A DNA stretch of 64,000 nt from Eledone cirrhosa. Its lineage: Eukaryota. The stretch is taken from positions 109,988,001 to 110,052,000 of the forward strand of contig OZ024743.1 in the NCBI GenBank assembly GCA_964016885.1, given 5' to 3'. Below, in pieces: positions 1-64,000 of this stretch. The translations under genes and the position numbers were made by a program. The notes under the pieces were generated by a model, which was not told where the DNA came from, searched no databases, and saw only the letters and a program-made list of their open reading frames with translations. Numbering within the stretch: the stretch's first letter is position 1; each line of letters opens with the position of its first letter.

Positions 1-426
1 TATCGATACTAGAGTCAGGTCCATATGAGGTCGATTGGCCGCTCTCCATCTTTCTCTCTCTCTCACCTGTCCCAAGACAAACATTAAATGAACGAAGATG
101 TTTATTTCTCCGTTACGAGCCTCCTATTATTGTCAGTAATCTCATTCATCAAAACTAAAGTAGGGTGAGATCTGAAGAGCATATTTTAATGTTTGTGACC
201 TGTTCTTTTTCAAACATTCTGTTTCTTCTTTCCTATATTCTCTTCCTTCTTTCCAGTCAACTCACACCGAACCGCTGATCTCTGTCCTTCGAGGTAATAT
301 TTCACCCAACGGCGTTTCGACGGTATTTTGCTATTTTAAAAAGCTTCCATACGCTGAGTGTTTCCCTTTTCCTGAGAATTCTAATACACCAGAGTCTCAA
401 ACCTAGATTTTCGAGTTAATTTGTTT

Positions 427-443
427 ATATATAAATATATATA

Positions 444-534
<91 letters not shown>

Positions 535-615
535 GTGTGTATGCGCGCGCGTGTGTGTGTGTGTATGTGTGTATGTATGTGTGTGTGTGTGAGTGTGTGT
601 GAGTGTGTGTGTGTG
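427..615. repeat. Compound (AT)n/(GT)n microsatellite
   Basis: Direct reading. The ORFs called here (YI/CV/HT repeats) are translation artefacts. Confidence 0.97.
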
Positions 616-974
616 TTTTTTCTGTTTGTGTGTTGTGTGTATGTAAAACACGAATGCGAAAGCGACTTTAATTGGGAAAGAATTTTATAGAATGAGCGCA
701 AATAAACTCTATCACCATTTCTTCCATTGAGAGATAGTTTGAAGCTGCTAAGTTAGTTGAGTACTGTAAAACAATGAATATAGTGAGGACATCGACAAAT
801 TTTGAATTAATATACAAAAATGGAGATATTGTTCTAGTTACCGATCAAAATTATACTGAAAAAAAAAAAGGATGAGGAATATGATGCCACTTTTACCTCC
901 TTACGGACAACTGACGCTGCATATCAGGTCCGAACACAGAAGAACCGAACTCCCACTGACATCACCCCCATCTC

Positions 975-1340
975 TCTCACCCTCCCCATATCTCTGTAAT
1001 ATGAGCAAATGGGGTCCCACGTGCCGCCTCACGGCCCCGGTGGAAAGAATGGAGAAGGTGTTTCTCCGGAGGATGGTAAAGGAGATGCGCTGGAAGAAGC
1101 ATTCCATCTCGTGAGGTTCACACTTGCGGCTATCCAGCTCAGCACCTATGTCAGTATGTAGAAAGGTAGCCCTACGGTCAAGTATACCATAAGTCTCCAC
1201 TGCTAGGGACTCGGTTGCAAAGCTGTCAGAGAGCCTCCAATACTTGTGCAGCAGGACCTGGGTTAGTCTCAGACTGAACCATATTGCGGCTGGAGGATGT
1301 GTCGTTGCAAGTGGCATCCCAGACGAGGGGTTTACCACTG
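975..1340 (-). mobile_element. CRE-clade non-LTR retrotransposon 3' remnant (RLE endonuclease C-terminus)
   Basis: ORF 901..1338(-) has KY..LSD.F..LAVETYG....A.FL..IG..L.....EP.E...FFQRIS..I.R.N..SIL, resembling the CRE-type RLE tail (PLAVETLG...FLFQRLS.AI.RGNA). Confidence 0.7.
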
Positions 1341-1444
1341 CGGAACTGGAAGATGGTCATAGAATAGGTGTCTCAAGTCGAAATCTATAATGTTTTGGAA
1401 CTTAGCGTATATATGAAGATAAAGATGCTAATGCTCATTAACGT

Positions 1445-1452
1445 GTTGATGG

Positions 1453-1482
<30 letters not shown>
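1445..1482 (+). repeat. (GAT)n microsatellite
   Basis: Direct reading. Confidence 0.9.
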
Positions 1483-1483
<1 letters not shown>

Positions 1484-2345
1484 GGAGGATACTGATCTTG
1501 AATATTATAATGATGATGATCATGGTGTTGATGAAAAGCTTATTTTATAAAGGAAGAAATACGACTGACGTTTATTTTATAATGAGAATTGTCATTAATG
1601 CTTACAGGTTAAGATTTCCAAGAAAAATATCAGTTCTTTTGTACATCTACACCAAATCAAATTTGCATATATCATATTTAAATAAATGTGTATGGGCAGA
1701 CAATATAGTAATATTTAACAATCTTCATATCGTGACAGCATATCCATTCATACCTAACCATTTGTAATCACTAGAGTTGAATATCACATATGATATATGT
1801 TTTTAACATTGTTCACCGAAATCTGTTCCAATGTGAAAAGGCATTAAAATGATGAAACTATTATAGTGTAAAATAAAATTAAAAAATAAGTTTTCATTAT
1901 TTGCTGTGTTATAACCTATTTATTAAAATAGATGAAAATTGCAGAGACATGTTAACAGAATTCTGTTCCCCTTCTGAATTCCAGCGAATGTAATTTCTTT
2001 TTTTATAAAATAGCAATAAAGATATAAAACAATATCAGACACGAGAGAATATTAGTTACATCGCACACTATTCAGTTCATCCTTTAGATCGTATCTAATA
2101 GCAGTATATGCAGACGAGTTATTTTGTGAGTGTCATTATTTCATGTGGTTATTCGATTTTAATATGAAGTGTTGTTTGTTGTTAACTATAATGACTTCTC
2201 AGCATATAATGCAACTATTCTGTATGTAATCCTTATCTTTCTAGTTATATGCTACATTCACATGCATCTTGGTTATATGCATAAATCGTTATCAACAGGA
2301 GGGGAGAATCTAAGTTCATATACAACGGGTTTCTTACATACATGC

Positions 2346-2380
2346 TATATATATATATTTATAGATATATAAATAAATGA

Positions 2381-2448
<68 letters not shown>
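2346..2448. repeat. (AT)n followed by (AAT)n; the AAT part is the 3' tail/target of the Tx1-like LINE
   Basis: Direct reading; abuts the LINE 3' end at 2449. Confidence 0.9.
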
Positions 2449-2450
<2 letters not shown>

Positions 2451-2679
2451 TTTATTTATTAACCACAAGGGTTTACATAAAGTAGACATTAAGGACAGTA
2501 CAGGACAATACAGGACGGTACAAATGGGCATTTCTGCGTATAAAAAAAAGAAAAACAGATAATGTAACAAAAGAATAACAATGAAAAATTCCCCAATAGG
2601 GGGGAGACTTCCGATGGACATTTGTGGAGAAAGCCCGTTAAAAGATCAGTGACCCTTCTCCCAGTTTTCTACCTTAAAT

Positions 2680-5600
2680 TTACAGGCACATACTCAGAGT
2701 AGGCCCATTCACTCGGGCCATACTTGTCTCTCTCACCCATCTTTCAACAAAATACTGGGAAGAGAGCACTTCCCTCTCTACCCTGGTTTTCCTTTTCAAA
2801 TGAAATTTGAAAAAGTTACTCAGGGCATCACAGAAGAGGTAAGTGCTCGTCTTCAGCCCTTTCAAACGTGTCCACCATACTATCACTTTCGCCATGGCCA
2901 CCAGACAGATAAAAACTACCTGACCTTCCCGGCTAAAGGAAGAGGGCGGGGCAATCCTCCCGATGGACACAGCTGATAGCTGGAACCGTCCTACACGTGA
3001 CAGCAGGTATTCGACATAAACCCACAAGTCAGCAATGCTCGGACACTGGACGAGTGCGTGCAGGGCGGTTTCGTCACCCTGCGCGCATCTCGGACATGCC
3101 CGGATGACAACACCTCCATGTCTGTAGAGTTTATCCCGAACTGGCAAAGCTCCTCGGTAGCACGGCCAGGCCAGGGATTTCTGGAAGTTGTCCGGCCCGA
3201 AAGTCCTTCCGAAGAGATTGGCTAGTTGTTTTTCGTCGACGCCTAGAGTTTCTCCAAGGACGTCGTCGCTCTTCCCCTCAACTAATCCTCTATAGAATGC
3301 CAAGGTTGAGTTTCCACCGATCACATTGCCCGATTGGTCGAGGACTTTGAGCGCCTGAAGACATTCATGTCTCCAAGCGCTCCCTCTTGGTCTTCGCTTG
3401 ACCTAGGACTGCAGCTCCGTCAAGGAGACGAGCTGGGGACAGACGTGTCTAGAAAACGGCGACCACACCTCATAACCATCGAGGAAGAGGTGCAGATGTC
3501 GTAGCATGTGCGCGTCTCTGCGCATCATCAGCCACGGAATGTCCAGCCATCCACGTAGCGGGTGTTGACAGCAGATGGAGCGCCTGACCATTGGAGCGCG
3601 TACCTTCCACAAAAAGCGAAAGAGCAAACGCTCCAGCGCTGTCAGGTGGGGCTTAGGACAAGGTACGACGGTCAGGCGGTAGTAGATGACGGACGCGATG
3701 TACCCGCTAACCACCTCCGCTCCACCTTTCAGGGAGAGCTTCCTCTCCGCCCATTTCAGGGTGAGAGAAGCCACACTGCTCTTCAACTCGTCCCAGTTTA
3801 TGTCCGCCTGGAGGTCCGGACCGAACCAGACCCCTAGCAATTTAACCGGTCCATCCGTCCAGCGCCCGACGACGCTGTTGAACTGTATGGACCTGCCTCT
3901 CCAGGTGCCGAGGTGCAGGCCCACTGACTTCTCATGGTTGATCATTGCTCCTGTCGCCGCTTCGTATTCTCTTAGTGTAGTGCCGATTGCCTCGATGTGT
4001 TTGGCGTTCGACATCACTACGGTGACATTGTCCGCATATGCTGACACGGATCTTCCGCATCCTAGTCCTCGCGGGACCCCCCTCCCTCAACGTCTTTAGT
4101 CCGTTCAGTAATGGCTCGAGAGTCAATAATTACAAGAGGAACGAAAGGGGACGTACTTGGTGGACCGAGCGGTAACGATGGTCGACCCTATCGAAAGCTT
4201 TCGACTGATCTAAATTGATCAAGGACCCACTCGTGCCAAGTTCCCTAACTACCCTCTCTACGATGTATCGCATGAGGTGGAGGTTGTCGTGGATGGATCT
4301 ATCGGGAATGGCGCATGTCTGCGCCTCTCCCACCAGACCACCAACGATAAGCGCCAACCTTTTTGCTAGCACCTTGGCCAAAATCTTAAACTGTCTGTTT
4401 AGCAGAGTTATGGGCCTGAATTTATCTATGTTTTCCCCCTTGTTCGTATCCTTTCTCAGCAGCGCCACAGCTCCTCGGCTCACAGAGCTGGGAATTCTCC
4501 CGTTCTGTTGCCAGTTGCAGTAGACATCCGCCAAGAGGCCTCCGAAAAAGTTTGGCATCTGTACGTAAAGTTCATAGAGCAGACCATACAAACAAGGAGA
4601 GTTACCCTTGTGCAGCCAGTCAGTGTCTCCCGTACTTCAGCGGCTGTTATCGGCTTTTCGCAACTCTCCGCCTCAGTGGCTGAGAGCCGGGGAGATCCGT
4701 CGAGGTAGACACTAAAGTCCTTCCCTCGATCCGGCCTGCCGCAGCCCACGAACAACTGTGCGAAGTGTCGCTGAAAAGATCCACATATTTGCCCGGGATC
4801 GAGTAGTATGCGCCCGTCGTGGTCCACCAAAGAACGGATCGTGGCTTTGTTGCCACGACGCGCCTCCGCCACTCGGGCCAATTGAACAGCCTTCGTCTCC
4901 TCGTGTCTGAGATCAGGCACCCTAGCTCTTCCAACGCAGTCTTCGTGCTTTGCATTGAAGAATTGGTCAAGGGCCAATATCGCCGTAAGTACGTCGGTCG
5001 CGATGCCTTTGCTAAGCGGCTCGTCTAATTTTTTAACTAGTTCACCCTCTGCTATATTTTTCTCTATTTCTAAAGCCTTACTAAACGGAATGGACTCTAT
5101 TCTAATCGCTCTTTTCAGAGCAAACCACCACTTGTTGTTGACGATGGCCCCCGTCAACGCCCGCTTAACTAGTTCGCTAATACGGTCTCTGTAAGCCTTG
5201 CGCACTGGTAAGGACGCGTTTAGACTCCAGTAGCCGGATCCTCGTCTATGAAACCTATCTAAGTCAAGCACACAGATCACGAATTTATGGTCCCTGTAGC
5301 TGACTATCTTGAATTGTGGACAGCCTATGCTAGACCTATCTATTTCCCTACAAAATACTCTAACTAGATATGATTTGGATGACCCTATGCGACTTGTCCA
5401 AGTCCACATTGGCGCATTCGGGAAATCCAATGGGTACCTGTCAGACAGTTCAAAACGCCTGAGCAGGTTGGTGAGGCTCTTGCACCATCCTCCACTATCC
5501 GCTAATCCCACACACTCCCAGTCTGCATCTAAGATCCCGTTCCAGTCGTCCACTAACACTAAAGATCGGGACGTTCCAAGAAAGGTCTCCAGACGCTGAG

Positions 5601-5968
5601 AGAAATCAGGTCGCCCTGCTCCTGTCGGGGCATAGACAGCCACTAACCTGAAAGCTTGTCCGTCACCGCTGGTCATGTCCAGCACCACCAACTTACCCTC
5701 TGGGTCCAGGAAGATGGCCCGTATGTCGAGATCCAAACCTCTCCGAAAAAGCACAGCACCTCCTCCCACCCGATCCAGGACGGCTGGGAGATGCGTACAC
5801 ATCGTAGCCGCCGAAGATCGGTGCGAAGGCCCGTGCTTCGGAGATTCTGGTCTAGCTGATGGCCACTACATTTATGTTTAGTGACCTGAGGTCGTTGAGC
5901 AGGTGGCCCTGCTTCCATGACGACCCCAAGCCACGCGCATTTATGATGGCTATTCTGAGTGAGGTCAT
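2680..5968 (-). pseudogene. ORF2 of Tx1-like copy 1: AP endonuclease, reverse transcriptase and C-terminal zinc finger; frameshifted, with an internal RT deletion near 4160
   Basis: Fragments 4480..5802 (AVYAP, DWN, YL.R, DHK), 4130..4591 (FRPITLLN, LDQSKAFDRVDH), 3403..4047 (YADN, NHEKS), 2680..3324 (CPRC..DETALHALVQC). Start M-T-S-L-R-I-A-I-I-N-A-R-G-L at 5968. Confidence 0.88.
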
Positions 5969-6040
5969 GTTGAAATGGAGTGGAAAAGATGGGAAAGACC
6001 ACTTACCTTACTTCTCAGAGAGGAAGGATGGTTTTCCATC

Positions 6041-7939
6041 CTATTCACCGCTTGTGGCCTCCTCCGGAAGGATGTCCTTATAAATCCTCGTGGGGAGTGC
6101 TTGTCGGAAGTCTCCGATGTCTTTGGGGAATATTTGTTTAAGTGTCGTGTACGTTTTCTGTGAGATGGGAGTGATTTGTATGTGTGGAGGAGGTGTGGAC
6201 TTTTGGGTTGTTGTGTAGTCTTTTTCTGTGATACTGGTGTTGTGTTGGATGTAGTGTAATAATTGGTTGTTGTTCAAATGTATTGTTGTGTAGTGTGTAT
6301 CGTTTTGGTTGTTTTGTTTTGTTTGCGTTTGTTGTGGGTTTTGTTTCTGTTTCGCTTTTTAGTGACTTTTGTGGTGTTGGTGATGGTGGTGTTGGGGTTA
6401 ATGATGGTGATGGTGTTGGTGTTTGTGGTGAATGGGTTGGTGATGTTGGTGTGGATGGTGGCATAGTTGTCTTAACTTTTTTGGTTGAGAGTTTATTTGT
6501 TTCCCTCTGTATTTTGTTTTTGAAGGAGGAAGGAAGGGGATTTTTTTTCTTTTTTGGTTTCTTTTTCTTTTTTTCTTTTTTCCTGATACTGTTTCCCACT
6601 CCTCGTCGTCACAATCTGTCTCCAGTTGCGATAGGTCGGGGAGTGGAAAATCCTCCAGAGGCGTTGGTTTTGGTTGTGACGTGGTGGATGGTGTAGGCGC
6701 TGGTGCTAGTTCTGGCGCATTGGGTTGTAGTGGTGTTGGTTTTGCTACTGTTGCTGGGATTGTTGCTGCTACAGTTGCTTCTGTTGTTGGTGCTACAGTT
6801 GTTGCTGCCATTTCTGCTGCTGGTGGTGTTGATGGTTGAGTCACTGGGGTGGGTAAGAGAGGTGATCTCAACCTTTTAGCATGAGGGCAGAAAGCCCTTA
6901 GGTGGGTTCCTTCACCACAAACGACACATTTAGTCCTTCTATCCTCGACGATTACGGTGAGGTGGCTGCCGTCAGTGAGGTCTATTACCTCTGGGATCTT
7001 CTCAATGCTTTTTTGGTCCGCTTAGATCAGGAGCTCCATCCCAGATCCGGACCAGTTCTCCTGCTTTTCATTCGCTATTTCGATTATCTTGGTGTTGGCT
7101 TCGATGCCGGCGAGGGCGGCAGCTATTAGCCAGGGAATTTCGATGGCCGGTGGTCGTGGGCCACCCTGATCTTCACGAGTCTCTGGCCACAATAGCTTGG
7201 GACGAGTGTGAAGTCGTCACTTCTTAATGGGGCCATGGAGTGTTCTCTCGCCTCCTATGGTGTTCGAAAGCACACGTCCACGGTTCCATATTTCTGTCCA
7301 CATCTGATGTGGGGGTTTTTATGCCCACATATGTCCCAAAGCGTTTTGGATTTGCGACTCGGATGCCCGTTCCACTCGGCGCGATTTTATTATATTCGTC
7401 CGATAAGACACGGTTGATAGGCGCCCATGCTCCATTTTATTAGATGGGGTGAGGCTGACCCTGTACCCATATTTCTTTACCAATCTTTTGGCTTCTTATT
7501 ATTCCTCCCGAGTTCCCTGGTTTGCTTCGCACTTTTTTGCTACTCTGGCAAAAGACATGGTGGTTTTCTTATTCTCATTTTTGTTGTTGCCGTTGTGGTT
7601 ATCGTTATTTTTGTTATTGTTAATTTTAGTTTCAGTTGTGGTGGTTGTGGCGTCAGGGGTGTTCGGTGTGGAAGAGTTCATTTTGGGTGAATCCATTTCG
7701 ATGTCACGACATAATTTATTTATTTATTTTCTTTCTGTTGTCGCTGTGGTGGTGGTGTGGGTGGCGGCTTCAAGACCTGCAGTCATTGGTAATGGCGGGA
7801 AATGAATGTCTGCGTGAGACAATTTAAAAATATTGCTACTGCTTATATTTTTAGTGTTGGCAAACGTAGTGATATTTACAATGGTGGTGTCGGTGTGAGG
7901 TGTTAGTTTGTGAGGAAGGTGTGAACCTGAGTCGTCCAT
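6041..7939 (-). pseudogene. ORF1 of Tx1-like copy 1 (low-complexity T/P/N linkers, gag-like core, C-terminal domain); frameshifted
   Basis: Fragments 7499..7696 (SFARVAK), 6398..6871 (PLPDL..E.W..V), 6041..6277; homologous to ORF1 pieces at 45297-47287 and 60945-62900. Confidence 0.75.
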
Positions 7940-8191
7940 GATTTTCAAAGAAAATGTTTTGTTTGATAATTATAAAAGTTTAAATTTTGGGCTCAAGGCC
8001 CCAATCGTTTTGAGTGTCCTTTTGAGAAAACAATGTATGTGCACTTATATACAGTTAACAATAAATATTTTCCATTAATGACAATTTTAAACAACTGAAA
8101 ATAACAAACATTTGCTCACGATAACACGATTTACTACGTACGTCGCCAATGATAATAATAATAATAATACTAATAATATTAATAATAATAA

Positions 8192-10949
8192 GTGAGGAAA
8201 TTAATTGGCATAAAAGCGAGAGGAAACAACAAAGAAGAAAGATCAGGACCTTGGTGGAAGAAACGACTGAATGATCAAATCAGGGAAATGAGAAATGACA
8301 TTGGAAAGCTTGAGTCCCTACTGAATGGGACACTAAAAAACATAGACACTAAAAATAGACTGGAAATAAAGTACAAAACTAGGAGGATAAGGCTAAATAT
8401 TATCATAGTGAACTGAAGCAACGCATTGTAGCAAAGAGTGCAAAAATTAGGCGATACGAGAGCAGAGTCAGTCAGTATAGACAGAACGGCATGTTTGACA
8501 ACAACCAGAAGATGTTTGGACAGCTTGAGGGGAAAGAAAGAGGCAACGACTTGATCCCTGAGGCTGAAGAAACTAAGACATTCTGGAGAGGAATATGGGA
8601 GCAGGATGTTAAACATAATGACCAGGCAGTGTGGATTGAGACAGTACAAAAGGAGATTAGTGAACAGGAACACCAACAAACTGATTTGAGTATCACAGTT
8701 GAAACTCTCAAGGGGCAGGCCAACAAACTAACCAACTGGAAATCACCAGGTCCAGATGGTATGCAGGGGTATTGGATTAAACATGTAACATCCCTCCACC
8801 CGAAACTAACAACCATGTTCAATGACTGCTTGATGTCTGGTGAGGTACCAGAGTGGCTGACAAAATGTACCACAGTTCTGGTAATGAAAGTCCGGATCAA
8901 GGGTAATGATGTTACCAACTATAGACCTATTACATATCTGTCCGTAATGTGGAAACTGTTGACAAGCATTGTGTCTGAGGAAATCTACCATCATCTCCAC
9001 ACAAACAACTTATTACCGGACGAACAGAAAGGATGCCGAATGAAATCCAGTGGTACAAAGGACCAGTTACTTATTGATAAGATGGTAATGAGGAATTGCA
9101 AGAGGAGACACACTGGTCTTGCCATGGGATGGATAGACTACAAAAAGGCATTTGACATGGTGCCTCATTCTTGGATCGCCAAAAGCCTAGAGATCTTCAA
9201 GGTAGCAGATAACATCAGACAGTTGTTGAGTAAAAGTATGAAGTCCTGGAAAACAGAGTTAACATCTGCTGGAGAATCCTTGGGAGGCGTGAAGATCAAG
9301 AGAGGTATCTTCCAGGGACATAGTCTGTCCCCTCTGCTGTTTTTCCTTTCCCTGATACCGCTGACCATTATACTGCGAAAAGTGAGAGCAGGATACATGT
9401 TGGGAAAGGGAGAGCTTACCATCAATCACCTCATCTTCATGGACGATCTTAAGCTCTTCGGGAAGAGTGAGAAGAGTTGGATGTGCTTGTTGACACTGTC
9501 CGTATTTTCAGCAATGATATATGTATGCAATTTGGTATGAGTAAGTGTAGAGTCCTTGTGATGAAGAGGGGTAAATTGAGCAGAAGCAACGGAATCCAGG
9601 TACCAACAGGTGAGATGATAAAGGAAATTGACACGGAAGAAGGATACAGTTATTTGGGTATTCTGGAGGCTGATGACATCAAGAACAAAAAAAAATGAAG
9701 GAATTGATAAGATCTGAATACATTCGGAGAATAAGGAGCGTATTAAAATCACGTCTGAACAGTAGGAATGCCATAAGTGCAGTAAATTCCCGAGCTGTGT
9801 CTATTGTTGGGTACAGAGCAGGAATTGTGAGATGGAATGTTGCTGAACAAAAAGAAATGTATAGGAAGACTAGGAAGCTATTGACTATCTACAACATGTT
9901 CCACAAGAGGAGTGATGTCGATACACTCTACTTAAGGAGATCTGAAGGTGGAAGAGGTCTTATCAGCATAGAGGACTGTGTTCAGATGGAGAAAAACAAC
10001 CTGCAGAAATACGTGACCGATAGTAAGGAGCCAATGCACAGAATTCTACTGAAGGAGAGGACAATAGACCAGGGGATGTCCAAGGAGGAAATAACAACGA
10101 GGAGAAAGAGCAACCTTCATGAAAAATCCCTTGATTGTACCTTCTTTGAGAAAACGGAATTCAGAGATCCACAGACATGCAACTGGTTGAGAAGAGGAGA
10201 CCTTAAAAAGGCTACAGAAGGAAAGCTAATGGCTGCGCAAGAGCAGGCCCTCAAACGAAGTGGCTGAAACACCATATATACAAGGAGGAGGCTAGCCCAC
10301 TGTGCAGGATTTGTGGAGAGAGAGAGGAGGCTGTAGCTCACATTGTATCCGAGTGTAAACACCTAGCCCAGACTCACTATAAAGGCTGGAGAGATGATGT
10401 GAAGGGCAGGGTCATCCACTGGCACCTATGAAAAGTAAACAATTTACCACATTCTGAGAAGTGGTATGAGCATAAGCCAAAGTCGGTGATGGAAAACGAT
10501 CAGGTGAAGTTGCTAAGAGATTTTAGGATACAGACGGACAAGAAACTGGAACACAATAGACCTGACCTGGCGGTTTTGGACAAGGAAAAAAGATCGTGCC
10601 TGATTGTGGATGTGGCCTGCCCATTCGACGTGAGAGTGCAAGAGGAGGGGGAGAAAATTAACCGATACCAAGACTTAAAGTGGGAGGTAAAAAGGATTTG
10701 GAACTGCCATGAGGTCAAAGTGGTCCCGATTGTCACAGGCGCACTAGGTACTATCTCAAAGAGTTTCCACGGATGGTTAAAGAAAATTGGTCCCGCCCCA
10801 CTTTTTGGAACACTTCAAAAGGCATGCTTGCTGGGAACAGCAAGAACACTCCGATACGTCCTGAATATCTGAGGTTGCAGGTAGTGACTTGATATTCATT
10901 TCAACAAACTTTCCAGTTAAATAACATTAATGACTGAGACTCAAAGAAC

Positions 10950-10998
<49 letters not shown>
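8192..10998 (+). mobile_element. R4/Dong-like RLE LINE family A, copy 1 (5'-truncated, frameshifted) with (AAT)n tail
   Basis: ORFs 8192..8416, 8491..9540 (SPGPDG, NYRPIT, IDYKKAFD, GIFQG, FMDDLKL), 9695..10267, 10486..10872 (RPDL, DVACPFD, GALG). Tail about 10947-10998. Confidence 0.92.
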
Positions 10999-11000
<2 letters not shown>

Positions 11001-13006
11001 CTGTTGACGAGCATTGTGTCTGAGGAAATCTACCATCACCTCCACACAAACAACTTGTTGCCGGACGAACAGAAAGGATGCCGAAAGAAGTCACGTGGTA
11101 CAAAGGACCAGTTGCTTATTGATAAGATGGTAATGGGGAATTGCAGGAGGAGACACACTGATCTTGCCATGGGATGGATAGACTACAGAAATGCATTTGA
11201 CATGGTGCCTCATTCCTGGATCACCAAAAGCCTGGAGATCTTCAGGGTGGCAGATAACATCAGACAGTTGCTGGGCAGGAGTATGGGGTCCTGGGAGACA
11301 GAGTTGACATCAACTGGAGTATCCTTGGGAAGCGTGAAGATCAAGAGAGGTATCTTCCAGGGAGATAGCCTGTCCCCTCTGTTGTTTGTCCTTGCCCTGA
11401 TGCCCTTGACCATTATGCTGCGAAAAGTGAGAGCAGGATACAAGTTGGGAAGGGGAGAGCTTACCATCAATCACCTCCTCTTCATGGACGATCTTAAGCT
11501 TTTCGGGAAAAGTGAGAAGGAGTTGGATGTGCTTGTTGACACTGTCCGTATTTTCAGCAGTGATATATGTATGCAGTTTGGTATTGGTAAATGTGGAGTC
11601 ATTGTGATGAGGAGGGGTAGGTTGAGCAGAAGTAACGGGATCCAGATACCAACAGGTGAGATGATAAAGGAAATTGACTCTGAGGAAGGATACAAGTATT
11701 TCGGCGTTCTGGAGGCTGATGGCATAAAGAACAAAAAAATGAAGGAATTGTTAAGAACTGAATACATTCGGAGAGTAAGGAGCGTATTGAAGTCACATCT
11801 GAACAGCAGAAATGCCATAAGCGCAGTAAATTCCCGAGCTGTGTCTATTATTAGGTACAGTGCGGGAATTCTGAGATGGAATGTTGCTGAACAAAAAGAA
11901 ATGGATAGGAAGACTAGGAAGCTATTGACTATCTACAACATGTTCCACAAGAGGAGTGATGTCGATAGACTCTACCTAAGGAGATCTGAGGGTGGAAGAG
12001 GTCTTATCAGCATAGAGGACTGTGTTCAGATGGAGAAAAACAACCTATACAAATACGTGACCTATAGTAAGGAGCCAATGCTCAGAGCTGTACTGAAGGA
12101 GGGGACAGTAGGCCAGGAGATACCCAAGGAGGAAATAACATCAAGGAGGAAGAGCAGCCTTAAGGGAAAATCCCTTCATAGTACCTTCTTTGAGAAAACT
12201 GAATTTAGAGATCCACAGACATGGAACTGGTTGAGAAGAGGAGACCTCAAAAAGGCTACAGAAGGAATGCTAATGGCTGCGCAGGAGCAGGCCCTCAAAA
12301 CGAAGTGGTTGAAGCACCATATCTACAAGGAGGAGGCTAGCCCACTGTGCAGAATCTGTGGAGAGAGAGAGGAGACTGTGGCTCACATTGTGTCCGAGTG
12401 TAAACACCTAGCCCAGACCCACTATAAGGGCTGGAGACACGATGTGATGGGCAGGGTGATCCACTGGCACCTGTGCAAAGTAAACAATCTACCACATTCT
12501 GAGAAATGGTATGAGCATAGGCCAGAGGCGGTGATGGAGAACAGTCAGGTGAAGGTGCTGTGGGATTTTAGGATACAGACGGACAAAAAACTGGAGCACA
12601 ATAGACCTGACCTGGTGGTTGTGGACAAAGAAAAAAGATCGTGCCTGATTGTGGATGTGGCCTGCCCGTTCGACACGAGAGTGCAAGAGAAGGAGAGGGA
12701 GAAAATTAACCGATACCAGGACCTAAAGTGGGAGGTGAAAAGGATTTGGAACTGCCATGAAGTCAAAGTGATCCCGATTGTCATAGGCGCACTGGGGACT
12801 ATCTCCAAAGGTTTCCAGGGATGGTTAAAGAAAATCGGCCCCTTCACGCTTTTTGGAACGCTTCAAAAGGCATGCTTGCTTGGAACGGCAAGAACCCTCC
12901 GATACGTCCTGAATATCTGAGGCTGCAGGTAGTGGCTTGATATTCAATCCAACGGACTTTCCAGTTAACCAACATCAATGACTGAGATTCAAGGAATAAC
13001 AATAAC

Positions 13007-13048
<42 letters not shown>
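10999..13048 (+). mobile_element. R4/Dong-like family A, copy 2 (5'-truncated, young) with (AAT)n tail
   Basis: Begins inside the tail of copy 1; uninterrupted ORF; short 3' UTR; tail about 12994-13048. Confidence 0.95.
11004..12920 (+). CDS. 5'-truncated RT-CCHC-RLE ORF of R4-like copy 2 (638 aa open; no natural start)
   Basis: [73 protein letters not shown]. Confidence 0.85.
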
Positions 13049-15283
13049 CACCAGGCCCAGATGGTGTGCAGGGGTATTGGATTAAACATTTAACATCCCT
13101 CCACCCGAAGCTGACGGCCATGTTCAATGACTGCTTGGTGTCGGGTGAGGTGCCAGAGTGGTTGACAAAAGGTACCACAGTTCTGATAATGAAAGACCGA
13201 ATCAAGGGTAATGATGTTACCAATTATAGACCTATCACATGTCTGCCCGTAATGTGGAAACTGTTGACGAGCATTGTGTCTGAGGAAATCTACCATCACC
13301 TCCACACAAACAACTTGTTGCCGGACGAACAGAAAGGATGCCGAAAGAAGTCACGTGGTACAAAGGACCAGTTGCTTATTGATAAGATGGTAATGGGGAA
13401 TTGCAGGAGGAGATACACTGATCTTGCCATGGGATGGATAGACTACAGAAAGGCATTTGACATGGTGCCTCATTCCTGGGTCACCAAAAGCCTGGAGATC
13501 TTCAGGGTGGCAGATAACATCAGACAGTTGCTGGGCAGGAGTATGGGGTCCTGGGAGGCAGAGTTGACATCAACTGGAGTATCCTTGGGAAGCGTGAAGA
13601 TCAAGAGAGGTATCTTCCAGGGAGATAGCCTGTCCCCTCTGTTGTTTGTCCTTGCCCTGATGCCCTTGACCATTATGCTGCGAAAAGTGAGAGCAGGATA
13701 CAAGTTGGGAAGGGGAGAGCTTACCATCAATCACCTCCTCTTCATGGACGATCTTAAGCTCTTCGGGAAAAGTGAGAAGGAGTTGGATGTGCTTGTTGAC
13801 ACTGTCCGTATTTTCAGCAGTGATATATGTATGCAGTTTGGTATTGGTAAATGTGGAGTCATTGTGATGAGGAGGGGTAGGTTGAGCAGAAGTAACGGGA
13901 TCCAGATACCAACAGGTGAGATGATAAAGGAAATTGACTCTGAGGAAGGATACAAGTATTTGGGCGTTCTGGAGGCTGATGGCATAAAGAACAAAAAAAT
14001 GAAGGAATTGTTAAGAACTGAATACATTCGGAGAGTAAGGAGCGTATTGAAGTCACATCTGAACAGCAGAAATGCCATAAGCGCAGTAAATTCCCGAGCT
14101 GTCTATTATTAGGTACAGTGCGGGAATTCTGAGATGGAATGTTGCTGAACAAAAAGAAATGTATAGGAAGACTAGGAAGCTATTGACTATCTACAACATG
14201 TTCCACAAGAGGAGTGATGTCGATAGACTCTACCTAAGGAGATCTGAGGGTGGAAGAGGTCTTATCAGCATAGAGGACTGTGTTCAGATGGAGAAAAACA
14301 ACCTATACAAATACGTGACCTATAGTAAGGAGCCAATGCTCAGAGCTGTACTGAAGGAGGGGACAGTAGGCCAGGGGATACCCAAGGAGGAAATAACATC
14401 AAGGAGGAAGAGCAGCCTTAAGGGAAAATCCCTTCATAGTACCTTCTTTGAGAAAACTGAATTTAGAGATCCACAGACATGGAACTGGTTGAGAAGAGGA
14501 GACCTCAAAAAGGCTACAGAAGGAATGCTAATGGCTGCGCAGGAGCAGGCCCTCAAAACGAAGTGGTTGAAGCACCATATCTACAAGGAGGAGGCTAGCC
14601 CACTGTGCAGGATCTGTGGAGAGAGAGAGGAGACTGTGGCTCACATTGTGTCCGAGTGTAAACACCTAGCCCAGACCCACTATAAGGGCTGGAGACACGA
14701 TGTGATGGGCAGGGTGATCCACTGGCACCTGTGCAAAGTAAACAATCTACCACATTCTGAGAAATGGTATGAGCATAGGCCAGAGGCGGTGATAGAGAAC
14801 AGTCAGGTGAAGGTGCTGTGGGATTTTAGGATACAGACGGACAAAAAACTGGAACACAATAGACCTGACCTGGTGGTTGTGGACAAAGAAAAATGATCGT
14901 GCCTGATTGTGGATGTGGCCTGCCCGTTCGACACGAGAGTGCAAGAGAAGGAGAGGGAGAAAATTAACCGATACCAGGACCTAAAGTGGGAGGTGAAAAG
15001 GATTTGGAACTGCCATGAAGTCAAAGTGATCCCGATTGTCATAGGCGCACTGGGGACTATCTCCAAAGGTTTCCAGGGATGGTTAAAGAAAATCGGCCCC
15101 TTCACGCTTTTTGGAACGCTCCAAAAGGCATGCTTGCTTGGAACGGCAAGAACCCTCCGATACGTCCTGAATATCTGAGGCTGCAGGTAGTGGCTTGATA
15201 TTCAATCCAACGGACTTTCCAGTTAACCAACATCAATGACTGAGATTCAAGGAATAACAATGGCAATAATAATAATAATAATA
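13046..15283 (+). mobile_element. R4/Dong-like family A, copy 3 (5'-truncated, nearly identical to copy 2)
   Basis: ORFs 13066..14112, 14159..14896, 14909..15178. A 2-bp deletion near 14100 (gagctgtctatt vs gagctgtgtctatt) and AGA>TGA at 14894. Confidence 0.95.
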
Positions 15284-15403
15284 ATTGTTTCTACTTTAGG
15301 CACAAGGCCAGCAATTACCAGTGCATTACTGGTACTTTATTTTATCGACCCCGTAAGGATGAAAGGCAAAGTCAACCTCGGCGGGATTTGAACTCAGATG
15401 GTA

Positions 15404-15404
<1 letters not shown>
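15284..15404 (-). mobile_element. tRNA-derived SINE (5'-truncated), inserted in the (AAT)n tail of R4 copy 3
   Basis: Minus strand has the B-box gagttcaaatcc, the central motif gcctttcatccttacggggtcgataaaataaagtacc and the 3' end ccttgtgcctaaagtagaaacaatt. AAT on both sides. Confidence 0.85.
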
Positions 15405-15453
<49 letters not shown>

Positions 15454-15465
15454 TAATAATAATAA

Positions 15466-15694
15466 AAAGTGATCCCGATTGTCATAGGCGCACTGGGGAC
15501 TATCTCCAAAAGTTTCCAGGGATGGTTAAAGAAAATCGGCCCCTTCACGCTTTTTGGAACGCTTCAAAAGGCATGCTTGCTGGGAACAGCAAGAACCCGC
15601 CGATACGTCCTGAATATCTGAGGCTGCAGGTAGTGGCTTGATATTCATTCCAACGGACTTTCCAGTTGACTAACATCAATGACTGAGATTCAAG

Positions 15695-15763
<69 letters not shown>

Positions 15764-15793
15764 TAATAATAATAATAATAAGAAGAAGAAGAA
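15466..15793 (+). mobile_element. R4/Dong-like family A, copy 4 (about 230-bp 3' end) with (AAT)n then (AAG)n tail
   Basis: Matches the 3' end of copies 2 and 3 (aaagtgatcccgattgtc...gactgagattcaagg). Confidence 0.92.
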
Positions 15794-16759
15794 GGGAAGT
15801 GGACGCACGTAGTGGATAGAATGTTATGGAATCGCTCCCGTAATTTTTTTAATTTTTAAAATATTTAAAACAATTGTGATATAACAATTCGTAGTACAAA
15901 TGTGACATAAAGCGCTAGGTTTTTTTTACTATGAGGAAATTCGGATCCATAATATCCTGTTATATCGCTCATATATGCAATTTTGTATTATAAATTTTAT
16001 ATTCAAAAAGAAAATGGTTATAAATAGAAGAAACCCGCTCTGTCTGCACTATATATAACAGCAATTTCACCAACACCACAAACTAGATACACCACCTATC
16101 CCATCACCCCTCTGTGTACACTAAACACAACAGCCAGATAACTGCAATTTCACCACCACCACCACCACCAATCACAGCATAATAATAGTAATTACTATTA
16201 TTTTATCTCATGTCTTCTCAAAATGTTTAATTCAAATATTAAGAAAAGTATGTCAACACATATATTAAACATACGCGACAAACCGCATAGATACACAGAT
16301 CAAACAAACGCATACTACTACAGTCTATTCAACAAAACTCAGTAATTTCAACGCCATCACGATAGTCACCGCCGCCACCACTTCATCATTTCTACCACTA
16401 TTCCATCACCGCCGCCACCACTCCTTCAAGGCTACCACCACTATTCCCCCACTACCTTCTGTTAACTTAAGAAAGGGGAAGGTGGCGGTATCACTAGACA
16501 AGGGAGAGGCTAGCAAAATATAAACATAGACTCACTTAGTGATCCGGTCAAACGTCAACGTCTGCTGGCTCTCTCCTTCCCCACCAACAATAGAAAAAGC
16601 CCCAGCACCACCACCGAGATAGCCAATAACAATAACAGGCAACTTCAACAAAAAGTATATAATATTATTAATAATAATTTCATTCTTAAGCCACGCAATG
16701 CTCACATTAAGGTACCACTCATCATAATAACAATTTAAAAAACAACAAAAATGAAAACC

Positions 16760-19700
16760 CCGTGACCAAGAAATACCGGGAAGGCGGCCGGCGGGGAATA
16801 GGCGTGTCTCTAGGGGAGGACGACCCCTCTAGCCTTGGTTGACACTCGTCCTAGAAGTGGTAACACGAAATAATTACCCCTTGGCGGCTAAGGATATAAC
16901 GCGACAAAATAAAGTAAATGTCAAATGATAAAATCTCATACCGGATCGGCCGTCACCCGGATCAAAAAGGGCCGCGTCCCTCAGAGAGGAACCAGACTGA
17001 ATTCGAAAAATCAGCTAATGGTTCAAACCTTCCCATCACTTCAGAGCTGGAGACCTCCCATAACCGGAATACTCCTACTGTTAGCCGCCCATGCTCACCA
17101 CCAAGAAATCCAAAGAAAAAGAGAGAACATGGTCAAGGGAAGACAATAAAGAAGTCATTGAGGCTTTCTACACTGCCATGTACTACCCATCAAATAGATC
17201 GAATACAGAACAGACATATATCAACTGGAAAAAGAAACATTCCCAAAACAGAGGCTATATTGACCGTAACAAACTATCCAATATACGAAGAAATATTGTT
17301 AAAAAAAGTTACTAACTGATATGGAAATTGATCAGATTAAGCTATTAGCACAAAGTCAGCGAAGGGAAAATGAAGCATGTGTCAGTGAAAACGAGGTAAA
17401 TTGTAACACATCGAATCACAGGTTTGGGGCGGAATCACTGACAACAGAAGAAATTAAAGATAGGATCGAAAAAGTGGAGGGAGTGCATGCTCAAGATGAA
17501 ACTCAAAATGAAAACAATGATATCGTAAATGATAAAGAAATGAATGAGAATGAACTTGCCAACTTGAAGGATGAAATTATGATCGAATGGATGAAAATGA
17601 AATAATTTGACATGGGGGAAGGAGACACTCTCCCTAAGATCCAGAACTCCAAACAGAACCAAAAGATAATACACAAGACTAATATAATTCTCAAAAACAT
17701 TATCATCACAAACAAACTAAACATTACTGATCTAAATCATCTCTATTATGCATCGGCTAAAGTCACCACTTACTTATGTGGAGTGAAAATGAAAAAAACA
17801 AAGGAATTCCCACCTGAAATCTGTTTGGCAAGAGAACATCAATCGCCAAATAAACCTTCTCCGATCTGACATAGAAATTTTACAAAGTAGGTGAATATGT
17901 TAAACAAACTAAACTTAGAAAATTGAAAAGAAAATGCAGTATAAAATCAACAAGTGACATAGATATGCTGATAGAAATAATCAAGCAATAAGTGTCGGCC
18001 AAAGCTGCTCGTATAAGGCGATTTGAAAAACGATCTAGATTCTATAAGGACAATAATATGTTCAAAGACAACCAAAGAAATGTCTACAGAAAAATTGGCA
18101 AGTCAACAATAACTGCTAAATCAATGCCACCCAAGGAGGGAGTGCAAGAATTCTGGGAAAAGATCTGGACCGAAGAAAAAGTTCATAATATACATGCCCC
18201 ATGGATAGACAGACAAATGAAAGACACAGCTCACTTTGAGGAACAAATATGGGAAAATATAACAGTTGAACAGTTGCGTTTGGCTCTTAGAAAAAAACAG
18301 TAAATGGAAAACCCCAGGAAAAGACAAAATAGCAAATTTTTGGAGAAATGCCTTCACAGAGTCTCATGAGCTGTTAGCCCAACTTTACAATGAAATTGTT
18401 GAGGAGCCAGAAATGATACCATCATGGCTAGTTAACGGCATTACATTCCTGCTTCCGAAGAATGATGAGACAAACAATCCAAAAAATTACAGACCGATAA
18501 CTTGCTTAACCACAATGTATAACATTTTAACATCAGTCCTAACTGAATATATATATGACCACCTGATAACAAATGTTCTATTTCCCAATGAGCAGAAATG
18601 GGGTAAACGAGCCTCATATGGCTGTAAGGATCAGCTTTTGGTTAACAAAATGATACTGGAAGATTGCATAATAGACACAAAAATCTATCAATTGCTTGGA
18701 TAGATTATAAAAAACGCATTCGATAGTTTGCCACACAGTTGGATTGAAAAAGGTTTAGAGATTTTCTAAATATCTCCCGTTGTCAGGAGGTTCCTGTCAT
18801 TCAGTATGAAGACATGGAAAACGACACTCCTTTTGAATAGTGAAAAAAAATCACTGGAAGCTGGAGAAGTTAATATTAATTGTGGAATTTTTCAGGGTGA
18901 CTCTTTACCACCGCTTTTATTCTGCATCGCACTTATACCATTAAGTAAAATGCTCAATGAAACAAAACATGGATATAAAGTCTATCACAAAACCATTAAT
19001 CACTTGTTCTACATGGATGACCTGAAATTATTTGCAAAAAATGATGAACATTTATAAGGACTATTATCCACTGTGGAGCAGTTCAGTGATAACATTAAAA
19101 TGGAGTTTGGACTAGATAAATGCGCCAAAGCAACGTTCACCAGAGGAAAGCTGCTGAAAAGTTCAGACATTAATCTTGATCGGTGGAATGTGATAAGAGA
19201 ACTTGATCAAGAGGACAATTACAAATAACTAGGTGTTTGTGAAGGAGACGGAATCAAGCACTCGACAATGAGGGAAAGGATAAGGAAGGAATGTTACCGC
19301 AGAGTAAGAACAATCTTAAGAACGGAATTGAATGCAATGAATAGGATCGATGCCATAAACAGGATTGCCATACCAGTAGTAACCTACATTTACAATGTCA
19401 TCAACTGGTCAAGTACAGAGATCCCTAGGCTCAATACAAAATTATAAAATTCTTAACCATGCACAGAATGCATCACCCAAAGGCAGTTACAGATATAATA
19501 TGTCTCCCTAGGAAAGAGGGACGACATGGATTAATCCAGTTATATATTGCGTTCAACACTGCAAAAATTGGGATTATATACATATCTAAGGGAATCACAT
19601 AATTGGATGATCAAACTCGTTTTGAAAGACTAAAGCATCAACAGATCATACTCCATTACAAAAGATGCACAAAGGTACAGTAATGGACTATAACTTTCAG

Positions 19701-20691
19701 AAGTCCCATTTACTGCTGAAATGGAAAACACAGAAAAAGCAAAGCAGGTAAAAGTAACTGCAAAGAAACTGGCTAATAAATGGCAAGAAAAGCCTCTGTA
19801 TGGAAAATACCCAGAAAGAGCTAACAATCCTGATGTTGACAAAACTTTAACCCATCAGTGGTTGGCATCCTCTTGACTGAAATTGGGGACTGAAAGACTG
19901 ATTATATCAGCACAAGATCAGTGTCTGCCAACAAAAAATTACCAAGCCAACATAATAAAAATGGATGCAACCCATTATGCCGTGTATGTAAAATACAACC
20001 ATAGACCATTGATCCTATAATTTCAATGTGCAGTCCTATAGCTCCAACCGAATACCTAAACAGGCATGACAGAGCTGCACAATACATACATTGGATAATG
20101 TTTAAGCATTTTGACCTGCTCCATCAAAAGAATTGATGGGAGCATCAACCACCTCCTATATTTGAAAAAGATCACATGTCAATCTTTTTGAACTTTAGCA
20201 TCCAAACAGACCGAAAAATAGATGCATATAGACCTGATATAATACTGAAGGACTTTAAAAAGAGGGTATGCCTGCTAATTGATATGTCCGTTCCAATAGA
20301 CAAGAATGTATCTATAAAAAACATTTGAAAAATTGAGCAAGTATAAGGAGCTGGAGATAGAAATTGGAAAAATGTGGACAATTGAGATCTAAAACAATAC
20401 CAGTGGTTGTAGGCACTCTAGGAATGATACATAAGGTGTCTAATGATTACGTATCGCAAATCCCAGGAAACCCGCGTATAGTAGAAATACAAAAGATAGT
20501 ACTAATGGAAACTGCCCATATACTAAGGAAGATTCTGTCAATATAATTACATCACAAGTCATAACACTTAAAGATGCATGCGTGTGTATGTATGTTCTTT
20601 CTTGAACATGGCAGACTTTGTTGTCTCTTGAGGTCACTGGTTGTGACTTGGTGATAACTCGTATGAACATAAAGGAAGATAAATGCAACTG

Positions 20692-20722
<31 letters not shown>

Positions 20723-20730
20723 AATAATTT
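16760..20730 (+). mobile_element. R4/Dong-like RLE LINE family B, apparently full length and decayed, with (AAT)n tail
   Basis: N-terminal [57 protein letters not shown] remnant near 19980, RPD near 20230, IPVVVGTLG, IQKIVL..TAHILRKILSI. Many stops and frameshifts. Confidence 0.88.
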
Positions 20731-20820
20731 TATTAATAATACATTTGAAGACTAAAATCCGAACAATGCTCGATAAGGATAAATATATATCAGATATATA
20801 AGAACCGTGGAGCAAATATT

Positions 20821-20962
20821 TATTAAATTAACAGATTAAAGTTTAAGCAAAGAATCGCTGCCTTCACCCTTCACGGGATCTTCTGAAAATCAGGAGTTTC
20901 AAAAGAACCCGTTAAGGGTGAAAGCAGCGATTCTTTGCTTAAACTTTAATGTTATTTTAATA
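20821..20962. repeat. Fold-back inverted repeat (about 65-bp arms, 8-nt spacer) with degenerate hammerhead-like core, adjacent to (AT)n
   Basis: ttaaagtttaagcaaagaatcgctgccttcaccctt... pairs with ...aagggtgaaagcagcgattctttgcttaaactttaa. Confidence 0.85.
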
Positions 20963-20963
20963 C

Positions 20964-20964
<1 letters not shown>

Positions 20965-21041
<77 letters not shown>
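20965..21041. repeat. (AT)n microsatellite
   Basis: Direct reading. Confidence 0.97.
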
Positions 21042-21047
<6 letters not shown>

Positions 21048-21464
21048 CTGTATTTTTGACCTTTGCCCAGTCAATGATAAACATGTATTACTAAATGAAT
21101 TAACTATGGAGATATCGAACATGCAGAAGCAAAAACCAACCAGACAGTGAGTGTGTTCAGTTATTATTTCTGCCAATATTATTACAATATGACCCTCCCC
21201 AAGTATAACATGATTTTTTTGACACACGATTTCATATAAAAAACCTCGCAAAACAAATATATATATATATTCATTATTGAATATACTCGGTTGTATACAG
21301 CTCAGTTACTTTGGACCCCACTTTCATACAACGGATTGCAGGACAGGCTGAATCATACCACACCATAAACGCATACATAATATATTTCTAAATCAAAACC
21401 TTCGGAATTACATTGAAATTAACTGCATTCTGTTCACTACAACAATATTCCTACCATTTTTATT

Positions 21465-21650
21465 GGATTAGCAGTGACGGTAAATAGTCGGACGTTATGC
21501 TTTGCAGCATAGAGTTACGCTCTTTTACGATCTGAGTTCAAATCCCGCCGAGGTTAACTTTGCCTTATGGGGTCGTTATAATAAAGTACCAGTAATGCAC
21601 TGTGATAATTGCTGGCCATGTGCCAAAAGTAGAAACAATTTTTATTATTA
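21465..21650 (+). mobile_element. tRNA-derived SINE, full length
   Basis: ggattagcagt... 5' end, B-box ctgagttcaaatccc, central motif, 3' gtagaaacaatt followed by ttattatta. Confidence 0.85.
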
Positions 21651-21817
21651 TATATTTTACTAATATTTTGTTTATCCCTCTCCTATTTCTTGCCGGGTGG
21701 TATACACACAGTTTTATATGTAGTTTTATACCTATGTACCCCTTTAACTATAGTCACCTTTCAGTCACCTCTCCGATAGGCGAAAAATAGACTAGAATAT
21801 TTTCCTTTACGTCATTA

Positions 21818-21998
21818 TTGGCAGTATCAGTAGAAGGTCGAACACCATGCTTTGCAGCACGGAGTTACGGGTATTTAAGACCCGAGTTCAAATTCTACCG
21901 AGGTTAACTTGGCCTTTCATCCTTACAGGGTCGATAAAATAAAGTACTAGTAATGCACCGGGATAATTGCTGGCCTTGTGCCAAACGTAGAAACAATC
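21818..21998 (+). mobile_element. tRNA-derived SINE, full length
   Basis: tggcagtatcagtag..., ccgagttcaaattc, gcctttcatcc...gggtcgataaaataaagtac, ccttgtgccaaacgtagaaacaat. Confidence 0.85.
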
Positions 21999-24408
21999 AA
22001 TCTAGCAGCACTTGGATACCGTCTGCAGACAATATAACACTCCTTTTACGGGCAGTCTTCAAGTCACATTTTCTTTTTTTCACTTTCCGATTTTTCAACT
22101 TGCTGTTCACTTTCCCTAACTTCTACGATGTGTATGGGATCAACGAAACCATGTTTTGTCTACAATTCTACGATTAGATGATCAACATAATATATAAATA
22201 TGTATATTATATAATATAGATAACGAGGCATCAGACAATTTATTAAAATATTACATATGTTTCTCCGACGATCAGATCAAGGCTGTTAATAAATTGTGTT
22301 TTGATGCGTCACTGATTCCTCGTTATCTATAATAATATAATCTGCTCTGCGCGAGCAACGAGTGCTCAAATGGCAAATCGCATACGGACACCTTTATTTT
22401 AACCATAGAACAACTATATATATATATATATATGGCATATGTTCTGTGTGTCTGTATGTGTGCGTATATATATACATGTGGGTGCGCGTATGCACATTTA
22501 TTTTTATCGTGTATGTCAGCGTGTATGTACGCGCCTGTATATATGTTTGTGAGTGAATGCATGGGTGGGAGTGTGTCTCTTGGTGTGTGGGCGCTGATTG
22601 GTCAATAATCATTTTTAATGGTGTGTGCAACATCTGGTGCGGGATAGAGTTAGATATGATTTTTGCCTGCATAACAAATCTGAAGAGCAGATCAGGTAGG
22701 AGTCGGGTCTACAGCATTAATATATATTTCTTTATTAAAGATAGATATATTTCTTTATTAGATATATTTTTCTCTCAGTATTAATATAGTTCCTGAACCT
22801 TCCATCTGTGATATTGTTGAAACTATGTATAATCAATCAAATGGGAAATATCGCTTTGTTATCAATATATACACTATACCCTAGCATAGAGTGCTTATTT
22901 TGGTACCCACCTCACTAAAGCACGAATCTACTGATTCCCACCAATATATATGTAATTATTAGAATTTCATAAGGCTCATTGAGGGCATACATGAGTATAA
23001 ACCAAAAACAACAAAATCAATGTCAACTAATAGAATTGTCTCCAACGTAGGAACAGAGCAACAATTTTGTTTGGAAATAAAAATGCGATGATATCAACTA
23101 CAGTAATTGACTGATATTTTATTTAATATAACCCGAAAGCATGAACGGTAAAATCGAACGCGGCAGGTGTTGAACGAAGGGGGAATAGAGTCTGAATTAT
23201 ATAATACAAACACTTGCGTTAGTAATTCTAACAATTTTAACAATTCCTTTCTAATAAAGTGAAAACAACATGTGTGTACCGTTTTTAATATTCTGTCATT
23301 TTCCTGAATTCGCAATTTATATGAAAGAGCATAATGTCCGGTTATGATACAAACCAAAAGATAACCAATTACGTATTTTTCTGCTTTTTAAATTGTGTTG
23401 GGGATTATTTAAATACAGATATAAACGTAATTCTGTGTGTGTACCTCTAACAGTTGTTTTCGAAGTTCCTTCTGCTCACAAATATTTTATATATATCTCT
23501 ACAATTATTTAAAGTATTATTTCCCTTTCAATAAACAAAATGCCAATTCCAAGAGATTCGAAGATGGTTTATTGCTCTGATTCGAATTATTAATCTTAAG
23601 ACTATATTACCTGTTCCTTTATATTACTACTTCTATATATTTATCCTTTTTATATTGGTAGACGCTGGGGATATTATCGGAATTTAAAACCACAAACAAA
23701 AACGTGCAATACTAAGTAGAGTAATACGTCTTAATCCGGTGTTCCGCTGTTTCAGCTATTTCCAACGCACTTAAATAAAATAAAGATTGCCATACACAGG
23801 CAGAAAGCCGAGAAAAATCGAGACTGTAGGAGTGTTTGGTAGTTGGTTGGTATGGAATATTTTAACGAGATTATAGTTTTGTTATGAATTAGAATTGAGA
23901 GGTAAAATTCAGGTCAGTGAATATAATCGTGCATAATCTTTCAGATGAAATGCGATACTATTACTTATCATAAATTTCCATCATATTGCTATTCAAATAA
24001 ATTTTCCCACAAGAATCAAATACTATTTATTGTTTCCTGGTTTCATTTTATTTTTAGACGCAGACATCTCATATCTTTCATACGATAACTAATTATCTCT
24101 CTGGTTTCTCTCTCTTTCTCTCACATTCGCATAACAGAATCATCATCCTATATTCATCTCTTTACTTCTTGTCACACAGAGATAAACAAACGCACACATA
24201 CAAAAACATACATATTGTCTCTCTCTCTTGCTCTCACGCACACACTCAGACTCACTAAATATAGACACACAAACACACAGAGACACACACACGCACATAT
24301 AGAGAGAAAGGGTCGGAAATAGTCGGAAAGTGGGATAGAACAGGGAATAGAGAATAGGAAGAAGTGCATTATGATCGTATTCTCCAGAATATCACACAAC
24401 TTATTCCA

Positions 24409-24670
<262 letters not shown>

Positions 24671-25253
24671 TTTTGTTAACTCATTGATGGAGAGAATAAG
24701 AACACCAATTTTTGGAACCCACCGATTAAACTACGTTTCAACTTTTCTCTCGGTTTTATCCCCCGGGAGAAGCGTCCCCAGTGTCCTTATTACTTTATGT
24801 AAGATTTGAACACGCAACTTTCAATTCTGGAACGGATAAGGAATGTTATCCTTTCAGTCTCTTTAACTAATCCGCTAATCCAGCGATAAATTATTTGTAT
24901 TATGTTTATCTGCAAAGAATTATTTTAACGTACTGCAAACGTTTTCTGGAAGAAATTTTAAGAAATTGTCTGCATGTAATTATCGTTAAAATAATGGTTT
25001 CGGAAGATCTAATCATTTACATCTTTGCATAGCTAATATACATTGTACGATGAATTATATGCATAATACATATGTTATCATATTCTCACCTATGGTTGTA
25101 ATTAATTAAGAAGTTTTTCTTAATCAATGTTGTTAAGTTTGTAATCACCGCACAGGTTATGAAACGAATAGCTACATCATTATACTAATAGTCACATAGC
25201 TTGGATTCAACTTACCCTGTTGACACAAACATGCAAACACCCACGCACACAGA

Positions 25254-25292
<39 letters not shown>

Positions 25293-26348
25293 GTGTGTGT
25301 GTTTATACATATTTACACGCATACAGACATATATATATACTTCAACGCTTCTGTATATGTGTGTGTTTATTATATTTTCTAAGCTGGATATTATTATACA
25401 TTAGATTTTGATTTGCATAAGACATTGCTGGTACATCAATTAATGTGATTTTCATGAATGAATGTTGCGGTATTTCATGACTACAAGATATATTTTATAT
25501 AGTAATTAGTTTACCACGATAAGCTGGGGGCTGCAGAAATAATGCTTCTCTATAATTGCAATAATTACTGCTTTTGTGAAAGGAAGATAAATTAGAGTAA
25601 TCGTGAGCATGTGTACTATAACGAAATTTAAATTCATCAATTCTCTTAATTTACATATACATTTTAAAGGCAAACGCACAAACACACACATTGAAGCTTT
25701 TTCACAATATCTCATCCGTATTATCGAAGTGGAAGGCTCCTACTTTAAAAATTAAAGGAATTGCCCCAAATCGACCAACACTCACCCTACTTTAAGAAAC
25801 CTTGACGTTTCTCACCTAGACACCTATAACAAGTTGACACCTGCTCTCCTGTATAAAAAGCAAAATATCCTTATAATCATGTTATCACCAGTGTTTTGAA
25901 TAATCCATTGTGCGCTATGATATAGGGGTGCAAGCAACGAGACCTCCGTACATAGCATTTTGAAATAGACATGAAACAGAATGTAACATGAAACTGTGTC
26001 ACCCTTTTTCGATGGTTTGACTGTGCCACGAAAATTCGACATCTTTTAGAGCTAACAACTGTATCAAACATCTTCATTCCATGACATCTCAGTTTTCACC
26101 AGTTCTAGAAAGCTCACTCTTCAGATCGTATACTGCATGTTAACATAGGGAGAAATTAGGAAAGAGAGTGAATACTAAGGAACAGTTTTCATATAAACGC
26201 TAAAACCTATCCTGTACAACATAGCTGATGACGTAATATATGTCATATATATACTGGAATCAAATTCTATTATAATACGGTAGTTGTAGAAATTGACCTT
26301 CTTCATTTTCGCCCGGTCACTTCGGTTTTTGATGTTTATATATGTGGA

Positions 26349-26349
26349 G

Positions 26350-26384
<35 letters not shown>

Positions 26385-26493
26385 CTTCTTCTTCTTCTTC
26401 TTCTTCTTCTTCTTCTTCTTCTTCTTCTTCTTCTTCTTCTTCTTCTTCTTCTTCTTCTTCTTCTTCTTCTTCTTCTTCTTCTTCTTCTTCTTC
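26349..26493. repeat. (GTT)n(CTT)n microsatellite; the (AAG)n part is the likely tail of the minus-strand RTE element
   Basis: Direct reading; abuts the RTE 3' end. Confidence 0.9.
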
Positions 26494-27300
26494 CACGTAA
26501 TCCTGAGTGAGTCGTGAGTGCAGAGTTGTCAACATCTCATTCGGGTGGGTCTTGTCAGCAGCAATCGTTTCTAACTGATCCGGTTGGATCCCAGAGTTAG
26601 ATCCGCCGAGCTCTTGGTTGTTTTCCAACCATCTTTCTCGGGGTCAACACCAGGGCGTCCTGTGGGCTGGCTTGCCACTAGATTTTTCTATCGACTTTTT
26701 TCCTGAGACATTCTAACGCAAGTCCATATTAAAGGAACTGTGATCTCTCAATACAGAAAAGTAATCGCTCTACCTGGAGGGACTCTCTGATTTACGAGCT
26801 ACGCATTCTATTGAGTAACATTACTCCACGATGGATTTGAGGGAACACCATTTCGGCTGATTGTATTCCCGGTCGAATTCTTTCTGTCATTACCCAACAT
26901 TCATGGTCATAGGTACGTTTTGGCAGGGTTCCTGAATCGAAGATAGCGATTTTGGGCTTTTGCACCTACTTCCCTGCTTCTGATTGCCGAATGATGAAGC
27001 GAGGACTTCTGTCTCAGTTTTCGAAGCACTGATTTTCAATTTTCAATGCAACAATGTAGCACTTGCCATAACATCTATCTAGTGCAATTCGGAAATCACC
27101 CTATGTCGAGTTAATTGATAACATGTCGTCTGCAAATACTAGCCTACGTATTTCCTACCGGCCAGCCGTGACACAAATTCCAGCCGGGCTGAGCATGTCA
27201 ATCATATTTATGAAAATAATTGGAGAGGTAGAAATATGCACACTTGGTGGAGTCCGATTCACATAGTGAATGGTTTCTATTTAGCACCATTTATACTCAG
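26494..27300 (-). mobile_element. RTE-clade LINE 3' remnant
   Basis: Minus-strand translation gives LVFADD, TY.HECWVMTERIR..IQSAEM, RMRSS.IRESLQVE and RERWLE, typical of the RTE ORF C-terminus. Confidence 0.75.
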
Positions 27301-28116
27301 GCGTTCGTATAAAGAAAACATGGCAACAAGAAGTAGAACATAGATCCCATTCACCAGCAGAACCTTCCACAGCAGGTCCTGTTGGACGCAGCCATATGAC
27401 TAGAGTCTCCGAGAGATTAGTCATCGCATCAAAATACGCCTCGTGTACATTAGAATATACTGCTGTGATCGAGTTTCGGAGATGAGCAAAGTGTTCTCCC
27501 CAAATCAGAAGGATACAGATTTGTGTGGAGAGCAAAACACCAGAAGCATTTCTCATAGCATGTATGGTGGAGGAATCGTGTGCCAGAACACTATTTGTTG
27601 ATCTCTAGTCGGATTCCAGATTCACCTCCAAGCTCTCCCCTATCTTAACTTTGGAGGCATTTACTGTCCCTGCTGCTATTCTTCGTGCCTGATTGTATCG
27701 CAAGTGTAAGAGGGAGGGCTTAGGTAGAGGGACAGTAAAAACTGGCGATGGGCCAGCAACCTGTCCAGGAAGGAAGGGGATGGACGCACTAAGTTTGCGT
27801 GTCCCGAGATCCCAAACATGGTGCGAAAGGTAACACACCATGTCAATTGGAACCTGGAAGATATGGATTTGCTAAATTACTTAGTTCTTTTTCATAATAA
27901 TAATTAAATCAAATTTGATTTCGACTCAGGTTCACATGTTAACTTCCTAGCAACCAATTGTTTTACACAATTCATAATTTATTTCACTGTATATCCATCT
28001 GTTTTCGTATTAGTTTATTCCTCGATATACTAGTGATCGACTATATTTTTTTGCAGCATTCGATTAATATGTTATATTGCGGGCAAAATACACATATTTC
28101 GATTTGAGAAGGTATA

Positions 28117-28222
28117 TAATTTGTTCTATTGTTGGCTCAAGGCCAGCAATTAACCAGTACATTACTGGTATTTTATCGACCCCGTAAGGATCATAAAGGG
28201 ACGTAACTCTATGCTTCAAAGA
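28117..28222 (-). mobile_element. SINE copy with internal deletion
   Basis: caaggccagcaattaaccagtacattactggta...atcgaccccgtaaggat joined to aaagggacgtaact. Confidence 0.75.
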
Positions 28223-30503
28223 GTAGGTATATAATAATATTCAAACACAGTTTTCTATGGAACGTTGATTTTGCTTATATATTATAGAAGCAAAAATAAA
28301 TAAATAAAAAAAAATAAAAAAATAAAATAGCTTGACCATTTGATGGAAACATATGGTGTTTTTGTTTTCTGTCATGTTTATTGAATGTTCATTTCAACAT
28401 AATGAAATATAGTCTTTAGACAATATAGTTTAAGTATTGAATTAAAAATGTCCCATAATTTATGTTATAATACATATAGTGACCTGGTTCCAAATTACCT
28501 AGTATTGTGTCTTTATATTACAGAGCATTGTCGAACATGGAACACAATGTTACATGTTTACTCATTCTCCCATGTTTGAGAATCCACGGTAGAAAAAGTA
28601 TATCTGTAAAATCTGCACACACGCTTCTGATTTGAAATGTATTCATTAGCATATGTCTTATCACTGATATAACTATATTTATTGTTGAACTGTCTTATTC
28701 ATGGCGGTTTTATATCGAAAAATGTATAATGCTGATGAAATTAGTAACACACCTATCCATGATATACCAATATTAAAATATTAGGTTTTCTTTTGTAGTA
28801 AGATATCGAAGCTAATCAAATTAATTATAATTTCCCAAATCAATGTAAATATATCGTTAGATTTAATTAAAAAATCATGTTATGTTATTCCTGGTAAAAA
28901 AGGTAAAGGCAACAACAATAGAACAAACGAAATAGTAAACAAATTAATTACATTGTTACAAATATCTAAATAATTCTTCAGATATTAGTTAAAATGGCTC
29001 TCCTTTCTTTTAGTGTGTATTTTATTTGTTTCCGTTCAGAAAAAGCGATTCCAGTTTAAAAGGAAGTTCATAAAATATACAATAGTTGAAGCAAATAATT
29101 ATAGGAAATAAAACAGCCAGTTTGTTTACTGTTTAATAATGCATCCGAGTATGCTGCAAAACAAACGTCTGTCCCAGAGCGAATTAATAATAAATTAAAC
29201 GTCTCTTTTCAGAAGCATCTCGGGAATTTCTTACATCATTAAATCAAACATTGCGATCATTAAATGAGAAAACTGATATATTTCTTGAAGAGAATAATGT
29301 ATTTTCATAGTGTAATTAGTAAACCTAGCAACTATTATCATATTTTGGACCAATTAACTCTTTAACACAGACTATGCGTATATTTGTCTGTATCTATATT
29401 CACTTATCATCAATGCCAATATTTAATGTCTGATTTCTCTCCCTTACTTATTTTTTCATTCTCCCTCACCTATCCCTCTCTCTTTCTCAATATCTCTCCC
29501 GTTTCTCTGCGTCACACTTCCTTAAATTAGAGTGCATACGGATTCAATGGATGTGACCAAATGCATATATAAATCAATGGTGTTCCATCATCCTTAAGTC
29601 CTCTTATCGTACAATCTTCCCACCGATACTCACATTGGGAAAGCTATCTACTAACTAATCCCTTTTGCAGAAGGAGGAACGTGAAATACGTTATTGCGAT
29701 AAAGATCACAAAGCCCTGCTCAGTCCTGGAAATAGATCATGAGCTGAAAACCCTAAAACTATTTAACGTTGACACGTATTTCTCTACATTACAAGAGTAG
29801 TTATAATTAGATAATGTTATCACTTTATATTTGTTATCATGTATATTTCCATGAAATATTTTTGTCAGAAATGGGCTGAGCTCTTTACTAGCATGCAAAT
29901 AATTGTTATTCCAACAGGGTCAAACATATAAGACTAAACGTATAAGACAATTAAGATTCATTAAGATATCATTTAAAATCGTACAATGAAGTAGTACGCC
30001 TCAATATTATGTAACATATGGCTTTTGAATGAACGTGCAACGGCGTACATAAAGCTGAAATCATTGGGTGTAAATATCTATATTTGTTCGAGAGCATATT
30101 CGCAAATGTGGGTTTCAATGATGGTCAGCAATGGAGGGAAATCCTATATAGTAAGTTGTTCCGACGGTTACAATTCAGTAGAAGTGGACATTGCATGAAA
30201 TCATGTGTGTGGATTTGTGAAAATTGAGTGTAAATATCTCTTTTGAGAAAATACATTAGCGAATTCTACGCGATTGTCATCAAGGTAAATATATGTTTAG
30301 AGACAAAATTACCAAGCGTGGAAACATTGGTAGTAAGACAGTTTGCGGACAAACATTAAAGTAATGTACCACAGCTAAAGCAGGAAAAGCCTATGTTTAC
30401 ATAGGATAAAATAATTCATTTTCCACAGTTCTGGTCGTTTAAGAAAATTACATCCCTTCACCCTGAATATCATTTTTTATTCATGAGGCAAAGTATCAGC
30501 TAT

Positions 30504-30685
30504 AATTGTTTCTACGTTAGGCACAAGGCCAGCAAATTACCCAGTGCATTACTGGTACTTTATTTTATCGACCCCGTAAGGATGAAAGGCAAAGTTAACA
30601 TCGGCGGGATTTGAACTCAGATCGTAAAGGGACGTAACTATGCTGGAAAGCATGGCGTCCGACCCTCTACCGATACTGCCAATCC
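30504..30685 (-). mobile_element. tRNA-derived SINE, full length
   Basis: Same family as 15284 and 52840; complete from ggattggcagtatcggtag (minus) to the 3' tail. Confidence 0.88.
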
Positions 30686-31084
30686 ACATGTTCATAGTAA
30701 TGTACTGAGATGGATTAAAGAGGTTATATACCGACCCTATGCTAGGTAACCGCCTGTCAGGGGAACGTAATTATCATCACGTGAATGACATATATTTAAG
30801 CGTGAAGTATCACATAATTCCTGTATACAGTTTTACTCATTAGACAACTTTTCTCTCTTTCTATATATATATATATGTATGTATGTTTGTATGCATATAT
30901 CTATGTATATATGTATAACTGTATAGACCATTCGTTCCTGGTGAAATCAGGAGCTGAAATGACAAAAGGCGTCTCTTGTGCATTTGTATCCTGGGAGAGA
31001 CCATTTTTTTTCTGTGTGAACGCAGCCGATTTTTTCCAGTACTATCGAATGATCACAATGAGACATAGTTCTGATGTAGTTGAC

Positions 31085-31395
31085 TTTGTTGTATAGTATA
31101 CACCATTACTGAAAAGATGGGCTTTTCTGCTGTGTGTAATGATCTCTAAGTCATGGACGGTGGTATATGTATGCGATTTGGTTGGATTATACATATTAGA
31201 TACGTTGCGATCCAGATTCCGCAACGACGGTCTGACCCTATCGAGTCATAAAAGTAGTCACGACCCTGACCGTTTTGGAAAGGACCTAATAGCAACATTC
31301 AATGAGTTAGGACATAAAATCACCATAACCCAATTTTTGACTAGCTTCGATTATTTACACTTCAAATTAGACATTCGCGCGAACATGTTCAGAGG
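31085..31395 (+). mobile_element. Penelope-like element RT remnant (Naiad-type motifs)
   Basis: ORF 31139..31417 VCDLVGLYIL...FRNDGL...K.LI.TF.ELG.KITI...FDYL resembles PLE RT (EVCELVGLYIL, YRDDGL, GLKITI, VDFLD). Confidence 0.7.
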
Positions 31396-31559
31396 TTATG
31401 GAGTATCTGTTACGTAACTGGAAAGACGCGGGGCAACCATAAATCTTACTTAAAATAAACTGTCGAACGAAAATTGTTTCCTCAGTTTCATTTAAATTTG
31501 AGACAACTAAAATTTAAATGATGTTGTCACAGTTGTCATCTGGTGATACCAAAGGAACC

Positions 31560-32568
31560 TAGGCGTAGAGGAATGGCGTGTGAGGAGCTGTCATCAAAGT
31601 GAGAGTAGGAATGGAGTTTTGTGAGGAATTCCAGATATAAATAGGAGTGCATCAGAGTCTGGTCCTCAGCCCATTCTTATTCATTATAGTTCTCCAAACC
31701 ATAACTTACGAATGACTGTCCATGGGAGCTTCTCCATGCTGACGATCTGGTACATATAGCAAAATCCGTAAAGGAGCTAGACGATAAATTCTGACTATGG
31801 AAACAGCAGTTGGAATCAAGCGGACTGAGAGTGAACCTAACACAATGCAGATATTGGGTACACAAGAGGCGTAGTGGGATAGCAGGAAAACTAACAGGTA
31901 GGGAAAACTACATATACAGTAGATGTTCAGGGAAATTTGAAAGAAGAAGTAGCAGAGGTAGACACATTTTTCAAATGCAGGTAGGATCTATAGAGGTGGT
32001 TGATAGCTTTCAATACATAGGTGATCAGATTAGCAAGGGAGGAGGGTGCCCCGAGGCCATAGTATCTAGAATAAGGACGGGCTAGAAGAAGTTTAGGGAG
32101 CTGCTTCCTATGTTAACAAAGAAGAGTTTCTGTCTACGAATGAAAGACCGGTTATATGATGCCTGTGTGAGATGCGCAATGTTGCATGGCAGTGAAACAT
32201 GGGCAGAAACTGCGGAACATATGCGACTGCTGGAGATAAATAACGAAAGCATGCTCTGATGGATGTGCAATGTCAATGTGCGTGGAAGACCAAGCATAGA
32301 CGAGTTGAGTTTGAAACTGTGTATAAGAGTGATAAACAGTAGTGTGCGAGAGAGAAGACTGCGTTGGTATGGACATGTGATAGGCCAAGAAATCCAAGTG
32401 GAAGGAAAACGCAGCAGAGGAAGAGTAGAAAAATCATGGACAGGGGTGGTGAGAGCTGACCTCAGATTGCTGATGCTCACAGATGATGAATGGAGAGATG
32501 CTGCGCTGAAAAGGACCCATCGTACACTTGCAAAAAAGGAAAAGCGGATATAAAATGATGATGATGAT
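31560..32568 (+). mobile_element. RTE-clade LINE 3' remnant with (TGA)n tail
   Basis: GVHQ..VLSPFLFIIVL, CPWELLHADDL, GLRVN, MLHGSETW, RRLRWYGHV, RSRGR..KSW; ends atgatgatgatg. Confidence 0.85.
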
Positions 32569-33069
32569 TCTCTCCCTTGTCCGCAAAATATCACCGACTA
32601 TCGTGCAGAATACAGTGAGTTCATATACTCTGCCATTCTCACTGCAGCAATAAACATGTTCGATCTTAAAGAAAAGTTAACTTATATACACAAAGACTCA
32701 TGTTACCCAACCTACGGTCTTTAAAACCTTCGTTAAAGACACCTGTACTATGGCTTCAATGTTCTTTCTTTTAAAAAGGCCTGTTTCACAGAGCGGTACC
32801 TTACTATAACACTGCATTAGCCAACAGCCACTTCTCAAACAAAATGTCTTACTCCCCTCCTAATAATATAACCAGAAGAAAGAGAAAGAGAAAATACATT
32901 ATTTCTGTCAATCCTTCTTGCTCAGAGTTAGAACTAATGTACGCAGGAAATTGTTCGCACTCCTAGAAAAGCAATTGCCCATAGGCTACTGTTCTCTTTT
33001 CACCGCAGCCATTAACGGGTTTAAAATACGCGCGGTCCTAGATTATGGTTGGCTAATTTATTGTCGAAT

Positions 33070-33133
33070 TAACTCTCTTTCTCTCTCTAGCTCTTTCTCT
33101 CTCTTTCTCTCTCTCTATTCATATATATATATA

Positions 33134-33189
<56 letters not shown>

Positions 33190-33209
33190 ATATATATTAT
33201 ATATATATA

Positions 33210-33290
<81 letters not shown>
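33070..33290. repeat. (CT)n/(AT)n microsatellite
   Basis: Direct reading. Confidence 0.95.
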
Positions 33291-33513
33291 GTATTGCATT
33301 TCTTGACCTGTTATTTTTGTTTGAGTGGGTGTATTCGTATGTATGTGGGTGTATATTAGTTAGTTTCTGAATATATTTTTAAGTGCAGCTAATTTGTTTA
33401 CGTCTCAATTACGCTAGAAATATCATCTATCTTCTATTTTCTAACTGTTTTATATCATGATTACAGGACTGTGTTGTTCCGAAATAATCAAATGTTCCGA
33501 AATAATCAAATAC

Positions 33514-33695
<182 letters not shown>

Positions 33696-33809
33696 GTGTA
33701 CATACATTGTATATGAATGTATACATTACATATATAAACATACATTATATATTATGAGAACTCCATAGCGATAACCAGCTACTTTCGTTATATTCACTAT
33801 ACTAATGGA

Positions 33810-34105
33810 GTGGTTAAAACTATCCCAAAAGAGAGAACACATGAGCAGGAAATAGAAGGCAGCACTATGGAATGCATCCAGCAAAAACCTAACTGCCAGA
33901 GCATTAAATTAACAGTAGAATGCCACAATAAGCACCACAAACATAAAGACACAGAACTCTGGATGGACACTAGAAACAGAAAATTCCAACTCCTCCATTA
34001 CATGGCCTCTAAGTATCTCATCCACCTGAACTCAGATATGCCAGGTAGTGCTAATTTCAATATCTTTATAGCAGGCCTAATAAGCGTGATGGGAAATGTT
34101 TCCCA
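33810..34105 (+). mobile_element. Probable Penelope-like GIY-YIG endonuclease C-terminal remnant
   Basis: KERTHE and RNRK.QLL...(Y)M.....LNSD resemble the PLE GIY-YIG tail (R..EH; KR.LLES..I....LN.D). A second, inverted copy lies at 37870-38025. Confidence 0.45.
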
Positions 34106-35247
34106 CATGTGTGATCCAACAGTGTTCATGAGATATATACAACACTTCATCCAAGTAATCGATTATCGATCACCGCCTTTCGATTCCGGTAATAGCAACG
34201 AAAGACAAGGTACTGTGAAACAATACTGTAAGGAATAATACATTTCCACATTATTTATATTTTTCCTGCATATATTTGTATTATATATGCGTTCAAAATA
34301 TTATGTATTTCTCATGATATATGACTCTTTCTCTCTCACTCTAAATATATCTTTTGAATCTGAATTGTTAATGCTCTCAACTACGTTCCATTAAGCTTAT
34401 TTATAGAGAAGCACGGTGATTATACATATTAAATATATTTTGATACCTTAAATTTGTATATATGTATGCAAATTACCTGTACATAAAAAAGGCTTAGGAA
34501 AACAATGCTCAGTCTAACGAGAAAAGTTATTTAGCGTATATTCAGTTATATACACGGCATTAGGTTCGGAGTCTGATTATGGCAATCACTCTATAGTGGA
34601 AGATTCGTTCTAAAACTGGCATCTCTGGCAAAGCGCAACGGCAAAATTAAACGTTACTGGATATAAAATTGTAATAGTTCGTTAAGAGTTCCACGCAGAA
34701 ATATGGGATAATTCCTGAATATTCTACTACGGCATATGTACAGAAATATGTGTGCAATTTAGTTTGAATCGATGTGTATGTATAATATGAGCGCAACGTA
34801 AGTTTAACAAATTTGTTTTTCAAACAAAAACCTTAAAGGAGCCCGTTACAATACAGATATAGTTCGTATATCGTGAACCGTCCATCTTAAAATGCCAAGG
34901 GAAATAAAGTCGTTTTGGTATAAAGAATAAAAATATTTTACACATATCTTTATATACAGATGTATACATAGATCGGAATAGTAATGCATGTGTCTTGCCT
35001 ATTGACTAATGTAATTTTGTAAGTTTTAAACATCTACTTAAAACATTTGTCGATAAAATGCCTAAACATTAATAGCTGAATTGTTTATCTGATGTCATGT
35101 ATAAAATGTGTGTGAGTTTTGGGAGATTTGTTATATGTGCATATTTGTGCGTGTATAGGTGACACAATGTAAGGACATCGAAGATATAGTAGGTTTGACG
35201 AGTGGCAATTTGGGGATCTAGATTTCCAGTCGGACTTGGTATGACCT

Positions 35248-35250
35248 ATA

Positions 35251-35345
<95 letters not shown>
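35248..35345. repeat. (AT)n microsatellite
   Basis: Direct reading. Confidence 0.95.
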
Positions 35346-35347
<2 letters not shown>

Positions 35348-35819
35348 CAATAAGCTAAACTCTGACTGGTAACCATCTCACTCAACAAACATTAGGTTAT
35401 ATGTTAGTATAAACCCAATTTAAGTGTTTCGGGTGCTAACTATATGTATTATGTGGAAAGCCAGTTGTATTAGTTTATGAGATATAATTAAAGTTAAAAT
35501 ATATCTCTCTTTCCAAACAATTGTTTCATTATAACTTTTCTACAAATTAGGAGAATGTTTCCAGTATATGTAGAAGCCTAACATATATTCATGTAAGAAT
35601 ATATTTAGATGGGCGCTTATAAATCATCTGTGGAAGCCCATTAACCTTTGATATAAGAACAAATTCTTACCGCAGTTAAAAATCCTGTCTGCTAAGCTGC
35701 ACCCTCACGCATCGAATGACCGCCAAATTTGAAATTCCAGCAGTTTTTGACTGAGGAAGTATTATAGCGTCACGAAGCGGGAAGGGGGACAACCAATACA
35801 CGAGAAAATAAAAAAATAA

Positions 35820-36206
35820 TATTCACGCGGGTTAATTAGTTTTTTCAAAAAACATTATCAATCCAACGTGTTAAGAACTCAATTGAAATTAAAAAAATAA
35901 ATGCATGCGTGTATTAATTACACACGCATATAGATATTTTCTTAGGCTAAAAACAGAATCGTACCCGAATAACAAACCGCTTTTCATAACCGTAGTAAAT
36001 ACGGAAAGTTACGCTTTAAAGGGCAATCAGGAATGTAAATCTGTGGTCGAATTAAGAGTAAAATATTAAATATACGTGGGTTAATTAGTTATTTCAAAAC
36101 TAATATCAATTCCACGTGTTAAGTACTCAATTAATTAAAAAAAATAAAAGTATGCAAGTAATTATTTACACAGGCATATATATATTTTCTTAGGCTAAAA
36201 ACAGAG
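35820..36206 (+). repeat. Diverged direct repeat, about 138-bp units at 35820-35958 and 36069-36206
   Basis: Both read cg(c/t)gggttaattagtt...acgtgttaag.actcaatt...tattttcttaggctaaaaacag. Confidence 0.8.
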
Positions 36207-37340
36207 AAGTGACAACCATATATATATATATATATATATATATGTAACAACACTCGCAGACAAGGCTTGGCAGCTGCGTGAAAATAACAAACAATTCGAC
36301 CTAAAATGGGATATAATAGCGTTTGCCCCCCCCCCCCCATACTCCCACGGACAGGAATTTTGTAAATTATGTAATATGGAATTATTTTGTATTATGAAAT
36401 CCAAAAACATTTTATTAAATAACAGAATAGAGCGATCTTTATACTGTAACCATCGCTTAAAATCTACATTTTCATATTACAAATACCATCAGGATTGAAC
36501 GCCTGTCTCCATCTCCGTTTGATTTTCAAAATACATATTAACATTCTCTATTAGTCTTAATTCTATTAACTCTTCTATTATTTACCATTTAATATAAACT
36601 GCTATAGATAAAATGAGATTTCTGATTTCTTAATTCAATTCCCTTATGCATATACCAGCTGGCTACTAGCATTAATGTTATTCAGTAGCAGTCGAAATCT
36701 CCATCTTCCTCAATTGACACTTTATAATTAATACTACTACACCAAATGACCAGCCCTGTCCACTGTTCAATTGGTCAAGTATAGATTAAAATAGGCACTC
36801 CCAAAAATTCTTATTTAGATAAAATCAACCATTTACTAATTGTATTCTCATTAGAAACCCTTTATATACTTGTTTAGCTGGTAATTGAATTATCATCTAT
36901 CATATACTCTCCCTTCTCTTCTTCCTCTATTACAACTAATATAAATACTTCAATTTTTCTGATTTTATCCAATTTATCCAAAATCTCTGAAGAAGTGACA
37001 ACTGATTATACATTTGCTATCGAATACTTGCTACCATTATATGATTACGCAAGCAGCGATACATAGGTATTCCGTCTGTTACAGAAACATATGTCAATAC
37101 CTAATAAATTCCTTCTTAAAAAAAGCACTTTCATTTTATATTCATCTTTTCTATATATATATACATATATATATATGAAAGACGTAAAATAAGAAAATTA
37201 TAAAAATTAACTTACTTACTAATATTTCACTCCAACTAATTAGTTTCTGAAAGGGAATAAACAAAGTTACTAAGACAAAACCTATATATTTGCGAGCATA
37301 GGTATGCATATGTATATATATGTTGGTAGATATACTAATT

Positions 37341-37343
<3 letters not shown>

Positions 37344-37411
<68 letters not shown>
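37344..37411. repeat. (AT)n microsatellite
   Basis: Direct reading. Confidence 0.97.
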
Positions 37412-37412
<1 letters not shown>

Positions 37413-37417
<5 letters not shown>

Positions 37418-37785
37418 CGTTTGGAGTTAGAAGGCCAGAACAATGCAGGTATGGATATAGAATATAAATGCAAATGCAAAAGATATCGCTGACAATTAGT
37501 ATTTTACTTTAAATTGATTTCAATATCCTTAAGTTTCGAGATAATATCTCTTCTTCAGAGGGAAGTAAAGTGGTTAATCCAGTGTTCAGCATGACTTGGC
37601 AAGCTAATTAGAACACTGGATTAACCCCTTTATTTCCCTCTGAAAAAGAGATATTATCTCGAAACTTAAGGATATTCAAATAAATTTAAGGTAAAAGAAT
37701 ATTTGTCAGCGATATCTTTTGCATTTGTATTTATATTCTATAACCATACCTGCATTGTTCTGGCCGTCTAACTCCAAACGTTTAT
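37413..37785. repeat. Long fold-back inverted repeat (175-bp arms, 23-nt spacer) with a hammerhead-like core in each arm
   Basis: Arms 37413-37587 and 37611-37785 are reverse complements with scattered mismatches. Core ccctCTGAAGAagagat-att-atctcGAAActtaagg on - at 37527-37562. Confidence 0.9.
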
Positions 37786-37821
37786 ACTTCACTACGCAAT
37801 GCTTCAAGTAAACTACTTATA

Positions 37822-37869
<48 letters not shown>

Positions 37870-37872
<3 letters not shown>

Positions 37873-38200
37873 TTTCCCATCACGCTTATTAGGCCTGCTA
37901 TAAAAATATTGAAATTACCACTACCTGGCATATCTGAGTTCAGGTGGATGAGATACTTAGAGGCCATGTAATAGGAATGGAGGAGTTGTAATTTTTTGTT
38001 TCTAGTGTCCATCCAGAGTTCTGTTGGGTGGGTGAGAAGGTGGACTCCCGGACTAGCAACTGCTAATTTTTGGCTGCCTTCTAGTCTTGGGTATTTATCT
38101 CTGCTTTTCAACACCTTGGATTGTGTCTATTATTATATTTTTTGTTGGATACATTTCGGAATACCTGATGATGTCACCGGACTCATGTTGAAAGGTTCAC
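37870..38200 (-). mobile_element. Second (inverted) copy of the probable Penelope GIY-YIG remnant, between (AT)n tracts
   Basis: ORF 37782..38114(-) shares TELWMDTRN.K.QLLH..YMASKYLIHLNSDMPGS.NFNIFIAGLISVMGN with 33810..34238. Confidence 0.55.
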
Positions 38201-38247
38201 AATATAATACATCTTTAAGGAATTACACCAGTCAAGCCTCCTGTCAT

Positions 38248-38293
<46 letters not shown>

Positions 38294-39093
38294 GTGTTCA
38301 GTATTGCGTTTCAGTGTTTTCATATTAGCATTTATGTTTTATCATCATATGTATGTGTATGTGTTTTCTGTAACTTAGCTGGCATAGGAATTTGGAAATA
38401 TACATACATATATTTGTTTTTGTAATTATGTAATATGTTGGGAAATTCTGTGAGGATAAGCAAATGGTATGATTTTTGCTTATTCCTCATTGTTTACTTT
38501 ATGTCCACAGATAACAAATTAATATTTGAGACAAGATGAAGAACACGAAGAATTTGTAAATGTACTTTCAATTTAACGCCTATCACACTTTTCAAAATAA
38601 TTAGATACATATAGCGAAGCTAAGATTTAGTGAACCAGATATGTATTGCCTTCATTTTTACCTCTTTATATACATATTTATCATGAACATGACTATTTTT
38701 ATATCAAACTAGAAATGATGTGGAAATCGCACGCTCAAAAGGACTTGTTTTATTGTTTTGCTTCCTGAAATAAGAGATAATATTGAATACAAACGTCTGA
38801 TAGACGCCTAAACATTATATTTTGGCAAATACTATTTTTCCCTGTGCGAATTTCATCGCAACCTTATACAGATAAACATTTCCTAACGGCAAATAAGCTT
38901 CTAAATATTTCTTTTTATCATTTTAATGCTTTTATTCAAGATAAACATAACATTAGTAATATGATTCTATGAGAACTGAGTCTCAGTGAAAAAAATATGT
39001 ATGTATTGTTTGCTAATAGTTTATGTTGTTTGTATAATCTTCAAAATGGAGCATGGAAGATGAATGTAGATAAGCTTAAAGCTTTTATTTCAG

Positions 39094-39184
39094 GATAAGA
39101 GAAAATGGAAAACGAAGATTACAAATACAGAAATTATCAAAAGTTGAACCATATAAAAACTATGATAAAACTGTGAAAACTAAG
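39094..39184 (+). other. Candidate internal exon of an unidentified transcript
   Basis: Acceptor ttttatttcag|, donor AAG|gtaagt; one frame open (IRENGKRRLQIQKLSKVEPYKNYDKTVKTK). No homology recognised. Confidence 0.3.
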
Positions 39185-41723
39185 GTAAGTTAATGAATAA
39201 CGTACCTTTGATATAGAAAACTGTGTGAAAATGATTCTCATTGTTGGTAATGTTCATAATATTGGAAAATAATGTATCATTTTCATTTTATGCTATGGTA
39301 TATTTATTCAGAATGTTTCTTTGCCTACGGTAACTATATACTTCCAGATAAGAAATATTGTATACACTAATGGACCTTACGGTAGCTATATCAGGGATAT
39401 TAACGTAGTAAGATATACAAATATGACATAATTTCATAGTGCATAGGAAAGAGCACTTTAGTTAAATCGGTATTCAATCAATATATTTCTCTTTATTATT
39501 TCAACTTGGTGAAATAACGGAGAAGGACGTAAATAAAAATATCGATACACCCGGATATCAAGAGTTCGGTTGTTACATTGTAGTGCTGTAAATGACGCTT
39601 TTTCATATGTTTCTCCTTTGATAAATGTGAATGATGTAAAATGAAGTTATGTTATATTTTAATAATAAAAATCCAAGTAAACAGCAGATATGAAATTCAC
39701 GTTCACTTTCAGCAGATATATTCGTTTTGGTTACACATGACGCTTGAATTAAAAAGACTCAGTATTTATCACAGTATTTATCAAACTATAGAGACGGCGA
39801 TTAAATAAGTATAATCATTATGACTTTAAACAAGATACTTTGAGTATCCCAAGCGTGTGCAGAGAAGAATTTTGATGAGGCGGACATTCTACTATTATAA
39901 ACAAAATAACACCTTGTTTCTCTCAACATAATGTCTCCAGATTCCCAATAGTGATTTCGAATTTATACAAAAGCAATTAATAACTTCTAATTTATTTTAG
40001 GAGACCTGAAAGGATGAAGAGCGACGTTGACTGTTGTCGTATTGGACTTCATAAAATAAAAAGCTGGAATATATATAGTCAAGAATGTCTGCAATGCCCT
40101 AGCGACCCTTCAAATCCACTGCCCTATCACGATTCACGAATATAATCATTATTTTGTTAATATTTCTTTAATGAATTTACTTGCATTTGTTTTCGTGGCA
40201 TTTATCTCTCCTACTTTCAATACAACATATTGTCACATATTTATCACCACATATGTATATGTAAACGAGTGTTTATAAATTGTGAAAGCAATACAATGTA
40301 TTACTTGATGCGAAAATATGTAACTAATCGGATATTCTTATAGTTCGGGGGTTTCATACTGTCAACGAAATCACACGCATCAGAGTAGTTTCATTTCAGT
40401 TCTATTAGTATTTCCTCAATTAATCAATATTTTGGTTCGTCAATAACCTGATGGCTATTTATTTACCATATGTAATTGTCAAAGCTCATTCGTCGCGTAC
40501 TATGTGACCGTCTCAATGACTATTTTCGCTTCTCTCCTCCGTTTGAATTTTATATATTGCCTTTAAGAAAGCCAAGATGAAGTAAATACAACAAAATTAA
40601 AACAAAGTGGAAGAACAGATGAGCAGGCGTTGTCATTGGGGTGGTTACAAAATGTATGACGAAAGAACGTTTATATTTGAATATGATAATTAAATAACTA
40701 TACGATTACCAAGTTAAAAGAACATGGATTAGGTACCTAATTAATGTTATAACTCAAGTTAAAATCAGCTCGTGCGAGTATTTTTCTAGACAGTATGATA
40801 CTGGCAAAATATTAACATACCATGTATTTCATTTCTTGGTAGAAATCAAAACGTCTACTGAATTTGCTAAATATATTCTGCGCAAATGTATATCTTTGAC
40901 TCATAACTAACATCACTGCTTACGCATCGTATGCCATCATGTATATGTATGTGTGTGTATTTGTGTCTGAGTGTGTATAAGCTGGTCGGCAATGTTGCAC
41001 TGTCCTCCGTGGAAGTTCACTCGGCAGTTTCTTGGACATGCCGTGCTGGTGTATATATTTGTTATATTGAGAGACCATGATGGAGAGGCACTGCAGCGTT
41101 AAGATGAAAGAGTAAGAGATGCAGAGGTATATCATACTTGGTAGCTAGTCGGGAGACATCTTATAGCTAATATGTAAATCATCAGGTGTCCATAGTTAAA
41201 TGTTATTATGTTGATCAGCTTAAAAGCGTATTTCTATTGTTTCAAATGCAATAATAAACATGCAACGTGCTGACATTCTACGTGTTCAAATTTACGTTTG
41301 CAGTTGACAGATGGTAAATCAGACGCTCTGTCTCCTATTATAGACATGAATGTATCAGCTAACCACGAGATTCCACACTATGAAAATCTAGCTAATTCCT
41401 TCTCTTTGTTAGCTGTTTGTTTGCATATGTTTTCACTTGACAACTTTCTATGACATAAGAATGGCATTTTCTTTCATATAGTGAGTTGCATAATTCAGTC
41501 ATTACTTAATGCCTTGTGTGTATACGCGTAAAACTTTCAGACATGCCGTGTCCTTTTCTTTTGTCTCTGAGTTCTATTTTACAGTGACTTTCTTTCTTTC
41601 GTTACGCCTTTTTGCGTGTTATATACATCTTTATATCAATCCCCCAATGCGTAATACAATTATCTTTTTATATAATTTCAAATATTACCAGTAATGCTAC
41701 TCCGAGGACAAGAACAGGGACGT

Positions 41724-41849
<126 letters not shown>

Positions 41850-41942
41850 GTTTTCTTTATTAACCACAAGGGTTCACATAAAGTAGACATTAAGGACAGT
41901 GCGGGACAATACAGGACGGTACAAATGGGCATTTCTGCGTGT
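41850..41942 (-). mobile_element. 93-bp 5'-truncated Tx1-like 3' end flanked by (AAT)n on both sides
   Basis: Nearly identical to 2449-2540 (ttaaccacaaggg...aagtagacattaaggacagt...caaatgggcatttctgcgt). Confidence 0.9.
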
Positions 41943-41971
41943 AACAATAATAATAATAATAATAATAATAA

Positions 41972-42921
41972 ACAATCATAAAGGAACTTGAGCAAGAACA
42001 AACCTATAAATACTTAGGGATTAATGAGGGCTCTGGCATGCAGCATGCAAGTATGAAAGAGAGGATGAGGAAATAATGTTACAGGAGAGTACGTGCAGTT
42101 CTGAGATCAGAACTAAACGCTCGTAACAAGTTGTAGCCATAAATTCCTTGGCAGTCCCAGTTGTCACTTATATCTTCGGTGTTTTGAACTGGAATATGTG
42201 TGAAATCAAAAGAATCGATACAAAGTCCGTAAGCTACTGACCTACAATAGGATGCACCATGCAAAAGCAGATGTGGATCATTTTTACCTTCCTAGAATTC
42301 AAGGATGCCGTGGCCTGATCCAATTTGAACTTGCTTACAAGACCACCATCATTGGACTGTCCAAATACATTGAAACAACTAAAGACGGTATGCTGAAACT
42401 TATTGAAAAGCATGTGAGAAGTAAGAAGCTTCATTCTATCTTGAAGGAGTGCAAACAATATGCTGCTGATCTCATGCTTGATACCCAGGCTGGACAGACT
42501 AAAGAAACTGTTGCAACTGATGCTGCTAGGCACATAAAATCACTGGCAAAAGCAATAGGGCAAGGAAAATTAGCATCAAATTTGTAGCAGAAGCTCGGCA
42601 TGGCCAATATGTGGCCCGTAGCAAACAAGCTAATGTTGACCAAAAGCACACCCATCAGTGGCTACGTAGTTCAGGGCTAAAGGCGGAGAGTGAAGGGTTC
42701 ATCTTAGCTGTCCAAGATCAAAGCTTATTGACTCGTAATTACCAGGCCAATGTGATGAGAAACGGAATAAATCCAAAGTGCCGATTCTGCAATGCTGAGG
42801 TTGAAACAGCGGATCACTTAGTCTCTGGAAGTAAAGTTTTATCACCAGTAGAAAATAGATATAGACACGACAGAGTTGGCCGATATCTAGTCGGGGCAAT
42901 ATGTCGGCATTACAAAATCAA
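41972..42921 (+). mobile_element. R4/Dong-like family C fragment (RT C-terminus to CCHC/RHD); 3' end missing
   Basis: IKELEQEQTYKYLG, MHHAKADVD.FYLPR..G.RGL, LKAESEGFILAVQDQSL, CRFC..ETADHLVSG, RHD. Confidence 0.85.
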
Positions 42922-45900
42922 AGCTTTCAGTGATAGCTTCCTCCCAGCCCATTTTTGGGTGAGACTGGCTACTCTGCTCGTTACCTCGTCCCAATTCTTT
43001 TCCACCTGGAGGTCTGGTCCGAACAAAATCCCGAGCAACTTTACTGGTCCGTCCTTCCTGCGCCGGACGACGCTGTTGGACGGCATGGGCTTGCCTCTCC
43101 AGGTTCCGAGCTGCAAGCCGACCGACTTTTCCGGGTTAAGTTTGGCTCCTGTCAACCTTTCATATTCCTTCAATAAGGTGCCGTCCACCTCGATTTCTGA
43201 AGTGTGATGTCGTCCGCATAAGCCGACACCGCCTTTCCACGTTTCGGTTCAAGCGGGATGCCCTGCAACAGCTCCAGCTTCCGCAGTAAAGGCTCGAGAG
43301 CCAATACGTATGGAAGGGAATAGAAAGGGCACCCTTGACCGATCGAGAGCGCCGAAATGGTTCCAAGAGGTGGCCATTAACCTTGACCAACAAGTGTGTG
43401 CCGCTGTGCATTGCAGCGATCCAATCTAAAGACAGGGCCGAAGCCAGCTGCTTTGAGGACAAACTCCAGATACTGATGGTCGAACCTATCGAATGCTTTC
43501 GATTGATCTAAATTGATCAGTGCCCCACCGAAGCCAGGTTTACACCCTACCCTCTCTATGATATATCGCATGAGGTGGAGATTGTCGTGTATGGACCTGG
43601 CTGGGATTGCGCAAGTTTGCGCCTCCCCAACCAAATACTCGATGACAAGGGCCAATCTCTTTGCTAACACCTTGGCCAAAATCTTAAACTCTGTGTTGAG
43701 CAGAGTTATGGGCCTGAAGTTGTCTAATGTATCCCTCTTGTTCTCGTCTTTCCTTATCAGAGTCACCACTCCCCTGCTCACAGAACTGGGAATACTCCCA
43801 TTCTGCTGCCAGTTGCAGTAGAGTGCTTCGAGGGGTTCGGAGAACAAGTCTGGCATATTTACGTAAAACACGTAGGGCAGGCCATCCAAACCGGGTGACT
43901 AGCGCATCATGCAGCCGACAAGGGCGTCCTGAATTTCGGCTGAAGTAATCGGCGTTTCGCAGCGCTCAGCATCCACCGTCGAGATGCGCGGCAAGATGTC
44001 ATGGTAGGGACTGAAATCCGCTACTCTCTCTGACTCGGCACTCTCACCGAACAACCGAGCAAAGTGCTGGCGAAAGACCTCACATACAGCTTGGAATCGC
44101 TTATCTCGTGTCCGTCTCGGTTCGCAAAAGACCGAATTGTTGTTTTATTACCACGCTGCGCCTCCGCTAAGCGAGCCCATCGAACAGCTTTGGTTGCCTC
44201 GTTTCTCATTAACGCGCCTTAGCTCTGACAATGCAGCCTTCGTGTTTGGCATTGAAGAAATGGTCTAATGCCATTGTCGCCGCTAGCACGTCAGTTGCAA
44301 TGCCACTACAAATAGCCTCGTCTAACTTATCTACCAGCTCCACTCCTTTCTATTTTTCTCTAACGCTATTTCTTTGCTGAACTCTATCGAAATTACTCTA
44401 ATCTCTCTTTTGAGAGCCCCCCACCATCTGTTGTTGATGATCCGCCCTGTCAACTTTTGCTTAACTAAATTGTTGACTAAGTCCCCGTAAGCCTTACGTG
44501 CCGGAAATGACATGTTCAGCTTCCAGTAACCCGGTCCTAACCTACGCGTTTTATCTAGTCCGACCGTACAGATCACAGATTTGTGATCTGAATAGGCGAC
44601 CGTTTTAAAATGTGGGCAGCCCACACTATTTCTATCTATTTTGCTAATGAAGATCCTGTCTATATACGATCTAGATGACCCCTTTCGGTTGGCCCATGCC
44701 CATACTGGCACATTGGGAAAATCTAGACGATACCTGTCAGACAGTTGGAACTGGCTGAGTAGGTGCTTGAGGCTTTTGCACGCCCCGCTCCTATTGGCTA
44801 CTCCCACACAATCCCAGCGTACGTCTCACATGCCTTTCCGGTCCTCCGCTAACAGTAAAGGGCGAGACGTACCCAGAAAGGTCTCCAGGCGCCTAAAGAA
44901 GTCCAGTAGTCCGGCCCCTGTAGTGGCGTAGACGGCCAGCCGTCTAAAGGCACCACTTTCGCTACTGCTCACATCAAAGACCACCAACTTACCGTCCGGA
45001 TTCCCGGAAGATCGACCTTACCTCGAGATCCAGTCCTTTCCTAAACAGCACTGCCACCCCCACCCCCTCATTCCCGGTCTGCTAACAGATGCGAAGATCT
45101 GATAGTCGTCGAAAATAGGGGCTAGTGCGCGCGTGTCGGAAATTCCGGTTTTCGCTGACGGCAATCACATCCATTTCCAGCGACCTGAGGTCGTTGAGCA
45201 GGCGACCCGTCTTCCAGGGTGACCCCAGGCCGCGAACATTTAAACTTCCTACTCTTAATATGGCCATATTGGTAATCTAAGAGAGAGAGGGAAGGTTTAC
45301 TTACCTCCCGGGGTCTTGTGAAGGTCGAGTGGTTCGACCTCCATGGTTGGCGTGGTTTCTTTTGGGAACCCCTTTAAAAGTCTTGATGTGGGTTTCACAT
45401 TAGTGCTTCCCACGTCTTGAGGAAAGCTCTCTCGAATTTCTTTGAAGGAATTGAATGAAATTCGGACCAGAAGCAACTCTTCTGGCACGCAAAATGTGCT
45501 CATTTCAAAAATCTCCCCCTCTGTTTGAATGTCCTCGCTTCGTGCTAAGAGGGCCATCAGTTTATAGTTGGCCCTTCTGACAAGCACGAAGTTTTTAACA
45601 TTTTGTTGGTGTGGTTTTATTTGTTTTCTTTTGGTGACTGTGGTGGCGATGTTTTTTGTGTTGTTGTTTCTGGTATATCTGTGGTTGTTGCAGGTGTGGT
45701 GTCTGCAATTTCAGGTATTTGTGTGTTTATTTGTACTTGTGTTTGTTTAGGTTGTTTGCGTTTCGGGTATTGTGAAGGTGGTATCGATGTAGCTGATGGT
45801 GATGATGTTATTGGGGGAGTGTTTGCGTTAATGGTGTCTGTATTTTTTGTTGTGTATGTTTTTGTGTTTTCTTGGGGCTTTTTTTATTTTTGTGAGTTTT

Positions 45901-47520
45901 CTTGGTTTTGTTTGCACTTTTGGGTTTTCCTTTATCTTCGCTGCTGGAAGACAAAGGGTCTGTGGCTGTGAGTGTCTATGTGTCTGTGTGTGCGTTTATT
46001 GTTTTGTCTATGTGTATAATTGGGGGGGGGGGGGGTGAAAATGGAGTGGGAGAGTTTTCTCGTTTTCCACTTGGATTGGTTTTGATGTTGGTGGTGATCC
46101 GGCTGTTTTTGATGTTGCTGTCCGTGTTTTTGTTGGTGTTGTTTTTGGTGGTGGTGGTGGTGGTGCAGATTTCCGTGCTGACACTGGCGTTCGCAACAAA
46201 GGAGGTTTGTGATTCCCTGCATTTTTGCGCTGAGTGCAGAAGGCTCGCAGATGCGTTGCTTCCCCGCAGACGAAGTTGCGTGGCCTTCTTCCGTCAATGA
46301 TTAGTTGGATTGTTGTCCCGTCCTGCAGGCGGGCAAAATCCGGGATGTTGTTCATATCCTCCGGTTTCATTTGGAGAAGAATCTCCAAATCCATTCCGGA
46401 CCAGTCCTCTCTCTCTGTCCTTTTGATATCTAGTAGGGTAGTGTCTGTCCCCTCCTCGATTACGCTTCCCAGCAGACACCATATGTTCATTCCTGGTGGG
46501 GTGCTGGGAATGCGTACCTTTACTGTCCTTTTACCCATGTAGGACGGATGCATGATAATGCGTTCCGTTCTGCAGGGGTTCACCGACTGCTTAATAGCGA
46601 GGGCCTCGGTTTGAACATTACCGAGATGGTACCGAACTGTTTGCCTCTTGCTTTGTACTCTATGTTACTTCCGATGTACTCCAAAGCAGCCTCGACCTCT
46701 GCTTAGCTGGCAAGTTCCACTTTTCGTGTCTGCACTGAAATGCATCGAAAGAACACCGTCCTCCTTTGCATGGCCGCTATTGCCTCGTCCGAGATGGACA
46801 GGTTTTCCCAGGACTTCTCCCGTTTAATTAGCCTCCACGCTTTGGCCAACTGTTCGTCTTTATCGCTAATATCAATATCAATATTCAATAAGCGCTTTGT
46901 TTTTGCTGCTGCTGCAACAAATGTGGTGCTTCTGATGCTTTTATTGCTGGTGTTGTCATTCTTGTTGTTGTTATTTGTGTTGTTGTTGTTTCGTTTGTTG
47001 ATGCTGTTGCCACCGCCATCCGTGTTTACATTGAAGCTGTCAGTGTTATTGTCGTTATTGCTCTGAGTTGTTTTTGTGGTGGTGGTGGTGGTGGTGGTGG
47101 CGGTGGTGGTGATGTCGTTTTCAGATGATACTGCTGCTATCACAGAAGGTTGAGTTTTGCCTTCACATTCAGTAGAGTGGATGACAGGCATGACTGTAGC
47201 CGTCGTAGTCGTGGTGAAATCTGCAGTGGCTGCCTTTAAACATTTGACATGAACGTTATTTACCGTTTCAAGGTCGAAAATTTCCATAATTATTTTTTTT
47301 TGTGGGGAAGCGATTTTTTTTTCGAAGTTTAAAAAAAATAAATCTGAATATTCGGGCTTAAAGCCCGAATATTGAGAGGCATCGCTCTCTTTAAATCAAG
47401 ATGTGTAACTTAAGTTTCGTTAACGACAAGAAAATACAAAAAATGACACTTTAAAACAGCTTAAAGTTACGATCCTTTTCCCCCGCAGATTTGTACTGTC
47501 TTCACACATGTGCGGCCATA
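42922..47520 (-). mobile_element. Tx1/L1-like LINE, copy 2 (diverged subfamily, 3' end deleted)
   Basis: ORF1 pieces 46703..47287, 46008..46583, 45297..45587. ORF2 pieces 45082..45267 (SLNVRGL), 44331..44807 (YIDR, SDH, GYWKLN), 43377..43889 (FRPITLLN, KAFDR), 42910..43188. Confidence 0.9.
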
Positions 47521-47534
47521 TTAATTATGATATA

Positions 47535-47892
47535 ATTCTGAGAAGTTTTATGAGCATAGACCAGAGTCGGCGATAGAAAACGATCAGGTGAAGTGTTATG
47601 GGATTTTAGGATACAGACGGACAAAAAATTAGAACACAATAGGCCGGACCTGGTGGGTTTGGACAAGGGAAAAAAGTTCGTGCCTGATTGTAGATGTAGC
47701 GTGCCCATTTGACACGAGAGTGCAAGAGAAGGAGAGGGAGAAATAAACCGATGCCAGGATTTAAAGTGGAAGGTAAAACGGATTTGGAACTGCCATGAAA
47801 TAAAGGTCGTCCCGATTGTCATAGGCGCACTAGGTACTATCTCAAAGAGTTTCCAAGGATGGTTAAAGAAGAATAGTCCCGCCCCGTTTTTT
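47535..47892 (+). mobile_element. R4-like family A RLE fragment
   Basis: Matches the copy 1/2 RLE region (gggattttaggatacagacggac...gtcataggcgcactagg). Confidence 0.85.
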
Positions 47893-48183
47893 TGTAGGCG
47901 CTCTAGGAATGATACCTAAGGGGTCTAATGATTACTTATCGCAATCCCAGGAAACCCGCGTAAAGGAGAAATACAAAAGATAGTACTAATGGAATCTACC
48001 CATATACTAAGGAAGATTCTGTCAATATTCACCTAAACACCTAAAGATGCATGTGTGTGTATGTATGTTCTTTCTTGAACATGGCGGACCTTGTTTTCCC
48101 TTGAGGTCACTGGTTGTGACTTGGTGATAACTCGTATGAACATAAAGCAAGATAAATGCAACTATAATAATACTAATAATAAT
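47893..48183 (+). mobile_element. R4-like family B 3' end with short AAT tail, joined directly to the family A fragment
   Basis: Matches 20408-20705 (gtaggc.ctctaggaatgata...gaggtcactggttgtgacttgg). Confidence 0.85.
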
Positions 48184-48345
48184 GTTTCTAGTTTTGGCAC
48201 AAGCAATTATCCCAGTGCAATACTGGTGCGCACAAAGCCAACACCTTTTTTTTTGTGGGGGGGGGGGGGGGGCAGGAGACGATTAAAATGAACCCAGTGC
48301 ATTTCTGGTACTTAGTTTTCTCGTCTCCGTAAGAATAAAAGGTAA
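48183..48345 (-). mobile_element. Degenerate SINE pieces in the tail of the family B end
   Basis: tgtttctag..ttggcacaag, cccagtgca..actggt, ctggtactta...aaggtaaa. Confidence 0.55.
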
Positions 48346-48844
48346 ATCTAAATAATAATGTTCTTATTTCGACGATGATTTTGATTACACATTTTTGTCC
48401 AAACATTATTATGTGTTATTATACGTATATGTCAGGAAATAATTTCCTTCAGAGCTGGTTCCGCCAAGGATTTTTTTCAAATTTTCTCATAAGCTGCCTC
48501 TTTCTAAAAATGGCGAAGTGAAAGAACTATAAATGATATCACCCCATCTCTGTTAAAATAGGTTGACTGTTGTTGTATTTTTCTTACAGCCTGAGGGACT
48601 TCAAAGAAAAGATGACATCAATTTATTCGTAGTCCAATGTTGCTAACCTTGAACGGGACACGGGGAGAGAGAATGTAGTTCAAACAAAGTAAAAAACTTA
48701 GCCTAGGCAAATACCAAATCAAAAACAAATGACAACAGCATCAGAAAGTAACAATAATTATAACAATAATACGATAGAGGTTAACCACAAGAACAAAAAT
48801 AACAGTGATAATTAGGGTGATCATAAAATTAATAGTAATAGAAA

Positions 48845-48928
48845 TAATTGTTTCTACTTTAAGCACAAGGCCAGCAATTATCCAGTGCGTTACTGGTACT
48901 TTATTTTATCGACCCCGTAGGGATGAAA
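48845..48928 (-). mobile_element. 5'-truncated SINE
   Basis: attgtttctactttaagcacaaggccagcaatt...atcgaccccgtagggatgaaa. Confidence 0.8.
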
Positions 48929-49039
48929 TCAAAGTAATAGTAATAGAAATAATGATGGTGGTAATGATTTGTTTGTTAACCACAAAAAGATTACATGAAT
49001 AACTCATTAAGGACATTACTACTAAGAATAAAAAAGATT

Positions 49040-51320
49040 TGGCGAGAACAAATTGGCTAGCACCTGGTATGGAGTTGGTGTGCCACCTGGGCAGGGCTAT
49101 CCCACTAATCTTGGTTGATAATCGTTCTAGAAGTGGTGTCTTCAACAAAATTACCCCTAGGCGGTGAAGGATAAAATTCCACAATACCTGCAGACAAAAC
49201 ACATACCGAATCAGTCGTCGCCAGAGTCATCAAGTGTCACGTCCTTCAGGGATGATTCAGACATGTGTCGAAAAGTATGTATCTTTTTGCTAAATACGGA
49301 CAGGAATGGTCACTTGAAAGAGACTAATCTTAAATCAACCCTTCCATGTTCAGCATTACAAGGAAGTAAAACATCTAGAAGTATCAAATGCCAATATCAA
49401 ATTTGGGTAGAAATGAATATGTGACAGAAATCGTATTGACTATGTTGTCCCAGGAGAGATTTCACAAATTCACAATATGGATGAGGATAGTTTACTCATC
49501 AACATAAAGATCAGGTAGATCAAACAAAACAGAAAATTCTCAATGAACTTGGAAAAAAACCCGACAAGCAACGAGAACAAAATATATGAGATTCGGGCTG
49601 TTAATACAATGATTAAAAAGCTGGAGCCGGATGTCTCATAATTGAATGAGGTTATTTGTGCAGCAGCCACTCTAATAGAAATGTAAAATGGGTTAAGGAA
49701 AACCGAAAAGGACATAACTCTCACAAAAAAACCACACTGGAATATAACAACTGAGAAACAATTGAAACGCGGGAGAAATATCGATCCTGAATGAAATATA
49801 GGCTGGGAAATCTGTGAAGTCAAGAAAAGAAAAAAAAAGTGATTAAGAAATACAAATTAACTTCAAAGCCTGAAATTCTTTCAACAAAAGAAACCCTGAA
49901 ACAGAAAGCACAATTGCAAGCTCAAAGAGTCACAATATTCGAAAAGCGAAGTAGGTTTTACAGGCAAAAAAACAAAACCAAAAAATCTGTTTCTGTCAGG
50001 GAATTCGTGACACAGACAATTCAAGTGAAGGAACATCCTTCATTTCCTAAAATTGAAGAATTAGGGAAAACAGTATGGAGTAGAGAAACATTCCATAAAG
50101 CGAATGAATAATGAATATAGAACATGGAAGACACATAATAATTTAGAATGCTAGATTTGATAATAAATGACTATATAAAAACTGGTGTTAGCACTAAAAA
50201 AGCCTTCAGACGGACATTTAGAACCTTCATAAGGTGTCTACATTCTAGCCATCTCCTCTAACTGCTATCCATGATTCGTAAATTTAATAACATAATTATG
50301 TACAACTCTGAGAAATCTCCTGGTTGATTTGCAAATGGAATGACATATCTCTTGCCAAATTCGACAGAAACAAATATTCAAAAAATTATCATCTTATTAC
50401 TTGCCTTCCTACTTCATACACAAATCTCAACCCTTCCTTGACTGAGAAAACCTAAAAACACGTATATGAAAATCATTTTTTACATATTTTGGAAAAAAGC
50501 TTGTAGCCGTGTGTCGTGCGCTTGCAAAGACTAACATCTAATTAAATGTATGATTCTGGAAATCTGTCATAAAATGTATTGACTATAAGAAAATATTTGA
50601 TAGTGTTCCCTACTCATGGATTTTAAAATCTTTGGTTGTTCTGAAAATTGCCCCGGTAATAGCAAACTTCCTGATATACAACATATCTGTATTGAATACA
50701 AATCCACCACTGTCACACAGTGATGGGACTATAAAATCCCTGCAGCATACGCATTACGTCTGGTATTTTTCAAGGTGATACGTTTTATTCTCTGATAATT
50801 TGCATTGAATTCCCGCCGCTGATATAGAGCAAACTCTCAACCAATAGTGGCTGCAGAATTCTACCTAAAATCAGAGAGTGAGAGATTCGTTTTGGCTGCA
50901 AAAGACCAGTATCTTTCAAAACACCACTTTCAAGCCAATGTGATCAGAAACAGAACTGAGCCAAATTGCCGATACAGTGATTAGCATGTTGAGACTATTA
51001 ACCACCTGCTTTTAGGGAGAAAGGTGATAGCTCCACAGAAATATAAAACGGGTCATGATAGAGTGGAACGATATTTGCACCGGATAATAAGCAGGTAATA
51101 TGGTATATAAACAGAGAGAAATATTATAGCCATCACTCATATGCAGCAAAAGAAGGCGAACATGTGACATTTATATCGGATTTCCGTATGAACTCTGACA
51201 GAACAATCAATTCCAACAGACCTGTTAAAATTGTGAAGGACAACATGTTTCTTAATTGAGAGACAACATGTTTCTTATTTGACAGGAACATTCCAGCTGA
51301 TCGTAAAATCTCGACGGAAT
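49040..51320 (+). mobile_element. Old, internally deleted R4/Dong-like element with family-B-like 5' UTR
   Basis: KETLKQK.Q..AQR...FEKRSRFYRQ, NGMTYLLP, ITCLPT, GIFQGD, LAAKDQ, ETINHL, HDRV; 5' motif shared with 16800-16895. Confidence 0.75.
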
Positions 51321-52151
51321 ACATCCTAGCTTCAATTTGCCAAATTGCACTCATACGTTGTGTGTTTTAACCGGAAAATCACAATTGTAAAACGAATATC
51401 GTAAATATTTAATAACCAGTAATAATATTATTTTTCGTAATTATCATCGCATCATTCTAATCACACAATAACAATGACCAAAACAACATTATTAACCCGA
51501 AATTCACACCCGGACAGCAACGAGTTAAACAAAATTATTCTGAAATTTATTTTTGAAAATGATTTCCAAAAATTCAAAATATGATTCTAGCTAGAAGATA
51601 TGGCCATCCAATAATATGCAGAAAATGTCAGGGGTTTATATCAACTTTCGAATTCGATAAATAGAACATAATGAAATGGATTATAACAATGTGCCAAGAT
51701 ACTGTGCGTGGAAAATTTGGTAATTTTTTTATTGAAAGAATTGCATTAGTATGTTGTTTATATTTTGTACTTAAGCAATGTTCTCTTTGATAACATTGTT
51801 GTCCGAAAAATTGATTTTAAAATACATAAACAGGTGCATGAAGTTACATTTAATTAGGTTGGTATTCAATAGCCATACCCTCAACTACACAAGGCATCAT
51901 GCTGTTCTTAATTACACATTTACGCATATGTTTCTTAATGCAACTATAGTACCCGTAATTGAATGTACACAATTTTAATGAATCACATGTAAATATATAT
52001 ACACATTCCAACACACTATATATTTTTATGCATATATGATAAATACGAATACATCTATAATATTTAATAACATACATAGATTCATACATTCATACATTAT
52101 ATACATACACACATCCAGCCCCCACCCCCATACATATATGTATACCTTATT

Positions 52152-52202
<51 letters not shown>

Positions 52203-52425
52203 GTTAAAAGTTAAGTTATATATATATATATATACACATACAAAGAAGGTATTCAATTTATTACAGAAAAGATATCTTCAGGAAAGTCAGATAATTTTCT
52301 CGGCTTCAGTATTTATTGTTTCATTCGAATGAATGTTGAGAGAGGTAAATAAGGAGAGGGATCAGAGACTGATGGTGGCGTGGTGATAGATAAAGAGGGA
52401 AGTGATATACATGCATACACAAACG

Positions 52426-52469
<44 letters not shown>

Positions 52470-52592
52470 ATATTAACAAATGAACACTATATTTATAAAA
52501 CTATGGAGCGCCATAGTTTACCTTGGTGGCCCTTGAAATATGTATAATGAAATAAATATGGTTTTATAAATATAGTTTCCATTTGTTAATAT
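52470..52592. repeat. Short fold-back (about 35-bp arms) next to (AT)n; right part is an inverted copy of 53440-53505
   Basis: atattaacaaatg...actatatttataaaac pairs with gttttataaatatagt...catttgttaatat. Confidence 0.7.
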
Positions 52593-52684
52593 ATTGTATA
52601 TTTACTCCAATAATTTGTTGAGTGATTTATATCAGTTATAAAAATATTTTGTTTCTTGTGTCCCAACAAATTAAATATAACCTC

Positions 52685-52732
<48 letters not shown>

Positions 52733-52839
52733 TGCATACGTACACACTCATATATACACGCACGCATGTACACACACACACACACACACACACAGGCAGA
52801 CATATACATATGTACGTATTGGTTATATCGGACATTAAT

Positions 52840-53020
52840 AATTGTTTCTACTTTAGGCACAAGGCCAGCAATTAACCAGTACATTACTGGTACTTTATTT
52901 TATCGACCCCGTAAGGATGAGAGGCAAAGTTAACCTCGGCGGGATTTGAACTCAGACTGTAAAGGGACGTAACTATGCTAGAAAACATAGCGTCCAACCC
53001 TCTACTGATACTGCCAATTC
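52840..53020 (-). mobile_element. tRNA-derived SINE, full length
   Basis: Same family as 30504-30685. Confidence 0.88.
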
Positions 53021-53350
53021 AGTGCCCACTAATAATATTCGATTCCTTTCTAAAGAAACGAACCGAATAAAGCTGTGTCGTGCCGAAGACAAATCGTCAT
53101 CTGTTGGTTCAACATTGACATCGAGGAACAATCAACAAGTTTCTAGGACATTATCTCTCATCAGGACAGTATACCATCGCCAATCTGTTGAACGGCTGAA
53201 AATATATAGTATTTTTATAAGTACACATCAGCTGAGCAGCCTCATTTACATACCGTGCGAGTTACTGCTGATAGTGCTGAAAACTAAAAGTAAAATTAGA
53301 ATATACTTTCTTGCCCTAGCACAGCTGATACATAAATGCAAGTATGCATA

Positions 53351-53403
<53 letters not shown>

Positions 53404-53407
53404 CCCC

Positions 53408-53439
<32 letters not shown>

Positions 53440-53487
53440 CGATATTAAATAAATGGAAACTATATTTATAAAACAATATTTATTTCA

Positions 53488-53540
53488 TTATATATATTTC
53501 AGGGATATCATATTAAAAATATGGCATGCCTTCATCAGAC
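53488..53540 (-). ncRNA. Candidate minimal (Penelope-type) hammerhead ribozyme remnant
   Basis: Minus strand: gtCTGATGAaggcatgccatatttttaatatgatatccctGAAAtatatataa; stem II closed by agg/cct; palindromic AT-rich stem III; stem I not evident. Confidence 0.4.
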
Positions 53541-53573
53541 AAAATACAATATAAACAGTCTTATAAATAGATA

Positions 53574-53656
53574 GATTTGACATACCTTACAACTTCAACT
53601 TCCATTTAAAAAGTTGATTTTTAAATGGAAGTTGAAGTTGTAAGGTATGTCAAATC
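53574..53656. repeat. Perfect 39-bp inverted repeat with 5-nt spacer
   Basis: gatttgacataccttacaacttcaacttccatttaaaaa-gttga-exact reverse complement. Confidence 0.95.
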
Positions 53657-53819
53657 GTTGTAACCCAACAATTTAAATAAAACTTTGCATATATATATAT
53701 ATATATATGTATATATGGGTTATATCGAACAGTAATATTAATGTTTGATTCGTATGTAAACAAACGGCCCGATTAAAGCAGTGCCGTACCGATGTCAAAT
53801 CCTAATAGAACAATTTTGT

Positions 53820-55080
53820 ATTCCTTTTGTTTTTCTATCGTATTTGAGGTTCCCCCGTTTTCACTTAAGAATCAGGAGGAACTTGTGTCTGGGGGTTAGG
53901 CGTCAGGGGGCAGGTGGAGTATATTTACGGCTGTGTGATTTTTTTTGTTGGGGAGGGGGTTATGATTGTATGTTTTCAGGAGTGGGAGTGGGAGGTCTTT
54001 CATCATTTTCTCCTGGGTCGGATTTGATGTTGGTGGTGCTTACGGCACCACCGGTTTTGGTGGTTATGGGGTAGTTTGTCCATGCTTCGGTGTTGGCAAA
54101 CATGGAGGTTTGCAGGCCTCTGCGTTTGTGAGCTAGCAGTAAAAACGCTCATATGTGTGTAGCTCTGCAGCAGACGATTCAATGCATCCTTTTGCTCTGA
54201 AGTGACCACTTGTATACCCGTCCCATTTTGTAAGCGGAGGTTTAATAGTATTTTGTATTTCATATCTTCTGATTTGATTCGGTGAAGGATCACCAAATCC
54301 CCCTCAGACAAATATTTTCTAGATGTGTTTGTGTACTCTTTACGCGATGCATCCGTACCCCCTGGATCACTCAGCCCAGGGTCCACTACAAGTCCAGTCC
54401 TATTGGTATCCCGGGAATGCAGACTCGGACTGCAATTCTGCCCATGTAGACCTCATACATCGCCACTTTGTTCTTCCTCAGGGTCCACAGAATGTTTCAG
54501 AGTAAGGGCTTCAGACTTAAACATCACCAAGAATGTGCCTAATTGCTTGGCCCTCGCATTGAACTCAATGTCACATTGGATGCACTTAGTGCGGCCTCAT
54601 CTGTTAGGTCCATTTGAAAACGTCATTTTCGTAACTGCTTCTGCAGAAAATATGTTATTCTTAGTTGGGTCATTGTTTATTTTCGTGTTGTTCATTTTGT
54701 TGTTGTTCACGTTGTTTTTACAGCCGTTACTGCTGCTGGTTATGCCGTTCTTCGAATTATTGTTGCTGATTTGTTGTCGATGCTGTTGCTGTTGTTTTTG
54801 TCAGTGCTATCATTATAGATGCTCATGTGACTGTAGTTGTTTATGACGTATAACGTATTTTGGTTTTGGTGTGGTGGTTGGCATGGTATTAATGTCACTG
54901 TTGCTTATGTTGCTATTGTTTCTTTTCACTGTTTCTCATCTGGTAGTTGTAAGAGTGTTCAGTGTTGGTGGCCAGTGTGTTCTTTGAAGAAAGACAGAGT
55001 TAATGAGAGGAAGAATATGTTGACATGTCGTTTGCTTTTTGCCTTTGTAAAGCAAACATCTTTTTGTTTTTTGTCGTAAT
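53820..55080 (-). mobile_element. Tx1-like ORF1 remnant
   Basis: ORF 54003..54386 LRLQNGTGIQVV...THM.VF parallels FARLQDGTTIQLI...THLRAF of copy 2; same low-complexity flanks. Confidence 0.6.
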
Positions 55081-55234
55081 TCCTACCTTAGAGGGCAGAA
55101 ATGAAGAATAATGCTTGGCAAACCCTTATAAGGAGGGGTTATTTTTGAAGTCACAATTATCAAATTGCGTAATTTTAGAATACCAAAATGGGTTTGAGAT
55201 ATAGAAAGAATAATGCACGTGCTATAGTTGTATC

Positions 55235-55395
55235 TTGGTTTCGTACTAGGACAACATGTTGAAAAGGAATGTCGATTAATAGAACCCAGTATGTTCTGGT
55301 GCTTTATTTTATTGTCCCCGTGAGGATGAAAAACAAAGCTAACGTCACTGGGATTTGAACTCAGAATGAAACGGGCCGTAAATCTATACCCTTCT
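55235..55395 (-). mobile_element. Diverged SINE
   Basis: cccagtatgttctggtgctttatttt...aggatgaaaaacaaag...gggatttgaactcag. Confidence 0.7.
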
Positions 55396-56770
55396 GGCAA
55401 TACTGTGAGGAAAGGACTTCCTAATACCTTTGCAGGCACCAAGAGACATAAGTACTGTCATAAAATCCTCCAGAACTTGAAATGTGCTGGTGGCGAATAT
55501 TTCCCCCATCTTTTCTATGTCTCGCCTTCGTGCTACCAGATCCATGAAATCCTTGTCGACTCATCCTACTAGCATGAAGTTGTGTGTATTGTTTTGTTCT
55601 TGTTTGTTGTGTGTGAGGTGTCTGCATTTTCTGATGTGTGTGTGTGTGATATGTGGAGTATGTGCCTCATCTTTTTTTTAGCTCTTTTGGGTTTGCCTCA
55701 ACATTGCTACTGGAAGACGAGGCATCACTTTCTCGACACAAGTTAATGTTTGTGTTTACATTTGTGTTTGTGTTTAAGTCAATGTTTATATTTTTTGCGG
55801 GAAGAGATTAACCTGTGGTCTCCGCCCCTGTGTCTTCAGCAAGAGAGTCTTGCGGCTCCCTGCAGTTTTGAGCTGAGGTCAGAAGGCTTGCTAATGTGTC
55901 GTTTCTCCGTAGTTAAATGTGTGTCTTGACGACACTGATAATTTAGATTGATATGCCGTTTTAGAGACGGATCTAAAAGAATCCCGATTCTTTTAGATCC
56001 TCTTGTTTGACCTCCCTGGCTGTTCGTGTAGCTTCGACCTGCACGACCTTTCCCCTTCCTCATTCATACATCCCACGAGCCACCACAAGTCCAGTCCTAG
56101 TGAATTTCTGGGAATGCGGATTCGAATTGTTATTTTTCCTATGTTGGTTTTGCAGGGAAGCTCGGAGTATTTCATAGCGAAAGACTCAATCTTAAACATT
56201 ACCGATTGTACCGCATTGTTTGCTCCTCGTAATGTACTCAATGTCCTCTGGACCAACTTTTCTCTTATCTTTTTCAGTGAGGTCTATGCTAAATACTGTT
56301 TGCTTTGTTCTTTTTGCTGTTGTTGTTGCTGCTCACTTTGTTATTGGTATTGTCGTTGCTGTTATTGACTTCCATGTTGTCGTCGTTGTTTATATTTCAC
56401 TTTATCCTGTTCTTGTTGTTTGGTGTTGTTGTTTATCATTCTATTGTTGTTCTTGGTAAAGTTGTTGTTGGTGTGGTATTTAATTTCTTTGTTTTTCTAG
56501 GTGCTACTGGAGTTGTTGTCGCTCTCGCATTTGGTGTTGGTTTTGTTGTCATGTATTCTGCTATACCTGGGGCTGTCGGTGTTGTTGTTATCGTTCTTAA
56601 AGTTGTGGGTGGTGTTTGTCTGGTTGACCTTGTCGTTGCATGCTGTGTTTGTATTTATCCTGTTTTTTTAATGTTATTTGTAGAGAGAGAGCCATCATCC
56701 TTCAATATTTGCAACGACAGAAGGCTCAAAATAAATTTATATTTGGGCCAAAAAGCTCGAATTTTATAAA
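55396..56770 (-). mobile_element. Tx1-like 5' UTR and ORF1 remnant (no ORF2)
   Basis: IGKITIRIRIP....G.DLWWLVG...EEG matches MGKRTVKVRIP..PPGMNIWCLLG..IEEG; C-terminal GEIFATSTFQV.E.F...IRKSFP matches copy 2. Confidence 0.7.
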
Positions 56771-56794
56771 ATATATTTCTCAAACTGAATCATT

Positions 56795-57270
56795 GATTTC
56801 AATGAAAACCAGAGTAGTTGAAGGAAAACAGACGGGAGAATGTGATGTAGGATCTCAGGATACAAACTTTTAAATAATTTGAACACAATAAGCCTGTTCT
56901 TGTGGTTAATATAACAGAAAGAAAACATCTTTATTATAGATGTAGATTGCCCCTTTGACACGAGTGTGCAAGAAAAGGAGGACAAACTTAACCGGTACCA
57001 GGATCTAAATTGGGAACTGAAAACTATTTCGGAAATCTCATGAGAAGAAGGGCGCCCTCATCGTCATAGGACCATTGTGCATTATCGGGAAAAAGTTTCC
57101 AAGGCTGGTTAAAGGACATTAGCCCAACTCCGTGTTTTGGAACGGCAACACCATCCGATAAGTTCTGAATATCTGAGGCTGCTTGTAGGGGTTGATGTAC
57201 ATTTTGGCAAGTTTTCCCGTTAACTAAAATCAATGGCTGTGATATGAAATTCATAAAATATAAATAATAA
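56795..57270 (+). mobile_element. Old R4-like family A 3' remnant
   Basis: Diverged match: aggatacaaac, gatgtagattgcccctttgacacgagtgtgcaaga, ctgaatatctgaggctgc; aataataa tail. Confidence 0.75.
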
Positions 57271-58267
57271 TGGTTTCTTTATTAGCCATACAGGGCTTAA
57301 ATTATGAGGACAATGAAGATGTTACAGGGCATGACAACATCACAACATCCGAACTCCGAAAGTATGGACATGTGGTTATAATGTTTAAGCAAAGCATTGC
57401 TAAACAAATTTTACGGTCAACGTAGAGAAATTTAGTTGGTCCACTGTAAGCTTGGTATGTCGTTGATCGATCAATCCTGCTGCTTTGTCGCTGTTTGCTT
57501 CTCAAAATACCGATAAAGACATAAGAACCCTGACGAATAACAGAAACTATATATATATACAGGCACATATGCCGATTTTCAACGATTCTCTGAATACATT
57601 AACATGCGTGTACGTATATTCATAAAGAAGTTGCATATATGATTTGATGTTTTCGTGTACGGGTGAATATGTATGCGGGTATGCAAACCTTTTATATAAA
57701 AGAGAGTACGCACAATTTCTCGGAGAAAATATGTTAAATACTATCGTGCAGTGTGGAACAATGAATTATTTAATAAAATAAATTTCACAGGTCATTTATG
57801 TAACGCTTCGAAACACGTGCAATACTTTCCAGCGTTCATTAAATGATTCATTAAATATCAACACAAGTAACTTGTTTTTCTATTAACTCGCTTATATGAA
57901 AACTCCGTGGATTACACACGGATTGCATCAACTTACTCGATATCAGAAATGACATTACTAAACAAACCTGTACGTCTTCTTATCATTTTCTACATGCACA
58001 TCCAAACTACAATACAACAATAGGAAATTACCGCAAAAAGCTAATACGTGTATTATACAAATATACGTATATAATTACTATGTAATTATATTATATACAA
58101 ATGTATAAATATATATAATTAATAGATTCCCGAAGTGAATAGGAAGGTGACAACATTTAAAGATGCGTACTATATACATTAGTAGAGTATAATCATCTTT
58201 ATTTTATATAGGAATATATTCTACACCTTTTGTACTCTTTCCTGAATGAAACAACGCATGCTACCTC

Positions 58268-58271
58268 TTTT

Positions 58272-58342
<71 letters not shown>

Positions 58343-58350
58343 TACACACA

Positions 58351-58418
<68 letters not shown>
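58268..58418. repeat. (CT)n-(CA)n-(AT)n compound microsatellite
   Basis: Direct reading. Confidence 0.95.
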
Positions 58419-58419
<1 letters not shown>

Positions 58420-58806
58420 CTGACCAATATTTTATGTGGAATAACATTTTTATTCTATAAAATACAAGTAATTCCTGACTATAGAATAGGAATTTGTCAC
58501 ACACATATTTAAACACATATATATACTTTCAAATAAATTAACTTGTTGCATGTAATATTTATATCCTCCTATTATTCCATATCTTCCGACCACTTCTCTT
58601 TATATTATTACTATTTCTCTCTTTCACCTTTCTTTTTTCTCGGTTTTAAACGTGAATTCTCTAAAATAATCACTGGACTTAATCTTTAAAGAAATTAAAG
58701 ATTTCAAATCTGACAAAAGGAATTACATTGTCCACGAATGTAAGTAGGTTTTATTGATATGTTATTATTAATTATCTTTTGTTTATGATCATTTCTGTTG
58801 TTGTTG

Positions 58807-58858
<52 letters not shown>

Positions 58859-58860
<2 letters not shown>

Positions 58861-59563
58861 TGTAGGATATGTGGAGAGAGACAGAGAGAGAGAGAGGAGA
58901 CTGTGGCTCACATTGTATCCGAGTGTAAACACCTAGCCCAGACTCACTATAAAGGCTGGATAAATGTTGTGATGGACAGGGGGATCCACTGGCACCTATG
59001 CAAAGTAAACAATTTACCACATTCTGAGAAGTGGTATGAGCATAAGCCAAAGTCGTTGATGGAAAACGATCAGGTGAAGTTGCTATGAGATTTTAGGATA
59101 CAGACGGACAAGAAAACTGGAACACAATAGAATTAACCCTGTGGTTTTGGACAAGGAAAAAAGATCGTGCCTGATTGTGGATGTGGCCTGCCCATTCGAC
59201 GTGAGAGTGCCAGAGAAGGAGAGGGAGAAAATTAACCGATACCAGGACTTAAAGTGGGAGGTAAAAAGGATTTGGAACTGCCATGAGGTCAAAGTGGTCC
59301 CGATTGTCATAGGCGCACTAACTAGGTACTATCTCAAAGAGTTTCCACGGATGGTTAAAGGAAATTGGTCCCGCCCCACTTTTTGGATCACTTCAAAAGG
59401 CATGCTTGCTGGGAACAGCAAGAACACTCCGATACGTCCTGAATATCTGAGGCTGCAGGTAGTGACTTGCTATTAATTTCAACAAACTTTCCAGTTAAAT
59501 AACATTAATGACTGAAACTCAAAGAACAATAATAATTATAATAATAATAATAATAATAATAAT
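58859..59563 (+). mobile_element. R4-like family A 3' fragment (CCHC and RLE), flanked by (AAT)n on both sides
   Basis: [24 protein letters not shown]; AAT tracts at 58808-58859 and 59527-59563. Confidence 0.92.
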
Positions 59564-60485
59564 TGTTGGGGTTTTTTCTGCTGTTTGTTTGTTTGTTTAT
59601 TTGTGTTCGTCTACAGCGCGATAATGCCACACAAGAGCCACGTGGAGTGACACAACCACCGGAGGCGGTGAATCCACCGGTGGTTATGTAACCATACATT
59701 CGCCAATCCTCGATAAGCGTGTTTAAACGTCGAAGCTAAACAGTTCGAATAACGGTGAAATGGAGACTAGAACATCATGTGACAGAATCTCACCCAACAG
59801 GTGCTGCCTGGCTCAGCAGCAGGGACCTGGCTGTCAATCAAATACTGCTGGTGTCGGAGGAAGAAGAAGAAGGAAAGGGACCAGAACCAACTGGACGAAA
59901 TAATTGAATAGAACTGTTATGCAATGTTACCTGAAAAGTAACCCCAAGGTGAGGGGCTATAGGGAACGGATGCATAAAATCTTGAACGAGATTGGTCTAT
60001 TTGAGCATAAGCCAGAGTCGGTGATGGAAAACAATCAGGTGAAGGTGCTGTGGGATTTAAGGATACAGACGGACAAGAACATGGAACAATAGACTTGACC
60101 AGGTGGTTTTGGACGAGGGAAACAAATCGTGCCTGATTGTGGATGTAGCCTGCCCATTCGACACGAGAGTGCAAGAGAAGGAGAGGGAGAAAATTAACCG
60201 ATACCAGGACTTAAAGTGTGAGGTAAAAAGGATTTGGAACTGCCATGAGGTCAAAGTGGTCCCGATTGGTACTATCGCTAAGAGCTTCCAAGAATGGTTA
60301 ATGAAAATTGGTCCCGCCCCGCTTTTTGGAACACTTCAAAAGGCATGCTTGCTGGGAACAGCAAGAACCCTCCGATACGTCCTGAATATCTGAGGCTGCA
60401 GGTAGTGGCTTGATATTCATTTCAACAAACATTCCAATTAAATAACACCAGTGACTGAGACTCAAAACAATAATATTAATAATGT
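59564..60485 (+). mobile_element. Internally deleted R4-like family A element: 5' UTR and ORF N-terminus fused to the RLE/3' end
   Basis: ATG at 59760; RTNWTK.LNRTVMQCY..S.P..RGYRERM (R4/Dong N-terminus) joins at about 60002 to EHKPESVMENNQVKVLWD. Confidence 0.82.
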
Positions 60486-60494
60486 TAATTTAAT

Positions 60495-60729
<235 letters not shown>

Positions 60730-63700
60730 GAATGCTATGGTTGACGGAGGCTCGGCTCTGTAAGGTATTGTAAATTTTGATCGCTATAACAATTGTAAAT
60801 TGTTTAAAACTTTAACCAACTTGTAGACAAAACACCCTCCTCCTCGTGAGAGGGGTCGTTCTGCCCGTTATTTAGCCCTTCGGGGTTAAATAACCGCTTA
60901 TTGGGGTTTTGTGCCCAATATTTATTTTAAACAAGAAAAAAAACATGGCTACGAAAAAGAATTTTCATAGGTCACTTCCACTCATTCCGTCTTCTTCTTC
61001 CTCAATCTTCACTACAGCAGAGAGAAGAATGTCTCTCTTCCTCCCTTCTCTTTCACAAGCGACGCCAGAAAAGAAAAAATCACGTGCAAAGCGTGCAATA
61101 TTTCTCCACGACGACGACGACAACGACGAAAAAGGTGTGCGGGAAAAACGAAAACCCATTTCATTCGTCTGACGTCAGGAATAATAGCAGTAGCAGCCGT
61201 AATAACAGCAGCAGCAGCAGCTGTGACAAGGAAAACAACAGTAGCAGCCGCAACAGCATCAGCAGCAGCATAAACAACAACAGCATTAGCAGCAACAACA
61301 ACAGCAGCAGCAGCATCAACAACAACAACACACCACAGCAACAGCGGCGTCGGCAGTAGTCGTAGTACCAGCAGCAACAACAAAAGTAACAGCAGCTCTG
61401 ACAACAACAACAACAACAACAACAGCAGCAAAGAAAAACCATCTCGTTCGCAGGTATCGCAAAGAACCTGGAAACCATCCTCTTAACAAACGAGGAATTA
61501 GAGGAAGCGAAGAAGATGGTGACAAAAACCGGACACCGAGCAATCTGCAAGGCAGCCGAAACATTTTTCGAAACCCAAAAGCACTACGGTCACATACCGT
61601 ACAGTAAGCACAAAATCCCGTAGGGTTGAAAGAGTCACAGAGGCTCAAGTACAAAAACCCTTAGGGTCTGCGTGGCAGCGGAAAACGCACATCACCCGAA
61701 TGCAAGAATTATGCCACCGTAGACGTACTTTTTGCCACACCCCAGGAGGCAAAGGCTCAATCATTAGTGACCCTAAGGAGCGAGGAAATGGTGTTGGTGC
61801 CCTCTTACTGCGGGCAAAAAATTGTGAGGGTCAAACTGACCCACGCCCCCCCACCCCCCGGGATGGCCCCTTCTTGTCTGGCCGCGTCTGTCCTCGTTGG
61901 ATTCGAGGACAAAAAAATGTACTGCAAGTAGAGAAAAAAGTAAGAGGAGATTGGGCCGGCACGTTCATTGAGATGTTAATCCAAACCAACCACCGGTGCA
62001 TCGAAGCTATCCCGGATGTGATAGACTTCGATAACGGCACTCAACTGCCCATAAGTGTTGAGGGCAAACGCCCGAAATGCTTTCGCTGTGGATCGAAGAC
62101 TCACCTCAGTCCCTTCTGCAACGAGAAGACCCTGAGAAAGGAGGAAACCCCCCTCCTTCCGAAATCGGCTCCACGGCTACCAGCAACAGGACAAGCGGCA
62201 ACCAGGAACGATAGGTCCGTGGCACCCATACCCACGCCACGGAAATCAAAAACAGCAGCAGCAGCAGTGGAAATATTAACAACGACAACAGCAATACCAA
62301 ATGCAGCTGCAACAGAGACTCCAGTGCAAACATCACCAACAACAACAAGTGAAAGAGTGGAGTTGGTACCCCTCCCCGACCTCACAGAATCAGACATGGA
62401 GTGTGAGGTGGGAGAGAGATGGCAAAAGGTCGTAAGAAGGCACAAACGCAGAAGCAGCGCATCGTCGCCTTCGAAAAGGGAGGAAAGAAATGAAAAAAGG
62501 GTAAAGGCTACTGCAAAGAGACTCACAGCAACAACACCACCAACACCATCACCACCGGCGACAACCCCACCGCCAACAACAACAACACCTTCAACACCAC
62601 CACCACAAGCACCAACATCGCAAACACAACAACAAAACACACACCCCCAGCAACAACGACAATAAAATAGCAGAACCACACTCCACCCCCAGAAAAACAA
62701 ATGCACGGCAATAAAACACACGACAAGAAGCTAATGACTTACATAATTGAACACACAGACATTTCACAGCACGACTACATAATACCAGCACCAATCAAAA
62801 CGCCAACTAACATAAGACTAATAAAAATAGCACAGAAACAATACACAAACACTAAAACGAAATTCCCCAACACAGTTGGTGATTTCAGAGACATAGGAGG
62901 GACTCTCAGGTCACTAAACATAGTTGTAGGGGCCATCAGCGAGACCAGAATCTCCGAAGCACGGGCCTTCGCACCGATCTTCGGCGGCTACGATGTGTAC
63001 GCATCTCCCAGCCGTCCGGGATCGGGGGAGGAGTTGCTGTGCTTTTTCGGAGAGGTTTGGATCTCGCCATACGGGCCATCTTCCTGGACGCAGAAGGTAA
63101 GTTGGTGCTGCTAGACGTGATCAGCGGAGACAGGCAAGCTTTCAGGCTAGTGGCCGTCTATGCCCCGACAGGAGCAGGGCGGCCTGATTTCTTCCGGCGT
63201 CTGGAGAACTTTCTAGGAACGTCCCGCTCTTTAGTGTTAGTGGGCGACTGGAACGGGATCTTAGATGCACGCTGGGACTGTGTGGGATTAGCGGATAGGG
63301 GTGGAGGGTGCAAGAGCCTCACCAACCTGCTCAGGCGTGTTGAACTGTCTGACAGGTACCGATTGGATTTCCCGAATGTACCAATGTGGACTTGGACAAA
63401 TCATATAGAGTCATCCATATCATATCTAGATAGAGTATTTTGTAGAGAAATAGATAGGTCTAGCATAGGCTGTCCACAATTCAAGATAGTCAGCTACACG
63501 GACCACAAATTCGTGATCTGTGTACTTGACTTAGATAGGCTTCATAGACGAGGACCCGGCTACTGGGAGCCAAACGCGTCCTTACCAGCGCGCAAGCCCT
63601 ACAGAGATCGGATTAGCGAACTAGTTAAGCGGGCGCTGACGGGGGACATCGTCAACAACAAGTGGTGGTTTGCTCTGAAAAGAGCAATTAGAATAGAGTC

Positions 63701-64000
63701 CATTAGGTTTAGTAAAACTTTAGCAATAGAGAAAAATAGAGCAGAGGGAGAACTAGTTAGAAAATTAGATGAGGCGCTTAGCAAAGGCATCGCGACCGAC
63801 GTGCTTGCGGCGAAGTTGGCCCTTGACCAATTCTTCAATGCAAAGCACGAAGGCTGCGTTGTCAGAGCTAGGGTGCGTGCTCTCAGACACGAGGGGACGA
63901 AAGCCGTTCAATGGGCCCGAGTGGCGGAGGCGCGTCGTGGCAACAAAGCCACGATCCGGTCTTTGGTGGACCACGACGGGCGCATGCTACTCGATCCCGG
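60730..64000 (+). mobile_element. Tx1/L1-like LINE, copy 3 (5' end, ORF1 and APE part of ORF2; continues beyond the window)
   Basis: ORF1 ATG at 60945, SFAGIAK, zinc knuckle CFRCGSKTHLSPFC; ORF2 AVYAP, GDWN, YLDR, DHK; ORF2 nucleotides closely match copy 1. Confidence 0.9.

Follow-up and report, generated by a model that had tools for sequence, protein, structure and literature searches.

Dong and Tx1 retrotransposons occupy the same AAT microsatellite in opposite directions in the genome of Eledone cirrhosa

In a 64,000-nucleotide stretch of the Eledone cirrhosa genome (contig OZ024743.1; hereafter the window), retroelements of several kinds lie end to end, joined by tracts of one trinucleotide repeat. 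The locus raises the question of how such a cluster grows, and how its members come to face in opposite directions. The initial annotation had proposed that three retroelement types use one (TAA/TTA)n microsatellite as a landing pad, and all repeat positions quoted there proved correct when re-read. The array begins at 2415 as described, but its end had been placed too early, at 15793; it continues through a second Dong family to 20730 (Table 1). Within this single array, (AAT)n joins all members: a Tx1-like LINE (APE, minus strand), four 5'-truncated Dong/R4-like LINEs (RLE, plus strand), a SINE (minus strand) and the second Dong family. The proposed head-to-head contact stands, the 5' ends of Tx1 copy 1 and of the Dong array both lying on the tract at 8148-8191, and so does the Tx1 orientation of the SINE in a Dong tail. 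Tx1 copy 1 has ORFs interrupted by stops and frameshifts and is 89-90% identical to an intact copy. Dong families A and B have their 5' start in common, and an (AAG)5 run is the opening of the family B copy. As (AAT) tracts of at least four units make up only 0.18% in 200 kb sampled at even intervals across the genome, the association of tracts and elements in the window is not due to chance.

Table 1. Retroelements and repeat tracts of the three clusters and the 3' margin of the window
Feature	Position	Strand	Remarks
(AAT)11 tract	2415-2447	+	array left end, at Tx1 3' end; preceded by (AT)n run
Tx1-like LINE copy 1, family Tx1A	2451-8147	-	full-length; ORF1 and APE-RT-zf ORF2
Imperfect (AAT)n tract	8148-8191	+	head-to-head, common to Tx1 5' end and Dong copy 1
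Dong/R4-like LINE family A, copy 1	8192-10949	+	5'-truncated, older; 94% to subfamily copy
(AAT)16 tract	10950-10997	+	
Dong family A, copy 2	10998-12994	+	5'-truncated, young; open RT-CCHC-RLE frame
(AAT)n tract beginning with AAC	12995-13048	+	
Dong family A, copy 3	13049-15252	+	5'-truncated, with a truncation point of its own; young
Dong 3' end with (AAT)7 tract	15253-15285 (repeat 15265-15285)	+	
SINE, 5'-truncated	15286-about 15400	-	Tx1 orientation
(AAT)n tract	15404-15465	+	
Dong family A, copy 4	15466-15695	+	230-bp 3' fragment
(AAT)28 tract	15696-15779	+	
Second Dong-like family (B)	15780-20690	+	near-full-length, decayed
(AAT)n tract	about 20692-20730	+	array right end
(AAT)n tracts flanking Tx1A fragment	41775-41849, 41946-41969	+	
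Tx1A 3' fragment, 98 bp	41850-41947	-	(AAT)n either side; second cluster 41775-41969
Third cluster	58807-60466	+	two Dong A copies and (AAT)n tracts
(AAT)17 tract, third cluster	58807-58857	+	
Truncated Dong A, third cluster	58886-59527	+	
(AAT)n tract, third cluster	59528-59561	+	
Dong A with internal deletion, third cluster	59566-60466	+	
(TTA)30 tract	60638-60727	+	directly 5' of plus-strand Tx1 copy; separate tract, other polarity
Tx1 copy, family C, 5' part	60730-64000	+	APE domain match at 62883-63998

RT and zf domains were detected in both LINE families in the window, with APE in the family C Tx1 copy, and intact young copies of both kinds are present elsewhere in the genome. An intact Dong copy (P0001) has a single open frame of 1141 aa with RT (RVT_1, E 5e-23), CCHC and PD-(D/E)xK; its best solved relatives are R2 proteins, its C-x2-C...H...C and RPD...VD...K motifs align to the R2 endonuclease stretch, and the domain search gave no Exo_endo_phos hit, i.e. 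no APE. It was classed as R4/Dong-like on its single ORF with a non-LTR RT, the C-terminal CCHC and PD-(D/E)xK, and the TAA target on the sense strand; among the 120 homologues listed, clade names were absent. An Rfam scan of 15200-17400 for a 5' HDV-like ribozyme of Dong gave only two sub-threshold repeat matches. The intact Tx1 copy (P0002) carries APE (Exo_endo_phos, E 9e-14), RVT_1 and zf-RVT, with L1 ORF2 as best PDB match; there are open frames upstream of ORF2, ORF1 has no family match, and among named homologues the best bears the annotation 'Transposon TX1 149 kDa protein' (32% identity). It was classed as Tx1-like on ORF1 with an APE-RT-zf ORF2 and a target-sequence preference with short duplication and no poly(A). 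One Dong family has at least 9058 copies in the genome (exact 24-mer; genome-wide copies were counted by exact patterns), and about 5.6% of the sampled DNA is Tx1 or Dong.

Dong and Tx1 occupy the same AAT repeat in opposite directions at thousands of genome sites. When 269 tracts, from loci mostly anchored on elements, were set to read AAT, Dong was found 240 times in plus and 4 times in minus orientation, Tx1 147 times in minus and twice in plus, and the SINE 35 times in minus and twice in plus. Dong-Tx1 neighbours were opposite in 79 of 80 cases; orientation relative to the repeat is thus non-random, as had been claimed for this locus. Among the first 100 hits per family on contig C1, all 19 Tx1-Dong pairs within 300 bp were opposite (0.11 expected), and pairs within 100 kb were opposite in 127 cases versus 13 in the same direction. 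Unanchored sequence of 590 kb gave a similar picture, 11 of 12 AAT tracts of at least 18 bp touching an element and 19 of 20 contacts having the predicted orientation; other microsatellites touched an element in 1/47 (ATC), 0/46 (AG), 2/103 (AC), 13/389 (AT) and 10/117 (AAC) cases. Elements stack into chains of one polarity that reach about 116 kb; the 116-kb array on C1, chosen because of its polarised appearance, had AAT in 30/30 tracts, every Dong in plus and every Tx1 in minus orientation. An (ATT)10 search returned 209,121 overlapping matches, and the 30 loci taken from it held no more than four different tracts.

It had been predicted that the 5' flanks of young copies are enriched for TAA/TTA, and this was borne out for both LINEs. 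Genome-wide, TTATTATTATT immediately precedes the 5' end of 1907 of 2060 full-length Tx1A copies, compared with 129 of 1,180,000 background positions (0.011%). All 30 full-length Tx1 5' ends inspected individually had at least four TTA units, none had AAT, and the 30 junctions were in one phase; ATT came after 80 of 82 Tx1 ends. Most of the sampled junctions lie within the initial 54 Mb of C1, with clusters common to samples. For Dong A copies whose truncation falls within the ORF (C1 sample; 17 of 88 copies dropped, their 5' end being out of view), at least four AAT units stood at the 5' junction in 38/55, and in 19/22 young copies, against a background of 0.06%, while TTA of at least three units occurred in 0/55; the other 17 copies lacked a 5' tract. 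As a control, a CR1 LINE was used whose tail is ATT (median 4 units); at least four TTA units stood at 0/21 of its approximate 5' boundaries (21 copies whose shared sequence begins inside the locus).

The view that three retroelement types use the repeat holds for the Tx1 and Dong LINEs but not for the SINE, which mostly inserts at ATTAT anywhere. ATTAT came next at 27 of 30 SINE ends; 13 of the 30 copies clearly had duplicated 11-19 bp of non-repeat sequence, and one had long tracts on both sides. SINE copies ran into (ATT)5 in 3043 of 64253 cases (4.7%), versus 85 of 2849 background ATTAT sites (3.0%), and this 1.6-fold difference falls short of the use of long repeats above motif background that would mark a microsatellite-specific SINE. 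SINE and Tx1 are identical in ATT phase and orientation, and, of the last 24 nt of the SINE, 15 and 16 agree with Tx1 ends (shuffle p 3e-4 and 2e-5, respectively), a short match in an alignment picked after inspection. The SINE likely uses Tx1 enzymes, as judged from sequence.

We consider it probable that Dong and Tx1 insert in opposite directions in (AAT)n through opposite-strand nicking, and that arrays grow by tract splitting. From target-primed reverse transcription and the orientations, the Dong RLE is predicted to make its first nick on the ATT strand and the Tx1 APE to nick the AAT strand, where the junction fits a T/A cut in AAT/AAT. Tx1 and SINE insertions at sites other than pure repeat were accompanied by short duplications beginning at ATT (about 11-16 bp for Tx1). 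Each insertion would split one tract into two usable tracts, and growth proportional to the tracts already there would let one seed yield one polarity. ATT tails of CR1-like LINEs may be one seed source, and the SINE, borrowing the Tx1 machinery at ATTAT, would enter arrays as a passenger.

A possible though doubtful alternative for one partner is that Tx1 recognises ATT(AT) only, the long 5' repeat being RNA-borne or favoured at 5' joining, so that Tx1 would partly make its own pad. At least four TTA units were found at 16/17 full-length but only 12/36 truncated Tx1 5' junctions (82 ends, of which 25 out of view were dropped and 4 had no alignment; some of the 36 copies are alignment breaks or fusions). 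Truncated Tx1 is thus far less bound to long tracts, and Tx1 specificity may be a short ATT(AT) motif. The single phase of full-length junctions and the use of ATTAT alone by the SINE fit this reading, as does the reported inclusion of upstream target sequence in R2 RNAs (PMC3774820). However, 22 full-length copies with both flanks showed, by eye, no clear displaced unique duplication outside the 5' tract, truncated Tx1 is still far above background, and the explanation is inapplicable to truncated Dong copies.

How the repeat is renewed is a separate matter. According to the initial annotation, each insertion leaves a repeat tail that is a new target, and reverse-transcriptase slippage would add such a tail. 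The running of 84/88 Dong A 3' ends into at least three AAT units, many opening with family-typical AAC units, and the presence of Dong, Tx1 or SINE across 24/30 Dong 3' tracts agree with this. Yet the median length was 30 bp for tail-to-tail tracts (n=38) and 48 bp for head-to-head tracts (n=39), so that the former were no longer than the latter (p=0.17); the outer tracts on the 5' side equalled those on the 3' side in length, and Tx1 copies at non-repeat sites (L039, L052, L058, L208) ended directly in duplicated target without an added tail. Renewal mainly by tails is therefore unlikely and was not upheld; splitting, duplication and slippage are the likelier source. About 35-45 bp of repeat is found per junction, for which an 11-19 bp duplication alone falls short, and target-site duplication together with slippage would keep this length. 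Joint priming of Dong and Tx1 with head-to-head fusion was also considered; tract-less junctions were found in 10/45 head-to-head and 5/34 tail-to-tail cases. As neither class clearly exceeds the other, simple deletion is enough to explain them.

The claim that clusters grow by added insertions held, in that Tx1 identity was not higher within clusters (94.5%, 17 pairs) than between them (95.3%, 173 pairs). Element ages within arrays are mixed. Since neighbouring copies are no more alike than distant ones, the insertions that built the arrays were separate events. An origin by tandem duplication in place, or by unequal crossing-over between repeats, is accordingly very improbable, and largely refuted for the arrays examined: Dong copies 2 and 3 in the window are 99.2% alike and a short Tx1 fragment forms a three-copy tandem at L220, but each of these Dong copies is closer to a C1 copy (99.7% and 99.5%, respectively) than to the other, and all 55 truncated Dong A copies have distinct truncation points. 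Of 90 LINE ends used as anchors, 59 had another LINE on the far side of the tract. Under a Poisson model fitted to this figure, the chance of an array of at least 25 is near 1e-16 per seed; under a growth-by-splitting model it is 3e-5 per seed. The largest array exceeds the simple growth-model expectation for 50 Mb, so regional effects probably add; large arrays could also be obtained from regional differences in insertion or removal. Passive pile-up, in which copies insert at random, persist where the region tolerates them and are lost where inverted, is scarcely credible. The TE hotspots reported in Octopus vulgaris (PMC13282606) and the excess of the largest array speak for it, but it cannot yield base-exact (AAT)n junctions, nor can it make two unrelated families face in opposite directions, and the CR1 control had neither feature.

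The proposed insertion by opposite-strand nicking with tract splitting would explain how TE hotspots arise in octopus-like genomes; the text of a recent annotation maps such hotspots but leaves them unexplained (PMC13282606). It also suggests that long AAT microsatellites in these genomes are mostly retrotransposon junctions, a point relevant to marker design and genome assembly. The pair brings unrelated nuclease folds to the two strands of a single 3-bp repeat, as predicted here, and both LINEs have young copies that are intact, which allows a direct test of RLE and APE strand and phase choice; the same pair could show how much RNA-DNA pairing contributes to target choice. The difference between LINE and SINE at long tracts (93% vs 5%) makes the cis-versus-trans question testable.

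Parts of this system are already known, namely Dong targeting of TAA, microsatellite-targeting Tx1 elements, and opposite-strand sharing by SART/TRAS. The R4-clade elements Dong of Bombyx mori, DongAg and DongBg target TAA microsatellites (PMC3812793), the B. mori Dong having TAA repeats before its 5' end on the sense strand, from the primer (PMC3774820), and R4-Dong elements among molluscs are reported almost only from cephalopods (PMC10294476). The present Dong resembles these in its TAA target and single ORF with RT, CCHC and PD-(D/E)xK, and is unlike them in the abundance of one family, the presence of two families, and dispersed arrays shared with an APE element. Tx1-clade APE LINEs with microsatellite preference include Kibi (TC)n, Koshi (TTC)n and crocodilian (TTCC)n/(TTTC)n elements (PMC4494074); unlike these as described there, the Tx1 studied here targets (ATT)n and shares it with an RLE element. 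Among the papers returned by our literature searches, none described a Tx1 element that targets ATT, or a target common to Dong and Tx1. Crocodilian SINEU is reported to be mobilised by Tx1-Mar and to share its target with weaker preference (SINEU-1 23%, SINEU-2 13%, SINEU-3 90%; PMC4494074); that target is a DNA transposon, whereas the SINE-Tx1 partnership proposed here is read from junction phase, orientation and the 24-nt end match only. SART1 and TRAS1 of Bombyx mori are two LINEs inserting into one repeat in opposite directions, the TRAS1 endonuclease nicking between T and A and SART1 requiring at least 3 units (PMC7265360). Both are APE elements of the telomeric repeat, as described there, whereas here unrelated endonuclease folds, with predicted nicking, meet on an interstitial trinucleotide repeat genome-wide. 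A wider joint reading, for and against which we see the case as evenly balanced, is that RLE and APE elements converged on opposite repeat strands, create target for each other as well as for themselves with every insertion, make most long (AAT)n of this genome and polarised domains of more than 100 kb, and carry a very abundant Tx1-driven SINE passenger, the pair being a parallel to the telomeric SART/TRAS system that is dispersed and amplifies itself.

Re-reading of the window bore out every coordinate quoted in the initial annotation. Its array, in a genome of 3.0 Gb, spans ~18 kb with Dong B and the final tract counted in (table). The mix of SINEs and LINEs resembles that of an octopod.

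Array in the window and related features (positions are those of the window; L-numbers are loci sampled elsewhere in the genome)
Feature	Position or locus	Strand	Context
(AAT)11 tract			left end of array
Tx1A	2451-8147	-	followed by tract
Dong A copies 1-3		+	one tract after each copy
SINE	15286-15400	-	followed by tract
Dong A copy 4		+	between SINE-side tract and (AAT)28
Dong B, near-full-length	15780-20690	+	beyond (AAT)28, followed by final tract
~150-bp unclassified repeat	20731-20882; L003, L026, L041, L080, L144, L178
Tract-less Dong-Tx1 fusions	42923/42924; L020, L024, L128, L170, L191, L195, L196, L210

Intact copies were obtained from C1, another contig of this genome. The Dong copy encodes a 1141-aa protein (RT-CCHC-PD-(D/E)xK) with R2 as its nearest structures, and the Tx1 copy a 1152-aa protein (APE-RT-zf) nearest to L1 ORF2, with one homologue annotated TX1; the clade names Dong/R4 and Tx1 are putative assignments from architecture and target. 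Exact-pattern counts over the whole genome gave 9058 Dong A ends, 7552 Tx1 ends, 2060 starts of the Tx1A family and 64253 SINE ends. Full-length Tx1 is thus unusually frequent for a LINE, one subfamily having 2060 starts against 7552 Tx1 ends. An 11-kb stretch within the large C1 array (L067-L068, C1:37157451-37168736) starts with a Tx1-type 3' end and carries + strand frames of 300-400 aa, with no match to the reference elements used.

Dong A and Dong B share the 5' start and some of the 5' UTR but have unlike coding regions (15780-16500 vs L065, L075). Behind the AAT tract, full-length Dong copies frequently open with AAG repeats. A Dong A copy (59566-60466) lacks ~2.7 kb of its interior, with a short word common to both sides at the join, and a chimera at 47535-48160, adjoining a Tx1 5' end, changes at 47892 from Dong A sequence to the 3' end of Dong B. 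The elements often abut compound tracts of the form (TTC)n(TTA)n or (AAC)n(AAT)n (60595-60727, 41724-41849; L201, L203, L213, L214, L217), and some Tx1 junctions lie at TTC, ACT or GTT runs. The ~150-bp repeat starts directly after (AAT)n in 7/269 cases, always in a single orientation.

The Dong and Tx1 pattern at (AAT)n is real and genome-wide, and the fixed orientation relative to the repeat that had been proposed was upheld. Among the first 100 matches per family on C1, all 19 pairs at most 300 bp apart were opposite (expected 0.11). In an anchored sample of 269 tracts set to AAT, contacts were Dong + in 240/244, Tx1 - in 147/149 and SINE - in 35/37, and 79 of the 80 Dong-Tx1 neighbours were opposite. 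In an unanchored survey of 59 evenly spaced 10-kb stretches, an element adjoined 17/28 tracts of at least four units and 11/12 of at least 18 bp, with the predicted direction in 19/20 contacts; other microsatellites seldom adjoined one.

The repeats are targets and not only tails, as shown by the 5' flanks, whose predicted TAA/TTA enrichment was found in junction samples weighted to the first 54 Mb of C1 and, for Tx1A, genome-wide. Tx1A starts directly after TTATTATTATT in 1907/2060 cases (background 129/1,180,000 positions). Among 88 Dong A copies, the 5' end was in view for 71, of which 46 had (AAT)≥4. This repeat was present at 38/55 copies truncated inside the ORF (19/22 young ones; background 0.06%), where it cannot stem from the RNA start; (TTA)≥3 was found at 0/55. 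A control LINE with an ATT tail (8509 ends by exact pattern), which we take from its motif to be CR1-like, had (TTA)≥4 at 0/21 approximate 5' boundaries. Alternatively, the Tx1 nuclease may read ATT(AT) alone, with 5'-junction pairing favouring long tracts, in line with (TTA)≥4 at the 5' end of 12/36 truncated vs 16/17 full-length Tx1 copies. No clear displaced duplication marking an RNA-borne repeat was seen in 22 full-length copies.

Target-primed reverse transcription starts from a nick in the DNA strand that lies opposite the sense strand of the element. Because the Dong sense strand reads AAT, Dong would nick the ATT strand; that of Tx1 reads ATT, which would place the Tx1 nick in the AAT strand, and the junction phase would put it between T and A. 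Opposite-strand nicking is so deduced from orientation and this priming scheme. A single seed tract would then set the polarity of all later insertions into it or its fragments. CR1 tails would be one likely source of seeds; 6/30 reached at least 6 units, and CR1 lay beside a LINE at 2/90 anchored ends.

Growth of clusters by successive insertion was supported, neighbours being no more alike than distant copies: Tx1 identity was 94.5% within and 95.3% between clusters, and window Dong A copies 2 and 3 are each nearer a C1 copy than one another. In a 116-kb C1 array, a region selected for polarity, 30/30 tracts read AAT, every Dong match was + and every Tx1 match -. A LINE lay across the tract from an anchored LINE end in 59/90 cases. 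Under a Poisson model fitted to this fraction, arrays of 25 are essentially impossible, and under growth-by-splitting rare but possible, both models being crude; regional effects probably add to array size. Truncated Dong and truncated Tx1 are also fused directly, some with a few shared bases, possibly through joint priming or through deletion where a tract had been nicked twice. L191 and L199, 21 Mb apart, share a non-element sequence after their Dong A tails, which may reflect 3' transduction or duplication. L058 and L049 hold an inverted Tx1-in-Tx1 insertion with a 15-bp duplication and an inverted SINE pair resembling twin priming.

The proposal that 3' tails become new targets was not supported. 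Tail-to-tail tracts, with a median of 30 bp, did not exceed head-to-head tracts (48 bp) in length; tracts of at least 3 units without an adjoining element had a median of 9 bp. Outside pure repeats, Tx1 had no added tail, ATT followed 80/82 ends, and in several copies the following 11-16 bases duplicate the 5' flank. Splitting and duplication are thus seen at these sites; we infer that the remaining ~20 bp of repeat per junction is due to slippage.

Nor did the SINE prove to use the microsatellite: its ends run into (ATT)5 in 4.7% of cases genome-wide vs 3.0% of ATTAT sites, and long tracts lay on both sides in 1/30. ATTAT followed 27/30 copies, 13/30 with a clear 11-19-bp duplication. Junction phase, orientation and 15-16 matches between its last 24 bases and Tx1 ends make Tx1 its somewhat favoured partner.

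Our searches of published papers found no ATT-targeting Tx1 and no target sharing by RLE and APE elements. Dong is already known to target TAA repeats (PMC3812793, PMC3774820), and Tx1 families are known on TC, TTC, TTCC and TTTC repeats, with Tx1-driven SINEs of weaker target preference (PMC4494074). SART and TRAS enter one telomeric repeat in opposite directions (PMC7265360), and Octopus vulgaris has Dong-R4 and L1-Tx1 among its recently active LINEs, with unexplained hotspots (PMC13282606). The Dong and Tx1 pattern is a variation on this known behaviour of target-specific retrotransposons.
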